A DNA stretch of 64,000 nucleotides from Saprospiraceae bacterium (GTDB lineage Bacteria > Bacteroidota > Bacteroidia > Chitinophagales > Saprospiraceae). This document shows positions 1-64,000 of the stretch, piece after piece. The translations under genes were made by a program, and so were the position numbers. The first letter of the stretch is position 1. Each line of letters starts with the position of its first letter. The stretch covers positions 2,224 through 66,223 of the forward strand of contig JANQQI010000106.1 of NCBI GenBank assembly GCA_028285085.1, given 5' to 3'. Under the pieces are notes generated by a model that saw only the letters and a program-made list of their open reading frames with translations, was not told where the DNA came from and searched no databases.

Positions 1-1
1 G

Positions 2-517
2 CAACGCTTGCAGGCTTTTCAAGAACATCTCCCGGATAGTCCGGTGACCCAGGCCTTGACGAAGCAAGTTAAGCAAGTGAAAGCAACGGCACTTGGTGAG
101 CGACCACCCGTACTCGGCGGGAAGGACCGCAGCGGCAAAGTGGTCAATCTAAATGACTACCGGGGCCAAACGGTACTGATCGATTTTTGGGCCGCCTGGT
201 GTCGCGCTTGTCGGGTGGAGAATCCGAAGTTGGCTCAATTGTACGAGCAATATCACGATCAAGGCTTTACCATTTTGAGTATTTCTCAAGATGAAACGGC
301 TGTAGAATGGGAGCAAGCAATTACCAAAGATGGTATCGGAGCCTGGCAGCATCTTTGGGATCAGGATCGGGCAATTTCTCAACGCTACAGCGTATCCTCT
401 TTGCCGCAAAATGTGGTACTGGATGCCGAGGGAGAAATCATTGCCAAGAATGTCGACGCGCAAGTGTTAGCTGGTTTGCTTGAGAAGACATTTAAGAAAC
501 CTAATGCTACGGAATAG
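2..517 (+). CDS. Thioredoxin-fold thiol:disulfide oxidoreductase (TlpA/AhpC-TSA-like), 5' end cut by the window edge
   Basis: The reading frame is open from the window edge. It has the CxxC motif 'FWAAWCRACRVE' and the typical context 'GKVVNLNDYRGQTVLIDFWA'. The C-terminal 'SLPQNVVLDAEGEIIAKN' matches TlpA/ResA-like proteins. Confidence 0.8.
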   Translation, partial: QRLQAFQEHLPDSPVTQALTKQVKQVKATALGERPPVLGGKDRSGKVVNLNDYRGQTVLIDFWAAWCRACRVENPKLAQLYEQYHDQGFTILSISQDETAVEWEQAITKDGIGAWQHLWDQDRAISQRYSVSSLPQNVVLDAEGEIIAKNVDAQVLAGLLEKTFKKPNATE

Positions 518-530
518 CTGGAGCAATTCT

Positions 531-1250
531 TTAAAGGCAATAGCTCTTCAACCGTTTCAGAACCTCATTTTTGTATAAGCGGCCAATGGGAATGGACTGC
601 TCACCGATGACGACATTGGTGTTCGAGTATTGCTGGATTTGGTCAAGGCGAACGATGAACGAGCGATGGATGCGCAGGAAAGATTGTTGTGGTAGCTTTT
701 CCTCCATCTCGCTGATGGTGAGCAGCGGGGTAAGTTGCTGCCCGGCGGTGACGATACGGACATGGTTTTTCAGGCTTTCGATGTAGCGGATATCTTCGAG
801 CAGCACCTTGGTGTGGTGTCGGTCCACCTTGACGTAGATAAAAGGCGGCGTGGTCGCTGCGACAGTGTCGACCATTGGCTGGGCTGTGGGGGCCTGGCGC
901 TGTGCCAGCCGATAGATCTTACCAATGGCTTGCATAAAACGCTCTAGGGCGATTGGCTTGAGTAAATAGTCGACGATATCCAGATCGTAACCTTCCAAAG
1001 CATATTCGCGGTGAGCTGTGGTGAGGATGACATAAGGCGGCCGAGCCAGGGATTTTAACAAACTTAGGCCGGACATGCGGGGCATTTGAATATCCAAAAA
1101 CAGAATATCGACCGGCTGGCTTTGCAGTCGGGCGAAAGCCTCCGTCGCGCTATGGTGGATGCTAGCGACCTCCAGGCCATCGATATGGCTAATGTGGCTG
1201 GCGATGACTTTGGTGGCCAGCGGCTCGTCGTCAACAATCATACATTTCAT
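531..1250 (-). CDS. LytTR-family two-component response regulator (receiver + LytTR DNA-binding domain)
   Basis: The N-terminal receiver reads 'MIVDDEPLA...DILFLDIQMPRMSGL'. The C-terminal LytTR-like part reads 'IRYIESLKNHVRIVT...FLRIHRSFIV'. The start overlaps the upstream kinase gene by 4 bp. Confidence 0.9.
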   Translation of the reverse strand: MKCMIVDDEPLATKVIASHISHIDGLEVASIHHSATEAFARLQSQPVDILFLDIQMPRMSGLSLLKSLARPPYVILTTAHREYALEGYDLDIVDYLLKPIALERFMQAIGKIYRLAQRQAPTAQPMVDTVAATTPPFIYVKVDRHHTKVLLEDIRYIESLKNHVRIVTAGQQLTPLLTISEMEEKLPQQSFLRIHRSFIVRLDQIQQYSNTNVVIGEQSIPIGRLYKNEVLKRLKSYCL

Positions 1251-2320
1251 GGCTGCAATTGGAGTTTGAGGTGAATCAAAAAGGATTGATTTTTCTGAAC
1301 GAGCAATTCGTGTCGATCGGGGTAGAGCAATTGTAGGCGCTTGCGGACATTTTGCAGGCCGATGCCACTTTGGATCGTCTGGGTATCTTTTTCGTCAATG
1401 ACTTCCGGTAGATTGTTCTCTACTTTAAAGCTCAAGTTTTGCTCCTCCACCCACACGTTGACGCGAATCCAGGCTTGTCGGTCGTCTTTGGCGGCACCGT
1501 GCTTGAAGGCGTTTTCGAGAAAACCAATTAAAAGCAAAGGGGCAATTTGCCGGCCTTCTATCGGCCCCGCCACTTCGAAAGACAAATCCAGGCGCTCGCC
1601 GTAGCGGACTTTCTCCAGTTCCAAATAATTGCGCAGGTGATCCAACTCCCGGTTCAGAGGGATGTAATCGACATCACATTCGTACAGCATGTAGCTCATG
1701 ATGTTCGAGAGGCGCAAAACGACATCTGGCGCATGTTGGTCACCGGTGAGTACGAGTCCGTAGAGGTTGTTGAGTGTATTAAAAAGGAAATGGGGATGGA
1801 GTTGGTTTTTTAAAAGCTGTAGCTCCGCGCTCAGACGCTGTTTGACCAGATGTTCATTATCCTTCTCCTGGGTGATACTGCGTTGGAATAGTTTAATGAT
1901 GGTCGGTAGTGATGCAATGTAGATGAGATCAAGGACCTTATAAAACATCTTGGGATTAAAGATCGGATAGGGCGGGAGATCGAATAGTAATGGCCTTAAG
2001 TGGTACACATCAATGAAACGCAATAAAATAGCACTCAAAGTGGCTAGCAAAACGGCCCAAAAGAAAAAGCTGAAATATTTTTTCTTAAATAAAAAATTGG
2101 GTAGCAAGTAGTAAACGACGAAGTAAACATAAACGAGTTTGACTGGCATAAAGCAAAGCTCGACGTACATCCAATCGAGATATTGTCCGTCGTGATAATT
2201 GCCGTTGATCGTTGTATAAAATAGTAGCCATCCCAGCCAGTACAAAACGTGGCGGGCGATCCGTTCACCGGTCCAGCTATGATATGTCTTATCCAATCTC
2301 CACATAGACATGTGCGACAT
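1247..2320 (-). CDS. LytS/YehU-type membrane sensor histidine kinase
   Basis: The N-terminal half is hydrophobic with several TM helices. It carries the His_kinase motif 'LHPHFLFNTLNNLYGL' and a C-terminal HATPase-like part 'LLIGFLENAFKHG...GIGLQNVRKRL'. It is translationally coupled to the LytTR regulator. Confidence 0.85.
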   Translation of the reverse strand: MSHMSMWRLDKTYHSWTGERIARHVLYWLGWLLFYTTINGNYHDGQYLDWMYVELCFMPVKLVYVYFVVYYLLPNFLFKKKYFSFFFWAVLLATLSAILLRFIDVYHLRPLLFDLPPYPIFNPKMFYKVLDLIYIASLPTIIKLFQRSITQEKDNEHLVKQRLSAELQLLKNQLHPHFLFNTLNNLYGLVLTGDQHAPDVVLRLSNIMSYMLYECDVDYIPLNRELDHLRNYLELEKVRYGERLDLSFEVAGPIEGRQIAPLLLIGFLENAFKHGAAKDDRQAWIRVNVWVEEQNLSFKVENNLPEVIDEKDTQTIQSGIGLQNVRKRLQLLYPDRHELLVQKNQSFLIHLKLQLQP

Positions 2321-2549
2321 TCAGTTTTTAAGTGAGTTGTAATGTGCAATATTTAAATAAAAAATACCTGTTTTCAAACCCCTGAGGGCAAACTGTCGAT
2401 TTTCCGGGACTAAAACCTGTTTTGATGTGCCAAATGGCATCGACAATGCAGATGAAGTTATTGAGCCCTTTGATTTCTGAATTGGGCATTTATCTCAGCG
2501 GGACCTATAAAAGAAGGTGTACTTACGATCCAAACAAGTGCTCCTTAAG

Positions 2550-4979
2550 ATGAAATACTACCAATCGATCGCCCTTAGTATCTTTTTTTGGGTCTTCGCA
2601 ATGATTGCGAACATATCCGCGCAAGGCACGGTATCCGGTCGAGTGATTGATGCTCGACTGGAGCCGATTGCTTTTGCTAATGTCATGTTACTTAACGTTG
2701 CCGATTCCAGTCTCGTGCGCGGCGCCATCACCGACGAAGCTGGGCAATTTGCCTTAGATGTTGAAACTGGTAAATCTTACCTCTTAGCCGCTTCCTTTAT
2801 TGGCTTTCAAATTAACTATACCGAACCCTTTATTTTAGACCGTCCAAATACCCTAAAACTACCTGATCTGACTTTGCAGGAAAATACCGCTGAACTGGAA
2901 ACCGTGACGGTTGTGGCCGAAAAGCCATTGTTCGAACAGCAAATTGATCGAACGGTCATCAATGTACGGGAAAGTGTTACCTCCGCGGGTGGAACAGCTC
3001 TTGAGATATTAGAAAAATCGCCGGGTGTCGTTGTTGATCAAGGTAACAATGTGCTATCCTTGCTCGGTAAGCAAGGCGTCATCATCATGATCAACGGGAA
3101 GCGTAATCGTATGGATCAGGCTTCTGTCATTCAAATGCTTAGTGCTATGCCGGCCGATAATATTGAAAAGATCGAATTGATCACGACACCGCCAGCCAAT
3201 TATGATGCCGAGGGAGATGCCGGCATCATCAATATCCAATTGCGTCGGAATACCGGTGATGGATTCAATGGTAATTATGGCCTTAATACGGCCTACGGCC
3301 TGCGTCCCAAGTGGGGAGGGCATCTGAATGTCAATCTGCGACAAGGCGCCTGGAATGTATACGGGGAGGCCTCCACTAGTTGGCGATACCTCCAGCAAGA
3401 TGCGGACTATGGTCGTAGCTTGACCCAGAATGGCCAGTTGGTTGAAACGGAGGGCAACAGTTATCGTCCCGCTTTTCAGGGTTTGCATCGGGGGCAGATC
3501 GGGCTGGACTATCAACCGAACGATCGAACGATTATTGGTGCCTTGCTTTCGGGCTATACGAGTATCTGGACGCTCGATGCGCGCACCAATTCCCGTAACT
3601 TGGTAGAAGGCGAGTTGGAAGAAGAGCAAGTGCTACGCAGCGACGAACTAAATCGCTGGGACCATTGGATGGCTAATTTCAACCTTCGTCAGCAATTACG
3701 GGAAGCGGAGACACTGACTTTTGACTTCGATTATCTGTATTATGTGGATGATAATCCCACCGATTATCTAAACGAGGTTTTCGATGCTCAAAAGAATCTT
3801 ACGGGGACCCAGTCAATCCGCTCCCGCAAGGCGACGCCCATCAACTTCTGGGTAGCACGCCTGGACTATGAGCGCCAATGGAATGAGCGCTTACGATTCT
3901 CCGCGGGACTTAAAGGAACATGGTCGAGCTTTATCAATGACATCAGTGTAGAATATCTCGAAGGGAGCGAATGGGTGATCGAACCACTGTTTACCGCGCG
4001 CTACGATTTACAGGAGCGGATTGGCGCGGGCTATGTGTCGAGCGATCTGCAGCTGAGTCCCAAAACGACCATCAAAGCAGGTCTGCGTTACGAGCTAACC
4101 GTTTCCAATCTCGGTACAGAAACGATCCCCGATATTGTAGATCGTACCTACGGGCGTTGGTTCCCATCTTTTTTTGTGACCCACGATATCAGTGATCAAC
4201 AACGGATCGGGGCCTCCTTCAGCCAGCGTATTACCCGTCCGAGCTTTAATGTTATTGCACCAGCGCTCTTTTTCTGGGGCCCGAATACGCTGCTGGCGGG
4301 GAATCCTTCGGTCCAGCCGACTATCACCAGCACGAGCAAGTTAGAGTATCGATTTCGTACCATGCTCTTGACCTTGCAGTATAGCTACGATGAATTGCCC
4401 ATCGTATGGGGGCAACCTACCGTAGATGTCGCTTCGAACCAATTGGTCAATCGATCCACAAATATGAAAGACCGCCATACCGCAATGTTCTCCTTGAGTT
4501 TTCCGATTCAATTTACCTCCTGGTGGAACTCGCGTTACAACTTTGCAGCTTTCTGGCAGCGACAGCGTCCGGTTTATGAAGAAATTATTGTAACGCGAGA
4601 TGACCGCTACTACACCGCTAATTTGAGTCAACAATTTCAGCTCGGAAATCAATGGCAAACCGAGCTAAGTGGTCGTGTCAATTCAGCCCGGGCCTATGGC
4701 TTCGGCAAAATTCCCGTGCGCGGCGCCATTAATTTGGGATTACAAAAACAATGGGGGAGTAGCCGGGTGAGCTTGAATTGGACCGATATTTTTAAAACCG
4801 GCAACTTCTTCGAGATCAATTACAACGATCCTGCTTTGGAATTTCAATCGTCGTGGCTTTATCACTGGGAAGGCTCGATAGTTCGACTAAGTTATACGTA
4901 TGACTTCGGCCGGGAGCAGGTGCGCCAGAAACGTCAGCGCGCGACCGGTTCGGAGACGGAACGTAGCCGGGTCCAATAG
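2550..4979 (+). CDS. TonB-dependent-receptor-like outer membrane beta-barrel protein with CarboxypepD_reg N-terminal domain
   Basis: It has a signal peptide (MKYYQSIALSIFFWVFAMIANISAQ) and a 'GTVSGRVIDA...' carboxypeptidase-regulatory-like domain. A plug-like segment follows ('EILEKSPGV...', 'IEKIELITTPPANYDAEG'), then a long beta-rich C-terminus ending in aromatic residues. I prefer the ATG at 2550 over the GTG at 2517. Confidence 0.8.
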   Translation: MKYYQSIALSIFFWVFAMIANISAQGTVSGRVIDARLEPIAFANVMLLNVADSSLVRGAITDEAGQFALDVETGKSYLLAASFIGFQINYTEPFILDRPNTLKLPDLTLQENTAELETVTVVAEKPLFEQQIDRTVINVRESVTSAGGTALEILEKSPGVVVDQGNNVLSLLGKQGVIIMINGKRNRMDQASVIQMLSAMPADNIEKIELITTPPANYDAEGDAGIINIQLRRNTGDGFNGNYGLNTAYGLRPKWGGHLNVNLRQGAWNVYGEASTSWRYLQQDADYGRSLTQNGQLVETEGNSYRPAFQGLHRGQIGLDYQPNDRTIIGALLSGYTSIWTLDARTNSRNLVEGELEEEQVLRSDELNRWDHWMANFNLRQQLREAETLTFDFDYLYYVDDNPTDYLNEVFDAQKNLTGTQSIRSRKATPINFWVARLDYERQWNERLRFSAGLKGTWSSFINDISVEYLEGSEWVIEPLFTARYDLQERIGAGYVSSDLQLSPKTTIKAGLRYELTVSNLGTETIPDIVDRTYGRWFPSFFVTHDISDQQRIGASFSQRITRPSFNVIAPALFFWGPNTLLAGNPSVQPTITSTSKLEYRFRTMLLTLQYSYDELPIVWGQPTVDVASNQLVNRSTNMKDRHTAMFSLSFPIQFTSWWNSRYNFAAFWQRQRPVYEEIIVTRDDRYYTANLSQQFQLGNQWQTELSGRVNSARAYGFGKIPVRGAINLGLQKQWGSSRVSLNWTDIFKTGNFFEINYNDPALEFQSSWLYHWEGSIVRLSYTYDFGREQVRQKRQRATGSETERSRVQ

Positions 4980-5236
4980 GGTTAAAAAAGCAAAAGGTTA
5001 ACCTCCACGTCAACCTTTTACTGACAACTTGTGCTTTCCTATAAAATCACAGTTAATTAATTCCAGTGCTGTTTTTGGGATAGCTTTATATTTTTTGTTT
5101 GTTCAAAACTGTTGTAGCGAATCTGGTGGCAAGATACAGTGCTTGTTCAGGGAATCCGCTCTGGGCTAATATTTGAGCAGCAACGAAGAAAAATTTCAAT
5201 AAGACTTCTAAGTGAATTCACTCTTAATTGTTCATC

Positions 5237-5265
5237 AAAAAAAGAAGGACGCATTAGCGTCCTTC
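5237..5265 (-). terminator. Rho-independent terminator downstream of the 5365..6447 gene
   Basis: The 9-bp GC-rich stem is GAAGGACGC (5244-5252) / GCGTCCTTC (5257-5265) with loop ATTA. On the minus strand it is followed by a T7 run (A-run at 5237-5243 on plus). Confidence 0.6.
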
Positions 5266-5364
5266 TCGTTCAATAATATCTTTCTTCTTTGTACAACTAC
5301 AAGATTCAACTTTTAACGCAAAACTTTTTCGTGAACTGATTTTTCCATTTTTATGAAGAAAAAA

Positions 5365-6447
5365 CTATTTCCCTTTCACGATTTGTTGCTGATGGCGATA
5401 ATCGCCGTTAGTAATCTGTAGCAGATAGGTACCATTAGGAATACTCTGGAGGTCAAGAATAACTTCTACCGCTTGACTCGCGGGTAAATAATTGCGGTAT
5501 TGCTCCTGTCCGATAAGATTATATAATACAATTTCTGTCGTTTGATCGGAATCAGGGAGACGGACTTTAAGCTCATCCTTGACAGGATTCGGGTAAATGG
5601 ATATTATAGAAATTGATGGTTCGAAAACAACGACTACAGTCTCACTGTAGGTAATGCGACCGTCAAGGTCTTCCTGCCGGAGACGGTAATAATTCGCATT
5701 GGCTAAAGGCGACGCATCACGATACTGATAGGTTTTCAATTCGTAAGAATTAGCACTAGCGGAGAAACTTTCCAGTTCAATAAAGTTAACGCCATCGGCA
5801 CTCCGCTCCAGGCTAAAGAAGGCGTGATCAATTTCTGAAGCCGTAGCCCATTCCAGCTCGATCACCTCACTTGCCGGTATGGCACGGAAGTACAACAGTT
5901 CTACAGGTAGGGCGCTCAGGGCCAAAAAATCTTGATCATCATTGACTGCGCCACAATTGGCATCCCCAGGTATCCCCCAGGTAAAATCTCCGTATTCGAA
6001 CCCTACACCTTGTAATTGCAACGAGTTGCCATTAGCAGTTTGTGTACCGATATTTTCGGAAGTTTGGCCGCCAGCAGGGCCATCTACGGCCACCAATTCA
6101 TCCGTGTAGCTAATAAATTGAATGAGGTTATCATTATCGTCCACTAACGACATACCTCCCGAAGTTGGCGTAAGTAAGACAATGTCAACTTCAATAATGT
6201 TGAAGCCCGAAGGGGTAGTAGTAGAAGGGGGGACACCGGTCAGCGAAACGGTATCCAGCGCTACGCCCACATCGTTGTAGGTCGTCACGGACCAACCCGT
6301 CAAATCTTCACCGGGGCCGGCCGCTAATTCAACGCATAAATCGGGATTGAGCTGATCAATTTCGTTAAAGAATACATTTTGGCCACTTAAGGTTACGGAC
6401 CACGACCACAACAACAAGCATAGCAGAAAGCTTTTTTTTAGTTTCAT
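5365..6447 (-). CDS. Secreted protein with T9SS C-terminal sorting domain (N-terminal lamin-tail-like domain)
   Basis: It has a signal peptide 'MKLKKSFLLCLLLWSWSVTLSGQ' and an LTD-like 'VFFNEID...VELAAGPGEDLTGWSV'. The C-terminus 'IYPNPVKDELKVRL...GTYLLQITNG' is typical of T9SS type-A CTDs. Confidence 0.75.
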   Translation of the reverse strand: MKLKKSFLLCLLLWSWSVTLSGQNVFFNEIDQLNPDLCVELAAGPGEDLTGWSVTTYNDVGVALDTVSLTGVPPSTTTPSGFNIIEVDIVLLTPTSGGMSLVDDNDNLIQFISYTDELVAVDGPAGGQTSENIGTQTANGNSLQLQGVGFEYGDFTWGIPGDANCGAVNDDQDFLALSALPVELLYFRAIPASEVIELEWATASEIDHAFFSLERSADGVNFIELESFSASANSYELKTYQYRDASPLANANYYRLRQEDLDGRITYSETVVVVFEPSISIISIYPNPVKDELKVRLPDSDQTTEIVLYNLIGQEQYRNYLPASQAVEVILDLQSIPNGTYLLQITNGDYRHQQQIVKGK

Positions 6448-6604
6448 ATCTTTTGCGCTAAAAATGAGTAAATACTTCGAACGGATAGAAGGACTACCCG
6501 ACGAGTTGCCGATGATTGTTGTACAAAGTGGAAGGTAGTACTGAACGTACTTCTTGGAAAGAAAGTAATTTAAAAGTATTGTTTTTTCGGCTGATAAACA
6601 ATAT

Positions 6605-8104
6605 TCATGGCATTTTATAATAGGCGACCAACTCTTCCAAAGTATTTTTTATACTCCGAAAACGATCACTTTGGGCCTCAGCGATGAGCTGCCGAAGTTT
6701 GCGGGGATATTGCTCCCGCCCAGTTTCCAGCCATTTCGCCGCATAATAAAAACCGTGGATAGTGACGTCATTGTGCGGATTAATATCCTTTTTTTTAGTG
6801 GCTTTGCGGTAGCGCAAATAATTGTTTTCTACATTTTTATAATCCTCTAAGCAAAAATAAGCGGTACCAATCGTAGAGTAGATCGCATCTGCATAGGCCT
6901 GAAACGAAACTTGCTGATAAGTGATCAAGGTTTGCTGCAGTAGTTCAATGGCCTTTTTCAAAGCTTGCTTGGTACCATCCACAAGCAACAAGACAGCATA
7001 GATAGTGGTCAGGTTGATATAGCGAATCGTGAAATGTTCTTCCAAGGTTGTATTATCCAAAATCCGCTCGCATTCTTGCATTAAATCCTCGAGTTGCTCG
7101 CGAATGACTTCTGGCATCGCAGTTGGTTCATCCCGTCGGTAGGCGGTCATGTAATTGCTGATAAAAAAATTGGCTTGCGCGTTAATGATGACCAGTTCCG
7201 CAGGATTGATATAGCTATTCCAATACAAAATATCCTGATTGCCGCGCAAAAGTTCTTTTGATTTTTCGAGTATTTCCTGGATGTTGACTTTGTACAATTG
7301 ATAGCGCAGCTTCAGATAGCGGACCCGGTGTGCAAAATCTACTAAGTAGGGAAGAAGGAGGTAACTGTATTTGTCGAGTTGGGCCTCGATAGCATTCAGT
7401 AGGTCATAGGTTGGCTCGGTAAAAAATCGATTGTCTTTTTGATAATGGAGAAAGAAGCAGTAGTTGTAACGGCTGATAATTTGTACCATCACACTCCGAT
7501 GCTCAAAATGATCGGAAAAATAGGTCAGTGTTTCCGCGGAATCCACCTTGGTGGGTTTGGCCTTCAGATGATAGCTTTGATAGGATCGCTCAAATAGAGC
7601 CGTGATGGTTTGCTGATGAGCAAGTGCGGTTTGCGCTTTTTGCAAATAATCAGTGGCTTGCCGCGAAGACTCCAGCAAAATGCTTTGCTGTGCAAGGACT
7701 TGTAAAATGCTGACTTGCGTCGAATAGTCTTCGATTTTTTCAGCTATTTCCAGCAGCCAAGTAGCCAGGCGATTGGCGTGATCTAGGGCTCCGGTATTGA
7801 TGAGCTGTTGGAAGCGAGAGAGGTTATGTTGTAAATAATGGGGATAATTTTTTGATAAAAAAGTAGTTAATCCAAAGGTGTAATGGGCTAATTGATACAG
7901 CTTCTTACGATTCTTATCATTCACCTCATTATAAACCGATTTGCAAAGGAAATCGGTCTCTTCTTCGATCAACATGTCCCGACTAATGACATCAATCAGC
8001 GCAAGAGGATAATAAGATCGAAGGCTAATGTTTTTAACGTAGTCGCGAAAGGCATTGTAGTGAAAGTCGTCTAGTAATTTGATCGTTTTAACGATAGTCA
8101 ACAT
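6605..8104 (-). CDS. Hypothetical all-helical (TPR-like) protein, 499 aa
   Basis: This is a long ORF with an ATG start and no TM or signal sequence. Its composition is helical and repeat-like. It lies co-directionally 119 bp downstream of the TonB-dependent receptor. I did not recognise a family. Confidence 0.6.
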   Translation of the reverse strand: MLTIVKTIKLLDDFHYNAFRDYVKNISLRSYYPLALIDVISRDMLIEEETDFLCKSVYNEVNDKNRKKLYQLAHYTFGLTTFLSKNYPHYLQHNLSRFQQLINTGALDHANRLATWLLEIAEKIEDYSTQVSILQVLAQQSILLESSRQATDYLQKAQTALAHQQTITALFERSYQSYHLKAKPTKVDSAETLTYFSDHFEHRSVMVQIISRYNYCFFLHYQKDNRFFTEPTYDLLNAIEAQLDKYSYLLLPYLVDFAHRVRYLKLRYQLYKVNIQEILEKSKELLRGNQDILYWNSYINPAELVIINAQANFFISNYMTAYRRDEPTAMPEVIREQLEDLMQECERILDNTTLEEHFTIRYINLTTIYAVLLLVDGTKQALKKAIELLQQTLITYQQVSFQAYADAIYSTIGTAYFCLEDYKNVENNYLRYRKATKKKDINPHNDVTIHGFYYAAKWLETGREQYPRKLRQLIAEAQSDRFRSIKNTLEELVAYYKMP

Positions 8105-8223
8105 AGCTTAAATGAGCTGGCAATTTGGTAATTCGATGCGATTTTCACCCTAAGCTAGCAAAAAAGAGGTGTAGACCATAACGATCTACACCTCTCTTTT
8201 CCACAAGGGACTTCAACCCTTAT

Positions 8224-10479
8224 CTAACCATCACCTTTACGATCCAAACTAAAGCGCAAGCCAATGAAACCCATCGCTCCTGTGATCGGAGCGTAAGTTT
8301 GAGCTGCATCGAAATACTCTCCAAAAGGATTTTCCCAATCAATGATCGGATTCTCCTGGCGATAGCCGGTGAGATTTTCACCACCAAAGTAAATTTCAAG
8401 TCGCTTGAACTTTCGGGTGATCTGTGCTCCGATTCGGACATAAGCCGGAGACATGCCATTATGATCAACAATGAGTTCATCCGGGAAGCCGTGATTGTGT
8501 GGGAAACGCTGGCGACCAATCAATTGATAGTTGGTATTGATCTGCCATTTGCCGTTGGGGAATTCATAATCTAAGGTTACTAATCCCCGGTGGCGAGCCA
8601 TTAAAGGTTGCTGCATTTGACCGTGGCCTCTGAAAGTCATTTGGACATCGTTGAATTTATAGGCGACCTTTACGTCGAGTCCCTGCAAGAGTTCAATCGC
8701 GAAGACCGCAAGCAAGCTATTCGCAAAAGATTCTCCGTCGAGATTGTAAAATTCCACAGTCTGAGCGTCGTGCTCACGATCCATGATGATCTGATTGTTG
8801 AACTGCGTACGGTATAGGTCCAGCGCAAAACTAGCATCACGTCCTTTGATCTTGAATTCTTGGGTGAAGTTTAAGCCAAAATTCCACGCCTCTTCGATGT
8901 CTAGATCTTCCAAGATCAATACCTCACGATTACTAGCCAGGATACTGATATTTTCTGCGATGACATTGGCTGTTCGATAACCACGCCCCGCGGAGAGTCT
9001 GGCTACACTATTATCTGTGAAGTTGTACTTCATATTGACGCGCGGGCTAATCAACCAACCAAACATATTGTGGTAGTCAGCACGGATACCAGCCACAACA
9101 CCTATTTTCTCTCGCCAGGTTTTTTCGACATCCGGCAGAGGGGTAACGCCGTAAGTATATTCAGCAAAAGCACCGGGCACTTTCTCGGTGCGGCTGAGAT
9201 CGATGTCATTGAGCTGCTCATCGTAATCATCGTAAAGAAAACTTCCACCAAAATTCAGCCGGTGATCCGTTGTGCCGATAATGGTATTGTACATTAAGTT
9301 GGCGTAAAAATTACGCTGTACACCTTGATGCCGGTCATTACCATAAGTCGAGTTCAGGTCATGCCAGGCGGCGTTAGTGATGAAGCCGATAGTGTTGTAA
9401 GGCTTATCAAAACCGAGGTAGCCTACCTTTCCGAAAAATTCTACCCGTTTATTCAGCTGATTGATCCCATAAATGGGCAAGGTGGTAACTTTTTCAGGAA
9501 TCTGACCGGTAGTATGTTCGTCGCGTAAAGCATGCACATTAAACTGTCCGCGCAGGACATCGCCCCGATAAAACAGCCGAAGCATTCCGTCAAACATTTC
9601 CTTTTGCGGTGTATCGTAAAAGGTATCATCATTTTGATCAAGACTATTACTGCGTTGACTGTGGTGCAATAAAACGCCGGCACTCCACTTGTCATTAAGC
9701 TGATCATTGAGGTGAACATTTACTTCGCTACGCCCAAAAGTAGAGCCATAGATATTGATAAATAACGGATCATCTTCAAAAGGCTTGATCAACTCGGTAT
9801 TCAATTGGCCAGTGATGGCTTGATAGCCGGTCATCACACTTCCTGCTCCCTTGGCGATTTGGAGGCTGTGCAACCAAGTGCCGGGGATATATTCCATATT
9901 AAAGGCGCTACCGAGGCCCGTCAAGATGGGGCGATTTTCGATTAGCATTTGCGAGTAGACACCCCGCAGCCCAAGCAATTGTATTTCGCGCGCACCGGTT
10001 ACGGCATCGTTGTAAGTAACATCGATCGAAGCGTTAGTCTCAAAGCTTTCGGCGAGATTACAGCAGGGCGCTTTGCGAAATTCGTCGGCCGTGACCACCT
10101 CTACATTGATTGGGTTGAGTAGCGATACGTAGTTGTCACGCAATTCTGCTGCTACCTCTACCGTCATTAAATCTGTGATCCCGTCAATGGTAATCATCAG
10201 ATCATTTTCGTGTGGTTCTACGAGGATATAAACCGGGTTATAACCAACGTAATTGATTTCTAGGTTGGCGGTAGTATCCGATTTCGGCAGGCTAAAAAAG
10301 CCATTTTCATCGGCTACCGTACCAATTGTGGTATACTCCCATTGGACCGTCGCACCGAAGAGAAATTCTCCCAGTTCGTTGACGACTGTCCCTCGCAAAG
10401 TGTCCGCTTCTTGTGCAATAGCAGCACGGCTACTCAGCATGAGGAGTAAGAAAAAACAGTACGATATTGTTGTTTTCAT
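8224..10479 (-). CDS. TonB-dependent receptor (CarboxypepD_reg + plug + barrel)
   Basis: It has a signal peptide and 'LRGTVVNELGE' (CarboxypepD_reg). The conserved Bacteroidota TBDR segment 'KAPCCNLAESFETNASIDVTYNDAVTGAREIQLLGLRG' is present. The C-terminus is beta-barrel-like and ends '...GFIGLRFSL'. Confidence 0.9.
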   Translation of the reverse strand: MKTTISYCFFLLLMLSSRAAIAQEADTLRGTVVNELGEFLFGATVQWEYTTIGTVADENGFFSLPKSDTTANLEINYVGYNPVYILVEPHENDLMITIDGITDLMTVEVAAELRDNYVSLLNPINVEVVTADEFRKAPCCNLAESFETNASIDVTYNDAVTGAREIQLLGLRGVYSQMLIENRPILTGLGSAFNMEYIPGTWLHSLQIAKGAGSVMTGYQAITGQLNTELIKPFEDDPLFINIYGSTFGRSEVNVHLNDQLNDKWSAGVLLHHSQRSNSLDQNDDTFYDTPQKEMFDGMLRLFYRGDVLRGQFNVHALRDEHTTGQIPEKVTTLPIYGINQLNKRVEFFGKVGYLGFDKPYNTIGFITNAAWHDLNSTYGNDRHQGVQRNFYANLMYNTIIGTTDHRLNFGGSFLYDDYDEQLNDIDLSRTEKVPGAFAEYTYGVTPLPDVEKTWREKIGVVAGIRADYHNMFGWLISPRVNMKYNFTDNSVARLSAGRGYRTANVIAENISILASNREVLILEDLDIEEAWNFGLNFTQEFKIKGRDASFALDLYRTQFNNQIIMDREHDAQTVEFYNLDGESFANSLLAVFAIELLQGLDVKVAYKFNDVQMTFRGHGQMQQPLMARHRGLVTLDYEFPNGKWQINTNYQLIGRQRFPHNHGFPDELIVDHNGMSPAYVRIGAQITRKFKRLEIYFGGENLTGYRQENPIIDWENPFGEYFDAAQTYAPITGAMGFIGLRFSLDRKGDG

Positions 10480-10598
10480 TTTATAATAATGTCAATTGTA
10501 AGTAAACGTAGTACACTTTAGCGTATACCGTAATACTTAAGCTGCATTCGTCCGAACGGACAAATGAAACCATTACCAATAAGATAAATTAGAGGATA

Positions 10599-10961
10599 TT
10601 ACAATTGACGGGGAGGGCGCCACTGGGGCATGATGAGTAGTCGCTCCTTTAGTTCAGTATAAATGGTAGGTGACTCTAAAGGCGGTTCAATACTAATGTG
10701 GGCTGCTTTGACGCTCAGAGGGAGCAGCGCGATAATGGTACCGCAACAGGTACAAATGCAACTATTATTGTATGGGCAACTGTCGCTAGCATCGTGCGAA
10801 GCAAGTAATTCGCTTTCACAACTACTTGGCATCTCTTTCTTGGACGAACAACAGCTATGTGCTTCCACCGTAGCGGGAGCTAGAAGTAAGCCAAGGGCCA
10901 AAATGAGTATAGATACTAGACGATTCACAATAATGCAAAAATACGATTTTAAAGCTTGCAA
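10599..10961 (-). CDS. Small Cys-rich exported/membrane protein, DUF6660-like
   Basis: A hydrophobic N-terminus is followed by 'HSCCSS...SCPYNNSCICTCCG' and a C-terminal '..QWRPPRQL'. From memory this resembles the DUF6660 family often found upstream of TonB-dependent receptors. It lies 119 bp upstream of the receptor gene on the same strand. Confidence 0.5.
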   Translation of the reverse strand: MQALKSYFCIIVNRLVSILILALGLLLAPATVEAHSCCSSKKEMPSSCESELLASHDASDSCPYNNSCICTCCGTIIALLPLSVKAAHISIEPPLESPTIYTELKERLLIMPQWRPPRQL

Positions 10962-11242
10962 TGCAATTGCAAGAAAGACGGAAAAAAGTCATTAATCCAA
11001 ACAACATTACCATAGATGTATTGTTCTAAGGTGTTATGCTTTTAATATCCTGCAAATCAGTGATCTTAATGTAAGAATTACGACTTAAAATGAGCGGTGA
11101 TTTTTAGAAACACGGCCTTGATAAGCGCGCTTGGATTATTTAGTAAAATTATAAATAAGAAAAGTAAGTGGTCTGAAAGTATTAACAATCTGATGAATTA
11201 AATAATATTGTAAAACATTGTATCATTCTAAACGGAGTTATT

Positions 11243-11770
11243 ATGATTTCTGAAAAAATGCAAGCTACGCTTAATCGGCAGATCGAACTGGAAGGCTACG
11301 CATCCTTCCTCTATCTTGCGATGGCGTCTTGGTGCGATAGCGAAGGCCTTGAAGGTTGTGCAAAATTCATGCACCGCCAATCGGCTGAAGAACGTGACCA
11401 TATGTTGCGTATCTTTTATTACATCAGTGAAGTAGATGGCCACGCCAAGGTACCGGCCATTGATCAACCACCTCTGACTTTTGACTCGATTCAATCTTTA
11501 TTTGAGCAAGTATACGCTCACGAGCAAAAAGTGACAGCTTCCATTCATAAGATCGTTGATTTGGCCAATCAGGAAAACGATTATACTACGCTCAATTTCT
11601 TGCAGTGGTATATCGAAGAACAACGCGAAGAGGAAGCACTCATGCGTACCATCTTGGATCGAATCAAATTGATCGGTGGAGGACCAATGTCACTGTATTA
11701 CATCGATCAGGAAATTGAAAAAATTAACGCCATCGAAGAAAAGGCGGCTGCAGCTGAGGCTGAAGCATAA
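11243..11770 (+). CDS. Non-haem ferritin
   Basis: 'LNRQIELEGYASFLYLAMASWCD...FMHRQSAEERDHMLRIF' carries the ferroxidase-centre E/ExxH residues. The length of 175 aa fits ferritin. Confidence 0.9.
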   Translation: MISEKMQATLNRQIELEGYASFLYLAMASWCDSEGLEGCAKFMHRQSAEERDHMLRIFYYISEVDGHAKVPAIDQPPLTFDSIQSLFEQVYAHEQKVTASIHKIVDLANQENDYTTLNFLQWYIEEQREEEALMRTILDRIKLIGGGPMSLYYIDQEIEKINAIEEKAAAAEAEA

Positions 11771-12008
11771 AAGATCTCATCGCTTCGGTCGGTCGTTTCC
11801 TATGAACTGACCGAAGTGATCTCTCTCCCCTGCTATTAATTTTCCTGCCCTTTGGTAGAAGTCCCGGTTTTTTACTAAATTGTACGAGTAGTATTCCAGT
11901 CACTACCTCTAATCGATTTCCCATTTTGGTTTAACGTTATTCAATATTCTTCCGCATCTGGTCGGAGGAGGTCAGTAAAATATTGGTCAACGCATCAGCT
12001 TAGTAAGT

Positions 12009-12452
12009 ATGACACGAGACGACATTTTGGACTATTTCGAAGAGGATGGGGCGGCTTATCGGGGCGCGGTGATCGCCATTAAATATTTTTATTTCGAATC
12101 CCAAGCCCGGCTCTATGCTGCTCGACTACGCGAAGCGGGGATTCCCTGCTTTGTCTCGAATGCGAATACGATCACGGCATTTCCCTTGGGCGATGGCGGC
12201 ATCGGTTTGCACGTACGGGCCATCGATGCGGAGTCCGCTAGCGGCATTATTCGAGAACTGGATTCTAATGACCAAACGACCGATGAAGACGATGCTTTTC
12301 GAGAGGCGGACCATGAAGATATTGCTTACCAACGCGAATTACACGAGGGGCCGCTGCGTCGGCAACGTTGGGTGTTGACGGCGATTGCGGTGATCATCCT
12401 GCTCGTTATTCTCCTTCGCTTACTAACCGGGGTGCCCATCATTAATTTATAA
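12009..12452 (+). CDS. DUF2007-like (putative signal-transducing) domain protein with C-terminal TM anchor
   Basis: 'ARLYAARLREAGIPCFVSNANT...GIGLHVRAIDAESASGIIREL' resembles DUF2007. The C-terminus has a hydrophobic helix 'WVLTAIAVIILLVILLRLL'. Confidence 0.55.
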   Translation: MTRDDILDYFEEDGAAYRGAVIAIKYFYFESQARLYAARLREAGIPCFVSNANTITAFPLGDGGIGLHVRAIDAESASGIIRELDSNDQTTDEDDAFREADHEDIAYQRELHEGPLRRQRWVLTAIAVIILLVILLRLLTGVPIINL

Positions 12453-12975
12453 TCCTTGCTGGCGACGTTTAGCCCTCTATCTAGCCCAGAAAGTTAATGC
12501 TTAAAACCTATTTTACCCGAATGCTAGGCGAGTGATCGAAAATAGACGTCTATTTGTTGTGTAAGTGATTAGCCCTGTTTGGTAGTGGTTAATTGGCTCG
12601 TTTTCAATTATTTAGACAATATTTTTTGTTTATTTTAAGTTTTTCCTATCTTGCTTTCAACAAACAAAACCAATTAACTACAAAATGAGAGTTTCACTAT
12701 CGTGTAAGTAAACTTTCTAGGAAACAATTTCAACTATTCTGAAGTAACCCCTCTTAACAATTTCTGCAAACTCGAATACCAAATGAAGTTGGGCTTATTG
12801 CAGAGATCAGATAATTAAAGGCACTTAAAATTTAATTCCATAAAGCTAATGTGATTATGACTCCCGGTTGTATTTCACATAGCTTTATGGGCTAAATCCC
12901 CAAACATTAGATTACGCTGATATTGATGAAACCATTTAGTGGGCGTAGTCTGAAAACAAACAGAGTAGCTACAAA

Positions 12976-14493
12976 ATGAAAATTCCCACGGACAATTTGT
13001 ATCAACTTATCCAGGCCATGACGGCTTCGGAGAAGCGTTACTTTAAGCGGCATTATGCTTCTGAAAAGAGCATCACTACAGAATTATTCGATTTCATTAA
13101 CGGGATGAAAGCCTACGATGAAGAAGAAGTAAAGCTGAATTTTAGCAATTCTAAAGTGGCCAAAAACCTCAAAGTTTACAAAGTTCAGCTCACCGAACTA
13201 CTTCTGAAAAGTCTCACTTCTTATCACAATAAAAAAAGTATTCGGAGTAAAATTCGAATAGGTTTGGAAGAAGTAGAGTTGTTGATGTACAAACAACTTT
13301 ATACCCTCGCTGGTAGTCGCATTCGGAAGATCAAGGAGCTGTGCTTGAAATACGAAGAACTGGAATACATCTTTTCTGTCTTATTTTTTGAACTACTCCT
13401 CAACTCCTTTTTTGACGTTAAACTACAGACTTCAGAAAATCCTATCCTTGAGGAATTAGACCAGTATACGGATAAGATTAAGAATATCTATCGGTTAAAA
13501 AAGATCAACTTTGCCTTACACGATATTAGTAATAATAAGTTGACGCATCGACTAAGCCCTGAAGAAGCAGAGCGATTCAGCCAACAACTCGAAATCGAAG
13601 CGGCACGTATCCACGAAGATCCGATTTCTTTCAACGAGCATTTTTATCTGAATAGCTCCCTGTCACTCATCAACCAACTCTTCCACCAGGATCCAACGAA
13701 GGAATATCTTTTTAAGAAAAAGAATGTTGAGCTGTTCGAAGAGAATCCACATTTTATAGAAAATCACGGCAGCTTTTACTACGCTGCGCTCTACAACTAC
13801 CTCATCGCCTGCCGCAAATTGGGCAAAAAAGCCGCTTTTGCCGAAGGTATTCGCAAGATCAAAGAACTGGCGCGGCAGCAACCCTTACTGGATCGCAATC
13901 TCATCTTTGTCTATTATCTGGAGATCAAGGAGTATTTCCGCACCGGGCAGTTTGAGACGCTGATCGCTGAAATGGAGCCGGTCGTGACGCGTCACATCAA
14001 AAAATACGATCAAAATCAAGATAACTTACCCGCACTTTGCTTCATCTATTTCGCGATGGCCCACATGGTGCTCGAGCAGTCACAACGCGTACAGTTTTAT
14101 GTGCGTCGTCTGCAAGCGATGGGTAAACAGCTAAATACGAGCTACGCCTACTTCTTCAATATTTTTGAATTGATCAGTCACTACGAGACCAATGACTTTG
14201 GTATCGTTCAGAACTTGTTGACGAGTTTCCGGCGCAAAATTGATAAGACCAAATCGGCAGAGGTAACCTTCTACTTACAGTTTCTTGACTTTATGACCGA
14301 ACTGATTCAAGCCGCTGAAAATGAGCGAACTCTACAAGCAAAATCATTCAAGCAAAATATCGTTGTACCAGCAAATGATGGTGTCAGTAATCTTTCTGAA
14401 GCCTTTTTATTGAACGATTGGCTGCAAGCCATTGAAAAGAAATGCAGCTATACAAAATGGGTGAAATCGCAATTAGTCGATTCAGAAATGTGA
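12976..14493 (+). CDS. Hypothetical all-helical protein, 505 aa
   Basis: This long ATG-initiated ORF has an N-terminal 'MTASEKRYFKRHY' motif that I associate with an uncharacterised Bacteroidota helical-protein family. The rest looks TPR-like and helical. It is preceded by a 523-bp AT-rich non-coding region. Confidence 0.65.
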   Translation: MKIPTDNLYQLIQAMTASEKRYFKRHYASEKSITTELFDFINGMKAYDEEEVKLNFSNSKVAKNLKVYKVQLTELLLKSLTSYHNKKSIRSKIRIGLEEVELLMYKQLYTLAGSRIRKIKELCLKYEELEYIFSVLFFELLLNSFFDVKLQTSENPILEELDQYTDKIKNIYRLKKINFALHDISNNKLTHRLSPEEAERFSQQLEIEAARIHEDPISFNEHFYLNSSLSLINQLFHQDPTKEYLFKKKNVELFEENPHFIENHGSFYYAALYNYLIACRKLGKKAAFAEGIRKIKELARQQPLLDRNLIFVYYLEIKEYFRTGQFETLIAEMEPVVTRHIKKYDQNQDNLPALCFIYFAMAHMVLEQSQRVQFYVRRLQAMGKQLNTSYAYFFNIFELISHYETNDFGIVQNLLTSFRRKIDKTKSAEVTFYLQFLDFMTELIQAAENERTLQAKSFKQNIVVPANDGVSNLSEAFLLNDWLQAIEKKCSYTKWVKSQLVDSEM

Positions 14494-14714
14494 CATTTTT
14501 CTCATATAATCCGTCCAAAAGCTAGGTCGTTCAAAATGTTAATGTTAAATTCACTGTCACAAACATGCATTTTTTGCGCCTTATTCATCAAAAACAAACG
14601 ACATGAGAAAAATGAAAAAGGCCGGCTATCATTCTTTAGCACAAAAACATCACGATGAAGTTGATGTGGAAATCAAAGTCTGATTTCCCGGCACACTTTG
14701 AAACCAAAAAAGAG

Positions 14715-14745
14715 AAAGGATCACTTCGGGGAGAAGTGATCCTTT
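14715..14745. terminator. Bidirectional rho-independent terminator between convergent genes
   Basis: A perfect 13-bp stem pairs AAAGGATCACTTC (14715-14727) with GAAGTGATCCTTT (14733-14745), with a 5-nt loop. The upstream flank is A-rich and the downstream flank is T-rich ('gttgtttttt'). Confidence 0.65.
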
Positions 14746-14768
14746 GTTGTTTTTTGTGATTACGTTGG

Positions 14769-15893
14769 TTATAGATTTCCTCGTCGCTCCTGTTCGCGCT
14801 CAATGGCCTCGAATAAAGCTTTGAAGTTACCCTTACCAAAAGAACGCGCGCCTTTGCGCTGAATAATCTCGTAAAATACAGTTGGACGATCTTGTACCGG
14901 CTTGGTAAAGATTTGTAGCAAATAGCCATCTTCGTCCCGGTCGATCAGGATATTGAGCCGTTTTAAATCATCCATATTTTCGTCAATCTCACCTACACGC
15001 TCACCCACGGTGTCGTAGTAATTGTCCGGTACATAAAGGAAGTCAACACCATTAGCGCGTAACTGTCCCACGGTTTCAATGATGTTATCAGTTGCAATCG
15101 CAATGTGTTGTACACCAGCGCTGCGGTAGAAATCCAAGTACTCTTCGATCTGGGATTTTTTTAATCCTTGCGCCGGTTCGTTAATCGGGAACTTCACGTA
15201 GCCATTCCCGTTGGACACCACCTTACTCATTAGTGCGGTGTATTTGGTTGAGATATCCTTGTCGTCGAAAGTGATCAAAAGTTTGAAGCCCATCACATCC
15301 TGATAGAATTTGACCCATTTGTTCATCCCGCCCAATTCAACATTTCCTACACAGTGATCAACGAATTTCAAGCCTACCGATTTGACGGGAGCAGCACTGC
15401 TGCGCGCTTCAAAGCCAGGCATAAAAGGCCCATTATAGTTTTTGCGCTCCACGAAGGTGTGAATGGTTTCACCGTAAGTATGGATGGCCGCAGTGCGTAC
15501 CTGACCGTGTTCGTCTTCCAAAGTGTTGAGGGGAGCCGCAGAAGTCGCGCCGCGTTCAAGAGCAGTATTATATGCCTTTTCGGCATCATCCACCCAAAGC
15601 GCTAGCACTTTGACACCATCTCCGTGTTCATTGACGTGCTTAGCCACGGGATGATCAGGAGTAAGTGCCGCGGTGAGAATCAGGCGAATTTTATCTTGTT
15701 GCAATACGTAAGAACAAGTATCACGTGTGCCCGTCTCTGGTCCGCGATAAGCAACGAGTTCGTAACCAAAAGCCATCTGGTAGTAGAGTGCAGATTGCTT
15801 GGCATTACCCACATAAAATTCGATATAGTCTGTACCATTAATTGGAAAACTATCCTCGATCTGGGCGTTTGTTGATTTGGTTAAGGTTTCCAT
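14769..15893 (-). CDS. hppD: 4-hydroxyphenylpyruvate dioxygenase
   Basis: The full-length 374-aa protein has typical HPPD segments 'GTDYIEFYVGNAKQSA', 'GVQHIAIATDNI' and 'QIFTKPVQDRPTVFYEIIQRKG...FGKGNFKALFEAIEREQ'. Confidence 0.95.
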   Translation of the reverse strand: METLTKSTNAQIEDSFPINGTDYIEFYVGNAKQSALYYQMAFGYELVAYRGPETGTRDTCSYVLQQDKIRLILTAALTPDHPVAKHVNEHGDGVKVLALWVDDAEKAYNTALERGATSAAPLNTLEDEHGQVRTAAIHTYGETIHTFVERKNYNGPFMPGFEARSSAAPVKSVGLKFVDHCVGNVELGGMNKWVKFYQDVMGFKLLITFDDKDISTKYTALMSKVVSNGNGYVKFPINEPAQGLKKSQIEEYLDFYRSAGVQHIAIATDNIIETVGQLRANGVDFLYVPDNYYDTVGERVGEIDENMDDLKRLNILIDRDEDGYLLQIFTKPVQDRPTVFYEIIQRKGARSFGKGNFKALFEAIEREQERRGNL

Positions 15894-15968
15894 TTATAAA
15901 AGTATTTTTAAAATGTTTAGAGAAGCGGCAAAGGTCATATCGGTCGAGCAGCTTTGCCACGAATATAT

Positions 15969-17126
15969 TTAAGGTGTTAACCAGCTTTGGTAATAATCGG
16001 GATCCTCGATAGAGGCCGCGTGCTCAGTCATTAGCAGTGGACGGAAAGTATCCACCATCACAGCTAATTCGTGGGTTTCCTTCGCGCCGATGCTCTTTTC
16101 GACCGTACCGGGATGTGGACCGTGAGGAATACCTCCGGGATGCAAAGTAATCATCCCCCGCTCAACGTGCTTACGGCTCATAAAGTCCCCATCGACATAA
16201 TACAGCACTTCGTCACTGTCAATATTACTGTGATTGTAAGGGGCTGGAATGGCTAGTGGATGATAGTCAAACAAGCGCGGGACAAAGGAGCAGATCACAA
16301 AATTGCGGGCCGCAAAGGTTTGATGCACGGGTGGCGGCTGGTGTACCCGGCCGGTAATCGGTTCAAAATTATGGATGGAAAAAGCGTAAGGATAAACAAA
16401 ACCGTCCCAACCGATCACATCAAATGGATGACTCAGGTAATGATAGGGATAAATGTTATCCTGCTTTTTAATGTACATCAGGAAATCGCCTTGCTCATCA
16501 TAGGTTTCGAGCTCATCTGGTTTGCGGATGTCTCGCTCGCAGAAGGGCGAATGCTCTAGTAGTTGCCCAAAGTTATTACGGTAGCGCTTCGGGGTAATGA
16601 TCGGGCTGTAAGATTCGACAATGAACAAACGATTGTCTGGCCCATCAAAGCTCATTTGATAAATGGTGCCACGCGGAACAACTAGATAATCGCCGTACTC
16701 AAAGCGGATGTTGCCGTACATCGTGCGTAGTGTGCCGGTACCTTCGTGGACAAAGATGACCTCATCAGCATCCGCATTTTTGAAAAAGTAATCGTCAGTG
16801 CTTTTTCGGGGTGCAGCCAGGATGATTTTGCAATCATTGTTGGCAAGCACCACTTTGCGGCTTTTTAAATAATCATCGTCGGGAGCAACATTAAAACCGT
16901 GCAGACTGCGATGCTTCAACTGCTTATCGTGGATCAGCTTTGGTGCGACGGAGTAGGGATCCCCCACTTGTACAATTTGCGTTGGTGGGTTAGCGTGATA
17001 CAAGGTTGAATACATATCACTAAAGCCTTCGGTCGAAAACAATTGCTCGTGGTAAAGTGAGCCATCGGGCTTGCGAAACTGGATGTGTCGCTTATGCGGG
17101 ATTTGGCCTAGAGTATAATAGTGCAT
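15969..17126 (-). CDS. hmgA: Homogentisate 1,2-dioxygenase
   Basis: The 385-aa protein has 'YHANPPTQI', 'GDYLVVPRGTIYQ' and 'ITLHPGGIPHGPHPG', typical of the bacterial HGD family. It is adjacent to hppD. Confidence 0.9.
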   Translation of the reverse strand: MHYYTLGQIPHKRHIQFRKPDGSLYHEQLFSTEGFSDMYSTLYHANPPTQIVQVGDPYSVAPKLIHDKQLKHRSLHGFNVAPDDDYLKSRKVVLANNDCKIILAAPRKSTDDYFFKNADADEVIFVHEGTGTLRTMYGNIRFEYGDYLVVPRGTIYQMSFDGPDNRLFIVESYSPIITPKRYRNNFGQLLEHSPFCERDIRKPDELETYDEQGDFLMYIKKQDNIYPYHYLSHPFDVIGWDGFVYPYAFSIHNFEPITGRVHQPPPVHQTFAARNFVICSFVPRLFDYHPLAIPAPYNHSNIDSDEVLYYVDGDFMSRKHVERGMITLHPGGIPHGPHPGTVEKSIGAKETHELAVMVDTFRPLLMTEHAASIEDPDYYQSWLTP

Positions 17127-17132
17127 GTTGGT

Positions 17133-17588
17133 TTATGATTCAAGATTGTTGAAAATGGTATTTAAAATTGAGGATAGGCGATTGAGCTCCTGATCGTCGA
17201 GTCCGGCCCAGGCTCGTTCTCGAAAAGCATGAACTAAAGGTAAGATGTCACCAATTTTCTCCCGGCCCGCCGCAGTGAGATGAATGCTAAAGCGGCGGCG
17301 GTCCTCAGGGTCGGGCTGACGTTCGGTTAAGCCCTTCTGGCAAAGCAAATCAATGATCCGGGTGACGGTCGGCGCATCTTTAAAAACACGCTCGGCAATG
17401 GTGTATTGACTGAGGCCTTCTTCTTTCTGTAATTCCTGTAAAATAACCCACTGGTCTACCGTGACGCCAACTTTGGCTTCACCTAAAACCCGCTTAAAAG
17501 CAAGCTTAAGACGCTTGGCCGTGCGTTCCAGAACGAAGCCGGATAGTTCAGTTTTTTGACTTTGGTGGGGCTGAGAAAGACCTGACAT
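17133..17588 (-). CDS. MarR-family transcriptional regulator
   Basis: 'VTVDQWVILQEL...LSQYTIAERVFKDAPTVTRIIDLLCQKGLTERQPDPEDRRRFSIHLTAAG' is a winged-HTH MarR signature. The gene lies 7 bp upstream of hmgA. Confidence 0.9.
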   Translation of the reverse strand: MSGLSQPHQSQKTELSGFVLERTAKRLKLAFKRVLGEAKVGVTVDQWVILQELQKEEGLSQYTIAERVFKDAPTVTRIIDLLCQKGLTERQPDPEDRRRFSIHLTAAGREKIGDILPLVHAFRERAWAGLDDQELNRLSSILNTIFNNLES

Positions 17589-17649
17589 AAATTGATTGTT
17601 GTACTAACTATTCGCAAGTTAATTAATTTCCACAACCCTTCCAAGTCTT

Positions 17650-18279
17650 TTAAGCCTTACTTGTTCTACCTTTTAATTTCCTTAACCAAAATACAATGAT
17701 CGGAACACCTACTAAGGTGGGCATGAGCCAAGCGTAGACTGTAAATAGGTCTAGCCCGGCCACAATAAAAGCCGTCACAGCCGCAATGAAACTAGCGATC
17801 ATTCGGCCCAAATGCAGTCGGAGACGCAGAATAGGAGAGTGGAGACGACCCATAAAGACTAGGACATCCTGTATGGAGAAGACCAATGCCAGAATAGCAA
17901 AAACAATGGAGACGATCCCGAAGCTATTGCCTCGGGCATATTCCTGCCAGCCGAGGTAAATAAAACCAAAGGAGACCAGCAGCATCATTAAACTCAATAG
18001 CCAATCGTACCATTGTGGATGCGCCTGGTGCCGTCGGTCGATCAAATAAAGATAGCGCTTGCCGGTAATGACAAAATAGGCACTGAAGACACCGACGGCC
18101 AGCAGAAAATTACTCTCTATCTGAATGGAAAGATAAATGGCACTAATGGTGGCCACCAACATGGCGTAAAAGAAAATATTGCCTGATCGAATGTGATTGC
18201 GGCTGCCTTTACGAAAGATAAGTGCCAATAGACCGACTACTAATCCAAGGCCTCCTGCAATGATGTGGAGGTACAGCAT
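17650..18279 (-). CDS. Hypothetical integral membrane protein (about 6 TM helices)
   Basis: The 209-aa sequence is hydrophobic throughout. I could not assign a family with any confidence. Confidence 0.6.
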   Translation of the reverse strand: MLYLHIIAGGLGLVVGLLALIFRKGSRNHIRSGNIFFYAMLVATISAIYLSIQIESNFLLAVGVFSAYFVITGKRYLYLIDRRHQAHPQWYDWLLSLMMLLVSFGFIYLGWQEYARGNSFGIVSIVFAILALVFSIQDVLVFMGRLHSPILRLRLHLGRMIASFIAAVTAFIVAGLDLFTVYAWLMPTLVGVPIIVFWLRKLKGRTSKA

Positions 18280-18356
18280 GTGGGCTTAAGGTTAAGATGT
18301 AATTGCTCACAGGAAAATACAACTTCTTCGGCTAAATCAACCTTATTTATTCGAAT

Positions 18357-19415
18357 TTAGCGTGTACTGACCGTATCATCGAGACGGTGGGCCATACGTT
18401 GAATCGCATCAATGATATTGTCCAGCGCTGGAGGATAATCAACGTAGCGGACATTATTCTGGTCTTTGCCCCAGATGCTGATGGTCACGACCTTTTTGCG
18501 TGAGCCGTAGGCCACAGCCAGGCGGAGTGGGATTGGCGTTGGTTTATTCTGCTTACGCTTCTGGCAGGTGCTGGATTTGCAATCGTAGATGCGCTCGAAC
18601 TCAAAGAATTTCTGCGCGATAATATATTCGGCGAATTGCTCCAGCTCTTCGCGCGGGATATTTTTCTTGGTAATCGTAGAGCCGTTATTGAGGCTTTTGA
18701 ATTCCTTAATGAGGCGGCCGTCACTTTTGATATGAATATAATCTTTGAGGACTGGATCTAATCCACCGTAATAGCCGCCACCAATCAATTCGATGCTGAT
18801 GTATATTGGCTCTTCTTTGCTCTTTTTTTTCTTTTTTCGCTTGCGACGGCGCTTCTTTTTCTTCTTCTTGTTGAAGGCCAGCCAGCGTTTTTTATTACGC
18901 TTGGGATTGGCAGTTTCGACGATAACGTCGGGCAGTTCGTTGGCGGGTTTTACGAATGGTGCATCCTTGCTTTCGACCCTTACGAAGTGATATTGGTAGG
19001 TACCTTTACTATTCGGCTGGGTGAATTCGAGAATCAACCGGGATTTATTAATATCGGCTATTTCGAATTTATTGATATGTTTGAAACGATAAAAGAGTTC
19101 GCTACCGCTTAAACTCCAGGTACCTCGAGTCATCCGCCCATTGAGGTATTGACTGTAAGTATAGTCATATCGAAAGTGGAGATAATAATCGTAGTAATCT
19201 TCGGCTTGGTGAATAATGGTATTGGACTCCAAATGAATGGCGTAGGTATAGCGCCACTTGGTTTCAATAATGAGGCGTTCGTCTACTGCCGGATAGTTAG
19301 TTCCCCAGCCGATCGAATCGGTTTGTGCCTGGCTGCTAAAACTGATCAGCAATAGCATGAGCCGAGAGCCGAGATAGTGTAAGTTCCTCATGTTGATCAA
19401 ATCCAAAACCTTCAT
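18357..19415 (-). CDS. Hypothetical exported protein with an internal 30-aa Lys/Arg tract
   Basis: The N-terminus is signal-like ('LMLLLISFSSQAQ'). Two globular-looking halves are separated by 'PKRNKKRWLAFNKKKKKKRRRKRKKKKKSKEE'. Confidence 0.6.
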   Translation of the reverse strand: MKVLDLINMRNLHYLGSRLMLLLISFSSQAQTDSIGWGTNYPAVDERLIIETKWRYTYAIHLESNTIIHQAEDYYDYYLHFRYDYTYSQYLNGRMTRGTWSLSGSELFYRFKHINKFEIADINKSRLILEFTQPNSKGTYQYHFVRVESKDAPFVKPANELPDVIVETANPKRNKKRWLAFNKKKKKKRRRKRKKKKKSKEEPIYISIELIGGGYYGGLDPVLKDYIHIKSDGRLIKEFKSLNNGSTITKKNIPREELEQFAEYIIAQKFFEFERIYDCKSSTCQKRKQNKPTPIPLRLAVAYGSRKKVVTISIWGKDQNNVRYVDYPPALDNIIDAIQRMAHRLDDTVSTR

Positions 19416-19471
19416 TTTTGCTGCACTGGTTCTGTACCCCTCGTGTTCAAGTGTTAATGTATTTGTTTTAC

Positions 19472-19520
19472 AAAAACAGGCAATGAACAGCCTTGGAAAT
19501 TCTGCTCATTGCCTCTTTTT
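19472..19520 (-). terminator. Probable terminator after the 19580..21085 gene (hairpin flanked by A/T runs)
   Basis: The 13-bp stem pairs AGGCAATGAACAG (19478-19490) with CTGCTCATTGCCT (19502-19514) with one mismatch. An A5 run lies upstream (the T-run on the minus strand) and a T5 run lies downstream. Confidence 0.5.
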
Positions 19521-19579
19521 AGCTGGTGCATTGAGTATCTACCGATGAGGTAAATGAATGGATTTTAAGATATGATCGT

Positions 19580-21085
19580 TTAAAACTTAAAACCGATTGT
19601 CATCAAAATCCGATCGTTATCTACCGAATTATTGACGAGTTGTTGTTTACTCAAGTCGGCCGTTGCGTAGGGAATATATCCAGAATCTATGGTGGTACGG
19701 CGATAGGCCAGATCGATATAAAACGACTGTTCTCTAACGCCTATTCCCAAACTAAACGTTCGATTACTCAAATCATTATCAGCATAAGGTGTGCCAGTTA
19801 TCCCATATCCAGCTCGAAAACGTAATTTTCTGTAAGCATATTCTCCTCCTAAACGGATATTCACCGCAGAAGTGAACAAATCTTCAATTTCTTCATTCAG
19901 ATCGTCTTGATACACTTTGTCTTCGATATTGCTACTATTAGCCGTGAGATTGAAACTAGAAGCGCTATAATCTACCCATTCCACCTCAGCGGTCAAGAAG
20001 CCTCTCCGTTGAATAATAATACCAAGGCTACCTTGGTAGCGCCATGGGTTACGAAAACGATACTCAAATGTGCCTTCAGGAGATTCATCACTAAACAATT
20101 GCGAGCCTCCCGCTTGTGTCGTAAAACCATAATCCATTGAGGTAGAAAAATTATCGGTCAAACTAAACGCTGTGGGCGTATGTACCGCGAGTCCCATACG
20201 GACCATTTGGTTGAAACGATAAATCATTCCCAGCTTGAGGTTAATCCCAATCCCGGAGGTCGTCAAATCCTCCCGGAATTCCAACTCATCAAAGAAATCA
20301 ATTTCATCGTCCTCATCCGTTTCACGGTATACCTTTTCTTCGCGGAAATTGATAAATGGAATGCCCAGGGTTGCTCCGATCATTAACTTTTCTTCGTAGT
20401 TGCCCGCGAAGGTGAAAATGAGTTCATTTATAGCGCCGGAGGTTCTGACATCTTGTTCTTTTTGGACCAATGGGTTTCCCTCAAAGTCATTCCCCCAGAA
20501 GTAGATATTATCGTTGGGGATGTCGTCCAAATCGAAGATCGCACCAGTATTGAAAGCCAGGCCAGCTTCGAAGGCGTCCAAATCTTCGGGGGCTAGGCCG
20601 TTACCATTGGGATCATTAGCCAGCTCCGCAAAGCGATCAGCATATGAGCCTGCAGATTTGCCAGAGTAATAAAAATGCTGATTGAAGTTAGCGACCTGAT
20701 TCATCCCGATGCCTACATTAAAGGTCCGCCAGCGGGAGGCAATCGGGCGTGTTGCCATCACAATTCCAACATTACCGAAGGTAAAACGATTGCGGCTTTC
20801 ATTGAAGGAGGAGGCATTATCACCTTCCAGCGTAGAATTCGTTTGTGCGGTGAAAAAGCCCGGCGTAAACATAAATTCGGAACGACGAAAAGTCGCTAAG
20901 CCTGCAGGATTACTACTCAGTACCGAAAAGTCAGCCCCGAGAGCCCCCAGCCCTCCACCGACACCCGCTGCTCGAGCGGTACTGTTGACTTCCAGCAAAG
21001 AATACCGAAGGGCATCTGCACTGGTCTGTGCCATAGTGGCTATTGAAAACAGGCTGAGCAAACAGCCTAAAATGTATTGTCTCAT
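19580..21085 (-). CDS. Outer-membrane beta-barrel protein (FadL/OmpP1-like family)
   Basis: A signal peptide is followed by 'SADALRYS...ARAAGVGGGLGALGADFSVLSSNPAGLA', a motif typical of Bacteroidota FadL-like barrels. The sequence has an alternating beta pattern and ends in '...ILMTIGFKF' with a terminal aromatic residue. Confidence 0.65.
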   Translation of the reverse strand: MRQYILGCLLSLFSIATMAQTSADALRYSLLEVNSTARAAGVGGGLGALGADFSVLSSNPAGLATFRRSEFMFTPGFFTAQTNSTLEGDNASSFNESRNRFTFGNVGIVMATRPIASRWRTFNVGIGMNQVANFNQHFYYSGKSAGSYADRFAELANDPNGNGLAPEDLDAFEAGLAFNTGAIFDLDDIPNDNIYFWGNDFEGNPLVQKEQDVRTSGAINELIFTFAGNYEEKLMIGATLGIPFINFREEKVYRETDEDDEIDFFDELEFREDLTTSGIGINLKLGMIYRFNQMVRMGLAVHTPTAFSLTDNFSTSMDYGFTTQAGGSQLFSDESPEGTFEYRFRNPWRYQGSLGIIIQRRGFLTAEVEWVDYSASSFNLTANSSNIEDKVYQDDLNEEIEDLFTSAVNIRLGGEYAYRKLRFRAGYGITGTPYADNDLSNRTFSLGIGVREQSFYIDLAYRRTTIDSGYIPYATADLSKQQLVNNSVDNDRILMTIGFKF

Positions 21086-21202
21086 AAACTATGATGGGTT
21101 AGGAAGATTCAAGAAATAGCTCCGCCGAGCGAACTCACCCTCAAAGGTAATACGCAATAAGACATTTTACGACAGGTTGAAAGGAATTGCGACAGGCGGT
21201 AT

Positions 21203-21243
21203 AAAAAAGTGGGTGGACATTAGTTCTACCAGCCCACCCACTT
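21203..21243 (-). terminator. Rho-independent terminator after the low-complexity gene
   Basis: The 10-bp stem pairs AAGTGGGTGG (21207-21216) with CCACCCACTT (21234-21243). On the minus strand a T6 run follows it (A-run 21203-21208 on plus). Confidence 0.65.
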
Positions 21244-21271
21244 TTCATTTATATATCAATGTGGTTTTCGA

Positions 21272-22519
21272 TTACCGTGGTCCGCGTCGGCTAGAGCGAC
21301 TGCTGCGGCTACTACTTCCGCTGGAGCGAGAGCGGCTACTGCTGCGCGTACTGCTTCCGCTGGAGCGGGAACGACTGCTACTGCGTGTGCTGCTACCGCG
21401 ACTGCGGTTACTTCGGCTGCTGCTGCGTGTACTGCTGCGGCTGCGGTTTGAACGACCACTATCGTAGCTACGGCTACGGTTGCTGCGACTTGGCTTAGTT
21501 GATGAGCCACGTCGGCTGCTATTGCGATCGATATCACGTGATCTGCTGTTGCTATTGCGGCGTGCATCTCTTGTGCGCGTATTACGTTTAGTTTTGTCAA
21601 CATCGGTACGCGTGGAACGATTACGATCAACGGTAGATTGACGTGTAGTCGTTTCTCGTGTGCGAGTAGAACGATCTGCATCGTAAACATCACGAGCGAC
21701 ACGTGTCTCTTTAGTCTGCTCACGAGTCGGACTAGTACGCCGTACTGATGAGCCATCTACCTTCGAGCGTGTTACGTCGCGAGGAGATTGTGTATTGAGT
21801 GCCCGTTGACGTGGTGAAGTATTCGCAGTGGTTCCTGTACCTCGTCGGCGCGACCCATAGTAGATCTCCGTATCGTTGGAGCCATAAGTGGTATTGGTAA
21901 AGAAATAAGGATTATTCCAGGACGGTGGGCAGTAAGCATTGTAGCCGCCGAAGCCTCCGCCAAATCCAGCACCACCAAATCCGGGACCGTAGCCGAAGTT
22001 GTTGTAACCAAATGGATCATTGAATCCACCACCGAAGTAATTATTGGTGATGAAGACATTGTTGTTGCCGTAGAATCCGCCACCGAAACCATTCCATCTG
22101 TTCCAGCGATTCCAACGGTTCCATCTGTTCCAACGATTCCATCTGTTCCAGCGATTGAAACCCCAAGAGTTGTAAATAAAGACATTTGCTCCGGGTGTAA
22201 AGAATGGATCGTAATAGGCGGCACTAACATAAACCGGATCAAAGAAACCAAATCCATAGTAGGGACGGTGAAAACGACGGATACGAGACGTGTAATAGTA
22301 GTCATAATCATCATCATCTACTTCGTAGCTGTTGCTGTATTCGTACTCATCGTCGTCGTAGCCATATTCGTCGTCGTCATAAGAGTCGGACGAACCGTAG
22401 TAGTAGTCGCTATCCGTATCGGGATTGTAGTACAAATCATCGTACTGGGCTTGTGCCGTCATCCCGAACGCCATCACAAAGAGGGCGACTAAAAGGCTAG
22501 AAACATTATATCTTTTCAT
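21272..22519 (-). CDS. Secreted low-complexity protein (Asp/Tyr block, NRW repeat, Gly/aromatic block, Arg/Ser/Thr tail)
   Basis: The signal peptide is 'MKRYNVSSLLVALFVMAFGMTAQAQ'. An open 415-codon frame persists through several low-complexity blocks. Codon usage within the repeats varies synonymously, which argues for real coding. Confidence 0.7.
   Translation of the reverse strand: MKRYNVSSLLVALFVMAFGMTAQAQYDDLYYNPDTDSDYYYGSSDSYDDDEYGYDDDEYEYSNSYEVDDDDYDYYYTSRIRRFHRPYYGFGFFDPVYVSAAYYDPFFTPGANVFIYNSWGFNRWNRWNRWNRWNRWNRWNRWNGFGGGFYGNNNVFITNNYFGGGFNDPFGYNNFGYGPGFGGAGFGGGFGGYNAYCPPSWNNPYFFTNTTYGSNDTEIYYGSRRRGTGTTANTSPRQRALNTQSPRDVTRSKVDGSSVRRTSPTREQTKETRVARDVYDADRSTRTRETTTRQSTVDRNRSTRTDVDKTKRNTRTRDARRNSNSRSRDIDRNSSRRGSSTKPSRSNRSRSYDSGRSNRSRSSTRSSSRSNRSRGSSTRSSSRSRSSGSSTRSSSRSRSSGSSSRSSRSSRRGPR
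21296..21470 (-). repeat. Imperfect 39-bp tandem repeats encoding the Ser/Arg tail (unit about GSSTRSSSRSRSS)
   Basis: 'cttccgctggagcg..gcggctactgctgcgcgtactg' starts at 21316 and recurs at 21355, giving a 39-bp period. Degenerate copies flank both occurrences. Confidence 0.7.
22094..22156 (-). repeat. Seven tandem 9-bp units encoding (Asn-Arg-Trp)x7
   Basis: On the plus strand the units read cca-tct-gtt / cca-gcg-att / cca-acg-gtt / cca-tct-gtt / cca-acg-att / cca-tct-gtt / cca-gcg-att. On the minus strand these are AAY-(CGN/AGA)-TGG codons. Confidence 0.9.
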
Positions 22520-22817
22520 AAGCAGGAATTTGAAACGTAATTACTGTGACTCTCTTACAAGTTACTATTGCGTAAGTTATTACTTTTAGCGTTCACTTTT
22601 AGTTAATAATGTATTAAAAGTCAGATTTGTTGACCCATATTTGTGTTAAACCTCTCTAAATGTCTTCATTCTTCTGACTAAATTTTCCTCATGTCGTCAC
22701 TTCTGTCGACTTTAAAGGCTTGTTAAAGTATTTTCGGATGCTTAACACTAGCAATAACTTTATAGGGCAAAAGCGTTGCCGAGTGGAATTTTTATCCCCA
22801 CTTTTTTATAAAAAATT

Positions 22818-23894
22818 TTAAAAAAGATCATCCAAGCGTTGTTTGCTAATGGCTTGCATAGCCATAGCTCCAAGGCCTTTTACGGCTTGATCCAAATGGG
22901 CAAAGCGTGGGTCTTGGGTATGCCCTTTTTGGTAGCGATAGTAGATTTGTTGGACGATAACAATGACTTTGAATAAGCCATAAACATAGTAAAAAATCGG
23001 ATGGTCGAGTGCTTGTCCGGAGCGGCTTTCATACTGCGCGACGAGCTCGCTCCGGCTTGGATTACCGGGCAAACTGGTGGGGCTCAACGCCAGCGCATGC
23101 AGCCAGGGTGGATCGTCCTGGTTGACCCAGTAGCCCAGGCTGGTACCGAGGTCCATCAGGGGATCTCCAATCGTAGACATTTCCCAATCTAAAATGGCTT
23201 TAACTTGGGTCCAATCCTGCGCATTTAACACCAAATTGTCGTATTTGAAATCGTTGTGAATAAGAGCGGAACTATATTGCCTAGGTTGATGGGTGGCGAG
23301 CCACTTTGCGGCTTGCTCAACCATCGGAAAATCGTGGGTTTTGGCTGCAAAATAACGCTTCGTCCACCCCTGAATTTGACGTTCCAGATAGCCTTCTGGT
23401 CGCCCCAGATCACCCAGCCCGGCGGCTTGATAATCGACTTGGTGGAGGGCCACTAAATTGTCCACTAAAGCTTGGGCAATACCAGTCATTAAGGTTGGAG
23501 CAGGTTGCTGCTCAGCTGGCATTTTCGCACGAAGAATGACGCCTTGTACCCGTTCCATAAGATAAAATGGCGCCCCGATAATGCTATCATCTTCAGTATA
23601 TAAATAAGTTGTTGGAACCTTATCGAAAACAGGTTTAAGTTGACTTAAAATGCGGTATTCACGGCCCATGTCATGAGCCGTTTTGACCTTCGATCCGTAA
23701 GGCGGGCGTCGAAGAACAAACTCCTGCTCACCTGCGCTCAGCAGATAAGTCAAATTAGAAAAACCGCTCGGAAATTGTGCGATTTCAAGTGGTGCTTTTA
23801 AGCCAAGTTCTGCCTGAAGGAAAGCTTCTAATTGTTCGGTGGGGAGTTCTTCTCCCGGCCTGATATTGTGGGCCTGATCCGTAAAATTTGTCAT
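22818..23894 (-). CDS. Phosphotransferase (APH/choline-kinase-like) family protein
   Basis: 'FSNLTYLL...FVLRRPP' is the nucleotide-binding part. 'LIHNDFKYDNLVL' is the Brenner catalytic motif HxDxxxxN, and 'ILDWEMSTIGDPLMDLG' is the DxE/D metal-binding part. The gene is adjacent to an acyl-CoA dehydrogenase. Confidence 0.85.
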   Translation of the reverse strand: MTNFTDQAHNIRPGEELPTEQLEAFLQAELGLKAPLEIAQFPSGFSNLTYLLSAGEQEFVLRRPPYGSKVKTAHDMGREYRILSQLKPVFDKVPTTYLYTEDDSIIGAPFYLMERVQGVILRAKMPAEQQPAPTLMTGIAQALVDNLVALHQVDYQAAGLGDLGRPEGYLERQIQGWTKRYFAAKTHDFPMVEQAAKWLATHQPRQYSSALIHNDFKYDNLVLNAQDWTQVKAILDWEMSTIGDPLMDLGTSLGYWVNQDDPPWLHALALSPTSLPGNPSRSELVAQYESRSGQALDHPIFYYVYGLFKVIVIVQQIYYRYQKGHTQDPRFAHLDQAVKGLGAMAMQAISKQRLDDLF

Positions 23895-23906
23895 GATGAC
23901 TTCGTA

Positions 23907-25100
23907 TTATTTGGGACGATAGGCTTTTAAAATCTCACGGGCAACACGACTTTTGTGGACCTCATCGGGGCCATCATAAATTCGGGCACCGCGTTCGTGT
24001 CGATACCAATAGGCTAGGACCGTATCGTCGGTAATCCCCAGCGCGCCATGGACTTGAATCGCCCGGTCTAGCACTTGTTGGAGCACCTGAGCGCAATAGA
24101 ACTTTATAGTTGAAATTTCAACGCGAGCCGCGTATTGGCCTTGCTCATCGATTTTGCGCGCGGCGTCAAGCACGAGCAGGCGCGCGGCGTTAATCGATGC
24201 CCGTGATTCGGCAATCCAATTTTGGATCGTTTGCTTTTGGGCTAAGGGCTTACCGGGCGCTAATTCACGACTCACGGCACGCTGGCACATGAGTCCAAAG
24301 GCGCGCTCGCAGATGCCTAGCCAGCGCATGCAATGGTGGATTCGGCCAGGGCCAAGGCGTTTCTGAGCAATGGCAAAGCCACTACCCGCACCGCCCAGCA
24401 AATTACCTTTGGGGACCCGGACATTAGTATAACGGAGTTCCGCGTGACTCATATAACCCGAACCACTTTCGCCCATAATTGGAATGTTACGGACCAGCTC
24501 GAAGCCTGAAGTATCAGTTGGTACAATAATCTGACTCGCACGTTGGTAAGGACTTTCTGCGTCTGGATCGGTAATGCACATCACGATCGCAAAAGCCGCC
24601 CCATCGGCTGCAGTTGTAAACCACTTGTGTCCATTGATGAGGTAGTCTTGGCCATCTAACTGAGCGGTGGTGCCCATTCGGACGGGATTAGAACCTGCCA
24701 ATTCCGGTTCTGTCATGGAAAAACAAGACCGAATCTCACCGGCCAGTAAAGGGCGCAAATAGCGATCTTGCTGTTCCTTGGTGCCGTATTCAACCAGAAT
24801 TTCCATATTGCCGGCATCGGGTGCCTGACAATTGAAGCAATAATGCCCAAAAGGGCTCTGACCAAGCAACGCACTCAGCTGACCGAAGTCGTGGTGTGAA
24901 AGCCCCATGCCCCCCCATTCCTGGTGAATTTGGGGTGTCCACCACCCCTGGTTTTTTACGTCTTGGCGGATGGTTGCCAAACGTGCTTCAATCACAGACC
25001 ATTCCTTGTCTAAGAGTTCGGTATCCAAAGGGAGGAGTGTCTCTTGTACAAAGGCATTAACATCGGCCAGAATTTTAGGGAGAGAATTCGTATCAATCAT
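23907..25100 (-). CDS. Acyl-CoA dehydrogenase family protein
   Basis: The 397-aa protein has 'CFSMTEPELAGSNP', 'INGHKWFTT' and 'QVHGALGITDDTVLAYWYRHERGARIYDGPDEVH', which are canonical ACAD segments. Confidence 0.9.
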   Translation of the reverse strand: MIDTNSLPKILADVNAFVQETLLPLDTELLDKEWSVIEARLATIRQDVKNQGWWTPQIHQEWGGMGLSHHDFGQLSALLGQSPFGHYCFNCQAPDAGNMEILVEYGTKEQQDRYLRPLLAGEIRSCFSMTEPELAGSNPVRMGTTAQLDGQDYLINGHKWFTTAADGAAFAIVMCITDPDAESPYQRASQIIVPTDTSGFELVRNIPIMGESGSGYMSHAELRYTNVRVPKGNLLGGAGSGFAIAQKRLGPGRIHHCMRWLGICERAFGLMCQRAVSRELAPGKPLAQKQTIQNWIAESRASINAARLLVLDAARKIDEQGQYAARVEISTIKFYCAQVLQQVLDRAIQVHGALGITDDTVLAYWYRHERGARIYDGPDEVHKSRVAREILKAYRPK

Positions 25101-25137
25101 AATATTTGTAGCAAATATTGAATTTTCGAAGTAAAAC

Positions 25138-25932
25138 TTAACCGGCGATCATGTGGCCGCCGTCGGCGGTGAAAACGGCGCCGGTGCAATAGCTTGATGC
25201 TTCGGAAGCCAAGAAAACGGCCAAGCCGGCCATCTCATCGGGCAATGCCATGCGCCCGGCAGGGAGATGCTGTTCCATCTGGTGGAGTAGGGCATCATTC
25301 TGCCAGATCGCAGCGCTAAATTTGGTTTTAACTAAGCCCGGGCACACCGCATTCGAACGGATGCCATCACTGCCCCATTCTTTTGCCTGGTTTTTGGTGA
25401 GCATCACCAAGGCTGCCTTGCTTACGCTATAAAGTCCTAAGCCATAAGAAGGTTTAAGCGCTTCGACTGACGCAATATTGATAATAGAGCCACCGCCGCG
25501 GGATTTCATAATCGGATGCACCAGATTGCTAAGCAAAAAGGGCGCTTTGAGATTGACATTCATGATCTTATCGAAAACATCACCGTCTGATTCTGCAATA
25601 GGACCAAATACAGGATTAGTCGCTGCGTTATTGATCAAGATATCAATGCCACCGTATTTATCGACCGTTTGTTGGACGAGGGCTTGAAGTTGATCCGTAT
25701 GACCTACATGACAGGCAATACCACTGGCTTCGAGTCCATCCGCTTGCAAAGCTTCCGCGACTATATCTACAGCTTCTTGTCGTCGACTACTGATGATGAC
25801 TTTGGCTCCAAATTCGGCGAGGCCTCTCGCCATGCGTTCGCCAATGCCTTTACTGGCGCCGGTGATCAAAGCGACTTTTCCGGTAAGATCAAAAAGGAGT
25901 TGCTTGTTTAGTTTTTCGCTTGGTGCGGGCAT
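25138..25932 (-). CDS. Short-chain dehydrogenase/reductase (classical SDR)
   Basis: It has 'ALITGASKGIG' (TGxxxGxG), 'NNAA', and the catalytic 'YSVSKAA' (YxxxK). Confidence 0.9.
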   Translation of the reverse strand: MPAPSEKLNKQLLFDLTGKVALITGASKGIGERMARGLAEFGAKVIISSRRQEAVDIVAEALQADGLEASGIACHVGHTDQLQALVQQTVDKYGGIDILINNAATNPVFGPIAESDGDVFDKIMNVNLKAPFLLSNLVHPIMKSRGGGSIINIASVEALKPSYGLGLYSVSKAALVMLTKNQAKEWGSDGIRSNAVCPGLVKTKFSAAIWQNDALLHQMEQHLPAGRMALPDEMAGLAVFLASEASSYCTGAVFTADGGHMIAG

Positions 25933-26224
25933 AATTAGAGCTTTTCAACATGATACGCATTTTTTTGCGGACTCTTATTCCGTTTAAAAGAATTCGTGGA
26001 TTTTTCTGTAGAGTGAAATTAAAGCCTACTGGCCACGCAACGCTGGGCTATGAAAGGCTGGTATATTTAGTTAGTTCGGGTTGTGATTAATTTTAAAAAT
26101 AGATGACTCATCCAGAGTGTATTGCGGCATCAATGATGTTCTACAAAATGCACTTCACATTCTCTTATCAATCGCAATTTGGGTGTGTTAAAAATCCGCT
26201 TATCTCATTTTAAAACAGAATAAA

Positions 26225-27025
26225 ATGAAACTAAATTTACTCCTCCTGTTACTCATTTTTTCATCACCTCTTTTTTCCCAAGATTTTAATCTACTCTACG
26301 ATGATGCTCAGGGCGATCCCTCTGTAAACGGTATTGCCGACATTAAATCTGTGTCTTATGCTATCGACGAAGCTGCGGATAGCATATGGTTTAAAGTCGA
26401 ATTTTATAATAGTATCGCTGGTGATCTTGGGATCGTCTATGGGATTGATACGGATTTGACTCCAGGCAATGGTCTGGAGTGGAACAGCAGTAACAATTCA
26501 AGCTTGAAACCAGAAGTTGTCTTCACTGTTAATCGCAATTTCATTGCCCCGGAGACGATCTATGGTTTTTCAAATATCACGCTGGACTATACTTCTTACG
26601 AAGGCGAAACGGACAGTGTAATGATTACCAACTTGACCCTTTCTCAGTTAGATGAAGATGGCAAATTTAACTTTGTCCTGGGCACGAGTGGGTTCGATGC
26701 GGATGTCAATAACCGAACAATTTTTGATGATGCTCCGGAGTCCACTTTCCTCACGGTTGATGTCACTACCTCCGTGGAGGATATTAATGGCTTGATGGAT
26801 ACCCCTAAGTTTTATCCTAACCCTGGCCGTAATCAAGTTGAATTGACACAACTACCAAATTCTTTACAGCTGATCTGCTATGATCAATGGGGGCGGGAGT
26901 GGCAAAAGCTAAGTATAAGCACTACCACTTTTACTCTCGATACTTCTTCTTGGCCAGAGGGGATGTATTATTTTAAAATTATAAGTGATGGCCAATCGAA
27001 CGTGGAAAGCTGGATAAAACAATAG
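26225..27025 (+). CDS. Secreted hypothetical protein with T9SS C-terminal sorting domain
   Basis: The signal peptide is 'MKLNLLLLLLIFSSPLFSQ'. The C-terminus reads 'KFYPNPGRNQVELTQ...GMYYFKIISDG'. Confidence 0.7.
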   Translation: MKLNLLLLLLIFSSPLFSQDFNLLYDDAQGDPSVNGIADIKSVSYAIDEAADSIWFKVEFYNSIAGDLGIVYGIDTDLTPGNGLEWNSSNNSSLKPEVVFTVNRNFIAPETIYGFSNITLDYTSYEGETDSVMITNLTLSQLDEDGKFNFVLGTSGFDADVNNRTIFDDAPESTFLTVDVTTSVEDINGLMDTPKFYPNPGRNQVELTQLPNSLQLICYDQWGREWQKLSISTTTFTLDTSSWPEGMYYFKIISDGQSNVESWIKQ

Positions 27026-27030
27026 TGGTA

Positions 27031-27780
27031 TCAAGCGGCACGGCTAGGCCATGCTCGTGGTGAAGGTGTTAATTTGTCTTTCCAGCGCATCTGATGTGCA
27101 CTATTTTGGAGGACAAAGGCATGGTCGAATTTGATACTTCCCAGCGGAAATCGTCGAGGATCGTCAAAATAAGTGCTTTGGAGTTGCTGGACGCTTAACG
27201 TATTGACGGTCCAATCGGCCATTTCCAGCCCCATGCCGATAAAGTCTTGGCCATTAGCAGTAGGTGTGTAACCGATAGTTTCCTGTTCAAAAAAGTCAGT
27301 TGCATTAGCCTGACAATCAAAGCATTTGCCAGTCCATTTTTCTGTACTCAACTGAGCATTCAGGACTAGTTTTGTACCGTCTCTGTGGCTAGCCTGGATC
27401 TTAAATTGGTTATCGTTTTCGTTAACTTCAAAGCGACTCCAATATTGGCGTGTCGGCATGAGCCAGCCGGAAGTCCAAGCCAGTAATGGTGAAGAGGTAT
27501 CGCGCCGAAGGATGAATGCACCACGTTTGGTCTGATGACCTTCGTCCCATTCTACGGCAAAGCGATAAGCAATGTTTTCGGCTTGGATGCCTAGCAGGGC
27601 TGGCCAGCCCCGGGGTCGGGTCTGACGAAGACGAATTAGGCAGAGGCCACCGATCGCTGAGCCATTGATGCAGTGGGGGCGAAAAGGGGCTGGAAGAATA
27701 CATTGCAGATACTGTGGATCAATTCGATAGTTGACTAAGATTCGGCGGTCGACGTGGCCACAAAAATCTAACATTTTCAT
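27031..27780 (-). CDS. DUF2071-like (acetoacetate-decarboxylase-like fold) protein
   Basis: 'ILVNYRIDPQYLQCILPAPFRP...INGSAIGGLCLIRL' resembles the DUF2071 N-terminal signature. It is the last gene of a three-gene operon. Confidence 0.65.
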   Translation of the reverse strand: MKMLDFCGHVDRRILVNYRIDPQYLQCILPAPFRPHCINGSAIGGLCLIRLRQTRPRGWPALLGIQAENIAYRFAVEWDEGHQTKRGAFILRRDTSSPLLAWTSGWLMPTRQYWSRFEVNENDNQFKIQASHRDGTKLVLNAQLSTEKWTGKCFDCQANATDFFEQETIGYTPTANGQDFIGMGLEMADWTVNTLSVQQLQSTYFDDPRRFPLGSIKFDHAFVLQNSAHQMRWKDKLTPSPRAWPSRAA

Positions 27781-27793
27781 AGGTTTAGTGATT

Positions 27794-28711
27794 TTATAGG
27801 TTAAAAATTGTTGAAGCAGGTGGTGCAGAACGATCGCTGAGCCACCAGCCTAATAGAATCGGGACCGCAAAGCCCATCGCATTTAGCGTGCCATGGACGG
27901 CGTACATCCAGGGGATTGACAAAAAGGGTAAATCTAAAAAGGCCCGCCAGCCGTATAAAGTGGCCAGCAGCATTCCAGCCAGTAAGGCGAGTCCGCCAAT
28001 TAGCCAAAGGATACCAACCGGCTCCGTTCGTTTTTTCCAGCCCAAATTCAAATGGGCCAAGGCGACTCCGCTCCCGGCTAAGGTCATAATGGTTACCGGA
28101 ATGGCTTCGAGCAAAGGGGGAAATCCAAGATGATCGCTGGTAATTCCCAAAGCCACCAGAGGCATGCCTAATAAAATACCCCAGCCTAATAAAGGGCGAA
28201 TTTTGGCAACAATATGAGGCAAAACCCGCGCGGTAGCTAAGGGCAAAATGAAGCCTGCATAGTGAAAATGGATACCCGTAAGCAATACGATGATGGGATC
28301 GTAACGCATGGGGTAGTAGCCCCAGCGATCGAAGCATACCCACGCCGCCCCGACAGTCAAAAAGACAACTGCTCCCAGTTCGCAAAGTCGGTGTAGCTTT
28401 AAACTGGACCAATCACGCAATTGCCTGCCCGCTACCCAGATCGCAAACAATAGCCAAGGCAGCGCAAAAAGTCCTGTCAAAGTGCTTGGCTCTAGCATAT
28501 AAGCAAAAGCCAGCAGCAGGCCAGATAGTTGGCCTACACGAATAGTCATTTCCGGCAGCTTCAGCATCCGCCAACCCAAGGGCACTAGCCAAAGCACAGC
28601 GGCTAGCAAAATACAATGCACATAAGCAGTCTTGAAGGCCGATTCTGGCATAATCCAAGTGCAGAGCACCAGCCAGACCAAGGCACCACCGTTTATGTTA
28701 AGCCATCTCAT
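27794..28711 (-). CDS. Polytopic membrane protein, YndJ-like
   Basis: The sequence predicts about 9 hydrophobic helices. The start overlaps the DUF1990 gene stop by 4 bp. The family call rests on my recollection of DUF1990/YndJ co-occurrence and is tentative. Confidence 0.55.
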   Translation of the reverse strand: MRWLNINGGALVWLVLCTWIMPESAFKTAYVHCILLAAVLWLVPLGWRMLKLPEMTIRVGQLSGLLLAFAYMLEPSTLTGLFALPWLLFAIWVAGRQLRDWSSLKLHRLCELGAVVFLTVGAAWVCFDRWGYYPMRYDPIIVLLTGIHFHYAGFILPLATARVLPHIVAKIRPLLGWGILLGMPLVALGITSDHLGFPPLLEAIPVTIMTLAGSGVALAHLNLGWKKRTEPVGILWLIGGLALLAGMLLATLYGWRAFLDLPFLSIPWMYAVHGTLNAMGFAVPILLGWWLSDRSAPPASTIFNL

Positions 28712-29292
28712 GCCTTGGTCAATTCTTGAGCTTGGGCCAGATTGCGCATCCCCGTTGTCGATTCATGCCCAAAGCGTTTTTGGTGGTAGCGAGCCAGGGG
28801 ATAGGCTAGGCGGACCAGCCAGTGGTGAGGCTTAGAAAAGGCTCGAATGTGATAATGGATTTGTCCATCCGCCGAGCGTTCAATCCAAAAGCATTCTTCA
28901 CCGCTTTCGATATGACCTACTACCGTTCCGTAAGCAAAACCAAAGCGGTCAGCTTCATCAATGGTATAAATAATACGAGCACTATTAATCCACCAGATGC
29001 CGAATAAGCGAAATGAGACCGTCACTTCCTGGCCCACGACGAGCGGCGCGTTGGCAGGATAAATGCCCGTCCAGCCCGCTGGAAACTGTTGCCAGTGGCG
29101 AAGCGCCCGTTTGGCAGCTTCCCAGACTGCTTCGCCACGTCCCAGAGCAATTTTGTAGTGATCATTATCGTAGCCTGCAGTAAAGTTTTGTTGACTATGA
29201 CCCCGCTCTGTGTAACTCAGGGGACGATGTTGCGAATGATCTAGATAAGCTTCGAGAATTTGAGGCGTAGGAACTTTTGTGCTGACTTTCAT
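28708..29292 (-). CDS. DUF1990 (UPF0548) family protein
   Basis: 'FAYGTVVGHIESGEECFWIERSADGQIHYHIRAFSKP' and 'LGRGEAVWEAAKRALRHWQ' match the conserved DUF1990 pattern. Confidence 0.8.
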   Translation of the reverse strand: MKVSTKVPTPQILEAYLDHSQHRPLSYTERGHSQQNFTAGYDNDHYKIALGRGEAVWEAAKRALRHWQQFPAGWTGIYPANAPLVVGQEVTVSFRLFGIWWINSARIIYTIDEADRFGFAYGTVVGHIESGEECFWIERSADGQIHYHIRAFSKPHHWLVRLAYPLARYHQKRFGHESTTGMRNLAQAQELTKA

Positions 29293-29369
29293 TTTTCGGT
29301 CTTATTTTTATGCAATATAAATTATTGTTTCGTTATTTTCAATAATTTCTGAAAATAAAATAAATTCAA

Positions 29370-29960
29370 ATGCGCTACTTCAAGTTGTACAAACCATTTG
29401 GGATGCTGAGTCAGTTTAGTCGAGAGATGCCAGAACATCGAACTTTAGCGGATCTAGACATATTCCCGTCTGAGGTTTATCCGATTGGACGATTGGACAA
29501 AGACAGCGAGGGGTTGTTGCTACTGACGGATGATAAGCAATTGAATCATCGTCTGCTCGATCCTAAATTTCAGCATCCACGCACCTATTGGGTACAGGTG
29601 GAAGGCTTGCCCGCAGTATCTGCGCTAGCTGAACTAAGAGCTGGTGTTGATATTCGGATTAACAAGAAAGTGCATCATACCTTGCCGGCGCAAGTGCAAT
29701 TGTTAGAGGAGGTACCTGATTTACCGGATCGCGATCCACCAATAAGATTTAGAGCTAATATTCCTACGCAGTGGTTAGAAATTACCTTGACGGAGGGCAA
29801 AAACCGACAAGTGCGACGGATGTGTGCCAAGGTGGGTTTTCCGGTACTGCGCTTGGTACGCAGCAGCATAGTTGGCTTGAAATTGGGACCATTAGACCCT
29901 GGTCAAGTGGAGGAATTGGACGCAAAAACGCTTTACCGATTATTAGAGATACCGCGCTAG
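29370..29960 (+). CDS. Pseudouridine synthase, RsuA/RluE family (no S4 domain)
   Basis: It has 'YFKLYKPFGMLSQF', the catalytic 'GRLDKDSEGLLLLTDD' and 'EGKNRQVRRM'. Confidence 0.9.
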   Translation: MRYFKLYKPFGMLSQFSREMPEHRTLADLDIFPSEVYPIGRLDKDSEGLLLLTDDKQLNHRLLDPKFQHPRTYWVQVEGLPAVSALAELRAGVDIRINKKVHHTLPAQVQLLEEVPDLPDRDPPIRFRANIPTQWLEITLTEGKNRQVRRMCAKVGFPVLRLVRSSIVGLKLGPLDPGQVEELDAKTLYRLLEIPR

Positions 29961-31234
29961 TTGCTACTTGACCCCATGAAAGCAAGGGCAAAAGAGACGA
30001 CAGCTATGATTAGCCCATACATAAAAACGCCGTAGCAGATACGAAGGAATTTGTATTTCTTCGCGAGAACGATGCCCAGATAATATAAATCTCGCGTCAT
30101 GGAGCTGTATAGGAAGTCCGCATCTTTGATCATTTCTGTCATTCCCCAATTGAAATCATCCAGGCTCATATTATAGAAATTACCGAAAAAAAGCAGATTG
30201 GACCGCTTTTGCTCGATATCTTCTCGGGTAAATTTTCCTTCGGTCACCTTAGGACGAGTTGACAGTGTAGCAAACACAATCGCGAGTAAACAAACCCCCA
30301 GTAGAATAATCGTTGGAATTATAAGTTTAGGATTATCTTCGAATCGGGGCACCAAGGTGGAGATAGTGATCGAAATAATGATGGCGTTGATACTCAACAT
30401 AATGTTCGCCTTGTTATCGGCGATGGAGCTCAGATTAACGTGCGTCCGATAAGTGGTACGGTACATTGTTTCAACACCACGCCCCAGACTCAATTGCTTG
30501 AGTTGTTGCTCAGTCGTCTGCGCAGGATTGCCTTTTTTCTTTCCTTTCTTCTTTCCTTTTTTTGGAAGGCGTGCCATCTCATCGACAGTCATTACCTCCT
30601 GAGGATTCAAGCGCATTTTCTGCTTTTGTAGCTGCCGAACGTGTTTTTGTTTACGCTTACCGTAGAGATCTTGCCCGACCGAAGTATGAAAACGATGATT
30701 GCTGATAAATTCGAGTTCAAATTCTACCCACTCTCGCTCGGTCATCAACAAATCACGCGTAAGCGTCAATTCCTGCCGAACGCGACTACAGCGATCCCAG
30801 TAGACCTTCTGCCCCAAATGACTCAAATCGGCATCACAAAGAATGCGATGCAGTAAATTTTGAGGATCATGGGGCATTTGGGTGGCTAGAATACAGGCTT
30901 CGATTTCGACTAGGCGTTCTTCGGGATAATTGCGGCCGCTGAGATAAGCCCGCGCGTAGCGCACGCCGCGCTCTTCGTGATTCTCAGGGCCCTTATCATA
31001 GCCTGTATCATGAAACCAAGCGGCAAGTTGAATGATTTCCAATTCTTCGGGACTGAGCTCAAAATGACTGGAGATTTCGCGGGTAGCGGCAACGACATCG
31101 AGTGTATGTTGCACATCATGGTAGGCATATTCCTTGGGCACCTGCTCAGAAATGAAATTGGTGACGTAGGCTTCTACTTCAAGTAAAATATTGTTTTCTG
31201 CCTCCATGGCGCTGCTGCTTTTAAGAAAAGTCAA
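29957..31234 (-). CDS. HD-domain phosphohydrolase fused to a Pycsar-effector-like (DUF5706-like) transmembrane domain
   Basis: The N-terminus carries the H..HD..D signature ('YHDVQHTLDV', 'AAWFHDTGY', 'CDADLSHLG'). A Lys/Gly linker 'KKGKKKGKKKG' follows. The C-terminus has 'SSIADNKANIMLSINAIII' followed by 3 predicted TM helices and 'NLLFFGNF'. Confidence 0.7.
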   Translation of the reverse strand: MTFLKSSSAMEAENNILLEVEAYVTNFISEQVPKEYAYHDVQHTLDVVAATREISSHFELSPEELEIIQLAAWFHDTGYDKGPENHEERGVRYARAYLSGRNYPEERLVEIEACILATQMPHDPQNLLHRILCDADLSHLGQKVYWDRCSRVRQELTLTRDLLMTEREWVEFELEFISNHRFHTSVGQDLYGKRKQKHVRQLQKQKMRLNPQEVMTVDEMARLPKKGKKKGKKKGNPAQTTEQQLKQLSLGRGVETMYRTTYRTHVNLSSIADNKANIMLSINAIIISITISTLVPRFEDNPKLIIPTIILLGVCLLAIVFATLSTRPKVTEGKFTREDIEQKRSNLLFFGNFYNMSLDDFNWGMTEMIKDADFLYSSMTRDLYYLGIVLAKKYKFLRICYGVFMYGLIIAVVSFALAFMGSSSN

Positions 31235-31540
31235 TGAAGTGTACTGGTTTGAAATCGATGTTTTCCTTATATCGTAAGATATTTAAGCATAGGTTCGTTC
31301 ATCGACTAGATCGGATCGCACTAGGAAGACATCTCAAGAATCAGTCCGAGAGCGAAAATATTAAAAAAACGGTCTTTGACAAATTCCGCAGGCCATTGAA
31401 AAGCAAAGCCGCTCGTAAGGAGCAACCGATTTCACCTTTATTTTTAAAAAAAGACAGGTCTCTTTTACTATTAAGTTAGGTGTTAAGAAGTTTGGTCCTT
31501 GAGACGATTTGATAACTAAATCCTTAACGCGTTCTAAAAC

Positions 31541-32998
31541 TTATTCTTGGTATTTCGACTTCAAATATTGACCCACCTGTGCATCTGACCAATTCCATCC
31601 TTTCCAACTCTTAGTTCGATTTTGGAACCTGTGAACTTTCCGATCTAACAATTCACGATGATATTCAGACACCTCGTTTCGTTCAAAATGTTCGATAAGG
31701 AGTGGAATATTCTTATTTGAAACATCCTGTAAAAGGAAAGTATAATCGATGGGGTGTTGTTGAGCCTGCTTGAGGTTGAATTGTGTAATGAAGATATCCC
31801 AATTGATGAAACAACAAACAATAAGAATACTATACCAACTCCATCCATTGATGTGTGCTAAAAAGAAGGTCGTTTTGCGCTCCGAGATTTTGAGCCAAAC
31901 TATCGTTAGACCTATGAAAACGAGACCCAAAAAAATCATGACACCGATGCGTTTGTAAGCGAGTCCGTTTGCGAGGATATAGTCGAAATTGCGCAGGAGT
32001 AGAAGAAACGCTAAAATGGCATTCTGAGCAATCCAGAAATACGCCATCCGTTTTAGTTTGCTATTTTGAGGATGGAAATTAAGATTGCGGCGGAAAAAAT
32101 AGAGTAAAATCCCCATCGCCAACAAAATTGAAAGAATCAGTAAGTATGTCCCGCCGTGTACCGCATTAGAATAATGACTAGCTTGCCAAAGTCGTTGATC
32201 CTCAAAACAAATAGCATATAAGTCGCTAACATTTGCCAAGAGCAGCAAAACATTTAAACCAATTATCATGATCCAAGCCGTTTGGAATTCTTGCTGCAAA
32301 CCCAACATGCCACGCAGCGGAGTCTTGCGGCGTTGGCGCTGTAATTGGAATCCAGTATTTGCCTCAAACTGATGAAAATTGGAAAAAGTGGATTTCGTTA
32401 ATAGACTAACCGTAAGCCATAATCCGCCAATGAAAAACAGAATTTCTCCGGGAGAAGCATTGAACGACATCCAATTGCTGAGATATTGCCAGAATCGATC
32501 AGAGAGTTGACTGAATTGGGGATTGGCCAAGTAGTATAGCAAATAAAAGAATAGGAAGGCTAAGAGAGGGAGTAAACTTAATCGAAAACTCCGCCAGGCG
32601 AGTCTTGGTCGAGGCATAAATGATGGTGTCAACCACTGATTGATCCAACGCTTTGGTCCTTCTCCAAAACTAATGATCATCAACAAAAAGGCAAAGCCAA
32701 GGAAACGCAGCTGACGCTGCTTTGCAAAACCAACCATAGTCGCAAAGGATAACAGATGTGCGACCTTACTCAATAGCGAATTTTGCCAAACCACAACTAG
32801 CCCGGTGAGTAGTGTGCCTAAAGTGGTGATCACCACCGGGCGCGAGCGATACAATTCTGGCTCTAAAGCGTACAAAATACCAATCACCAGCCAGCAAAAA
32901 ATCAAGCTGTTTAATCCCATATTAGCTTGCCAGAATAACCAATGGTAAATAATGGCTACAGCAATGATGAGGTAGGAGCGGATTATTTCTTTTTTCAT
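31541..32998 (-). CDS. Large polytopic membrane protein (DUF4153/DUF4173-like)
   Basis: The sequence predicts at least 10 hydrophobic helices. I prefer the ATG at 32998 (MKKEIIRSY..) because the longer ORF would overlap the upstream small gene. Confidence 0.6.
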   Translation of the reverse strand: MKKEIIRSYLIIAVAIIYHWLFWQANMGLNSLIFCWLVIGILYALEPELYRSRPVVITTLGTLLTGLVVVWQNSLLSKVAHLLSFATMVGFAKQRQLRFLGFAFLLMIISFGEGPKRWINQWLTPSFMPRPRLAWRSFRLSLLPLLAFLFFYLLYYLANPQFSQLSDRFWQYLSNWMSFNASPGEILFFIGGLWLTVSLLTKSTFSNFHQFEANTGFQLQRQRRKTPLRGMLGLQQEFQTAWIMIIGLNVLLLLANVSDLYAICFEDQRLWQASHYSNAVHGGTYLLILSILLAMGILLYFFRRNLNFHPQNSKLKRMAYFWIAQNAILAFLLLLRNFDYILANGLAYKRIGVMIFLGLVFIGLTIVWLKISERKTTFFLAHINGWSWYSILIVCCFINWDIFITQFNLKQAQQHPIDYTFLLQDVSNKNIPLLIEHFERNEVSEYHRELLDRKVHRFQNRTKSWKGWNWSDAQVGQYLKSKYQE

Positions 32999-33005
32999 AA
33001 CGCTT

Positions 33006-33341
33006 TTATTTTTGGTAAGGCTTAAATAAATGAACAACCCCAATTGCAGAGCTAAGCGCTCCCACAACCGGAAAGAGGAAAACGGCATTTGAAGATTCGT
33101 CTAACTGGCCATCGTACAGCGCAAGAGCTAAGAGCAAGCCGCTAACGATCAAGAAAGTGAGTCCGGCAACCAGATATCGGCCAACTGATTTTCGCCAACT
33201 ATATCGACGGATAAACATTTGATAGATCAACATCAAAAGCATTAAAGCCATGTATAACAAGCAAAGGGCAAGCGCGGTAAGAAAAACAAACAGCATGAAA
33301 GGAAGCGAATGATGCATTGTCTTTAAGGCGAGTTTAAGCAT
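33006..33341 (-). CDS. Small membrane protein (3 predicted TM helices)
   Basis: The 111-aa protein is hydrophobic. Its start overlaps the upstream gene by 8 bp, and its stop lies 7 bp before the downstream start, which is an operon layout. Confidence 0.5.
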   Translation of the reverse strand: MLKLALKTMHHSLPFMLFVFLTALALCLLYMALMLLMLIYQMFIRRYSWRKSVGRYLVAGLTFLIVSGLLLALALYDGQLDESSNAVFLFPVVGALSSAIGVVHLFKPYQK

Positions 33342-33717
33342 TGAAATGTTGATCCAAAATATCTTCTCTCTCTTTTTGAATTAAGGCTGGTTGAGTATAC
33401 CGCCGGATATATTTCTGCCTTACTATGAAAGCTAAAATGGCAGCAATGATGACCAGCGGCAGGCAAAAAATATCGAACCAGACATCTGCCTCGGGACTAT
33501 TGGCTGCGAAAGCCCACATGCAGAGTAAATTGAGTAGCAAAAAGGTTAGGTTCCCGCAAAAGCGGCCAAAGGCCTTCTGCTGTATAAAAGGCACTGAACC
33601 TCGTTGAGCTTGGACGCCAGCAATGATGAGATTGATAACCATGGCTAGAACCGCGATGCTACTCGTAGCGAGGAAGATAAGTGCGGCTATGAGGCCGTCG
33701 AAATTGAGATCGTCCAT
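33334..33717 (-). CDS. Small membrane protein (4 predicted TM helices)
   Basis: This hydrophobic 127-aa protein is the first gene of a three-gene operon that encodes only membrane proteins. Confidence 0.5.
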   Translation of the reverse strand: MDDLNFDGLIAALIFLATSSIAVLAMVINLIIAGVQAQRGSVPFIQQKAFGRFCGNLTFLLLNLLCMWAFAANSPEADVWFDIFCLPLVIIAAILAFIVRQKYIRRYTQPALIQKEREDILDQHFNA

Positions 33718-34124
33718 GATGCTTGATCGTTTTTTCTTTTTTGGATTTGTGATGCATATTTGGCCGGTGGGTAGAGTTTTGGGCTTTGAGGGAGGGACCC
33801 ACCCTCAGCCGCCACCGCCGGCCGATTTTGGCCGCAATATTTTTGAGGCATATAACACCCAGCCTTTGCCGGGAACATTTTTATGGACAAGAGGTCAAAA
33901 CAAGTTTTTTAGAAACATTTCTACTATCTATAGATTCCATTTTTTCAAAATTCCATAAAATCATATTTTTTTATTATTCAACTGTTGGGTTAATGGATTG
34001 ATAATCAGAGAGAAAAAATTTTAAAAAAATTGAGTTTTAATTTAAAAAAACGCCCATCTTCCAGGTTTTCTCTATTCATAATTGTGTAAGACAAGCACAA
34101 GAAAGCAACTCTACATTCAATTGC

Positions 34125-34841
34125 TTAATGATCTCTCTCATTAATTAAAGTGGCGAAAGTCAGATATCCCATTAACAAAAAGCCGGATAAAATTAGTGTA
34201 ACCTGTAGTGGACCACTAAGCTGCATACTGAGAAAGATATCTTGAAAAAGGCCTTGAGGATTGGTGAGAATATCCCAACTATTCCAGCGTAAGAAACGAC
34301 CGAGATAAATGCCAAAGGCACACAAGACGATGGCGCTGAAACTGACACTCCAGCTTACCCAGTTGTTAAAACGTCGACGGAAAAAAACTTGGACTTCATA
34401 CAGCGATAGGAATCCGAGTAGTAGTCCCGTCCACGCAAAGGAGATCAGAAGCATCAGGTCGTACCAATAGGGAATTGGCGCACGGCTGCGCAAATGCAAT
34501 AGATCGGTAAGAATGTAGGGGGCATTTGGGAAGAAAAGAAGCCAGGAAATGAGCATTAATCCAATGATCCATCGGGATTGAAAATAGCGATAACTGCCTT
34601 CTAGAAAAAGGGCAATGCCGTAGGGAATCCATGCGAGAAAGAGATTCCAAACGAGGAAGAGAAAAGTTGAAGCGCCGCGTAGCCTGATCAAATCTTGGGT
34701 AGACTGAATTTGGTTGAGGTCAAAACTAGAAAGATGAAGGCGTGTGCCAACCAAGGCCAGACAAAATGCAGTACTGCCCAGCATGAGCAGGAATAGTTTG
34801 AATTGCAATGGACTGCGGAATAAGGATTTTATTGTTTGCAT
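34125..34841 (-). CDS. DUF1361 family membrane protein
   Basis: It has the 'FLVWNLFLAWIPY' and 'FFPNAPYILTDLLHL' motifs characteristic of DUF1361. I prefer the ATG at 34841 (MQTIKSLF..) because the longer ORF overlaps the upstream gene. Confidence 0.75.
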   Translation of the reverse strand: MQTIKSLFRSPLQFKLFLLMLGSTAFCLALVGTRLHLSSFDLNQIQSTQDLIRLRGASTFLFLVWNLFLAWIPYGIALFLEGSYRYFQSRWIIGLMLISWLLFFPNAPYILTDLLHLRSRAPIPYWYDLMLLISFAWTGLLLGFLSLYEVQVFFRRRFNNWVSWSVSFSAIVLCAFGIYLGRFLRWNSWDILTNPQGLFQDIFLSMQLSGPLQVTLILSGFLLMGYLTFATLINERDH

Positions 34842-34869
34842 AGGATTAAATTTTAGAGGAAAAAATTGT

Positions 34870-35883
34870 TTAGTGTAAATGGACTTTGTGGTAGACAAAA
34901 TACCAGCGAAGATGCTGGCCGAGCCACTGAAATAGTCGTCCGCTAAGTCGGCCATGTTGTCCGCGCTGACGTGCGATGCGGTAGTGCGCCACGTGCCAAT
35001 GAGGGGCAAAACGCAGTACACACGGCAGCAAAAATTGGGTGTAATACACAAAGCGGGTGCTGATGTGATTCACTCGGTGACTGCTTGCGGAGTGGGGTAA
35101 CCCAAAAGCTAAGGCAATATGTTCGGGCAGCCAGGCGCCGGTTAGATGGCGTAGCCAGATGCGGAGCGGATAGGGGAGGCGGAAAAGTGCACGGGCAATT
35201 TCCGCTCCCACATGGCCCACACAAAGCAAATGGTTCGAAAGCTTATGATAAGTGCTGTAAAAGTCTTTGAGGTCCTTGGGATAGGTATCGAGTGGGATGC
35301 CCATCAGCTGAGCCGCGATTTTGCTTTCGTTATAAAATTGTTCGCGTTCGGCGGGAGTCAGCGGGCCAACTGTCGCCTTGTAAGCTACTAAAGTGGTATC
35401 AATCAAAGTGGCGAGTACCCAAAACAGCAGATCGGGGTCGGCCGCAGTAAAGAAGCGGTTACAAAATTTGTCGTCGTCCTGGGTAGCCGCCCAGCGAGCC
35501 GTCCCTCGAATCATGCTGTGAATACGAAAAAGTCTTTTTGCAGATTGGCAGGCGGTATCAACATCGCCAAACCAAATATGGATCATAGAAGTAAAAGTGC
35601 GGTGCGCTCGTCCCAGCGTATCTTTTTCAAAATTGCTGTATTGTGCAACGCCAGTAGCGATAGCCGGGTGAGCAATTTGTAGGAGCAAAGCACGCATTCC
35701 TCCTAGTAAGATGCTCGGCTCGCGATAAAGCCGCCAGGTCATACTACCGGGACCAAAAAAACCGACTTCTGGCTGGTTAACTTGAGCGCGTAGATGGCCT
35801 AGTTGCTGGTTGTGCCAGGCCTGACGTTCTTTGATGGCGACAGCTTCGGTGGCGGAGGGTGGAGCAAAATTAGGCAATGGCAT
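34870..35883 (-). CDS. MpaB-family oxygenase (DUF2236)
   Basis: 'FFGPGSMTWRLYREPSILLGGMRALLLQIAHPAIATGV' is the conserved DUF2236/MpaB core. Confidence 0.85.
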   Translation of the reverse strand: MPLPNFAPPSATEAVAIKERQAWHNQQLGHLRAQVNQPEVGFFGPGSMTWRLYREPSILLGGMRALLLQIAHPAIATGVAQYSNFEKDTLGRAHRTFTSMIHIWFGDVDTACQSAKRLFRIHSMIRGTARWAATQDDDKFCNRFFTAADPDLLFWVLATLIDTTLVAYKATVGPLTPAEREQFYNESKIAAQLMGIPLDTYPKDLKDFYSTYHKLSNHLLCVGHVGAEIARALFRLPYPLRIWLRHLTGAWLPEHIALAFGLPHSASSHRVNHISTRFVYYTQFLLPCVLRFAPHWHVAHYRIARQRGQHGRLSGRLFQWLGQHLRWYFVYHKVHLH

Positions 35884-35892
35884 AGGTTGATT

Positions 35893-36405
35893 TTAAAAGG
35901 TTAAGGCTTGCTTGGTCAAAGGTTGACGGGCAATGAAGCGTTGCAAGTCCAGTAAAGGCTCACCGAGTAAATATTCGAATTGCCAACGAGCGATCGAGCG
36001 GTAGCTTCGACCTTGTTGGAAAGCCTGCCAGTAAGCGCCCAAATGCTCGGGGGCGCAGATCAACCCCAGACCAGCAGCACCGAAAGTGTATAGCGAGCGC
36101 TTGCGATTGCCGATCAGGAAAAACTGCATGCGCACCTCACCGGCAATCGTGGTAGGGAATGCAAATAAGACATGCATGACATCATGATCTTCTAGCTTAG
36201 GCATCAATTCAAATTGTTCGCGCTGGAGGAATTCGCCCAGATGATGTCCTAAACTGCCTAGCGGAAAAGCCAGCAAACTTGTTTTGGTATGCGACCAAGC
36301 TTGTCGATGCTTTTTGTACCAACGAGCGTAGATGGATTTAGTATGATGAACAAGTCCGATAAGCATACGATCTCGATATTTGAGTAGCGTTTTACTGAAT
36401 GTCAT
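35893..36405 (-). CDS. Coq4-like protein (HDxxH-x11-E metal motif)
   Basis: 'EDHDVMHVLFAFPTTIAGEVRMQ' is H-D-x-x-H followed by 11 residues and then E. That is the zinc-ligand spacing described for the Coq4 family. The 170-aa length is shorter than eukaryotic COQ4. Confidence 0.6.
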   Translation of the reverse strand: MTFSKTLLKYRDRMLIGLVHHTKSIYARWYKKHRQAWSHTKTSLLAFPLGSLGHHLGEFLQREQFELMPKLEDHDVMHVLFAFPTTIAGEVRMQFFLIGNRKRSLYTFGAAGLGLICAPEHLGAYWQAFQQGRSYRSIARWQFEYLLGEPLLDLQRFIARQPLTKQALTF

Positions 36406-36438
36406 TTTTCATAGATTTAGTTTGTTTTTTATAAAAGT

Positions 36439-36455
36439 ACTTTGAAATTCAAAGT
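36439..36455. promoter_or_regulatory. Perfect 8-1-8 palindrome ACTTTGAA-A-TTCAAAGT (putative operator overlapping a -7-like promoter box)
   Basis: It lies 34 bp upstream of the Coq4-like start codon. It is embedded in a 26-bp block (36432-36457) identical to 37441-37466. The minus strand reads TAACTTTG, which fits the Bacteroidota -7 consensus TAnnTTTG. Confidence 0.6.
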
Positions 36456-36480
36456 TAAGTAGCAAAAAAAAGAGTTTAAA

Positions 36481-36780
36481 CTATTCCCGGTTCTTCAAAA
36501 GCGCTTCGAGGGCGTCCAAATGATCATTAAAGGCTTGCCGTCCGGCATCAGTAGCGGCATAAGACGTTTGGGGCTTACGGCCCACAAAAGCCTTGCGCAC
36601 TTCGACAAAGCCGTTGTCTTCAAGCGACTTAATGTGGCTGGCCAGCCGGCCATCCGTGAGTTCTAGCATCTCTTTCAAAGTTTTAAACTCCACCCAGTCG
36701 TTGACCATGAGCATCGACATGATGCCGAGCCGGACTTTATTATCAAAAGCCTTATTTAGGTTGGCGATGATTTTTTTCAT
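36481..36780 (-). CDS. Small winged-helix transcriptional regulator
   Basis: The 99-aa protein has 'VRLGIMSMLMVNDWVEFKTLKEMLELTDGRLASHIKSLEDNGFVEVRKAFVGRKPQTSYAATDAG', a helix-turn-helix plus wing pattern. Confidence 0.8.
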   Translation of the reverse strand: MKKIIANLNKAFDNKVRLGIMSMLMVNDWVEFKTLKEMLELTDGRLASHIKSLEDNGFVEVRKAFVGRKPQTSYAATDAGRQAFNDHLDALEALLKNRE

Positions 36781-36791
36781 ACCAGGTCCAA

Positions 36792-37436
36792 CTAACGTTC
36801 GTATTTATAATACATATAAGTGCCGTAAGCAATGTGCAAAATACCAAATCCAATGGCCCATAGTTCGAGGCCAAAGCCCGGAGCAAAAAGGCCAATCAAG
36901 CCCAAAATTACCTCGGAAATGCCCAAATACCGAATATCATTCAAAGTATATTTACTGCCATTGATGCAGGCTAAACCATAAAACACCAGCGTGGCTGGAG
37001 CTACGAGGCCATAATGCCCGTGATGGACCAGTGCCAAGCAGAAGATACCACCTGCAATGAGTGGGATGCTTAGATTGAGTAGGAGTCTGGCGGTGGTTTT
37101 ATCCCAAATCGGGTGGCCCTTTCGACGGGCTTTGCGGGTGGTGAAAAAGATACCACCAGCTAAGGCTAGGATAAAGACAAGGCTGGCAACAGTCATCAGG
37201 AATTGTAAAGGCGGCATCCCCCAGGGATAAGGCTGCGCAACACCATAAATGGCCCGTCGGCCTTCGAAGGGCATCAGTCCAAAGTAGTCGAAAATAAGCG
37301 CGGCACCAAGGAGTGCACAAGTGCCCGCTACGACGCCCGATAGCCCGCTGAGCGAAATAAAGCGGGAGGAGCGCTCCATCAAAGAGCGAATTTCGCTGAG
37401 TGTTTCTAAATGCTGATTACGGTTGTCCATTACCAT
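36792..37436 (-). CDS. Hypothetical membrane protein (5-6 TM helices) co-transcribed with the winged-helix regulator
   Basis: The 214-aa protein is hydrophobic. An 11-bp gap separates it from the regulator gene. Confidence 0.6.
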   Translation of the reverse strand: MVMDNRNQHLETLSEIRSLMERSSRFISLSGLSGVVAGTCALLGAALIFDYFGLMPFEGRRAIYGVAQPYPWGMPPLQFLMTVASLVFILALAGGIFFTTRKARRKGHPIWDKTTARLLLNLSIPLIAGGIFCLALVHHGHYGLVAPATLVFYGLACINGSKYTLNDIRYLGISEVILGLIGLFAPGFGLELWAIGFGILHIAYGTYMYYKYER

Positions 37437-37447
37437 TTGTTAAAAGT

Positions 37448-37464
37448 ACTTTGAAATTCAAAGT
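37448..37464. promoter_or_regulatory. Second copy of the ACTTTGAA-A-TTCAAAGT palindrome (putative operator/promoter)
   Basis: It lies 12 bp upstream of the membrane-protein start codon, inside the 26-bp block 37441-37466. On the minus strand a TTTG (plus-strand CAAA at 37487-37490) sits about 20 nt upstream of the TAACTTTG box, which fits a -33/-7 arrangement. Confidence 0.6.
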
Positions 37465-37963
37465 TATAATCTTCGTTTCTAAAACGCAAATAAAAATGGA
37501 AAATTGTTTTGAAGGTAGAAAAGAAGAGATGAGCGACTCTAGTAGTTCATGGAGGTAGTTGTTTACACTTAGCCTTGTCTTTGGAACTGGAAGGACTTGT
37601 TTAATTAGTCAATCTGTTCTTTGAAAATATCAAATTGTATTCGATGTCTGAGGTCTCTTTCTGTGAAATGTGGGGACAGCTTCCTCAAAAGTTATCCGAA
37701 ATCTTCACAAAACTATCACAAGAACCTAATAAAAGGATCACACAATTTTAAGGGGGAAATAATTTTTCAAGCATAAGGTATTGAATAGTAGTTGATTATA
37801 AAGTGATTTGGGTGGAATGTATTTTTCCTTCCCAGAAGTATCAAAAAAATGACTGTCTCTTCCAAGACACTTAATTACCCCTTCTCTTATTTATACTTGT
37901 CTCCGAATCTTCCCATCAACTGAATCGTTTCGACTATTTTTTAATCTCTACAACCCCTCTTTT

Positions 37964-40900
37964 ATGAGTAACTCAACCCTAACCCTCTTGCGCTTTGTAT
38001 TGCTACTGGTACTCGGTAGTAGTGTAGCGTCAACGAGCTTTGCTCAATGTATTGGCGGCACTACCGTGTCGACCTTCAGCGGAGCGACCACCACTTACAC
38101 TTGCGTTGGCGACGGTGTCGACGACGTTATCCAATTTAAACCCAGCAGTTTTGCAACTGCTTATGCATTTATCGTTACAGATGCCGAAGACAACATTCTG
38201 GCCGTCGTCACTGGCAATTCTGTTAATTTCGAAGGCGCTGGTGAAGGTGTTTGCCGCGTTTGGGGAATGTCTTATGCCGGCGTGGTAAATAATCCCGTGG
38301 GCGAAAATATTCAAACGGCCGTCCTAACCGATTTTTGCTATATCCTATCTGACAACTTCGTTGAAGTCATCCGCGATAGTGGTGATGATGTAGACGGTGG
38401 TATGGTAGCGACGCCTTCGGGAGCAACAATGGTCTACACTTGTCCTGAGGATAATGTGGCGGACATTGTGACTTTCACCAACACGGGTAGTCCGAATGCC
38501 AATTATGCTTACGTGGTTACGGATGATCAAAACAACATTTTGGGCTTGCCTCCAGGAAATAGCCTTGATTTTGATGGCGCTGGCGACGGTGTTTGTCGTG
38601 TTTGGGGTTTGTCCTACGTCGGTAATATCATTGCAGAACCAGGCGACAATGCTGCTGAAGTGCAACTAGCGGAAGGCTGCTTCCGATTGTCAGAAAACTT
38701 CATTACCGTTATTCGTTCTAAGCCTGATGGTGGCACGGTAGCAATGCCTAATGGCAATACCGAGCGTGAAGTTTGTGCAGGAGATGGTCAGCCTGATGTG
38801 GTGATGTTTACCCATGATACCGAATCTCTGGCTCAGTACACTTACGTGATTACGGATGACCAAAACAACATTTTGGGCTTGCCTCCGGGTAATAGTCTTG
38901 ATTTTGATGGTGCTGGTCCTGGTATCTGTCGTGTTTGGGGCTTGTCTTACACCGGCAACATTACCGCTGCGGTAGGAGATAATGCAGCTATGATTGACCT
39001 GACTGACGATTGCTTCGACCTGTCTGACAACTTTATCACCATTATTCGAACCGGTGTAGACGGCGGAACTGTAGCGATGCCTTCAGGAGCTACTATGCGA
39101 TACACTTGCCCCGGTGATGGTGAAGATGACATCATCACTTTTACGAATACAAGCACTAGCGATGCGAATTATGCATATGTAATTACGGATGATGAGAATA
39201 ACATTTTGGGTATTCCTCCGGGTAATAGCCAAAACTTTGAAGGTGCCGGTACCGGTGTTTGCCGCGTATGGGGCCTGTCCTATACTGGAAACATTACTGC
39301 CCAGCCCGGCGACAACGCGGCAGAAGTGGCTTTGAGTGACGAATGCTTCGTTCTATCTGAGAATTTCATCACCGTTATTCGTGATACACCCGATGGAGGT
39401 ACGGTAGCGATGCCTAATGGTAATACCGAACGCGAAACTTGTGCTGGTGACGGCGAAGCCGATGTCGTGATGTTTACCCACGATACGGAATCTCAGGCGA
39501 ACTACGCTTACGTGATTACAGATGATGAAAATAATATTTTGGGCCTACCTCCAGGCAATAGCTTGGATTTCGAAGGTGCTGGTGAAGGTATTTGCCGCGT
39601 ATGGGGTCTATCTTATACCGGAAGCATTACGGCACAAGTAGGCGATAACGCTGCACTAGTTGATTTAACAGACGATTGCTTTGACTTATCTGACAACTTT
39701 ATCACCATTATCCGTACGGGTGTTGACGGTGGAACCGTAGCGATGCCAAACGGAGAAACTGAGCGCGAGACCTGCGCTGGCGATGGAGTTGACGACATCG
39801 TCATGTTTACCCACGTTACAGGGGCAAGTGCGAACTACGCCTACGTGATTACGGATGATGAGAATAACATTTTGGGTATTCCTCCGGGTGATAGCCAAAA
39901 CTTTGAAGGTGCTGGTGAAGGTATCTGCCGTGTATGGGGTCTGTCGTACACTGGAAACATCACTGCTCAAGCGGGTGATAATGCGGCAATGGTTGACTTA
40001 ACCGATGGCTGCTTTGATTTATCCGATAACTTTATCACCATTATCCGTACGGGCGTTGACGGTGGCACGGTAGCAATGCCAAATGGAGAAACTGAGCGTG
40101 AGACCTGCGCTGGCGACGGAGTTGACGATATCGTCATGTTTACGCACGATACAGGATCCGGTGCGAACTATGCTTACGTGATTACCGATGATGAGAATAA
40201 CATTTTGGGTATTCCTCCTGGTGATAGCCAAAACTTCGAAGGCGCCGGCGAAGGTATCTGCCGAGTATGGGGTCTGTCGTACACTGGAAATATCACTGCT
40301 CAAGCGGGTGATAATGCCGCGATGGTTGCTTTGACGGACGGTTGCTTTGATTTATCTGACAACTTTATTACGATCAATCGCATCGGCGTTGACGGTGGCA
40401 CGGTAGCAATGCCAAATGGAGAGACGGAGCGCGAGACTTGTGCTGGCGACGGTATCGACGACATCGTCATGTTTACACACGATACAGGATCCGGTGCGAA
40501 CTACGCTTACGTGATTACGGATGATGAAAATAACATTTTGGGTATTCCTCCTGGTGATAGTCAAAACTTCGAAGGCGCCGGCGAAGGTGTTTGCCGAGTA
40601 TGGGGTCTGTCGTACACCGGAAACATCACTGCTCAAGCGGGCGACAATGCCGCGATGGTTGCTTTGACGGACGGTTGCTTTGACTTATCTGACAACTTTA
40701 TTACGATCAATCGCATTGGCGTTGACGGTGGCACGGTAGCGATGCCAAACGGAGAGACGGAGCGCGAGACTTGTGCTGGCGACGGTATCGACGACATCGT
40801 GATGTTCACCCACGACACAGGATCCAGTGCGAATTACGCTTACGTGATTACGGATGATGAGAATAACATTTTGGGTATTCCTCCTGGTGATAGCCAAAAC

Positions 40901-41692
40901 TTCGAAGGCGCCGGCGAAGGTATCTGCCGCGTATGGGGTCTGTCTTACACCGGAAGCATCATTGCTCAGGCGGGTGATAATGCGGCAATGGTTGACTTGA
41001 CCGATGGCTGCTTTGATCTATCTGACAACTTTATCACCATTATCCGTAATGGCGTTGACGGCGGAATGGTAGCGATGCCAAATACCAATACTGAGGTCAC
41101 TGTTTGCGCTGGCGACGGTGAAGATGATATCATCATGTTTACCAATGATAGCGAAAGTGGCGCGAGCTACGCTTATGTGATCACGGATGACGAAAATAAC
41201 ATCTTGGGTATTCCTCCAGGTAATAGCCAAAACTTCGAAGGTGCAGGTTCAGGTATCTGCCGCGTATGGGGTTTGTCTTACACTGGAAATATTACGGCCC
41301 AAGCCGGTGACAATGCTGCACAAGTGGCATTGACCGATGGTTGCTTCGCCCTGTCTGACAACTTTATTACCGTTAATCGTCTGAGTGGCGACGACTGCCC
41401 ATCCAACTTAACCGGAAATTTGCAGGGACAGATGGTAAATGGCTCAGTGGTACCAACACAAGTAGAGTTATATCCAAATCCAGTACAGCAAACGCTGCAT
41501 ATCCAATTGGAAAAAGTACATGAGACCAATGCCCAAATCGAAATTTTGGATATCTCCGGCCGCATCCTACAGCAAATTAACACTGCTGACCAAACCATCG
41601 AGGTGAACGTAAGTCAATATGACAGCGGTTTGTACCTCGTCCGTTTGATTGAAGCTGGCCAAGTGAGTAGCTATAAATTTTTGAAACAATAA
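37964..41692 (+). CDS. 1242-aa T9SS-secreted protein built of ten tandem 111-aa repeats
   Basis: A signal peptide is followed by 10 repeats of the consensus 'DGGTVAMPNGETERETCAGDG.DDIVMFTHDT...ANYAYVITDDENNILGIPPG.SQNFEGAGEGICRVWGLSYTGNITAQAGDNAA.V.LTDGCFDLSDNFITI.R'. The C-terminal CTD reads 'LYPNPVQQTLHIQL...GLYLVRLIEAG'. Confidence 0.85.
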   Translation: MSNSTLTLLRFVLLLVLGSSVASTSFAQCIGGTTVSTFSGATTTYTCVGDGVDDVIQFKPSSFATAYAFIVTDAEDNILAVVTGNSVNFEGAGEGVCRVWGMSYAGVVNNPVGENIQTAVLTDFCYILSDNFVEVIRDSGDDVDGGMVATPSGATMVYTCPEDNVADIVTFTNTGSPNANYAYVVTDDQNNILGLPPGNSLDFDGAGDGVCRVWGLSYVGNIIAEPGDNAAEVQLAEGCFRLSENFITVIRSKPDGGTVAMPNGNTEREVCAGDGQPDVVMFTHDTESLAQYTYVITDDQNNILGLPPGNSLDFDGAGPGICRVWGLSYTGNITAAVGDNAAMIDLTDDCFDLSDNFITIIRTGVDGGTVAMPSGATMRYTCPGDGEDDIITFTNTSTSDANYAYVITDDENNILGIPPGNSQNFEGAGTGVCRVWGLSYTGNITAQPGDNAAEVALSDECFVLSENFITVIRDTPDGGTVAMPNGNTERETCAGDGEADVVMFTHDTESQANYAYVITDDENNILGLPPGNSLDFEGAGEGICRVWGLSYTGSITAQVGDNAALVDLTDDCFDLSDNFITIIRTGVDGGTVAMPNGETERETCAGDGVDDIVMFTHVTGASANYAYVITDDENNILGIPPGDSQNFEGAGEGICRVWGLSYTGNITAQAGDNAAMVDLTDGCFDLSDNFITIIRTGVDGGTVAMPNGETERETCAGDGVDDIVMFTHDTGSGANYAYVITDDENNILGIPPGDSQNFEGAGEGICRVWGLSYTGNITAQAGDNAAMVALTDGCFDLSDNFITINRIGVDGGTVAMPNGETERETCAGDGIDDIVMFTHDTGSGANYAYVITDDENNILGIPPGDSQNFEGAGEGVCRVWGLSYTGNITAQAGDNAAMVALTDGCFDLSDNFITINRIGVDGGTVAMPNGETERETCAGDGIDDIVMFTHDTGSSANYAYVITDDENNILGIPPGDSQNFEGAGEGICRVWGLSYTGSIIAQAGDNAAMVDLTDGCFDLSDNFITIIRNGVDGGMVAMPNTNTEVTVCAGDGEDDIIMFTNDSESGASYAYVITDDENNILGIPPGNSQNFEGAGSGICRVWGLSYTGNITAQAGDNAAQVALTDGCFALSDNFITVNRLSGDDCPSNLTGNLQGQMVNGSVVPTQVELYPNPVQQTLHIQLEKVHETNAQIEILDISGRILQQINTADQTIEVNVSQYDSGLYLVRLIEAGQVSSYKFLKQ
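38048..41389 (+). repeat. In-frame tandem array of one 345-bp unit plus nine 333-bp units
   Basis: Repeat starts (the GAY GGY GG codons) were counted at 38393, 38726, 39059, 39392, 39725, 40058, 40391, 40724 and 41057, an exact 333-bp period. Copies 6-9 are roughly 90% or more identical at DNA level by eye. Confidence 0.9.
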
Positions 41693-41762
41693 TAACAGAA
41701 CTGTGAATCACCATGATTGACTACCAATACTTAAAAATTTAGATAGACAAATGGTGTTTCAA

Positions 41763-41793
41763 AATCCCTCGCCCTGCGGCGGGGGATTTTTTT
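41763..41793 (+). terminator. Rho-independent terminator of the repeat-protein gene
   Basis: The 11-bp stem pairs AATCCCTCGCC (41763-41773) with GGCGGGGGATT (41778-41788), including one G-U pair. The loop is CTGC and a T-run follows through 41793. Confidence 0.8.
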
Positions 41794-41855
41794 ATGGACA
41801 AGTTGGAACTTCAACCGATACAAGTTGTTCTATAGATTTCAACGCGATCCTCTCC

Positions 41856-43043
41856 ATGCGAAAAGAAGCCATTTTATTATTTATTCTTGCGGTTGCTCAG
41901 TTTACGCACATCATTGATTTCATGATTGTGATGCCACTGGGGGCGCAGTTCATGGAGATTTTCGATATCAGTCCAAGGCAATTTAGTTGGATTGTTTCTT
42001 CCTATGCTATTTCTGCTTGTGTAGCGGGCTTATTGGGCGCTATGTATCTGGATCGTTATGATCGGAAAGTCGCCCTGCTTTTTTGCTACGTTGGCTTTAC
42101 ACTGGGCACTTTTGCGTGTTCGATGGCGGACAGCTTTGAGATGCTTTTGCTCTCACGTAGCTTTACCGGAATGTTTGGTGGTGTTTTGGGTGCTTTAGTA
42201 TTGGCAATTGTTGCGGATGCGGTGCCTCTGGAACGGCGAGGCAAAGCCATGGGATTGATTATGACCGCTTTTTCGGTGGCGTCTGTGATCGGGGTGCCAA
42301 CGGGACTATGGCTGGCGGCAAGCTTTGGCTGGCGAATGCCTTTCATGGTCGTCGGTGGCGTAGCTTGTTTGACGATCTTGGCGATATTGCGCTGGGTACC
42401 TGCCTTGCGTGGGCACTTACAACGCGAAGAAAGCGTACGATCCGGGATGTTTGTCCTCTCATCGATCCTTCATGATCGGAACCAATTACGGGCTCTGCTA
42501 TTTACGATTATTTTGATGTTTGGCCATTTTACGATTATCCCATTCATCGCGCCGTATATGCAGCTCAATGTAGGATTTTCAGAATTTCAAATCACCTATA
42601 TTTATCTCATTGGCGGTGTTTTGAGTGCTATTTTGCTGCCGTATTTTGGTCAATTAGCGGATCGCATTGGTCATATCAAAGTATTCACCGTTTCTAGTGT
42701 GCTGGCGCTGTTTTCCATCTACGCCATCACTAATCTGCCAGTGGTGCCCATTGCGCTGGCCCTGGTGGTGACTTCGTCCTTTTTTGTTGTTGCCAGCGGC
42801 CGTAATGTACCTGCTACTACCATGATTACCGCCGTGGTAAAACCGGAGAGTCGGGCTGGGTTCATGAGCATCCGATCTTCGGCTAATGAATTGGCGTTGT
42901 TCATTTCATCTTTTGTAGCCGGTATGATTGTTGAAGAAAGAACCGATGGTGGACTGCTTAATTATCAATACGTCGGTTATATCGCCATTGCCATGAGTAT
43001 TCTGGCCATTGGAATCGCGCGCCAACTTAAACTAAAAGCGTGA
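41856..43043 (+). CDS. MFS transporter
   Basis: It has 12-TM-like hydrophobicity and the MFS motif 'LGAMYLDRYDRKVALL' (loop 2-3 'D-R-x-G-R-K'-like). I prefer the ATG at 41856 because the 41751 start would span the upstream terminator. Confidence 0.85.
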   Translation: MRKEAILLFILAVAQFTHIIDFMIVMPLGAQFMEIFDISPRQFSWIVSSYAISACVAGLLGAMYLDRYDRKVALLFCYVGFTLGTFACSMADSFEMLLLSRSFTGMFGGVLGALVLAIVADAVPLERRGKAMGLIMTAFSVASVIGVPTGLWLAASFGWRMPFMVVGGVACLTILAILRWVPALRGHLQREESVRSGMFVLSSILHDRNQLRALLFTIILMFGHFTIIPFIAPYMQLNVGFSEFQITYIYLIGGVLSAILLPYFGQLADRIGHIKVFTVSSVLALFSIYAITNLPVVPIALALVVTSSFFVVASGRNVPATTMITAVVKPESRAGFMSIRSSANELALFISSFVAGMIVEERTDGGLLNYQYVGYIAIAMSILAIGIARQLKLKA

Positions 43044-43137
43044 AAACCGTCGTTGATATGTCGTAAATGCCCGGAATTGGCTGGATTTATAATCCAAATG
43101 GCCCATTTAATGTTATTTTTGCATAAATATTGATCCA

Positions 43138-43443
43138 ATGAATAATACTTATAACTACATGGTTGATTTTTCGTTGCCGGAGGTGCTGACGGAGGAGTTC
43201 ATGAGTTTAATCCCCTATCAAAGGGCGGCGATCAACCGATTTTTTAAGGAGGGAAAACTAGTCAATTACGCTCTATCCTTGGAGAATTCTAAACTCTGGG
43301 CGGTATTCAACGCCAACTCTGAAATGGATGTTATGGATATGATTGCGGATTTACCTTTGACCTCGTTTATGAATGTGGAGATCAGCATGTTGACGTTCTA
43401 CAATACGATGAGTCCCGAAGTACCGGACTTTTCGATGAATTAA
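43138..43443 (+). CDS. Small hypothetical protein (possibly muconolactone-isomerase-like alpha+beta fold)
   Basis: The 101-aa protein begins 'YMVDFSLPEVLTEEFMSLIPYQRAAINRFFKEGKLVNYALS...KLWAVFNANSE'. From memory this resembles a conserved Bacteroidota family, so the fold assignment is tentative. Confidence 0.5.
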   Translation: MNNTYNYMVDFSLPEVLTEEFMSLIPYQRAAINRFFKEGKLVNYALSLENSKLWAVFNANSEMDVMDMIADLPLTSFMNVEISMLTFYNTMSPEVPDFSMN

Positions 43444-43463
43444 AATTATCTTTTCAAAATACA

Positions 43464-43497
43464 AAAGCCGGAAGTGCCACGATGCGCTTCCGGCTTT
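43464..43497. terminator. Bidirectional terminator between convergent genes
   Basis: A perfect 11-bp stem pairs AAAGCCGGAAG (43464-43474) with CTTCCGGCTTT (43487-43497). T-rich sequence follows on the plus strand and A-rich sequence precedes it. Confidence 0.7.
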
Positions 43498-43548
43498 CTG
43501 TTTTTGGTATTAGTTGTAATGGATGATTTGTAAGTTCAAATCAATGCA

Positions 43549-43785
43549 CTACATATTACGATGGCTGCCGTCACAAAAAGGGACACCATTGGTGATTTTA
43601 CACCCACACCAAGCTACTTTTTTGGCTTCCGTTACTTGCTCAATGACGGGAGTGAACTCCGTGCCGCGGTGTGATCCATCGCAATAGGGCTGATTGGTGC
43701 TGTGGCCGCAAGAACACCAGGCATAAGTCCCTGGCTCAACATCCATGACGTAGGGGGCTTTTTGAGGTACTTTTTTTTCAGACAT
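43549..43785 (-). CDS. CDGSH-type iron-sulfur domain protein (two CDGSH motifs)
   Basis: It contains 'CSCGHSTNQPYCDGSH' and 'CGCKITNGVPFCDGSH'. Confidence 0.85.
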   Translation of the reverse strand: MSEKKVPQKAPYVMDVEPGTYAWCSCGHSTNQPYCDGSHRGTEFTPVIEQVTEAKKVAWCGCKITNGVPFCDGSHRNM

Positions 43786-44077
43786 TTCGTGTTTTTTTAT
43801 GATGAATAATTGAGATAGTAAAATGCTTTAGCGTGTGCTAAGGGACTAAATTTATTAAAAGTCTAACAATATGATAAATGAAATAACGACTGAATAGTTG
43901 AAACAACAACTATGAATTTTAGAGGCTGCCTTACTACTCCATGAATTCCGGTATTTCGAAAAGTCTGGGAATTCTGGTAAAAACGAGAAAAAAAGATTGT
44001 GGAGTTTTGTGCATCATCTATAGCTCTTGTTTGGAAAACCTACTCTGAATCAAGCTATCTGAATCACAAAATACCAA

Positions 44078-46021
44078 ATGATGAAAAAGCATCTCCTCCT
44101 CCTGCCTTGTGTTCTTTTTACTGTATTTTCTTTATCGGCTGCTACTACCAATTGGCTTGGCGGCAATGGGCCGTGGAATAATCCTGCTCGCTGGGATACT
44201 GGCACAGTACCGGGCCTTCTGGATAGTGTGGTGATTAGTAGTGGAAAAGTAGGAATTCCCAGTGGCTACGCCGCCACTGCTCGGTATGTTTCTGTGGAAA
44301 GTGGCGCCTTCTTACGTTTACAAAACAATAGTAGCCTCACCTTGATCGGCGCCGAGGAAGATGCTTTTTTGAATGCCGGATCGGTGAAAAACGAAGGAAG
44401 TGTAACCATCCTTGATGTTGACTCTGGTCACGGCTTGAATAATACGGGGACTTGGCTCAACGAAGCGGGAGGCTTCTTGTCGGTCTCATCCATATATCGA
44501 ACCGCTGTTTGGAACTACGGTGGTACTCTGACCAATCATGGAACCATTACCGTAGCGGGAGATGTGGGCAGCTACGCTCTCGAAAATGAAGGGGAGTTGG
44601 TGAATCACAGTACCGGCACGATAGATTTAGAAGGCGGAGAATCGTCTGGCTTATCCAATATCCCGGGGCCATTCAGCACTGGCCGCTTGCTCAATCACGG
44701 AACGATCACGATCAGTGATTCTGAAAGGCATGGTGTACGCAATTATACCCCATTCAAAAATAAAGGGCATCTCAACATTACAGGCTGCTTGGATGATGGC
44801 ATCAAACTGTACGCTAATCTGGAAAACGACGCTTCGGGTATCATTACTATTGAAGGTAGCCAAGCTGATAGTTGGGCAGCTGGTATCGGTATTTCGAGTG
44901 GTGATACGCTTGATAATGCCGGTCAAATTCAAATTAGTAATTATCCATCAGGTGGGCAGAAAGGTATAGATTTCTTCTTTTCGGGCGTGCTACTCAACCG
45001 GAGTGGTGCCGAAATGATCATCGCGAATAGCTATTTTGGAATGGATATGTGGAGTAGTGGTGCCGTATTGGATAATGTCGGAGTGATTAGAATACAGGAT
45101 TCCCCTTGGCAGGGCCTTAATTATCGTGGTTCGATAACTAATCACTCCGGAGCGGAAATAAGCATCACGGGGAGTTATTCTTACGGTATGTCGGATATTG
45201 GAATTGGTGGATTTTTACAAAACGAAGGTTTCATCGATATTGAATCGGGGGATTTAAATTTGGGGCTTAATCTCGGAGGAACTTGGTACAATCAGAACTG
45301 TGGGAAAATAGCAATTGATGGTAAACTTAGTCTATCAACAGGATGCCTGTTTTATAACGACAGCTGGCTAAAGGTAAATGGTACGAACCATTTATTCGAT
45401 GGTGATTTAGTGAATAACGGGGCCATTGAAAATACCAATGGAGACATTGATCCGGCGGACATCGCCAATCTTGGCTTGATGATTCGACCTTTGGATAGCC
45501 TGGGGGCCGTGGGGGTACCAATCCCCGATGCCATTGAAATTGGTAGCAATGGTCCGGTTAGCGTTATCGGCTGGTATATCAATCCTGGCCTTAATCTTAT
45601 TGCCGGAACTTATGACGCTACGCTCAATGAATTCACCCCTAATCTTGCTGCGGTGGATGACTCAGAACTCTACGTAGTACTCGAAGATAATGTCTTGGGC
45701 TGTCGTGATACCATGACTGTCCTCATCCTCGATGCCCAGCCCAACAATGAAAGCAATGCCCTGGCCGCCTCGAAGATGTCGAAGCGACAAATCTATCCGA
45801 ATCCCGTTTCCCGCCAGCGGGGTCGCATCCACCTCTCCAATTCGACGGACATTGCTTTATTACGCTGGTACGATGGTCGGGGTCAATTAATCCAGCAGCA
45901 GACAGGTGGGACGGGGCGGCAGATCCCTCTCCCGGCGGGCCTAACATCTGGTTGGTATGTTCTGGCGCTCCATCTGACCAATGGGACCATTGAGCGCCAG
46001 CCGCTGCTCATTGTAGAATAA
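44078..46021 (+). CDS. Secreted beta-helix-repeat protein with T9SS C-terminal sorting domain
   Basis: A signal peptide is followed by many degenerate repeats of the type 'L.N.G.I.I.G' (for example 'LTNHGTITVAGD', 'LLNHGTITISDS', 'SITNHSGAEISITGS'). The CTD reads 'IYPNPVSRQRGRIHL...GWYVLALHL'. Confidence 0.75.
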   Translation: MMKKHLLLLPCVLFTVFSLSAATTNWLGGNGPWNNPARWDTGTVPGLLDSVVISSGKVGIPSGYAATARYVSVESGAFLRLQNNSSLTLIGAEEDAFLNAGSVKNEGSVTILDVDSGHGLNNTGTWLNEAGGFLSVSSIYRTAVWNYGGTLTNHGTITVAGDVGSYALENEGELVNHSTGTIDLEGGESSGLSNIPGPFSTGRLLNHGTITISDSERHGVRNYTPFKNKGHLNITGCLDDGIKLYANLENDASGIITIEGSQADSWAAGIGISSGDTLDNAGQIQISNYPSGGQKGIDFFFSGVLLNRSGAEMIIANSYFGMDMWSSGAVLDNVGVIRIQDSPWQGLNYRGSITNHSGAEISITGSYSYGMSDIGIGGFLQNEGFIDIESGDLNLGLNLGGTWYNQNCGKIAIDGKLSLSTGCLFYNDSWLKVNGTNHLFDGDLVNNGAIENTNGDIDPADIANLGLMIRPLDSLGAVGVPIPDAIEIGSNGPVSVIGWYINPGLNLIAGTYDATLNEFTPNLAAVDDSELYVVLEDNVLGCRDTMTVLILDAQPNNESNALAASKMSKRQIYPNPVSRQRGRIHLSNSTDIALLRWYDGRGQLIQQQTGGTGRQIPLPAGLTSGWYVLALHLTNGTIERQPLLIVE

Positions 46022-46046
46022 CACGGAATATTGTACCTTCGGAGGT

Positions 46047-48011
46047 ATGTGGCAATGCGCTCAAATCCTTTTTTTAAGTTTGTGCCTGTGGGGTGTGGGC
46101 AATGATTTATGGGCCCAATCTGTTGATCTGCCCACACTGCATCGGGAGTTGGCCGCTTTACCCGATGGCCCCAAGAAAGTTAGGCAATTGATCCGTATCG
46201 GTAAGCACTACCATTACTATGAGGCCATGACCGATAGTAGCCTGTATTATTGTGAAGCGGCTATTGACTTAGGGGCACAACTGAAAGATTTTAAAGGACA
46301 AGGATTAGCCCTCAGCATAGTTGGACAGGTACTCCATACCACGGGGAATATTACCGGTGGAAAGCAATACTTGTTACGATCTTTGGCCATAGCCCAAGTC
46401 CACCCTCTGGATGATCTATTACCAAAATTGTACAACGATCTGGGGATGAGTTACTTCCGATTAGGGATGCCCGATTCTTCCTTGTATTACCTGGGGAAGG
46501 CCGAAGAAATATTTTTAAAAGTTGACAAGAATTACCTGCTTTGGAAGACCTATCACCTGTTTCATAAGTTGTATTTGGATCAAAAGGAGTACGAAAAAGC
46601 GATGCTCTACGGTGAAAAGGCTTTTGAGATTGTCATGGCGCACAATAATCGAGTCGACCAGGGGTATTGTATTTTTCAATTGGCTTACGCCTATTTTTTG
46701 ATTGGTGATATTGAAAACTATACGGATAAGGTTGAGCAGTGGTATTACTTCAAAGGTGCCATGGAAGACAAGGTAGAAGAGGATGCGCGGCATCTGGCGT
46801 TTGGATTTTTAGACGGTGAACCGGAACAAGTCATAAAAAAACTGGAGCAAGCAGCCTTGTATGGACTGGCGAAGGATAATCTGATGCTGGCCGGCATGCA
46901 ATTTCAGAACCTGGGGCATTATCTCACGACGATTGATAACTATGCTGATGCGGTACCGGCTTTCATCAATGCGCATAATTGTATTGCAGCGTCGGGCATG
47001 CGTTGGAAAACGCTAACGGTGAAAAAGCAGCTATACGAGACCTACCAAGCTCTCGGCCAAAAGGATAGTGCTTTGATTTGGCTAGAGCGCTATACTTTAA
47101 GCAAGGACAGCTTGCAAAGTATTGCCAAAGCCAAGGACTTTGCCGAGTTAGAAATCAAATACGAGACCGAGAAAAAGGACTTGGTCATTGGACAACGGAC
47201 ACGAGAGCGTAATTTCCTATTGATTGGGAGCACGATCCTGATTGGATTTGCGGTTTGGATCATTATGCTACTGCGCTACCGTCTCAGAACTAATCGGCGC
47301 CTGGCGCAGCAGACGGCCGAAATTCAGGCACAACAACTCCAACGTATCGAACAAGAGCAACAAATTTTGACCTACAACGCGATGATCGAAGGCCAAGAAT
47401 CGGAACGGCATCGAATTGCTAAAGATTTGCACGATACCGTAGGTGGGATGATGAGCGCTGTTAAAGCGCATTTTTCCGTTTTGTTCAAAAAACAAGCACA
47501 GCCCGATGAGGCGATTTATCACAAAACCCAAGACCTCATCGACGAAGCCTGCGAAGAAGTCCGGCGCATTTCGCACAATATGATTCCACGCGCCCTTGAG
47601 CTGTCGGGCCTCGAAGCGACACTACAGGATCTAACCCAAAGCCTTCGTCTCGCAGGCGTAGCCGTTACCCTCGAGTGCCGCGACCTCGATCCCCAACTGC
47701 ACAGTCATCAGTCCGCAATGATTTATCGAATTCTACAGGAGCTGCTGAATAACATTACCCGGCATGCGCAAGCCACTGAGGTTTTTATTCAATTGTTACA
47801 GCGTGATGAAGCGATCTATCTGCAAGTAGAAGACAATGGGAAAGGCTTTGATTCGACTGCGCTTCGTTCGGATGGAATGGGCTTATCCAGCGTAAAATCT
47901 CGCGTAGATTTTTTGCGAGGTGAATTGCATGTCGATTCTGCACCGGGGCAGGGGACAAGCATCAGTATTCGGATACCGGTGCAGTCGCTTACAAAGCCCG
48001 TGCAATCGTAA
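46047..48011 (+). CDS. TPR-repeat membrane sensor histidine kinase (HisKA_3 / NarL-partner type)
   Basis: An N-terminal signal/TM is followed by TPR-like repeats and a TM helix 'FLLIGSTILIGFAVWIIMLL'. The H-box is 'ERHRIAKDLHDTVGG' and the HATPase part is 'LLNNITRHAQA...DNGKGF...GMGLSSVKSRV'. Confidence 0.85.
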   Translation: MWQCAQILFLSLCLWGVGNDLWAQSVDLPTLHRELAALPDGPKKVRQLIRIGKHYHYYEAMTDSSLYYCEAAIDLGAQLKDFKGQGLALSIVGQVLHTTGNITGGKQYLLRSLAIAQVHPLDDLLPKLYNDLGMSYFRLGMPDSSLYYLGKAEEIFLKVDKNYLLWKTYHLFHKLYLDQKEYEKAMLYGEKAFEIVMAHNNRVDQGYCIFQLAYAYFLIGDIENYTDKVEQWYYFKGAMEDKVEEDARHLAFGFLDGEPEQVIKKLEQAALYGLAKDNLMLAGMQFQNLGHYLTTIDNYADAVPAFINAHNCIAASGMRWKTLTVKKQLYETYQALGQKDSALIWLERYTLSKDSLQSIAKAKDFAELEIKYETEKKDLVIGQRTRERNFLLIGSTILIGFAVWIIMLLRYRLRTNRRLAQQTAEIQAQQLQRIEQEQQILTYNAMIEGQESERHRIAKDLHDTVGGMMSAVKAHFSVLFKKQAQPDEAIYHKTQDLIDEACEEVRRISHNMIPRALELSGLEATLQDLTQSLRLAGVAVTLECRDLDPQLHSHQSAMIYRILQELLNNITRHAQATEVFIQLLQRDEAIYLQVEDNGKGFDSTALRSDGMGLSSVKSRVDFLRGELHVDSAPGQGTSISIRIPVQSLTKPVQS

Positions 48012-49905
48012 AATGAAAGGTGGTTCCCTGGCCGGGTGTAGAGTCTAACCAAATTTCCCCACCGTGCTGACTCACCAGTTTTTTAACCATCGCTAGTCCA
48101 ATACCGGTGCCTTCGTAGGTGTTTTGACCGTGTAGCCTTTTGAACAACAGAAATATTTTTTCCTGAAATTCCGGCGCAATGCCAATACCATTATCCGCAA
48201 TCGAAAACTGCCAATGAGTTGGCGTCTCCTGAGTGCGAATATTGATCACGGGTGGTACGCCCGGAGAGGTGAATTTCAAAGCATTCGTCAAAAGATTTTG
48301 GAAAATCTGACGCAATTTTGTCCGATCGGCCGTGATGAGTGTTGACGGTAAACTATCGCAATTGATCTGGGCTTGCTTTTCATCGATGACAATGCGCAGT
48401 TCGTGCAACAAGCTCTCGATTAGCATACAAAGATCCACCTGCGTAGGGTGGCACTTGGTGGTATTGACCCGCGAATAGGAGAGGAGATCATTGATCAGCC
48501 CCTGCATATTTTTACTAGAGTTGACGATGAAACCCATGAATTCTTGCTCTTCGGCGGAAAGACGACCACTGAGGCTACGCTCCAGCAGTTGGGTGAAACT
48601 GATAATAGAGCGTAGGGGCGTCTGCAAATCATGAGAAGCCAGATAGGCAAAGTTTTCCAATTGAAGATTGGAGTTGATGTATTTATTTAGCTCCTTATTT
48701 TTTTGATTGAGTTGTTGTTGCGTTTGATAAATGGGGCTTACGTCCCGGAAGAAGGATAAAATTTTGGGGTGATCCGGGACCGACAAATCGGCGATTAATA
48801 CGCCTTCCACGGCGGCGGTTTCTCCGTTCAGTCTTTTGAGTTGAAAAGAGAGTTCCGCTTTTCCATTTTCTGCGGCCTCCTTGACTTTATTATAATAAAA
48901 CTGATAAGCAGGCAGTCCTTCGATGTGTTCATCGGCAAAAAATTGGATAAGATCAGTATTGGCAAACGTTTCAAAATCTTCACAACCAAATAGCAGAAGT
49001 GCGTTCTGATTACAAACGATTGGACGTTGACTATTGAGGTCGGTATAAACAATGGCTTCGTGCGAGTTTTCAAAAATCGCTCGGTACTTCTGTTCGCTGG
49101 CTTGCAGTGCTTTTCGGTTGAGTACTTCTTTGGTGATATTATGAAAGATGACGTAAGCTTCACCAATGCGGTAAAAATTCGGAACCACATTAACCTGGCA
49201 AAGAATTTCTTGTCCATCCTTTTTTAAAAAGACCCCCATCGTGGAAAACGCTTCACCACCTTGTACCCGCAAACCGTGGTCGCGTGTAATGGCATGCAAA
49301 TCTAAGCCCGGGAAATAATGACTGGAAGCGGGGATGATATCGAAACGATTTTTTTTGCGTAGTTCGTTGACGTCGTCATAGCCCAGCGCATTTAAGGCCG
49401 CCTGGTTACCATCCAAAATGCGCTCATGCATATAGTCATAGATCACAATGCCATCTGGGATGTTGCGATAAAGCGCTTCGTATTTTGCTTTGGTCTTACT
49501 CAACTCCAGGCTTCTGAGGACACGCTTGGTGGCATCCCGCGAAGCACCGATAATCTCCAATTTGTCATCTTGTTGGTGGACCTTGAGATGGAGCGAGAAA
49601 TAACGCAGCTCCTCACCGTCGTGCAGTAGTTGTAGATCGTCACTATACGTTTTAAGCTCTCCTTTCTCCATCGCTTCCAGCGCCTCGATTAAAGGTGGAC
49701 GATCAACTTCGGCAATAAAGTTTAATATTGAAGTGCCCGTTAATGCTTCACCGGAACGAAAAACAACGGCGCGAAAGGCGGGATTGCAGTACTGAATAAT
49801 ATCCCGGTGTAAGAGGAAAATCCCCGCTTCGTTCTCTTCGAGCAGAACATCATACTGAATATTAGGAGTCGTGGGTGTTAACGTCGTTGTCTTAGCTTTG
49901 GACAT
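47989..49905 (-). CDS. Cytoplasmic multi-PAS sensor histidine kinase (HisKA + HATPase)
   Basis: It has several PAS-like segments, the H-box 'FAYLASHDLQTPLRSI' and the HATPase motifs 'LLTNALKFT', 'DNGIGI' and 'GTGIGLAMVKKLV'. Its 3' end overlaps the convergent kinase gene by 23 bp. Confidence 0.9.
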   Translation of the reverse strand: MSKAKTTTLTPTTPNIQYDVLLEENEAGIFLLHRDIIQYCNPAFRAVVFRSGEALTGTSILNFIAEVDRPPLIEALEAMEKGELKTYSDDLQLLHDGEELRYFSLHLKVHQQDDKLEIIGASRDATKRVLRSLELSKTKAKYEALYRNIPDGIVIYDYMHERILDGNQAALNALGYDDVNELRKKNRFDIIPASSHYFPGLDLHAITRDHGLRVQGGEAFSTMGVFLKKDGQEILCQVNVVPNFYRIGEAYVIFHNITKEVLNRKALQASEQKYRAIFENSHEAIVYTDLNSQRPIVCNQNALLLFGCEDFETFANTDLIQFFADEHIEGLPAYQFYYNKVKEAAENGKAELSFQLKRLNGETAAVEGVLIADLSVPDHPKILSFFRDVSPIYQTQQQLNQKNKELNKYINSNLQLENFAYLASHDLQTPLRSIISFTQLLERSLSGRLSAEEQEFMGFIVNSSKNMQGLINDLLSYSRVNTTKCHPTQVDLCMLIESLLHELRIVIDEKQAQINCDSLPSTLITADRTKLRQIFQNLLTNALKFTSPGVPPVINIRTQETPTHWQFSIADNGIGIAPEFQEKIFLLFKRLHGQNTYEGTGIGLAMVKKLVSQHGGEIWLDSTPGQGTTFHFTIARAL

Positions 49906-50109
49906 TTTCTAATCCATTTTTATTAATTAAGGATGACTAAAACATTCGAGATTGAGAGATTATACGACATTATAGTGCCTATGGTTTCGTGGCAAAAACC
50001 GTGCTGGAAGCACAATACCTTTTTACAGAAATAGCAAAATGACATGCCTCCTACAAAGACATGCCATCTTAATCATGCTATAAAATCCTGGTCTGCCAGG
50101 TATTAAATC

Positions 50110-53100
50110 CTATTCTAAAATCACCAGCTTCTCTCTTTCCTCTTGCCCGGCGCATCGATAGGATAACACGTAAATGCCGGGACTGAGGTGTGCAGTAAAC
50201 TGAATGATATGGGCCGAGTACACCACATTTTGCAAAGCATATGGTCGGCCCTCCGCATCAAATAACTCGACGTTTCCTTCCAGTTGACCATTGGCATTTT
50301 TAATCGACAACATCTGGCCTGGCTGTGCGGGATTAGGGTAGAGCTCAGTACGCGATCGTCCTTCTTCCGCTTCATTTTCGGAGAGATCGACGAAAGCCTG
50401 CGGCTGGCCACCGCCGGATGGTGCTAGCTCAGCGCTGTGCCCACCAATTGCCAAATAGGCCACTTGCTCCGAGGTGTGATTGCGCTCCGGATCAGCGATA
50501 TCGTCTTCGTCAATGACGATGCGAATGTGGTTATCATTGACAATTGGATTATTGGAGTAGAGCACCGGCCAGCCACCATCGTTGCCGTCCATTGCGGCGG
50601 ATGAAAGAATCGCGGTTTCAACTTTCAGATTTGAATCGGTAATATATTCTTTTGCACTCAACAAAAGTGCATCATCCATTCCACGTACATCATCAGTACC
50701 CAGACCTGCTTCCAGGATCAGAGAATCTAAGGTATACACCCCGGATTCGATGACGATATAGCCCAACTCCTCGTCGGCTCTGGTGGTAATATTATCTTCC
50801 CCGACGTGTTTGCCAACCGAAAATCCAGTGCCCGCGGCGGGGGGATTATTGCGTACATTGCTGGCACTCGCCCAAAAGCTCGACCAATTAGCGTCGTTGT
50901 CGCTTTGTACCTGTCCAAGTACGACGGGATTCGTGTAGGTATTTTGATAAGTTTGATTTTCAAATACCCAGGCACCACTAGCTGAGGTCTGACTGCTGTT
51001 GACCCGGACTGCTTCCATGGTGATTCCATCTTTGGTGGCTTCGTAAACCCCTTCTTCAACGACAACGTAGTGGACGCTATGACTTTGTCCATTGCCGTTG
51101 CCGGGGTTTTGTACGCGTAGCTCAAAGGAAGACCCGGTAAGATTACGAACTCTGGTCACCACTGGGTTTTGTACCGGTGAGATGGTTACCGGAGTGGCTA
51201 CGACCACCATATTGGTGTAAGCATGATCCGTATTAATGGTCATCCAACTATCCGTTACATTTTGTGCAATGCCGTGTTCCAGCACGAGATCACTACAGGG
51301 AGTACAGTCATCTCCACCACAGTCAATCGCCTCTTCATCTGCATCAAGGATACCATTTTCGCAATGGCAGGGTTGGCATTCCGGGCCACCACAATCGATG
51401 CCGGTCTCACCGTTGTTCTGAACCTCATCGTAGCAGGTTTCGCAGGTGGTCAATCGGATATAGTCGATCTCGGCGGTACCGTCGTTGTCGTTCATGCAAG
51501 GGTAAAACTTGATGCGCTGTACATCGGAGTCACTGGTCCAATCGGGCGAGTAGAGGTACTTGTAAAAATTACCATCACCATGTAGTGTGTCAAACTCGGG
51601 GCTGCTCGAACCATTCCATTCACTGTAAATAAAACGATTACTAAGGGCATCAGAGGTGGATCGCATCCTGACCACTACACTTGGTACTTGAGTGACATCA
51701 ACGGGAGCATTGCCTTTAAATAAATTGGATAGGATGCCTGGATTGTTACCTTGACCAGAAACCTGTAATAAGCCATTGTAAATGTTAAGGTGAGTCGTGG
51801 ATTCTTTAATCCAGCTTTGTTGATCAAAGTGGAAATCCGATAGTTCAATCGAGTAATCGAGATAAAGCTCGCTTAGGTCAACGGTGGCAGTGAGTCCACT
51901 GGTTTCCAAATCCCCAAGGTAGGATTCGTAGACTCGAATGACCAAGCCGTCCACTTCGTCGATTTGTTCTTTTGTCAAGCGTGTTAAATCGAGACCGTAG
52001 CAAGCATCAGGTTGATAATAGCCCAAATGCACATCACCGGCACTGGCATCGTGGAGTAATACCTGAATTTTGGGACCGTTGTAGTGTACTTTTAAGTTGT
52101 TAAACTCAGACCAGACCTGTCTCGGGAAATCTAGCCGATACTCAACGTATTCATCAATGGGATCTCCGTCGGTGGTAATGGAAAAGCTATTGGTATCGTC
52201 AACACTGTCAAAAGGTGTGGCGCTCGCATTAAAAGCAATGCCACTATCGCTGAGATCACCCCAGATATTCAGCGCTGCCCGGGTGTCAAGGCCGGTCTCG
52301 TAATCCGCTAATGGCATCCCAAAACTAGCTACCTGACCGGCGGGTATACCACTCGGGTTGCGACAGATATTAACCTGCGAGCGATACTTGTAAGCCTCGC
52401 CATATTGCTGTGGTTTATCTTCTTCCATCCCTTTTAAGCGCAAGTAGAGGGTGTTGTTTTCAAAATAATAAGCCTCATTGTTGCCACTTTCAAAGCTGGA
52501 GAGATTTGGAGCACTATTGATTGTTCCGCTGACCTTAGAGATATAAAATTTCGAAGGCATATTTGGAATAATGAAGGTGGCTAAGTCATTTTGGTTGAGA
52601 AACTTGTAAACCAACGACAAGCTATCCGGCAAGCGATGAAATTGGAGAAAATAATCAAAGTCAGTATTGGCCATCACCGGAATTTGGTTACGGAAGTTTT
52701 GCCCGCAGGTGTAGGTTGCCGGACCATCCGAGCGAATGCTGTACATTGGTGTGCGCCGTGAGTTCGACCAACTGTAATCCATGAGCAATAAGCCGTAGTG
52801 TTCATCCGGGCAAATGAAATGCTCCCATTCCGGCACATAGGTTGCATTGGGCTCATGATTGAACCCACTTTCATAAACTCGGCGCCCGGCGTTATTAGGT
52901 GCAATAATTTCTGGCTTGATGACATCTCCCGGATTAGTCAAAGCATCCAGGCTGCCATCCAGGTCAATCAAGCCAGTGGTGAACTGGAAGTCGCGATCTT
53001 TGGAAAAGAGCTGGGAGACCTTATTGGCCGTGGGGACTTGCTCAAAAGTCAATCCTTGACTGTAATGAACTGTACTTTTGATCGCTGCAGTATTGGGCGA

Positions 53101-55317
53101 GAAGATGCTGGCATCGTCGCCTGTGAAATTGGCGAAATGACAATTGAGTACGCCCGAGGAACCATCATAGAGTGGATGGGCTCTAAACTGATAGGAAGGC
53201 GTATGGGGATAAAGGCTAGTTGGACTGGGTAGACTGCGTCCAGCTGCGATTTCATTGGCCGACCAGGTTGTATCCGTACCGATATTAGCACTCTTTCCAA
53301 CGTAGAGGGAGTTATGAATTTCATTATTGTAAGAAAAGAAAGTGCCGCGTCCGTTGTCGCCAAGCTGGCAGGAGTCAAAGTTCATACTATTCGTCCGCAT
53401 CCAGACCGAGCGATCGCGACACTTGTAAGAAACGAAGCGATTAACTAGCGGAATCGTGTCGGTCGGAATATAATTCCCGGATCCATCCACGAAATGTTTT
53501 CCTTCCGAGTCAACGAGGATTTCCAGATCAATGGAAAAATTCGAAAAGCTAGTAGAGTGAGAGCGATTATCATCAAATTGGCCTAATGGTGCCATCCTTG
53601 GTTGGAAGGTTGGTGGGAAACTGCCTTCGATTGGTTTTTTCAACACCACCATCCAAAATCCCGATCCTTCCGAACCTCCGCAGACATTACCCACGAAGTG
53701 ATTCGAAGGATGGGTAATCCAGAACGTGGCCGGAAGTCGGAGCAAGGGGCCACCACCTTCAGCGGGCAGATTGTCGTAAGGCTGAACGGCCTCCAGAGGA
53801 TTGGCTGCCCGGGTGAGAATCCCGAGATTATGGATAAAGCGATTTTCTAATTCATCTCCATTTTCTAAAAAATAACCATTTCCAATATGATCATAAGCTA
53901 CATTATCTTCTACCAAACTACTATCACTGGAATGCACGGTAAGGACACGATTGAAAGATTTGTGGATGACACAATTCTTAACGTATTGTCCGCTGAGGTT
54001 TCCGGTGAGGTGCCAGTGGAAAGGGTAGCGTCCGAGAATGCCCCGCTGTCCCATACGATAGAATTCGACGGAGGAGATATAGGCTTTGCTCCCCATCATG
54101 ACCATCACGTGTCCACCAAAACCATCAACTTCTGAATCGCTATCGCCCTGGATTTTTAAATTTCGGTTGAGTAAACCGACCTCTGCCCGCTCATCCAAAA
54201 CACGAGTACCGTTATCGTAGTATTGTAAATCACCGTAGTGGACATAAGCTAAAGGCGATTGAAAGTAAAATGTCGAATCATCTTTGTTGGAAATCACACG
54301 TTTCTCAGCCTGGTGGCAATCGTAATCGGTAGAGGCAATAACGACGGTGTCTCCAATTTCCCAATCCATCGTTTCTTTCAGGCGGAAACTAGTAGCACCT
54401 AAATCAGCGGTCTCGGTAAGTTGTGTCCAGGAAGAGCGTGGCTGGCCATGCATATGCAGTGTCGCGCCCATCATCGCTCCAATAAAGCCGGACCCCATAT
54501 CGGGATGAACGGTCTCCTGACTAATGTCTCCACGAAGTGTAATGACGCCCCGTTCGAGATAGGGTGTATCCTCGTGGCCCCATTCCCAAAGCGCCTGAGC
54601 CCCCATCACCATGACCCGCTCCGCGCCGAAGGTATGCGCGCGGTTATTCGCAGCTAAGAATGAACCATTGATGGTGGCTTCGCGCACGATAGCATCTCCG
54701 TCGAGTACCACCGTTTTGGTCGCAGGGATCAGCGCATCTTCTAGGGCTGTTGGTACCCCCACAGGATTCCAGGCACTAGAATCAGACCAGCAAGGGATAT
54801 TCTCCATTTGAATATTGTCGACGAGTACGATGCCATTTACGCCTTGAATACTGATCAGATGTGTGCCGGCATCAAGCGCTAGCGCTACCGAAATATGCTG
54901 GTTATAGTCGATGGCATCAACGGAAATGAGCTTAGCCAGCTCCCCATCGACAAGGATGCCGAATAGCGGAGTATTGCCTGGGGATGCATAGCGCGCAGCG
55001 TAGATGCTTAATCGAAAACAGCTATCAGCTGCGACATTGATGCTTTGACTAATCGCTCCCTGATCCACAATATACGCTTGGTGGTTACCAAAAGGAGTAG
55101 GAGGATTATTACTGAGCTGGGGAATGCTGTTGTTCGCAATCCCCGCTACCCCAGTGAATGTCCAGACGGTGGTGCCAGGGTTTTCGAAACTAGATTCGGG
55201 GATGTTTTTTGCGGTGATATTGCCGGTTAAAGTATGGAGTTGTGCCGATAGATTAGTGGTTTGCAGCCATACCATTAACAGAATCATCACCCATTGGTAG
55301 AGAAGTGGTTGCTTCAT
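50110..55317 (-). CDS. 1735-aa T9SS-secreted G8-domain / right-handed beta-helix protein (CEMIP/TMEM2/fibrocystin-like architecture)
   Basis: A signal peptide is followed by a jelly-roll-like N-domain. The G8-like segment reads 'CWSDSSAWNPVGVPTALEDALIPATKTVVLDGD...INGSF'. The beta-helix core reads 'GRYPFHWHLTGNLSGQYVKNCVIHKSFNRVLTVHSS...VEDNVAYDHIGNGYFLE'. A Cys-rich duplicated module is present, and the CTD reads 'LYPNPAQPGQMLSI...GIYVLSYR'. Confidence 0.8.
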   Translation of the reverse strand: MKQPLLYQWVMILLMVWLQTTNLSAQLHTLTGNITAKNIPESSFENPGTTVWTFTGVAGIANNSIPQLSNNPPTPFGNHQAYIVDQGAISQSINVAADSCFRLSIYAARYASPGNTPLFGILVDGELAKLISVDAIDYNQHISVALALDAGTHLISIQGVNGIVLVDNIQMENIPCWSDSSAWNPVGVPTALEDALIPATKTVVLDGDAIVREATINGSFLAANNRAHTFGAERVMVMGAQALWEWGHEDTPYLERGVITLRGDISQETVHPDMGSGFIGAMMGATLHMHGQPRSSWTQLTETADLGATSFRLKETMDWEIGDTVVIASTDYDCHQAEKRVISNKDDSTFYFQSPLAYVHYGDLQYYDNGTRVLDERAEVGLLNRNLKIQGDSDSEVDGFGGHVMVMMGSKAYISSVEFYRMGQRGILGRYPFHWHLTGNLSGQYVKNCVIHKSFNRVLTVHSSDSSLVEDNVAYDHIGNGYFLENGDELENRFIHNLGILTRAANPLEAVQPYDNLPAEGGGPLLRLPATFWITHPSNHFVGNVCGGSEGSGFWMVVLKKPIEGSFPPTFQPRMAPLGQFDDNRSHSTSFSNFSIDLEILVDSEGKHFVDGSGNYIPTDTIPLVNRFVSYKCRDRSVWMRTNSMNFDSCQLGDNGRGTFFSYNNEIHNSLYVGKSANIGTDTTWSANEIAAGRSLPSPTSLYPHTPSYQFRAHPLYDGSSGVLNCHFANFTGDDASIFSPNTAAIKSTVHYSQGLTFEQVPTANKVSQLFSKDRDFQFTTGLIDLDGSLDALTNPGDVIKPEIIAPNNAGRRVYESGFNHEPNATYVPEWEHFICPDEHYGLLLMDYSWSNSRRTPMYSIRSDGPATYTCGQNFRNQIPVMANTDFDYFLQFHRLPDSLSLVYKFLNQNDLATFIIPNMPSKFYISKVSGTINSAPNLSSFESGNNEAYYFENNTLYLRLKGMEEDKPQQYGEAYKYRSQVNICRNPSGIPAGQVASFGMPLADYETGLDTRAALNIWGDLSDSGIAFNASATPFDSVDDTNSFSITTDGDPIDEYVEYRLDFPRQVWSEFNNLKVHYNGPKIQVLLHDASAGDVHLGYYQPDACYGLDLTRLTKEQIDEVDGLVIRVYESYLGDLETSGLTATVDLSELYLDYSIELSDFHFDQQSWIKESTTHLNIYNGLLQVSGQGNNPGILSNLFKGNAPVDVTQVPSVVVRMRSTSDALSNRFIYSEWNGSSSPEFDTLHGDGNFYKYLYSPDWTSDSDVQRIKFYPCMNDNDGTAEIDYIRLTTCETCYDEVQNNGETGIDCGGPECQPCHCENGILDADEEAIDCGGDDCTPCSDLVLEHGIAQNVTDSWMTINTDHAYTNMVVVATPVTISPVQNPVVTRVRNLTGSSFELRVQNPGNGNGQSHSVHYVVVEEGVYEATKDGITMEAVRVNSSQTSASGAWVFENQTYQNTYTNPVVLGQVQSDNDANWSSFWASASNVRNNPPAAGTGFSVGKHVGEDNITTRADEELGYIVIESGVYTLDSLILEAGLGTDDVRGMDDALLLSAKEYITDSNLKVETAILSSAAMDGNDGGWPVLYSNNPIVNDNHIRIVIDEDDIADPERNHTSEQVAYLAIGGHSAELAPSGGGQPQAFVDLSENEAEEGRSRTELYPNPAQPGQMLSIKNANGQLEGNVELFDAEGRPYALQNVVYSAHIIQFTAHLSPGIYVLSYRCAGQEEREKLVILE

Positions 55318-55519
55318 TGGGGGAAGATTTTAGGTTAAAAAATATAACCTAAAAATGCTGTCTTGATCGGTAATGATCTATTACACTTTTTGGGCATTCT
55401 CCCCTTGAATGATTTTGCAATGAGCTTGAATAATGATGAGGCTAAAGTAGAAGCGGAACTAATAGTGAGTCCGTAATTTGATTAAGTTGGGTTTGAAAAA
55501 TAGGCGTTCTCCCACCTGA

Positions 55520-56104
55520 TTACTGCTCCAAGTGCTTAAGTATTTGCTGTGCGGCGGCTTGCTGGTAGGGGCCATGTTGCTCTAATAAGATTTGTAAGTC
55601 CGTCTTGGCTTGTGTGAGGTCTTTTAATCGCAACGCACATAATGTTCGATACCAGAATACTTGTGGGAGGTATTGGGTATTAGAATATTTGAGCTGATCA
55701 AGCAATTTTGCCGCGGAACGATTATGGCCGACCGTCATGAGTGTGACTGCTTCGTAGAATTGATAATCCGGCTGGGGATTTTGAGCACTAATGCTCTGAA
55801 ATATGGCCAATGCAGCACCAAAGTTACCATTTTCGTAAAAAATAAAGGCTTGAGTTTCTAAACTCAGATTTTCATCCTCTCGGGATATAGTGTGTAAGGA
55901 ATTCGGATAGGGTTCAAAATATTGACCGTAGAGCTTCAGGTGAGCTGGCTCGGGCTGTAATTGTATCCAAATCACCATGCCCAACAGCAAGGTCGTACAA
56001 ATTGCAACTAACCACCAACGACGACTAAGCTGACGCTTTTGTCCCGTCTTAAGCTGCGCGTGCTGGTTTTCATTCGTTACTCGTTCTAGATCCTCTTTCT
56101 TCAT
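55520..56104 (-). CDS. Single-pass membrane protein with TPR-like C-terminal domain
   Basis: It has a TM helix 'WWLVAICTTLLLGMVIWI' and helical repeats after it. I prefer the ATG at 56104, because the ORF-track start at 56128 is a TTG. Confidence 0.55.
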   Translation of the reverse strand: MKKEDLERVTNENQHAQLKTGQKRQLSRRWWLVAICTTLLLGMVIWIQLQPEPAHLKLYGQYFEPYPNSLHTISREDENLSLETQAFIFYENGNFGAALAIFQSISAQNPQPDYQFYEAVTLMTVGHNRSAAKLLDQLKYSNTQYLPQVFWYRTLCALRLKDLTQAKTDLQILLEQHGPYQQAAAQQILKHLEQ

Positions 56105-56278
56105 GAAGTATTGAAAATTCAGCCCCAAAATTAGTCTTTTTTCGCAAAGCGGTAAAACTTGTGTGGGCTACTAATCTCTGCTTATAGGAGAATAGGTTAG
56201 TGGGGTGACTATGAATAGGGAGTTAGTGAAATTTGTATTTCAAAAACGACTTTTATCGAAATTCCATACCTTCACGAC

Positions 56279-57235
56279 ATGGAGCCAGATCAGATGAAGT
56301 CGGAATATGAGGCCTTGAAAATCCTCAATACCATTGCTGTCGAACTGAATGCAACGGTAGAATTGGATCAAGCTCTGCAAGCTACCTTGCAGCACACCAT
56401 TGATTTGATGCAAATGCGAGCGGGCTGGATTTGGTTGTTGTATCCGGATGCCAATGCCGTCTTTTTAGCGGCGTCCTATCAATTACCCCCTGCTTTTACG
56501 AATCATCCCGAGCGGTTGTCCGGTTGGTGTTATTGTATTGATAAATATCTGGCTAACCATCTGGACAGTGCCGCTAACATTAGCGAAATATCCTGTTCTC
56601 GACTCAAGGATGTACAAGAGGAAGCTGACGGGCTACGGTATCACGCAACAGTGCCGCTTTTTGACGGCGAACAGAAAATTGGCCTGCTCAATATCGTTAG
56701 TCCCGCTTCTGTGAAATTAGACGCAGCGCAACTCCAGTTACTGCATACCATCGGTGAGCTATTGAGCAGCGCAGTGGTTCGCGCGCGTGCCTTTGAGCAG
56801 AGCAAAACCCTGGGCGCGCGCGAAGCACAGCAACGACTGGCACAAAGTTTCAAGCAACATTTGCTCCAGCCTTTGGCTTTATTGCAACAACGGCTCGGCC
56901 CGGCTTCCGCCGCGCCGGCGCAGCGCGAATTGCGCGAATTGGCCGAGCGTTTGCATGCCTTTACCCAACAGACCATCGAAGCCTTGCAACGCCCATCTAC
57001 CCGAGGGGTGCAAGATACTCCTTTTCGTTATCCCGCTTCCTTACTCACGCCCCGCGAACTCGAAGTACTGGAGCTCCTCAAACAAGGGAAAACCAATAAG
57101 GCCATTGCCGGTGAACTATTCATTTCCGAGCGCACGGTCAAGTTCCACGTCAGCACAATCTTGGATAAGCTCGGCGCCGGCAATCGAACTGAGGCCGTAC
57201 AGGTGGCGATGAAGCGAGGCATTATTACATTATAA
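56279..57235 (+). CDS. GAF-domain LuxR-family transcriptional regulator (no receiver domain)
   Basis: The N-terminal GAF-like part reads '[26 protein letters not shown]...[17 protein letters not shown]'. The C-terminal LuxR HTH reads '[44 protein letters not shown]'. Confidence 0.8.
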
Positions 57236-57343
57236 CTCAATACTGTCCCAAAGTACAGGTTGTATTCCCGTCTTTTGCCCGATGTGCCACGCCGGAAAAT
57301 CGCAGACATTTGTCTTGATTCAATTAATCAAAACAAACAAAAT

Positions 57344-58057
57344 ATGTCTACGATCAAAAAAACAGCACTAATCACCGGAGCCAGCAAAGGCTTTGGACGT
57401 GCCCTCGCAGAAGCGCTAGCTAAAGTGGGCTGGCGATTACTCATCAACGCGCGTCACGCAGAGGCGCTGCTTCGTACCCAACGCGATTTGGAGCAATACA
57501 CCGAAGTGGTGGCCATCTCTGGTGATGTACGCGACGAAATTCATCTGCTACAATTCGCCGAACGGCTAGAGCAAGCAGGATGGACCTTGGATTTGGTAGT
57601 CAATAACGCCTCCACCCTTGGCGCTTCACCTCAACCTGCTTTATTGGATTATTCTACAGAAGCGCTCCATAATATTGTTCATACTAACCTCATCGCGCCT
57701 TTATCCTTGCTCCAAAAAGTTCGCCCCTACCTAGGCTCCGAACCAACGATTATCAATCTCAGCAGCGATGCGGCGGTGGAAACCTATGCGAATTGGGGTG
57801 GCTATAGTTCTGCTAAGGCCGGTCTGGATCACCTCAGTCGAATTTTAGCGATAGAACAGCCCGATTGGCGAGTGTTTGCCTTTGATCCTGGGGATATGCG
57901 TACGGATATGCATCAGGCCGCTTTCCCCGACGAAAACATCGATGATCGGCCTTTACCGGAGACGATTGCTTTGCCGGCCGTGCTGCAGCTTATCAATGGC
58001 CAGCATCCCAGTGGGCGCTACGTAGCGGAAGCCATAATGAGCGCGCCCGCTGCTTAG
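57344..58057 (+). CDS. Short-chain dehydrogenase/reductase
   Basis: It has 'ALITGASKGFGRA', 'NNAS', and 'YSSAKAG' (YxxxK). I prefer the ATG at 57344 over the upstream non-ATG extension. Confidence 0.85.
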   Translation: MSTIKKTALITGASKGFGRALAEALAKVGWRLLINARHAEALLRTQRDLEQYTEVVAISGDVRDEIHLLQFAERLEQAGWTLDLVVNNASTLGASPQPALLDYSTEALHNIVHTNLIAPLSLLQKVRPYLGSEPTIINLSSDAAVETYANWGGYSSAKAGLDHLSRILAIEQPDWRVFAFDPGDMRTDMHQAAFPDENIDDRPLPETIALPAVLQLINGQHPSGRYVAEAIMSAPAA

Positions 58058-58092
58058 GCCATTTATTTTTTCACCACAAAATTTACCGTTCT

Positions 58093-59160
58093 ATGTCTAC
58101 AGATATGATGATACCGGCTCTTGATTTTCAACTACCGTCAAATTTAGAATGTGCGCAACCCACCGAAGTCCGCGAGATGACTCGTGATGCAGTGCGGTTG
58201 CTCGTTAGCGATCGATCAACAGATATCTTACAGCACAGCCATTTTAGAGATTTACCAAATTTTTTGCAAGCGGGAGATGTCCTGGTCGTGAATACTTCGG
58301 CGACTCTAAATGCGGCTTTGCCAACTCAATTGACCGATGGCTCAGAAGGACGTATTCATTTGTCTACGCGTCAGGATGAAGACCATTGGTTGATTGAAGT
58401 GAGACAAGTCCACGGACAACAGACGCGACGTTATTTCGATCTCAAAGCTGGACAGCGTTTGTCCTTACCCGTTGGAGGAAATCTCCAGCTTTTGGCACCG
58501 TATTACACGGAAGGACAAGCGCAGGAACATTTGCAACTGTGGCGTGCCCGGATCGAGTTGCCCTTACCAATAGCTGAATACTTACAACATCACGGGCACC
58601 CCATTCGCTACCAACAGCTACACCGCCAATATCCGCTGGCCTATTATCAAACGGCCTTTGCCGCGGAGCCGGGCAGTGCAGAGATGCCCTCGGCGGGCCG
58701 CGCTTTTACGCCCGAGCTAATCGCCCAGTTGGTAATCAAAGGTGTCCAGTTTGCTCCCATTGTATTGCATACCGGTGTATCCAGCCTGGAAACCAACGAA
58801 CGACCTTATCCCGAATATTTTCGGGTGCCGACTTTTGCGGCGAGCACGATTAACCGAGCCCGGGAAGATGGTCGACGTATCATTGCCGTCGGCACTACGG
58901 CGACTCGGGCGATTGAATCGGCAGTTGGGGCTGATGGGCGAGTCATGGCCCGCGAGGGATGGACGGACTTGTTTATTACGCCCGAGCGGGGATTGCGCGT
59001 GATCAATGGGATGCTGACTGGGTTTCACGAACCCCGGGCATCACATCTATTAATGCTGGCGGCCCTGGCGGATACCGAGCATTTGGAAAAGAGCTATCGA
59101 GCGGCCATCAATAAGGGGTATCTCTGGCATGAATTCGGCGATTTGCATCTGATTGTTTAA
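58093..59160 (+). CDS. Divergent QueA-like (S-adenosylmethionine:tRNA ribosyltransferase-isomerase family) protein
   Basis: The length and collinear motifs fit QueA: 'HFRDLPNFLQAGDVLVVN', 'YQTAFA', 'IIAVGTTATRAIESA', 'LTGFHEPRASHLLMLAA' and a C-terminal 'HEFGDLHLIV'. As I remember them, several canonical QueA segments are altered. Confidence 0.7.
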   Translation: MSTDMMIPALDFQLPSNLECAQPTEVREMTRDAVRLLVSDRSTDILQHSHFRDLPNFLQAGDVLVVNTSATLNAALPTQLTDGSEGRIHLSTRQDEDHWLIEVRQVHGQQTRRYFDLKAGQRLSLPVGGNLQLLAPYYTEGQAQEHLQLWRARIELPLPIAEYLQHHGHPIRYQQLHRQYPLAYYQTAFAAEPGSAEMPSAGRAFTPELIAQLVIKGVQFAPIVLHTGVSSLETNERPYPEYFRVPTFAASTINRAREDGRRIIAVGTTATRAIESAVGADGRVMAREGWTDLFITPERGLRVINGMLTGFHEPRASHLLMLAALADTEHLEKSYRAAINKGYLWHEFGDLHLIV

Positions 59161-59234
59161 TCTATTTCTAAAATTAAGGAGATAGGAGAGAAGCCATAAT
59201 TTGATTATCTTTTGGCGTGACTTAATAAAACAAT

Positions 59235-59729
59235 ATGAGTACTACCGAAAAGATAATTACTGCGGCGGCGATCTTCGTCAGTTTATTAGCCCTATTTGTT
59301 TCGATCCAGCAGACTATCATTATGAGCGATCAGCGTAGTGCTTCGGTTTGGCCTTATGTGCAGTTGACGACGAGTTTTGGGCCTAATCGCTTTGCGGTGG
59401 GGCTGGATAATGACGGCATTGGCCCAGCTAAGATTGTAGAGATGCATTTCGAGTATCAAGATTCCATTTTCGCGACGGTAGACCATCTGATTAATTACGT
59501 TCGAAAGGAGGAAAATCTGTCTTTTCCTTACGAATATTCCAATCTTGAAGATGGCCGTCAGGTCTTACTGCCGGGGGAAAGCCATATGATTTTTAAATTG
59601 GAGCACGATTCGACACGCTTCGTCAGGCGTATGCAGGAACTATCTCAGGAGGTCTCATTGCATATCCGCTACTGTTCAATCTATGATGAATGCTGGATTA
59701 ACCTTAACGGTGTGGTAACGCCAGACTAG
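59235..59729 (+). CDS. Hypothetical protein with N-terminal TM anchor
   Basis: The 164-aa protein has an N-terminal hydrophobic helix 'IITAAAIFVSLLALFVSI'. I did not recognise a family. Confidence 0.5.
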   Translation: MSTTEKIITAAAIFVSLLALFVSIQQTIIMSDQRSASVWPYVQLTTSFGPNRFAVGLDNDGIGPAKIVEMHFEYQDSIFATVDHLINYVRKEENLSFPYEYSNLEDGRQVLLPGESHMIFKLEHDSTRFVRRMQELSQEVSLHIRYCSIYDECWINLNGVVTPD

Positions 59730-60134
59730 TTAGCGCATCGCAAATTGATAGCCTTGACGGATCAAACCCAGAATTTCTTCGTCGATTTCAATTTCATCTT
59801 GGATACGGATGTGATGGGCGTATTTCCCGTTGTACTCAGTGATTTTATGGATCCGTTCACTGCTTAAGGCTTCATCATAATAAAACTTGATATCGAGTAC
59901 CTTTTGCATCGGGCGGATAATCAGAAAGGCCTTTCTATTGGTAAATACGACGGTGTTTTTGGATGGCCCCACACTGATCGGTTCCCAATCCATGAGCTGC
60001 GTTAGCAGCGTATCGAAAGCCAGCAATAGATGATCTGGCCGCTTCGCAAAGAGGTCATCAATGGTGGTTTGTACACAGGAATGCGATTGATTAGTAGTTT
60101 TGAATTGGCGTTCACAACGGGGGCAAGTCCACAT
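59730..60134 (-). CDS. Small hypothetical protein with N-terminal CxxC..HxC zinc-ribbon-like motif (DUF5655-like)
   Basis: It begins 'MWTCPRCERQFKTTNQSHSC'. The 134-aa ORF has an ATG start, and the family call is tentative. Confidence 0.5.
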   Translation of the reverse strand: MWTCPRCERQFKTTNQSHSCVQTTIDDLFAKRPDHLLLAFDTLLTQLMDWEPISVGPSKNTVVFTNRKAFLIIRPMQKVLDIKFYYDEALSSERIHKITEYNGKYAHHIRIQDEIEIDEEILGLIRQGYQFAMR

Positions 60135-60154
60135 AGTTAGAAGCGTTTACTCGT

Positions 60155-60727
60155 TCAATTATTCATCTTTTTGACATACTTGGTTAAGATGACAATTTGC
60201 TGGCCATCTACTTTGCCTTCGATATATTCAGCGTTATTGGGATCGAGCCGAATTCGGCGTACGGCAGTGCCGCGCTTGGCGGTGAAGTTGGCACCCTTGA
60301 CATTCAAATCTTGAATTAAGGTCACTGAATCTCCAGCTTGTAAAATATTACCATTGCTGTCTTTATGGATGACTTGAGCATCATTTGAATTGGATTTTGC
60401 CCATTCCAAAGTAGCATCATCAAGATACATCATGCTCAATAAGTCCTGTGCCCAATTTTCGGTATTCAGCCTTTCCAATTGGCGATATACTACTACTTGC
60501 ACGGCAGGTACTTGACTCCACATACTTTCATTGAGGCAACGCCAGTGATTGGTGTCCAGAGTGGTTTCACTTGTGATCTGTGCTCGGCAAGTGCTACAGA
60601 GCGCCACTTGATGGTCCAGAAGATCATCGATCTTAGGAGGAACTGTGTAAGTAGAAAGCTCGCTCTGGCTACCACAAAGCTCGCATTTGGACTCTGATCG
60701 TTCGATTAATGCAGTACTAATTGACAT
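60155..60727 (-). CDS. PhnA/YjdM-family protein (zinc ribbon + PhnA C-terminal domain)
   Basis: The N-terminal part is 'CELCGS...CSTC'. The C-terminal part is 'VIHKDSNGNILQAGDSVTLIQDLNVKGANFTAKRGTAVRRIRL...IEGKVDGQQIVILTKYVKK'. Confidence 0.85.
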   Translation of the reverse strand: MSISTALIERSESKCELCGSQSELSTYTVPPKIDDLLDHQVALCSTCRAQITSETTLDTNHWRCLNESMWSQVPAVQVVVYRQLERLNTENWAQDLLSMMYLDDATLEWAKSNSNDAQVIHKDSNGNILQAGDSVTLIQDLNVKGANFTAKRGTAVRRIRLDPNNAEYIEGKVDGQQIVILTKYVKKMNN

Positions 60728-60925
60728 GTATAAGTTGATGTAAGTTAGTTCAAAGATAGCAGGAACAAATTCAACTTGATATTAATTAAAAATACATTTA
60801 ATAATTCTACCCACTCCTTAAAAAAGGCGATCTGCAATCTACAAGTAGACTACAGACCGATTTTTGAAAAACTAAAACTATCTAAATTCTAATTAGCAGA
60901 GATATAAAACTCTGCCTACTCCATA

Positions 60926-63238
60926 TTAATTTGTAGTTGGTGCGGCAAGAATCTTCACAGTCTTCGAAGAAGTACCATTGGTGATATTCACACAATAGGT
61001 GCCGGCAGCCGGTAGCTCTGGCGAGATCCACTGGCCAGAAGGGACATTCTGGGACGACCAGACTTCCCGGCCATTAATATCGTAGATACGTAAATCAGCC
61101 ACATCGAAAGGATGTTCAATTCTGAACTGCTCATAAACCGGATTAGGGTAAATTCGATAAGACTGATCGATGTTTGGCACTTCAGGCGTGCTGGTGACAA
61201 TTGGTTCATCGTATCGAAAAATGACGCCATTACTCATGGTCAGGTAAAGCTGATTTGTAGTGGAGGTCCAACCTCGAATGCCTCTTAGAATAAATGACTC
61301 CTGGTGGAACGGTAAAAACTGTGCTTCCCAGCTTTGGCCCTGATCATTTGAGCGAAGGTAGACATCTTGAGCCAAGCCGAAATCTTCCGAGGGATAGATC
61401 TGAACAAAGGCAAATAAGATGGTATCCTGCATCAAGTGAAAACCGTTGATTTGGAAATAATCATCGGGAAGAAGCGCATCCGTAAGATTATTCTCGTTCC
61501 ACGTTGTGCCGCCATCGGTGGTTTTCCAAACCTCTTCGCCGGAGGACACAAAACCCAGAGTATCGTTGGCCAGATAAACGTTGCCGTTTTGTACCGATGG
61601 GGGCAAGTAAAGGATCACCCAACTTTGACCACCATCCGCGGAGCGATACAGCTGCTCATTAAAATTAACGTAGATCAAGTCATCTTCAAAATAGCTCAAC
61701 GCACCGGGAGGAAAACCGCCTGAGGGGACATTTTCAATGAGTTGGCTATTGAAGGTGTTGTTTTGGGCATCGTAATCAAACAGCAAGAGCTCAGTATCTA
61801 CTTTAGCGAGGATGCGGAGTCGCCCATTTTCATAGGCTAAGTCTAGCGCCAGCGTATCCTGAGTAGCAATCACCGTTTCCCAACTCGCGCCTTGGTCGGT
61901 CGTGATGTAAACCGAATTCGAAATACTCTGGATCGCGTATTCGGAGTCGGTATTGTGAACGATTTTTTTGTAATCATCGGCTACCCCAAAGACATTCAGA
62001 GGTGGCGTTACCAATGACCAATCTCCCGCCTGCTTGCGCATGATTAAGCCTGCTTCACCCACAGCCATTCCCTCGTCGCTGTCCACCATCTGAATAGCTG
62101 AAAGATGAGGCATGGGAGCGCGAACTACGGTCCAGTTTTGCCCGCGATCTTCGGAGTACAGAATACCACCACCGGCACCGGTTAAAAGTCCGAAATCACC
62201 CGTAAAAGTCATCGCCAGTGGAGCTGTCTGACCGAAGGTTGCCATCGTCCAGATAGGCAAGATGATCGTCGTCCAATTATTGCCACCATCGGTGGTGCGC
62301 AATAGCGTGCGTTCCTGACCAAAACCCTCACTTGATGCGAGCAGAACGCCTTCTTGAGGATTAAACCAATGCATGTCGCGGATCAAATAAGTGTCAGGCA
62401 GATTGACTACGGTCCAACTTTGCCCGCCGTCATTTGATTTTACCAGGAGATCAAGCGGAAATACGTAATTGCGATTGATCAGTGATGCATAAAAATGGGT
62501 GTCGTCCACCATTTGAAAATTAACGTAGTGGTGATCACTGATGCCATTGCCGGTTAGCAATGGGGTCTCTTCCCAACTTTGGCCACCATCAACGGTTTTG
62601 AGCATAAAGTTTTTGTATTGGCCGATATTTAAAGTGATGTTAGCCACTTCAAAGCCAAACACATATCCTTCATTTTCATTTTTAAAAAACACCTCACTCA
62701 TACGGCGATAAGGGGCAGTACTCGTACTCCATTGTAAAGGCGTCCAATTTTCACCACCGTCCGTCGTCTTAAAAATTTTGTCGGCGGTACCCACGGCGTA
62801 ACCTACGGAAGGGTTGGGGAAATGAATGTCCGTAAAGTAAGCGCTAGTAGCGTAAGTGGTATTTGGACTCAAAATTTCAACTTCATACCAATCACTGCCC
62901 CCGTTTTGGGTCTTTAAAATCTGATGACGGTGCACCATAAATCCTACCTCCGAACTCGTAAAGTGGATATTGGAATGCGTATTGGGAGAAGGAAAACTCG
63001 TCAAATTGTTACGTAGGGATATTCCGGGGTCGTAATCTTCATTTATCGTATACGTTTTGGTCGACGTATCAAAAATAAGCAGGTCTTCACCCAAGGCGTA
63101 AAGCTTTGTGCTTTGGGGGATCGTACCGTTGAAATAATAATTGTTACGCGTAGCGTCGGGATATTCCATGTGCCATTGAGCAAAGAGCTGTGGCACATTT
63201 AATAGCAAGCTTAGGAGGATAAAAATACACGTTTTCAT
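60926..63238 (-). CDS. BNR/Asp-box repeat beta-propeller protein (Ycf48/GH74/VPS10-like) with T9SS C-terminal sorting domain
   Basis: A signal peptide 'MKTCIFILLSLLLNVPQLFAQ' is followed by about ten 'S/T-x-D-G-G-x-S/N-W' Asp-boxes (TTDGGENW, TVDGGQSW, SNDGGQSW, TTDGGNNW, SADGGQSW, TTDGGTTW and others). The CTD reads 'IYPNPVYEQFRIEH...GTYCVNITNG'. I prefer the ATG at 63238. Confidence 0.8.
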   Translation of the reverse strand: MKTCIFILLSLLLNVPQLFAQWHMEYPDATRNNYYFNGTIPQSTKLYALGEDLLIFDTSTKTYTINEDYDPGISLRNNLTSFPSPNTHSNIHFTSSEVGFMVHRHQILKTQNGGSDWYEVEILSPNTTYATSAYFTDIHFPNPSVGYAVGTADKIFKTTDGGENWTPLQWSTSTAPYRRMSEVFFKNENEGYVFGFEVANITLNIGQYKNFMLKTVDGGQSWEETPLLTGNGISDHHYVNFQMVDDTHFYASLINRNYVFPLDLLVKSNDGGQSWTVVNLPDTYLIRDMHWFNPQEGVLLASSEGFGQERTLLRTTDGGNNWTTIILPIWTMATFGQTAPLAMTFTGDFGLLTGAGGGILYSEDRGQNWTVVRAPMPHLSAIQMVDSDEGMAVGEAGLIMRKQAGDWSLVTPPLNVFGVADDYKKIVHNTDSEYAIQSISNSVYITTDQGASWETVIATQDTLALDLAYENGRLRILAKVDTELLLFDYDAQNNTFNSQLIENVPSGGFPPGALSYFEDDLIYVNFNEQLYRSADGGQSWVILYLPPSVQNGNVYLANDTLGFVSSGEEVWKTTDGGTTWNENNLTDALLPDDYFQINGFHLMQDTILFAFVQIYPSEDFGLAQDVYLRSNDQGQSWEAQFLPFHQESFILRGIRGWTSTTNQLYLTMSNGVIFRYDEPIVTSTPEVPNIDQSYRIYPNPVYEQFRIEHPFDVADLRIYDINGREVWSSQNVPSGQWISPELPAAGTYCVNITNGTSSKTVKILAAPTTN

Positions 63239-63754
63239 TAGATGGGATTTTAAAAATTTGTTTAAAAAATAGTAGTGACCGGTACCATCTTCAGATTCCA
63301 ATTCGGTGGTTAATCGAATCGGAGTAGTCCATTTGAAATGTGAGTGTTTATCCAGTTAGGAATAGCCAAAAAAAGCCATCAAAAATGGAAAAATTATTCT
63401 TTGACTATTACTTAATACCCACAAAAATATCCGCGAAAGTGTTAACGAATACTTAATGATTTGTTAAGCATTTTTCATCTGGGACGAAGGTTGATTTTAA
63501 CGGGACTGACGACCAAATTTCCGTGATAAATGACAGGCGTGGGAGAGAGACAGAAGCGACTTTATTTTTTGGGTTAAAGAATAGAAAGGCAGATAAAAAT
63601 CGATTTTGCCAAGACTCGACCTTTTTCGACCCTTATTTTATAGCAAATATTTTCTAGATTTAAGAAGTATAGCGAAATGCTTGAAAAAATGAATAGTTAG
63701 CGCTTTTATCAAGGAGTTGAGAAAAGATCAGAAGCGCTCAAACACTACTGAATT

Positions 63755-64000
63755 ATGCAAATCAAGAAACCAACTAAAACCTACGATGCGATTATTGTCG
63801 GATCTGGTGCGGGTGGTGGCATGGCCGCCAAAGTCCTCTCCGAAGCGGGATTAAATATCGCCGTCGTTGAGGCCGGACCTTTCTTTGATCCCGCCGATCC
63901 AGAACAGAAAACCCAGTTGCGCCCACCCTGGGAATCACCCCGTCGCGGGGCTAGCAATGTGCGGGCCTTCGGTGACTTCGACATGGCTTACGGTGGCTGG
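63755..64000 (+). CDS. GMC-family FAD oxidoreductase, N-terminal fragment (runs off the window end)
   Basis: My own translation is '[42 protein letters not shown]...' with a Rossmann GxGxxG FAD motif. The frame stays open to position 64000. It is absent from the ORF track because it has no stop codon. Confidence 0.75.

What the first reader, a model, noticed from the sequence alone, without database searches (positions are those of the whole stretch)
21272..22519. Secreted 'block polyampholyte' low-complexity protein resembling eukaryotic phase-separating proteins
After a clear signal peptide, the 415-aa product has no ordinary globular sequence. An extremely acidic Asp/Tyr/Glu block comes first ('YDDLYYNPDTDSDYYYGSSDSYDDDEYGYDDDEYEYSNSYEVDDDDYDYYY'). 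An aromatic segment and an (NRW)x7 array follow. Next is a Gly/Phe/Tyr/Asn block ('GFGGGFYGNNN..GPGFGGAGFGGGFGGYN'). The protein ends in a ~190-aa strongly basic Arg/Ser/Thr tail ('..SRSNRSRSSTRSSSRSNRSRGSSTRSSSRSRSS..RRGPR'). Oppositely charged termini flanking an FG/YG-like aromatic-glycine core is the grammar of coacervating or amyloid-like proteins, and of SR/RGG nucleic-acid binders. That is unusual for an exported bacterial protein. It might form a matrix, adhesive or mineral/polyanion-binding material (eDNA, polyphosphate or polysaccharide).
Basis: partly seen in the sequence, partly recalled or inferred. Interest (0 to 1): 0.65.

Follow-up and report, generated by a model that had tools for sequence, protein, structure and literature searches.

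The report
Disordered exported protein with dedicated barrel
This is a real, widely conserved but unstudied bacterial gene for an exported, entirely floppy protein with an acidic head, a sticky aromatic middle and a basic tail. It almost always sits directly upstream of its own outer-membrane barrel gene, so the pair probably forms a new kind of envelope or surface material system.

Summary
Window 21272..22519 (minus strand) encodes a 415-aa protein with these parts in order:
- a signal peptide
- an Asp/Tyr acidic block (net charge -21)
- a conserved aromatic core
- seven NRW repeats
- a Gly/Phe/Tyr/Asn block
- a 191-aa Arg/Ser/Thr tail (net charge +39)

It is not a chance ORF. A profile search finds 985 cluster representatives. 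At least 364 matching stretches occur in a one-genome-per-species collection, and all named ones are Saprospiraceae, Lewinellaceae or Haliscomenobacter-type Bacteroidota. All 79 complete related loci keep an intact ORF with the same block order and charge pattern. No curated family, solved structure or paper covers it. AlphaFold2 predicts disorder throughout.

- A FadL-family 14-strand outer-membrane barrel gene lies directly downstream in 75 of 80 loci, with one true exception.
- A sequence-conserved terminator hairpin separates the two genes.
- About 160 nt upstream is strongly conserved.

A single cysteine (YCPPSW) and short invariant motifs stand out from the variable low-complexity sequence.

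My best reading, at moderate confidence, is an abundant disordered envelope or surface protein that is exported or anchored by its dedicated barrel. Phase separation and polyanion binding remain plausible but untested.

The parts
22520..22680 (-). Conserved upstream DNA (promoter, operator or 5' leader) of the disordered-protein gene. It includes TTTAAC boxes, the element (GG)C(A/T)AAAAGTAATAA(AT)T about 66 nt before the ATG, and the palindromes GTAAT..ATTAC and GTAATTAC.
   Evidence: CAAAAGTAATAA lies at about -64 to -71 (mostly -66 to -69) from the called ATG in about 40 of 75 loci. The 37-locus alignment A5 shows it. The 19-mer GGCACAAAAGTAATAAATT occurs once per locus in 50 of 80 loci, always just upstream of this gene. 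The 12-mer CAAAAGTAATAA, allowing one mismatch, occurs once in the 64-kb window, at this position. No consensus RNA structure and no Rfam match.
22448..22519 (-). Signal peptide (aa 1-24, MKRYNVSSLLVALFVMAFGMTAQA). The inferred signal peptidase I site is AQA|Q, so the mature protein would begin with Gln.
   Evidence: Translation. Helix 6-21 has pLDDT above 80 in the AlphaFold2 model. Gln25 is invariant in 109 sequences. There is no Cys at the cleavage site, so it is not a lipoprotein.
22292..22447 (-). Acidic Asp/Tyr head (aa 25-76). It begins with the invariant N-terminal motif QYDDLYYNPDTD (22412..22447).
   Evidence: Net charge -21. Family-wide composition is D 25% and Y 24.5%. D27, D28, Y30 and P33 are invariant in the 25-sequence alignment; D27 and Y30 stay invariant and D28 and P33 are at least 90% conserved in the 109-sequence alignment.
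22169..22306 (-). Conserved aromatic and basic core (aa 72-117, YDYYYTSRIRRFHRPYYGFGFFDPVYVSAAYYDPFFTPGANVFIYN). It is the candidate docking or folding element.
   Evidence: It holds most of the invariant residues: Y76, R79, R82, F83, D94 and P95, plus nearly invariant Y72, S78, R81, R85, P86, G89, Y97, Y103, D104 and P105. It is the only segment on the 'folded' side of the charge-hydropathy plot.
22094..22156 (-). Array of seven NRW repeats (aa 122-142).
   Evidence: Tandem DNA repeat of period 9/18/27. NRWNRW-type repeats recur with variable copy number in homologues.
21935..22093 (-). Gly/Phe/Tyr/Asn low-complexity block (aa 143-195).
   Evidence: The family middle block is N 15%, G 14%, Y 13%, F 8.5%, W 7.7%, R 7.8%.
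21917..21934 (-). YCPPSW motif containing the only cysteine of the mature protein (Cys197).
   Evidence: 146 of 168 mature family members have exactly one Cys, nearly always in [YF]-C-P-P-[STA]-W. The partner barrel has no mature Cys in 67 of 74 cases.
21848..21862 (-). YYG(P/S)R motif at the start of the basic tail (aa 220-224).
   Evidence: R224 is invariant in the 25-sequence alignment and at least 90% conserved among 109 sequences; Y221 and G222 are nearly invariant in the smaller alignment.
21275..21847 (-). Basic Arg/Ser/Thr tail (aa 225-415). It contains 13-aa tandem repeats and ends in the conserved motif ..S(R/K)RG(G/P)(N/R).
   Evidence: Net charge +39. A 39-nt tandem repeat x2.6. 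Family tails are S 25.5%, R 17%, T 11%, K 1.7%, with lengths from about 34 to 300 aa (about 140-300 in full-length members). The C-terminal RRGG-type ending is present in nearly all 79 loci.
21199..21247 (-). Terminator-type hairpin between the two genes: AAAAGUGGGUGG..loop..CCACCCACUUUUUU.
   Evidence: Free energy -26 kcal/mol, z = -4.0. A hairpin followed by a T-run lies within 110 nt of the stop codon in 66 of 79 loci. GGGTGG-N(4-30)-CCACCC occurs once in the 64-kb window (0.05 expected) and once in 40 of the 43 loci that carry it; in 42 of those 43 a copy lies just after this gene. The stem-flanking base pairs co-vary.
19580..21085 (-). Partner gene: a 501-aa FadL/OmpP1/TodX-family outer-membrane beta-barrel with a conserved N-terminal hatch (invariant N59-P60-A61-G62).
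   Evidence: Pfam Toluene_X scores 35.1 bits against a cut-off of 29.7. The AlphaFold2 model has pLDDT 88.3. Best Foldseek matches are FadL 3pgs (E 3.5e-16) and BamG 9hiv_F (E 7.7e-16). It lies directly downstream on the same strand in 75 of 80 loci. Invariant residues are listed.

Best explanation
The locus is a two-gene envelope module specific to the Saprospiraceae/Lewinellaceae/Haliscomenobacter lineage of Bacteroidota.

Gene 1 encodes a Sec-exported, signal-peptidase-I-processed protein that is disordered along its whole length. It has an Asp/Tyr acidic head, an aromatic/Gly/Asn/Arg middle with one cysteine, and an Arg/Ser/Thr basic tail.

Gene 2, directly downstream, encodes a dedicated FadL-family 14-strand outer-membrane barrel.

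The most likely mechanism has three steps:
1. The disordered chain reaches the periplasm unfolded.
2. Its short invariant motifs are recognised by the barrel. These are the mature N-terminus QYDDLYYNPD, the YxYTSRIRRFHRPxYGFxYFDPVYVDxxYYDPF core, YCPPSW and YYGPR.
3. The barrel serves as the protein's outer-membrane export conduit, its anchor, or both.

The variable low-complexity blocks are then the working material. They would form a self-associating, charge-patterned, aromatic- and Arg-rich layer able to bind polyanions such as LPS, polysaccharide or DNA at the envelope or cell surface.

A conserved upstream region, and a conserved hairpin terminator between the genes, would make the disordered protein much more abundant than its barrel.

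Shown: the gene is real, the protein is predicted disordered, the architecture and motifs are conserved, the barrel has a FadL fold, the synteny is strict, and the non-coding flanks are conserved.

Inferred: physical interaction with the barrel, direction of transport, final location, stoichiometry and material properties.
For: Family and architecture:
- 270 or more homologues, and 985 cluster representatives.
- Conserved block order, motifs and charge pattern.
- Intact ORFs in all 79 complete loci.

Disorder:
- AlphaFold2 with 109 sequences gives pLDDT 48.6 and no secondary structure after the signal peptide.
- Only residues 72-117 fall on the folded side of the charge-hydropathy plot.

Partner:
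- The barrel gene lies directly downstream on the same strand in 75 of 80 loci. Four of the five absences are contig ends, and one (L068) is a true exception.
- Other neighbours are not retained across the order; the window shares only the two cassette genes with most related loci, although proS lies upstream and divergent in 65 of them.
- The barrel has a FadL fold.

Expression pattern:
- A sequence-conserved terminator hairpin follows gene 1.
- No conserved element lies between the hairpin and the barrel ATG, and often only 20-60 nt separate them.
- About 160 nt upstream of gene 1 is conserved.
- Gene 1 ranks 3rd of 41 window ORFs for C-ending two-fold codons, whereas the barrel ranks low.

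Precedents:
- FadL-type barrels in Bacteroidota act as anchors for partner proteins (BamG-BamH, PMC12611786).
- Adjacent PorP-like barrels anchor their cognate cargo (PMC9143113).
- The amyloid exporter FapF was predicted to be FadL/TodX-like and exports an unfolded substrate (PMC5137466, PMC5557850).
- The mature N-terminus of CsgA is the secretion signal for CsgG (my own knowledge).
Against: - There is no direct evidence of interaction, export or location.
- FadL barrels are plugged by a hatch, and here the hatch is the most conserved part of the barrel. That fits a small-molecule transporter as well as it fits a polypeptide conduit.
- One genome fragment (L068) has the gene without an adjacent barrel.
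- The high-expression inference rests on indirect signs: conserved flanks and a modest codon bias.
- Conserved adjacency could in principle reflect co-regulation without physical contact.
Confidence: 0.4

Rival explanations
1. The protein is a periplasmic partner of the barrel. It stays in the periplasm and binds the periplasmic face or lumen of the barrel through its conserved motifs. It would act as a regulator, plug or tether. For example, it could link the outer membrane to peptidoglycan or to another envelope protein through its long Arg/Ser tail and its single cysteine. Bacteroidota lack Lpp.
For: - It has only a Sec signal and no recognisable outer-membrane secretion domain.
- A single positionally conserved Cys occurs in 146 of 168 members, while the barrel has none. 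This suggests an intermolecular disulfide formed in the periplasm. Disulfide links between outer-membrane proteins and periplasmic components were recently shown in Bacteroidota (PMC12635249).
- A periplasmic subunit loop entering a barrel has a precedent in BamP-BamA (PMC12611786).
- A conserved C-terminal RRGG motif could be a docking end.
- Conserved flanks suggest abundance comparable to that of major envelope proteins.
Against: - There is no peptidoglycan-binding or other folded domain.
- Tail length varies from about 140 to 300 aa in full-length members, which is odd for a spacer of fixed length.
- The rapidly evolving tandem repeats resemble surface-exposed material.
- Nothing shows which side of the membrane the protein is on.
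Confidence: 0.25
2. The barrel is an ordinary FadL-type importer of a hydrophobic compound. The disordered aromatic-rich protein is an accessory factor, for example for substrate capture or emulsifying, or for conditioning the surface. It might also be merely a co-regulated neighbour with an unrelated envelope role.
For: - The barrel passes the Pfam FadL threshold.
- It keeps an invariant NPAG motif at residues 59-62, matching the NPA motif known in the FadL hatch, and a highly conserved N-terminal segment.
- Its fold matches FadL, TodX and TbuX transporters best.
- About 30% of the head and middle blocks is aromatic, which could bind hydrophobic or aromatic ligands.
Against: - No canonical FadL system is known, to my knowledge, to need a protein partner.
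- The pairing is nearly absolute (75 of 76 informative loci), and other neighbours are not retained across the order.
- No lipid or aromatic catabolic genes are conserved nearby.
- The barrel scores closer to the PorV/PorQ family than to any equivalog, but below every cut-off.
Confidence: 0.17
3. The protein is a pro-form polycation. The Arg-rich tail and the Trp/Arg repeats would be a membrane-active or nucleic-acid-condensing agent, for antagonism or predation. The acidic head would keep it inert until it is exported through the barrel and processed.
For: - Oppositely charged head (-21) and tail (+39) sit on one chain, and this is conserved.
- (NRW)n resembles synthetic Arg/Trp antimicrobial repeats (my own knowledge, a lead only).
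- Some Saprospiraceae are predatory (my own knowledge).
Against: - There is no protease or immunity gene in the conserved cassette.
- In many homologues the net charge is close to zero (median +9, range -6 to +41).
- The tail contains far more Ser/Thr than typical antimicrobial polycations.
- The family occurs across many MAG lineages for which no predatory lifestyle is known; I did not assess lifestyles.
Confidence: 0.05
4. The ORF is spurious, a by-product of repetitive DNA.
For: The sequence is low-complexity and repetitive. Long overlapping ORFs occur in other frames. The exact protein is not on record as a called gene, and a public assembly breaks inside it.
Against: There are hundreds of homologues with conserved motifs, a signal peptide, a conserved C-terminus and intact reading frames despite only 30-60% identity.
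Confidence: 0.01

Closest known systems
Functional-amyloid export pairs: curli CsgA/CsgG and Pseudomonas FapC/FapF
   Same: An unfolded, repeat-rich, Gly/Asn-rich secreted protein is encoded next to a dedicated outer-membrane channel. FapF was predicted to be FadL/TodX-like (PMC5137466). The substrate's mature N-terminus carries the targeting information in CsgA (my own knowledge), and here the mature N-terminus is invariant.
   Different: There is no sequence or Pfam relationship to CsgA, FapC, CsgG or FapF. There are no accessory genes of the CsgB/E/F or FapA/B/D/E type. The protein has oppositely charged terminal blocks and is predicted disordered rather than forming a beta-solenoid. Amyloid formation is untested.
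FadL-superfamily barrels of Bacteroidota that hold partner proteins: BamG-BamH, PorV-PorU, PorQ-PorZ, and the PorP/SprF barrels with type-B CTD cargo encoded next to them
   Same: A barrel of the FadL type acts together with a cognate non-barrel protein. In the PorP/SprF case the two genes are adjacent (PMC12611786, PMC9143113). The window barrel gives weak hits to the PorV/PorQ and BamG models and a strong structural match to BamG.
   Different: The barrel scores below every NCBIfam cut-off for PorV, PorQ and BamG and has no PorP_SprF hit. The partner has no type A or type B CTD and is not a lipoprotein. The partner is wholly disordered, whereas the known partners are folded.
FadL/TodX hydrophobic-compound transporters
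   Same: The barrel matches Pfam PF03349 above threshold, keeps the invariant NPA(G) motif and has a 14-strand-type fold.
   Different: It is about 50-70 residues longer, with only 10-14% identity to solved members. It is strictly paired with a disordered protein gene, which is not a feature of known FadL loci (my own knowledge).
Secreted or surface bacterial low-complexity charged domains that phase-separate, for example the anionic domain of LbpB
   Same: An exported bacterial low-complexity charged region is proposed to act through complex coacervation with oppositely charged partners (PMC11022072). LbpB also depends on a dedicated outer-membrane barrel, Slam (my own knowledge).
   Different: LbpB is a folded lipoprotein with an inserted anionic region. 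Here the whole protein is low-complexity and carries both charges on one chain. The two are not homologous.
Eukaryotic FG/RGG/SR low-complexity proteins and mussel foot protein 3
   Same: They share compositional grammar: Arg plus aromatic 'stickers', Gly/Asn/Ser 'spacers' and blocky charge.
   Different: The likeness is compositional only. The PDB profile search hits only Ser/Arg tails. The Jensen-Shannon divergence of the middle block to Mfp-3 (0.223) is no smaller than its divergence to an ordinary barrel protein (0.224).

Membership tests
FadL/OmpP1/TodX outer-membrane transporters (Pfam PF03349), tested for the partner barrel 19580..21085 | Sequence match above the curated threshold | tested here: met
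   Toluene_X scores 35.1 bits against a gathering score of 29.7, E 6.7e-9.
FadL/OmpP1/TodX outer-membrane transporters (Pfam PF03349), tested for the partner barrel 19580..21085 | 14-strand beta-barrel fold with an N-terminal hatch | tested here: met
   The AlphaFold2 model has pLDDT 88.3 and pTM 0.83. Short N-terminal helices are followed by about 14 long strands. The top 26 Foldseek matches are FadL, TodX, TbuX, CymD and BamG, with E from 3.5e-16 to 4e-11. The strand count was read from the DSSP string, not from coordinates.
FadL/OmpP1/TodX outer-membrane transporters (Pfam PF03349), tested for the partner barrel 19580..21085 | NPA motif in the hatch | tested here: met
   N59, P60, A61 and G62 are invariant in 60 orthologues. 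That the NPA motif is a FadL hallmark comes from my own knowledge and from the mutant names among the PDB matches.
FadL/OmpP1/TodX outer-membrane transporters (Pfam PF03349), tested for the partner barrel 19580..21085 | Transport of hydrophobic small molecules | not testable with these tools
   Needs uptake assays.
PorV / PorQ / BamG (NCBIfam equivalogs), tested for the partner barrel | Score above the curated cut-off of the family model | tested here: not met
   PorV_fam 47.6 against 90, BamG 31.5 against 250, PorQ 26.8 against 220, PorV 19.6 against 250.
Type IX secretion cargo, tested for the disordered protein | C-terminal sorting domain, type A (Por_Secre_tail) or type B | tested here: not met
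   There is no Pfam or NCBIfam hit in the query, and no Pfam hit in 109 family members. The same Pfam search does detect Por_Secre_tail in two other window proteins. The C-terminus is Arg/Ser low-complexity sequence ending in RRGPR.
Bacterial lipoprotein, tested for the disordered protein | Lipobox with Cys at +1 of the signal peptide cleavage site | tested here: not met
   The signal peptide ends in AQA|QYDD. The only Cys is residue 197.
Curli or Fap functional amyloid subunits | Curlin or FapC repeat units recognisable by profile, with a CsgG or FapF exporter and accessory genes nearby | tested here: not met
   No Pfam hit in the query or in 109 homologues. The only conserved neighbour is the FadL-type barrel.
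Curli or Fap functional amyloid subunits | Forms amyloid fibres outside the cell | not testable with these tools
   Needs thioflavin T or Congo red assays, electron microscopy and fractionation.
Phase-separating block polyampholytes (a functional class, not a homologous family) | Intrinsic disorder together with segregated opposite charges | tested here: met
   AlphaFold2 predicts disorder. The charge-hydropathy plot places the mature protein on the disordered side. SCD is -10.6 against +7.1 +/- 0.95 in shuffles, and the family median z is -7.
Phase-separating block polyampholytes (a functional class, not a homologous family) | Demonstrated coacervation or condensate formation | not testable with these tools
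   Needs purified protein, with turbidity and microscopy measured against salt, pH and added polyanions.

The most novel reading that the evidence does not exclude
This is a previously unrecognised outer-membrane export route in Bacteroidota. A FadL-derived barrel would translocate and/or hold a fully disordered, self-coacervating block-polyampholyte, which would form an abundant adhesive or matrix coat on Saprospiraceae-type cells. It would be the functional counterpart of curli and Fap, built from different parts, and a natural bacterial example of an extracellular condensate-forming protein.
Probability: 0.2. Interest if true: 0.85.

Novelty: new variant of a known kind. Interest (0 to 1): 0.62.

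Why it matters
Saprospiraceae and their relatives are abundant in activated sludge, in marine particles and on algal surfaces, where attachment and filament formation matter. This module is present in hundreds of their species but has no curated Pfam or NCBIfam family, no solved structure, and no mention of its signature motifs in the searched paper library.

If the barrel exports or anchors the protein, three things follow:
- It would add a new job to the FadL superfamily, alongside the recently found roles of PorV and BamG.
- It would be a new way of moving an unfolded protein across, or fixing it to, the outer membrane.
- It would give a tractable bacterial model for charge-patterned, aromatic-rich disordered proteins acting outside the cytoplasm.

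The strongly conserved promoter region and terminator also offer a ready handle on regulation in a group with almost no genetics.

Tried and rejected
- **Curated families:** Pfam and NCBIfam searches of the protein gave no hit. A Pfam scan of 109 homologues gave two isolated weak matches (PCF11_RFEG_rpt, E 1.3e-4; DUF4459, E 8.9e-3), one member each.
- **Solved structures:** only Ser/Arg-tail compositional matches for the protein, and nothing by sequence for the barrel.
- **Rfam:** nothing on the gene and its flanks.
- **RNA structure of the conserved upstream region:** RNAalifold predicted zero pairs, so I treat it as DNA-level conservation.
- **Promoters:** the sigma-70-type scan was at background level. 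The Bacteroidota -7 motif TAnnTTTG is at most weakly enriched upstream of either gene.
- **Terminator scan:** the simple scan missed the main hairpin because its loop exceeds 8 nt. I found it by eye and by folding.
- **Mussel foot protein 3:** I recalled a likeness from memory, took the sequence from PMC9287526 and compared compositions. It was no closer than an ordinary protein, so I rejected it as a specific resemblance.
- **O-glycosylation sequon D[ST][AILMTV]:** it appears depleted (0.08 per protein against 1.14 in shuffles). The whole-chain shuffle mixes the blocks, so I draw no conclusion.
- **Exact-sequence look-up of the protein:** it is not on record. The barrel look-up gave one Logan contig that breaks inside the disordered-protein gene.
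- **Literature:** searches for the signature motifs and for Saprospiraceae proteomics found nothing relevant.
- **Complex model:** no model of the two proteins together could be made.
Full report

Yes. An ATG-to-stop ORF of 415 aa lies at 21272..22519 on the minus strand. Every quoted segment was checked by translating sub-ranges:

| Segment | Residues | Notes |
|---|---|---|
| Signal peptide | 1-24 | MKRYNVSSLLVALFVMAFGMTAQA |
| Asp/Tyr/Glu block | 25-76 | net charge -21 |
| Aromatic core | 72-117 | conserved |
| NRW repeats | 122-142 | exactly seven |
| Gly/Phe/Tyr/Asn block | 143-195 | |
| Arg/Ser/Thr tail | 225-415 | net charge +39 |

The protein as a whole is 16% Ser, 15% Arg, 9% Gly, 9% Asn and 8% Tyr, with only 6 Lys against 62 Arg. 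The NRW array and part of the tail are tandem repeats at the DNA level, with periods of 9/18/27 nt and 39 nt.

Charge segregation is far beyond what the composition gives. The sequence charge decoration (SCD) is -10.6, against +7.1 +/- 0.95 in 200 shuffles. Kappa is 0.28 against 0.17 +/- 0.02. The other long ORFs that overlap the gene in other frames are by-products of its repetitive codon content.

**2. Is it a gene?**

The word-indexed protein search found at least 270 homologues. The best had E 3e-73. Lengths were 350-530 aa. All were labelled hypothetical, and the named ones came from Saprospiraceae or Bacteroidota MAGs.

An exhaustive profile search with the non-tail half (alignment A4) against 1.84 billion cluster representatives gave 985 hits at E<=1e-3, 438 at <=1e-10 and 123 at <=1e-30. 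The match was essentially always at the protein's N-terminus.

The 80 best are Saprospiraceae, Lewinellaceae, Haliscomenobacter, Phaeodactylibacter, Lewinella, Neolewinella and Flavilitoribacter, plus unclassified Bacteroidota and 'Chitinophagales' MAGs.

All 79 complete loci carry an intact ORF of 352-563 aa.

No curated family covers it:
- No Pfam or NCBIfam family covers the query; across 109 homologues Pfam gave only two isolated weak matches, one member each.
- No solved structure is related. The only matches are Ser/Arg-tail compositional ones.
- The signature strings NRWNRWNRW and SRIRRFHRP occur in no paper of the library.

**3. Anatomy of the family**

Alignments A1 and A2 show a fixed order of parts:
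1. A signal peptide ending in ..AQ.
2. The mature N-terminus Q-Y-D-D-(L/I)-Y-Y-(N/D)-P-D. Gln25, D27 and Y30 are invariant among 109 sequences, and D28 and P33 are at least 90% conserved (invariant in the 25-sequence alignment).
3. A variable acidic Asp/Tyr block. Family composition is D 25% and Y 24.5%.
4. The best-conserved segment, YDYYYTSRIRRFHRPxYGFxYFDPVYVDxxYYDPF..PG.TVLIYD.
5. NRW/NRF/SWN repeats in variable number.
6. A variable Gly/Asn/Trp/Phe/Tyr block.
7. The motif Y-C-P-P-(S/T/A)-W.
8. The motif Y-Y-G-P-R.
9. A tail of about 140-300 aa in full-length members, with S 25.5%, R 17%, T 11%, P 8% and K under 2%. Its repeats differ between species.
10. A conserved C-terminal ending of the ..SRRGGN type.

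The charge pattern is conserved. Head charge runs from -8 to -22, middle from +2 to +8 and tail from +3 to +45 (+8 to +45 in full-length members). The median SCD z-score is -7 across 83 members.

Exactly one cysteine is present in 146 of 168 mature proteins, nearly always in the YCPP[STA]W motif.

AlphaFold2 with the 109-sequence alignment predicts no structure beyond the signal-peptide helix. Mean pLDDT is 48.6, and 299 of 415 residues are below 50. On the charge-hydropathy plot only residues 72-117 fall on the folded side.

The picture is a disordered chain carrying a few short, strongly constrained linear motifs. Between them lie blocks whose composition is conserved but whose sequence is not.

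The signal peptide has a canonical n-region (KR), an h-region and an AXA site, followed by the invariant Gln. Gln at +1 is the rule for signal-peptidase-I substrates in Bacteroidota (my own knowledge, Bochtler et al. 2018). It is not a lipoprotein, because there is no Cys at the cleavage site.

**4.

Directly downstream on the same strand, 19580..21085 encodes a 501-aa protein with its own signal peptide.
- It matches Pfam Toluene_X (the FadL/OmpP1/TodX family) above threshold, at 35.1 against 29.7 bits.
- It gives sub-threshold hits to PorV/PorQ-family and BamG models.
- Its AlphaFold2 model is confident (pLDDT 88.3, pTM 0.83). It is an all-beta barrel of about 14 long strands behind a short helical N-terminal segment.
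- Its best structural matches are E. coli FadL (E 3.5e-16), BamG from the Bacteroides BAM complex (E 7.7e-16), and TodX, TbuX and CymD.
- The FadL hallmark NPA(G) motif is invariant (N59-P60-A61-G62), and the N-terminal hatch region is the most conserved part.

A tblastn search with all window proteins against the 80 related loci found the barrel in 75 of them. It is always immediately downstream of the disordered-protein gene, on the same strand, with a median gap of 151 nt. Four of the five absences are contig ends (L021, L022, L047, L075). One, L068, is a real exception, where an esterase-like gene follows.

No other neighbour is kept throughout.
- In 65 related loci a prolyl-tRNA synthetase gene lies upstream and divergent. 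In the window the upstream genes are instead a phosphotransferase and an acyl-CoA dehydrogenase.
- The 352-aa protein downstream of the barrel in the window recurs in only 13 loci.

The conserved unit is therefore exactly two genes. The barrel evolves more slowly (about 40-57% identity) than the disordered protein (about 30-47% over matched parts).

**5. Non-coding flanks are unusually conserved**

*Terminator hairpin.* Thirty-two nucleotides after the stop codon lies a strong hairpin followed by a U-run, AAAAGUGGGUGG...CCACCCACUUUUUU. Its free energy is -26 kcal/mol, z = -4.0, and none of 200 shuffles folds as well.
- A hairpin followed by a T-run lies within 110 nt of the stop in 66 of 79 loci.
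- The stem sequence itself is conserved. GGGTGG-N(4-30)-CCACCC occurs once in the 64-kb window, where 0.05 is expected. It occurs once in 40 of the 43 loci that carry it (three have a second copy elsewhere). In 42 of those 43 loci a copy lies just after this gene; in L070 the only copy lies elsewhere.
- With one mismatch allowed, 60 of 81 sequences have it.
- Loop sequence and length vary (10-25 nt between the two hexamers). The two base pairs flanking the core co-vary (TA, AT, GC, CG). Rare core changes are compensated, as in GGGCGG/CCGCCC, GGGTGA/TCACCC and GAGTGG/CCACTC.
- Between the hairpin and the barrel start codon there is no conserved element, and often only 20-60 nt.

I infer that the barrel is transcribed mainly by read-through, so the disordered protein is made in excess. 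This is an inference.

*Upstream region.* About 160 nt upstream of the start codon is conserved in primary sequence across the order. It contains TTTAAC boxes, a 14-bp palindrome TTAACAnnTGTTAA in many loci, the element GGCACAAAAGTAATAAATT about 66 nt before the ATG, and TGTAAGAGAGTCACnGTAATTACA.
- The 19-mer occurs once per locus in 50 of 80 loci, and only at this gene.
- RNAalifold finds no consensus structure and Rfam finds nothing. I therefore read this as promoter or operator DNA, or as an unstructured leader.

*Codon usage.* The gene ranks 3rd of 41 window ORFs for C-ending two-fold codons (0.49 against a median of about 0.37). The barrel is low (0.33). This is weak support for high expression of the first gene.

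Strong dedicated promoter and leader regions together with a strong terminator are typical of very abundant envelope proteins such as OmpA, Lpp and S-layer proteins (my own knowledge).

**6. How it most likely works**

The evidence supports a cognate pair of a disordered, exported protein and a dedicated FadL-type outer-membrane barrel.

Precedents exist for FadL-superfamily or neighbouring barrels working with partner proteins:
- BamG anchors the surface lipoprotein BamH (PMC12611786).
- PorP/SprF-like barrels bind the type-B cargo encoded next to them (PMC9143113).
- The amyloid exporter FapF, predicted to be FadL/TodX-like, passes an unfolded substrate (PMC5137466, PMC5557850).
- In curli, the mature N-terminus of CsgA is the signal recognised by the outer-membrane channel (my own knowledge).

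Here the mature N-terminus is the most sharply defined motif after the core.

I therefore favour the following mechanism, at confidence 0.4. The chain enters the periplasm unfolded, and the barrel recognises its short motifs. The barrel then exports it, anchors it, or does both. The low-complexity blocks form a self-associating, polyanion-binding layer at the envelope or cell surface. Supporting features are the acidic head set against the basic tail, about 30% aromatic residues in the head and middle, and an Arg to Lys ratio of about 10 to 1.

The single conserved cysteine suggests a covalent dimer or a link to another envelope protein.

**7. Rivals**

- **Periplasmic partner, tether or plug (0.25).** The protein has only a Sec signal. 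The cysteine points to periplasmic disulfide chemistry of the kind just described for SprF/PorG-GldK (PMC12635249). A periplasmic loop entering a barrel has a precedent in BamP.
- **Ordinary FadL-type importer with an accessory or merely co-regulated neighbour (0.17).** The highly conserved hatch and NPA motif fit a transporter.
- **Pro-form polycation neutralised by its acidic head (0.05).**
- **Spurious ORF (0.01).** Refuted by the conservation data.

**8. Comparison with the known**

[quoted passage not shown] It is not PorV, PorQ or BamG, because it scores below every cut-off.

The disordered protein belongs to no described family.
- It is not a type IX cargo. It has no CTD, while the same Pfam search detects CTDs in two other proteins of the window.
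- It is not a lipoprotein.
- It is not related to curli or Fap subunits.
- Its likeness to eukaryotic FG, RGG or SR proteins is compositional.
- A remembered likeness to mussel foot protein 3 did not survive a composition test.
- A secreted bacterial low-complexity anionic domain that coacervates with cationic peptides is known, in LbpB (PMC11022072). It is therefore not unprecedented for an exported bacterial protein to use this grammar. A whole protein built as a two-charge block polyampholyte with its own barrel is, however, undescribed as far as I could find.

**9. Verdict**

The key context was missed: the barrel partner, the motifs, the cysteine and the conserved flanks.

This is an uncharacterised, order-wide two-gene envelope module. 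I rate it a new variant of a known kind (a dedicated outer-membrane barrel with a cognate unfolded partner). The real possibility of a new export route is stated under the novel case. Interest is 0.62.

Noticed in passing
window 21199..21247 (minus strand), and the equivalent position in L001-L080: The terminator hairpin after the disordered-protein gene is conserved in sequence (GGGTGG..CCACCC core, A-run before, T-run after) across genera whose proteins are only 30-60% identical. It occurs only once per 16-64 kb, so it is not a generic genome-wide terminator or repeat. Why the stem sequence is kept, and not merely the pairing, is unexplained. Possibilities are very strong selection on termination or mRNA stability, or a protein-binding site.
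   Followed up: partly
window 22520..22680 (minus strand); alignment A5: About 160 nt upstream of the gene is conserved in primary sequence across the order. It has TTTAAC boxes, a TTAACAnnTGTTAA palindrome in many loci, GGCACAAAAGTAATAAATT at about -66, and GTAATTAC palindromes. It has no predicted RNA structure, no Rfam match and no clear sigma-70 or Bacteroidota -7 motif. It may define an unknown promoter type or a regulator binding site.
   Followed up: partly
window 18357..19415 (minus strand): A 352-aa protein with a signal peptide and an extreme Lys/Arg linker (KRNKKRWLAFNKKKKKKRRRKRKKKKKSKEE) lies just downstream of the barrel gene. It has no Pfam or NCBIfam family. It recurs at this position in 13 related loci at 57-79% identity in 12 of them (30% in L037), which in the closest relatives is better conserved than the cassette genes.
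   Followed up: partly
window 29957..31234 (minus strand): A 425-aa protein combines an HD domain with a PycTM (Pycsar effector transmembrane) domain. It may be a cyclic-nucleotide-triggered defence effector or a relative.
   Followed up: no
window 26225..27025 (+) and 37964..41692 (+): Two proteins carry the type IX secretion C-terminal sorting domain (Por_Secre_tail). The organism therefore has type IX cargo, whereas the disordered protein lacks such a domain.
   Followed up: no
L003-L080, about 1.5-3.7 kb upstream of the cassette: In 65 related loci a prolyl-tRNA synthetase gene lies upstream and divergent from the cassette. The window has a phosphotransferase (APH) gene and an acyl-CoA dehydrogenase gene there instead, so the cassette has been relocated in this lineage.
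   Followed up: partly
L068 4131..5333: This is the only informative locus where the disordered-protein gene is not followed by the barrel gene. An esterase-like lipoprotein gene follows instead. Whether that genome has the barrel elsewhere is unknown.
   Followed up: partly
L081 (Logan SRR20820731 contig) 2..1126: The only public contig found that carries the window's barrel protein breaks inside the disordered-protein gene, and the exact 415-aa product is not on record as a called gene. Repetitive genes of this kind are probably under-assembled and under-annotated in metagenomes.
   Followed up: no
window 12976..14493 (+) and 44078..46021 (+): Two sizeable ORFs (505 aa and 647 aa) have no Pfam match.
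   Followed up: no

Follow-up and report, generated by a model that had tools for sequence, protein, structure and literature searches.

The 64-kb window analysed here (the whole stretch of 64,000 nucleotides of Saprospiraceae DNA) carries on its minus strand, at positions 29,957 to 31,207, a complete gene for a protein of 416 amino acids, stop codon included in the coordinates, in which an HD phosphohydrolase domain is joined by a lysine-rich linker to a membrane module homologous to Pycsar effectors, with three transmembrane helices (hereafter the HD-3TM protein). The reading that we favor, with moderate confidence, is that this is a housekeeping-like protein of the inner membrane, a homologue of Pycsar effectors that stands outside any Pycsar system, is linked to phosphate, and acts as a self-limiting, ligand-gated module. 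An earlier note on this DNA had described an HD half, a Lys/Gly linker, and a membrane half, each element of which is present, and had proposed either a self-contained, nucleotide-gated membrane effector or an immunity or regulatory variant that degrades the signal. Its account of both domains, of the motifs shared with PycTM, of the missing cyclase, and of the uncharacterised status of the protein stands, whereas a role in defence or immunity is not supported.

The open reading frame had been placed at 29,957 to 31,234 without mention of a strand; the ORF list and the translation put it on the minus strand, where the mechanical version opens with a TTG at 31,234 and encodes 425 amino acids. 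On sequence grounds translation begins with the ATG at 31,207 and not with this TTG, because an identical 416-residue database protein (P0001) and all homologues, with N-termini that read MEAENN or MESENS, begin there. The neighbors named in the earlier note are also in place, with a convergent PseudoU_synth_2 gene at 29,370 to 29,960 and a gene for a DUF4153 membrane protein on the other flank at 31,541 to 33,088. No Rfam family was matched in the whole 64-kb window, and scans for sigma-70 promoters and terminators near the gene, made with a tool that lacks Bacteroidota promoters, gave no excess over the shuffled expectation.

The first 200 residues, predicted to be cytoplasmic (30,608 to 31,207), comprise the HD domain and a helical extension. 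The HD signature is complete, as had been claimed, with H34 in VQHTLDV, H66-D67 in WFHDTGY, and D127 in CDADLSHLG, and the Pfam HD model PF01966 matches with E=2.2e-7 (31.6 bits, cut-off 22). Across 50 diverse homologues of 36-72% identity, H30, H34, H66-D67, H77-E78, D125-A126-D127, H130, E146, W160, and H171 are invariant, and the metal site, as read from these residues, is intact. The AlphaFold model of the domain has a pLDDT of about 97 and matches HD structures, and the two marks of the superfamily, the H...HD...D metal ligands and an all-helical fold, are both present. The nearest folds found by Foldseek for residues 1-200 are 2pq7, 2pjq, YpgQ, 3b57, and YedJ (TMt 0.62-0.74), and a profile search of the PDB with the same residues ranked proteins of the YpgQ/YedJ type best (E = 3.8e-7 to 2e-4), a profile being required since a single-sequence search of the PDB with the protein gave marginal matches alone. 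Matches to PDE4 and PDEB1 are weak (TMt about 0.4, Foldseek E of at least 0.025, profile E of at least 0.18), and the sequence, read directly for the HD-GYP signature (HHExxDGxGYP), has no GYP motif after the HD dyad. The domain thus has neither the fold of class I phosphodiesterases nor the HD-GYP signature, and its modelled fold is nearer to YpgQ/YedJ-type hydrolases than to cNMP phosphodiesterases. YpgQ itself is a Mn-dependent (d)NTP diphosphatase that uses the H..HD..D residues (PMC8177086). Most of the closest solved HD relatives are uncharacterised structural-genomics proteins.

Residues ~201-240 (30,488 to 30,607) form the linker, which includes the run KKGKKKGKKKG and reads in full LPKKGKKKGKKKGNPA. 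AlphaFold predicts disorder from about residue 204 to 237, the pLDDT falling below 50 over 204-207 and 213-237. Across the family the linker varies from 24 to 67 residues and is the least conserved region (mean column identity 0.29), with a median lysine content of 29% versus 9.7% for the whole protein, so that the lysine richness pointed out for this one protein is a property of the family.

The remainder of the protein, residues 241-416 (29,960 to 30,487), is the PycTM or 'pJV1-SpdB3 family 3TM' membrane module, identified by Pfam, PADLOC, hhalign, and AlphaFold. It is composed, in order, of a juxtamembrane helix (RGVETMYR...SIADNKAN), TM1, TM2, a cytoplasmic helical insert, and TM3, with SIADNKAN directly preceding TM1 and NLLFFGNF lying in the cytoplasmic segment past TM2. 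The three hydrophobic helices are predicted at residues 269-287 for TM1 (30,347 to 30,403; Kyte-Doolittle hydropathy of 2.01 in a 19-residue window), 295-313 for TM2 (30,269 to 30,325; 2.95 in a 19-residue window), and 394-412 for TM3 (29,972 to 30,028; 2.31). AlphaFold places helices at residues 243-284, 293-317, and 363-411, which are also seen when the C-terminal part is modelled alone, and TM1 and the terminal TM3 fall in long helices in both models. The Pfam model for PycTM (PF18967, formerly DUF5706) matches with E=7.9e-35 (119.9 bits, cut-off 27.2), the PADLOC models for PycTM and for the CBASS '2TM effector' match at 9.5e-15 and 4.5e-12, respectively, all of them well past what chance could produce, and hhalign against a genuine cyclase-linked PycTM gives a probability of 93.5% (E=2.3e-7) with AD.K and NLLFFG aligned. 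The assignment to PycTM/DUF5706 that the earlier note had drawn from these motifs is therefore well founded, Pfam recognising both halves of the protein and AlphaFold modelling both, and the features of the domain family, that is three TM helices, a cytoplasmic helical region, and AD.K plus NLLFFG, are all found. When the membrane module was modelled by itself and submitted to Foldseek, no solved relative emerged, the matches being generic long helices (BAR domains, the V-ATPase c-ring, nAChR) with a best E of 0.17.

The family to which this protein belongs is large, fixed in architecture, and vertically inherited across Bacteroidota. A homologue search gave 5,539 significant matches, the best 120 of which are all about 415 residues long, share the same architecture, and have 60-72% identity over 94-100% of the query. 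Counted as clusters at 50% identity (E<=1e-30), the HD-3TM architecture occurs in at least 743, the best 150 representatives of which are nearly all full length, and the gene is carried by at least 586 species-representative genomes, with members in Saprospiraceae, Cytophagales, and Flavobacteriales. The window's protein has the collinear full-length match, the length (about 400-420 residues), and all of the invariant residues that define this family, for which no paper on an HD-PycTM fusion was found in the literature, in line with the earlier description of it as uncharacterised. NCBI calls its members 'Pycsar system effector family protein' or 'DUF5706 domain-containing protein', and JGI labels them 'predicted metal-dependent HD superfamily phosphohydrolase'. 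The gene is also among the best conserved in its neighborhood, with 71% identity to its closest relatives, equal to ferritin (73-74%), and with less conserved flanking genes (DUF1361 54%, Coq4-like 45-46%, MpaB 38-41%, FadL 43-45%).

The genes that recur beside the HD-3TM gene in 80 Saprospiraceae loci are housekeeping genes, namely ferritin, DUF2805, Tgt, Mpg, ParC, VanX, and an ECF sigma factor. Ferritin, which lies directly downstream in 20 of these 80 close loci and within the fetched flanks in 21, was considered as a functional partner and set aside, because the linkage is dispensable: the window's own ferritin block is intact but lies 15-19 kb from the HD-3TM gene on the other strand. 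A distant set of 88 loci was also collected, 86 of them clustered, with a median pairwise identity of 42%. A Metallophos-Omp85 gene, whose product has an N-terminal domain resembling purple acid phosphatase, is linked to the HD-3TM gene in 31 of the 37 distant loci with full flanks, and further partners are SdiA-regulated/phytase-like beta-propellers, PPK1, a SixA-like His phosphatase, and a second Metallophos protein. At least one such phosphate-type partner is found in 34 of the 37 full-flank loci, and the linkage spans at least six different gene orders among the 86 distant loci. A search of the PDB for relatives of a 789-residue GAF-containing partner found none. Among the 80 Saprospiraceae loci there is no Metallophos-Omp85 neighbor and a propeller in one, and neither occurs in the window; because the phosphate linkage is seen in other orders and not in the window's clade, the functional inference is transferred to this gene by orthology. 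The earlier note had named a strictly housekeeping linkage of the homologues as telling against its own proposal, and at the genomic level this is essentially what the loci display.

In the favored reading, the 3-TM module would oligomerise within the inner membrane. Its assembly would be a hexameric cylinder with TM2 lining a channel if it resembles EcPucTM, which belongs to the same 3TM family, has a described topology with which the module agrees, and was resolved by cryo-EM as a hexameric channel-like cylinder (bioRxiv 10.64898/2026.08.12.744502). The conserved cytoplasmic face (RGxETxxR...ADxKxN and NLLFFGNF) may bind a nucleotide or phospho-ligand, and hydrolysis of a nucleotide or phospho-ester by the HD domain, tethered at the membrane, would keep any such ligand low. 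The HD-3TM protein would then be a regulated and self-limiting physiological device, and not a suicide pore. Because of the conserved partners of the family, its setting would be the homeostasis of phosphate, polyphosphate, or nucleotides at the cell envelope.

One question raised by the homology to PycTM is whether the 3TM module senses a cyclic mononucleotide outside of defence, with membrane-bound class III sensory cyclases, usually encoded at a distance, making the signal and the HD domain resetting it, a possibility that we consider unlikely. The AD.K and NLLFFG motifs are indeed shared with cyclase-linked PycTM, and 6-TM-anchored class III cyclases lie near the gene in four of the 88 distant loci, which hints at a cNMP link. 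In Fulvitalea the cyclase is 262 bp downstream on the same strand; in Persicobacter a 42% identical cyclase is convergent with the HD-3TM gene; in locus L101 it is convergent and overlaps the 3' end of the gene; and in locus L099 two lie within 5 kb. However, no cyclase is adjacent in any of the 80 Saprospiraceae loci, the enrichment over background density is a rough estimate that could reflect chance, and the HD fold is more like that of NTP/nucleotide hydrolases than that of cNMP phosphodiesterases. The claim that this gene has no cyclase partner can moreover be extended from its immediate neighbors to the 64-kb window as a whole, with no Guanylate_cyc or PycC domain found by Pfam within 8 kb on either side and no cyclase returned when phmmer queried every six-frame ORF with four domains of class III cyclases. 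Weak cyclase matches in three closely related loci (L020, L036, and L074) were rejected as partners, as they are sensor proteins of ~1,040-1,080 residues with a canonical C-terminal cyclase domain, on the opposite strand and 1.3-2.5 kb away.

Alternatively, the protein could be a membrane-tethered HD enzyme and nothing else, in which the 3TM module anchors a nucleotide or phospho-ester hydrolase to the inner membrane, or provides a scaffold for its oligomerisation, and neither conducts nor responds to a ligand. The invariant metal site, the flexible linker between two independently folded modules, and the housekeeping contexts would all suit such an enzyme. In a protein with a passive anchor, conservation is normally lowest in the anchor itself, and here the order is reversed: the membrane module is the most conserved part, with a mean column identity of 0.63-0.77 versus 0.53 for the HD core, and together with its cytoplasmic loops it holds about 35 invariant positions, many of them polar cytoplasmic residues. 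Because of this conservation the alignment argues that the module is no passive anchor, and we regard the anchor model as quite unlikely.

A third possibility is abortive infection without a cyclase, in which a nucleotide induced by phage would be sensed or processed by the HD domain, and a PycTM-like pore thereby freed to kill the infected cell. The homology to membrane effectors of both Pycsar and CBASS is significant, and the characterised relatives of the 3TM module, PycTM, PucTM, and SpdB3 (toxic in E. coli), are all toxic or pore-forming, on which account a lethal role for the HD-3TM protein retains some probability. NCBI's Pycsar label for members of the family would seem to point the same way, but it reflects membership at the level of the domain only. 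Against a role in defence are the core-like vertical distribution and high sequence conservation described above, and the absence of relatives from 2.9 million viral contigs (pattern-seeded scan) and from 50,697 phage records (tblastn). No defence-island context was found across 168 loci. Neither CD-NTase nor SAVED nor any other CBASS gene occurs in the window itself. Scans of its 42 large ORFs by Pfam (the 25 most frequent of 65 families) and PADLOC detected no gene for a cyclase or for defence, and no other PADLOC family was matched in it besides an HTH artefact; a match to 'CARF3' (56,279-57,235) was rejected as a CARF sensor, since it covers no more than the C-terminal ~50 residues of a regulator of the GAF-LuxR type. 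A genuine Pycsar locus examined as a control looks quite different: it sits on a 42-kb plasmid, where a 198-residue effector abuts a 243-residue cyclase and an integrase and a zeta toxin are encoded next to the pair. The partners that recur beside the HD-3TM gene are phosphoesterases and polyphosphate kinase rather than PycC cyclases, and a self-contained defence effector is, in our estimation, decidedly improbable. Least probable, and very unlikely, is a regulator or immunity protein for a Pycsar-like system located at another site, whose self-activation the HD domain would hold off by hydrolysing cCMP or cUMP, for although the HD superfamily includes cyclic-nucleotide phosphodiesterases and PDE4 structures are among the weak Foldseek matches, the window has neither a Pycsar cyclase nor a second effector, the similarity to YpgQ/YedJ-type proteins is the stronger one, the HD-GYP motif is missing, and Pycsar-type defence loci appear to be much less widespread and conserved than this family.

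The favored reading, a housekeeping-like and phosphate-linked membrane protein, can be carried further, to a view that is rather unlikely in its full form. The HD-3TM family would be the housekeeping counterpart, and possibly the evolutionary source, of Pycsar, Pucsar, and CBASS effectors, a hexameric inner-membrane channel that is gated by a nucleotide or phospho-ligand and resets itself through destruction of this ligand by its own tethered HD domain. It would work in phosphate/polyphosphate homeostasis with the purple-acid-phosphatase-Omp85 protein of the cell surface, the phytase-like propellers, and polyphosphate kinase, and membrane-anchored cyclases would drive it in a few lineages. Even without this extension the favored reading would have practical consequences, as the NCBI name would then be attached to thousands of genes in Bacteroidota that lie outside Pycsar systems, and any count of defence systems that relies on that name, or on PF18967 with nothing else, would come out too high. 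There would also be a conserved and non-lethal physiological use for a module so far known only as a suicide pore, offering a natural system for studying how 3TM channels are gated and switched off. Finally, linkage to the outer-membrane Omp85-purple-acid-phosphatase protein, the phytase-like propellers, and PPK1 would point to an undescribed phosphate module of the Bacteroidota envelope. Within the window taken by itself, the gene is a lone and ordinary representative of its family.

Judged by published definitions of Pycsar (PMC11224242, PMC13069673, bioRxiv 10.64898/2026.08.12.744502), the HD-3TM protein has the PycTM (3TM) domain that, with CNBD-TIR, marks the effectors, but it lacks an adjacent PycC-type class III cyclase in a two-gene operon, and instead of a patchy distribution in defence islands or mobile elements its gene has housekeeping neighbors and is carried by at least 586 species genomes. 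The PycTM and PucTM effectors have a homologous module of the same 3-TM topology, with the cytoplasmic insert between TM2 and TM3 and the AD.K/NLLFFG motifs. The canonical ones either stand alone, at about 160-200 residues, or are fused to a CNBD, and are encoded in tight operons with a soluble PycC/PucC cyclase in mobile or defence islands, whereas the HD-3TM protein has an N-terminal HD hydrolase, no cyclase partner, and a chromosomal, vertically inherited gene. A member of the 3TM family from outside phage defence is its namesake SpdB3, a Streptomyces plasmid-spread protein that is toxic when over-expressed (PMC4447253) and that is likened to the HD-3TM protein through the published family assignment (bioRxiv 10.64898/2026.08.12.744502). 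Unlike the HD-3TM protein, SpdB3 is plasmid-borne, actinobacterial, and without an HD domain.

The CBASS '2TM' effectors (PADLOC PDLC00700, PDLC00691, and others) are similar over the entire membrane module (E = 4.5e-12 to 8e-6), and their models span 173-184 positions with no HD fusion. For the proposed logic of an effector joined to the degrader of its own activator, a parallel may be drawn with some Csm6/CARF proteins, which are self-limiting cyclic-oligoadenylate effectors with built-in ring-nuclease activity; their folds and ligands are unrelated, and the analogy is purely functional. The HD domain, for its part, has the H..HD..D ligands in common with the YpgQ/YedJ-type phosphohydrolases (PDB 5dqv/5dqw, 3gw7, 2pq7, 2pjq, 3b57, 3dto). 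Those enzymes are soluble and stand-alone, with YpgQ, the (d)NTP diphosphatase, the only one characterised, whereas the HD domain of the HD-3TM protein is tethered to the membrane and has the additional invariant residues H30, H77-E78, and H130.

The gene under study is a single long open reading frame (ORF) on the minus strand, found by ORF listing and translation at the coordinates of the earlier note, where it mechanically opens with a TTG at 31234. The ATG at 31207 is the start used by every homologue, among them an identical database entry of 416 aa, so the gene is bounded at 29957-31207 (-). Its product, here called the HD-3TM protein, matches two Pfam models above their cut-offs: HD (PF01966; aa 33-127, E=2.2e-7, 31.6 bits against a cut-off of 22) and PycTM (PF18967, formerly DUF5706; aa 289-398, E=7.9e-35, 119.9 bits against 27.2). 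NCBIfam adds no match above cut-offs, and over aa ~250-408 PADLOC returns PycTM (9.5e-15) and CBASS '2TM effector' models (4.5e-12 and weaker). Three stretches score as TM segments by hydropathy (aa 269-287, 295-313 and 394-412). The motifs of the earlier note are all present, namely the HD signature (H34 in VQHTLDV, H66-D67 in WFHDTGY, D127 in CDADLSHLG), the linker KKGKKKGKKKG, SIADNKAN preceding TM1 and NLLFFGNF after TM2. With both Pfam models above cut-off and three TM segments, the HD-PycTM fusion proposed there is confirmed, and at the level of domains the protein belongs both to PF18967 (the pJV1-SpdB3 3TM family) and to the HD superfamily.

AlphaFold2, run with a 50-sequence alignment, gives an all-helical protein (mean pLDDT 86; about 97 in the HD half and 75-97 in the membrane half) with residues 204-237 disordered; two independently folded modules are joined by a flexible tether. 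In a Foldseek comparison with the PDB, the HD half falls among small HD hydrolases that stand alone (2pq7, 2pjq, B. subtilis YpgQ (5dqv/5dqw), 3b57 and E. coli YedJ), at target-normalised TM-scores of 0.62-0.74, with class I cNMP phosphodiesterases reaching only about 0.4. A PDB profile search concurs (2pq7 3.8e-7, 3dto 1.8e-6, YedJ 1.4e-5). The only characterised relative is YpgQ, a mononuclear Mn (d)NTP diphosphatase using H..HD..D (PMC8177086). Modelled alone, the membrane module has a pLDDT of 81, and Foldseek found no informative structural relative of it.

A possible function is suggested by neighbouring genes in distant members of the family, whose HD-3TM proteins have a median pairwise identity of 42%. 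Neighbours were clustered for 86 distant loci (80 metagenome loci found by similarity to the Fulvitalea protein, and six annotated or looked up); two further plasmid loci were treated apart. The commonest partner is a Metallophos-Omp85 outer-membrane protein (about 1,220 aa; 52-53 of 86 loci), in most cases encoded upstream in divergent orientation, with an N-terminal domain like purple acid phosphatases (E=1.3e-6). SdiA-regulated/phytase-like beta-propellers of about 285 aa form two clusters (32 and 11 loci), and PPK1, the polyphosphate kinase, occurs in 15, a 166-aa SixA-like His_Phos_1 protein in seven and a second Metallophos protein in seven. Where at least 4 kb of flank is available on both sides (37 loci), the Metallophos-Omp85 gene is present in 31 and at least one phospho-metabolism partner in 34. 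In taxonomic orders other than the window's, phosphoesterase and PPK1 genes keep their linkage to HD-3TM across at least six gene orders and orientations, the mark of a functional tie and not of synteny by descent. The resulting Bacteroidota module (Metallophos-Omp85, one or two propellers and HD-3TM, often with PPK1, the SixA-like protein and a second Metallophos protein) is conserved and apparently undescribed; examples among loci L081-L166 are L086:3347-12305, L090:3331-9200, L099 and L161. The second commonest HD-3TM neighbour outside Saprospiraceae is a GAF-containing protein of about 789 aa (40 of 86 loci, for example L133:9392-11761 (-)), usually convergent and next to HD-3TM on its downstream side (22 of the 37 loci with full flanks); it has a weak GAF match only and no PDB relative. 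The window lacks the Metallophos-Omp85/propeller module, and the 80 same-clade Saprospiraceae loci nearly lack it (propeller 1/80, Metallophos-Omp85 0/80), so the phosphate inference reaches the window gene by orthology only.

We consider it about an even chance that the 3TM module assembles as an oligomeric channel-like structure whose cytoplasmic face binds a nucleotide or phospho-ligand, and that the HD domain, on its tether, carries out nucleotide or phospho-ester hydrolysis at the membrane. Such a ligand-binding face coupled to hydrolysis would make the device self-limiting and physiological, with a probable role in phosphate, polyphosphate or nucleotide homeostasis.

A rather unlikely alternative is that the protein is a cNMP-responsive physiological output device. 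Four loci, all among the 88 distant ones, have class III cyclases no more than about 5 kb from HD-3TM: on Fulvitalea pFA2 (L081:6802-8010, same strand, 262 bp downstream), on a Persicobacter plasmid (L168:9161-10348, convergent), and on the metagenome contigs L101 (9056-10441, convergent and overlapping the HD-3TM 3' end) and L099 (two cyclases, 2299-3367 and 11241-12500). Between the Fulvitalea and Persicobacter cyclases identity is 42%, but their orientations relative to HD-3TM are opposite. At all four loci the cyclases are of a sensory type anchored by six TM segments, whereas the cyclase of a canonical Pycsar control locus, obtained by permissive tblastn against plasmids, is soluble; on this 42-kb Paenarthrobacter plasmid a 198-aa PycTM abuts the 243-aa cyclase, with an integrase and a zeta toxin alongside. 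Unlike the obligatory PycC-PycTM operon, the association with HD-3TM is minor (4 of 168 loci); through it the cNMP-responsive reading keeps a small probability. Three related Saprospiraceae loci (L020:4738-7977, L036:4430-7549 and L074:4392-7538, all (-)) encode, 1.3-2.5 kb upstream of HD-3TM, sensors of ~1,040-1,080 aa whose C-terminal end consists of a TM segment followed by a canonical class III cyclase domain; these are probably unrelated signalling proteins.

That the 3TM module is a passive anchor is unlikely on grounds of conservation. Mean column identity is 0.77 for the juxtamembrane helix, 0.73 for TM1 and 0.73 for the cytoplasmic insert, against 0.53 for the HD core and 0.29 for the linker, which is 24-67 residues long and Lys-rich throughout (median 29% K). 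Across two alignments of diverse members (26 and 50 sequences, 36-72% identical to the window protein), some 35 membrane-module positions are invariant, including R243, R250, H256, S260, A263-D264, K266, N268, all of N337-F344, Y367, D373 and K384-Y385; its cytoplasmic face is strongly conserved and common to PycTM. In the HD half of the same alignments, H30, H34, H66-D67, H77-E78, D125-A126-D127, H130, E146, W160 and H171 are invariant, so the metal site, which is intact, is under purifying selection.

The earlier note also raised two defence-related possibilities, a self-contained effector and a signal-degrading Pycsar variant, and gene context speaks against both. The lack of a cyclase partner stated there was borne out: Pfam and PADLOC found no cyclase among 42 large ORFs of the window, nor any defence family bar one, and phmmer with four class III cyclase domains matched none of the six-frame window ORFs. 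The exception, a PADLOC 'CARF3--CARF' match (5.3e-8) at 56279-57235 (+), covers only the last ~50 residues, the HTH part, of a 318-aa GAF-LuxR/GerE regulator and is a false positive. No island-like GC anomaly marks the HD-3TM gene, and the window holds no tRNAs or Rfam families. Within 8 kb on either side the neighbours, as noted earlier, are a convergent pseudouridine synthase and membrane proteins, along with an APH phosphotransferase, acyl-CoA dehydrogenase, SDR, T9SS-sorted protein, DUF2071, YndJ and DUF1990 on the synthase flank, and DUF4153, two small TM ORFs, DUF1361, MpaB, a Coq4-like protein, a PadR-like HTH and a TM protein on the other. The synthase (29370-29960 (+)) and HD-3TM share a 4-bp stop-codon overlap (29957-29960), so a terminator cannot fit between them. 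At 37964-41692 (+) a 1,242-aa T9SS-sorted protein (Por_Secre_tail) has odd whole-protein Pfam matches (DUF5680, S1_2, SepRS_C) with zero significant stretches, which are likely artefacts of repeats or low complexity.

When neighbours in the 80 Saprospiraceae/Lewinellaceae loci were clustered de novo, housekeeping genes and no cyclase emerged: ferritin directly 3' of HD-3TM (20/80), DUF2805, a DUF2007-like ORF, an unknown ~500-aa ORF, an SRPBCC/GyrI-like protein, an ECF sigma factor, Tgt, Mpg, ParC and VanX. About 10 close relatives keep the window's upstream block (TM214-HTH-Coq4-like-MpaB-DUF1361-(DUF4153)). The order in close relatives, all on one strand, is DUF1361-(DUF4153)-HD-3TM-ferritin-DUF2007-like-~500-aa ORF. 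In the window the last three (ferritin 11243-11728, DUF2007-like 12018-12365, ~500-aa ORF from 12976 to 14430 or 14493 (+)) form an intact block 15-19 kb from HD-3TM on the opposite strand, indicating a rearrangement with its breakpoint right at the HD-3TM 3' end. Homologues of the ~500-aa ORF (35% identical) lie downstream of HD-3TM in 11 related loci, that of L003 without a Pfam match; neither it nor a second ~500-aa ORF at 6605-8104 (-) has a PADLOC match. HD-3TM contexts are chromosomal, vertically inherited and of housekeeping type. Identity to the closest relatives (71%, against 73-74% for ferritin, 54% for DUF1361, 45-46% for Coq4-like, 43-45% for FadL and 38-41% for MpaB) does not resemble that of a fast-evolving defence gene, which makes a self-contained abortive-infection effector improbable; a Pycsar signal-degrading regulator, with no adjacent PycC, is highly improbable.

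The HD-PycTM fusion is not rare. Among 5,539 significant matches, the best 120 (about 403-470 aa, 60-72% identical) all carry HD and PycTM and, where named, derive from Saprospiraceae or Bacteroidota MAGs. Searched exhaustively, 1.84 billion cluster representatives yielded 743 clusters at E<=1e-30, with full-length (~400 aa) matches in nearly all of the best 150, and at least 586 species carried relatives in a scan that used a single genome for each. A distant member as query extended the family to Cytophagales (Roseivirga, Reichenbachiella, Fulvivirga, Ohtaekwangia, Cyclobacteriaceae) and Flavobacteriales (Maribacter). Neither 2.9 million viral contigs, in a pattern-seeded scan, nor 50,697 phage records yielded a relative. 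Databases already contain the architecture, under names that rest on domains, not experiments ('Pycsar system effector family protein', 'DUF5706 domain-containing protein', 'predicted metal-dependent HD superfamily phosphohydrolase'), and within the family the window gene is unremarkable. None of the literature searched mentions the fusion; no member of the family has been studied so far, and its gene context points away from defence.

Kinship with genuine Pycsar effectors is nonetheless real, as judged from profile alignment: hhalign matches the HD-3TM family to the cyclase-linked Paenarthrobacter PycTM (93.5% probability, E=2.3e-7), pairing AD.K before TM1 and NLLFFG after TM2, so the motif-level association with DUF5706/Pycsar TM effectors drawn in the earlier note was correct. 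Two defining features of a Pycsar system were checked, an adjacent PycC and a defence or mobile context; HD-3TM has neither, and should therefore not be filed as Pycsar. A preprint of August 2026 (10.64898/2026.08.12.744502), which uses the name 'pJV1-SpdB3 family 3TM' domain for this module, describes EcPucTM as a hexameric cylinder in which each protomer contributes three TM helices and TM2 lines a ~15 Å channel. The EcPucTM topology fits that of the HD-3TM membrane module, which by analogy might also oligomerise. More specifically, though doubtfully, the protein could be a self-resetting nucleotide-gated channel within a Bacteroidota envelope phosphate module, a housekeeping cousin of the Pycsar and CBASS pores.
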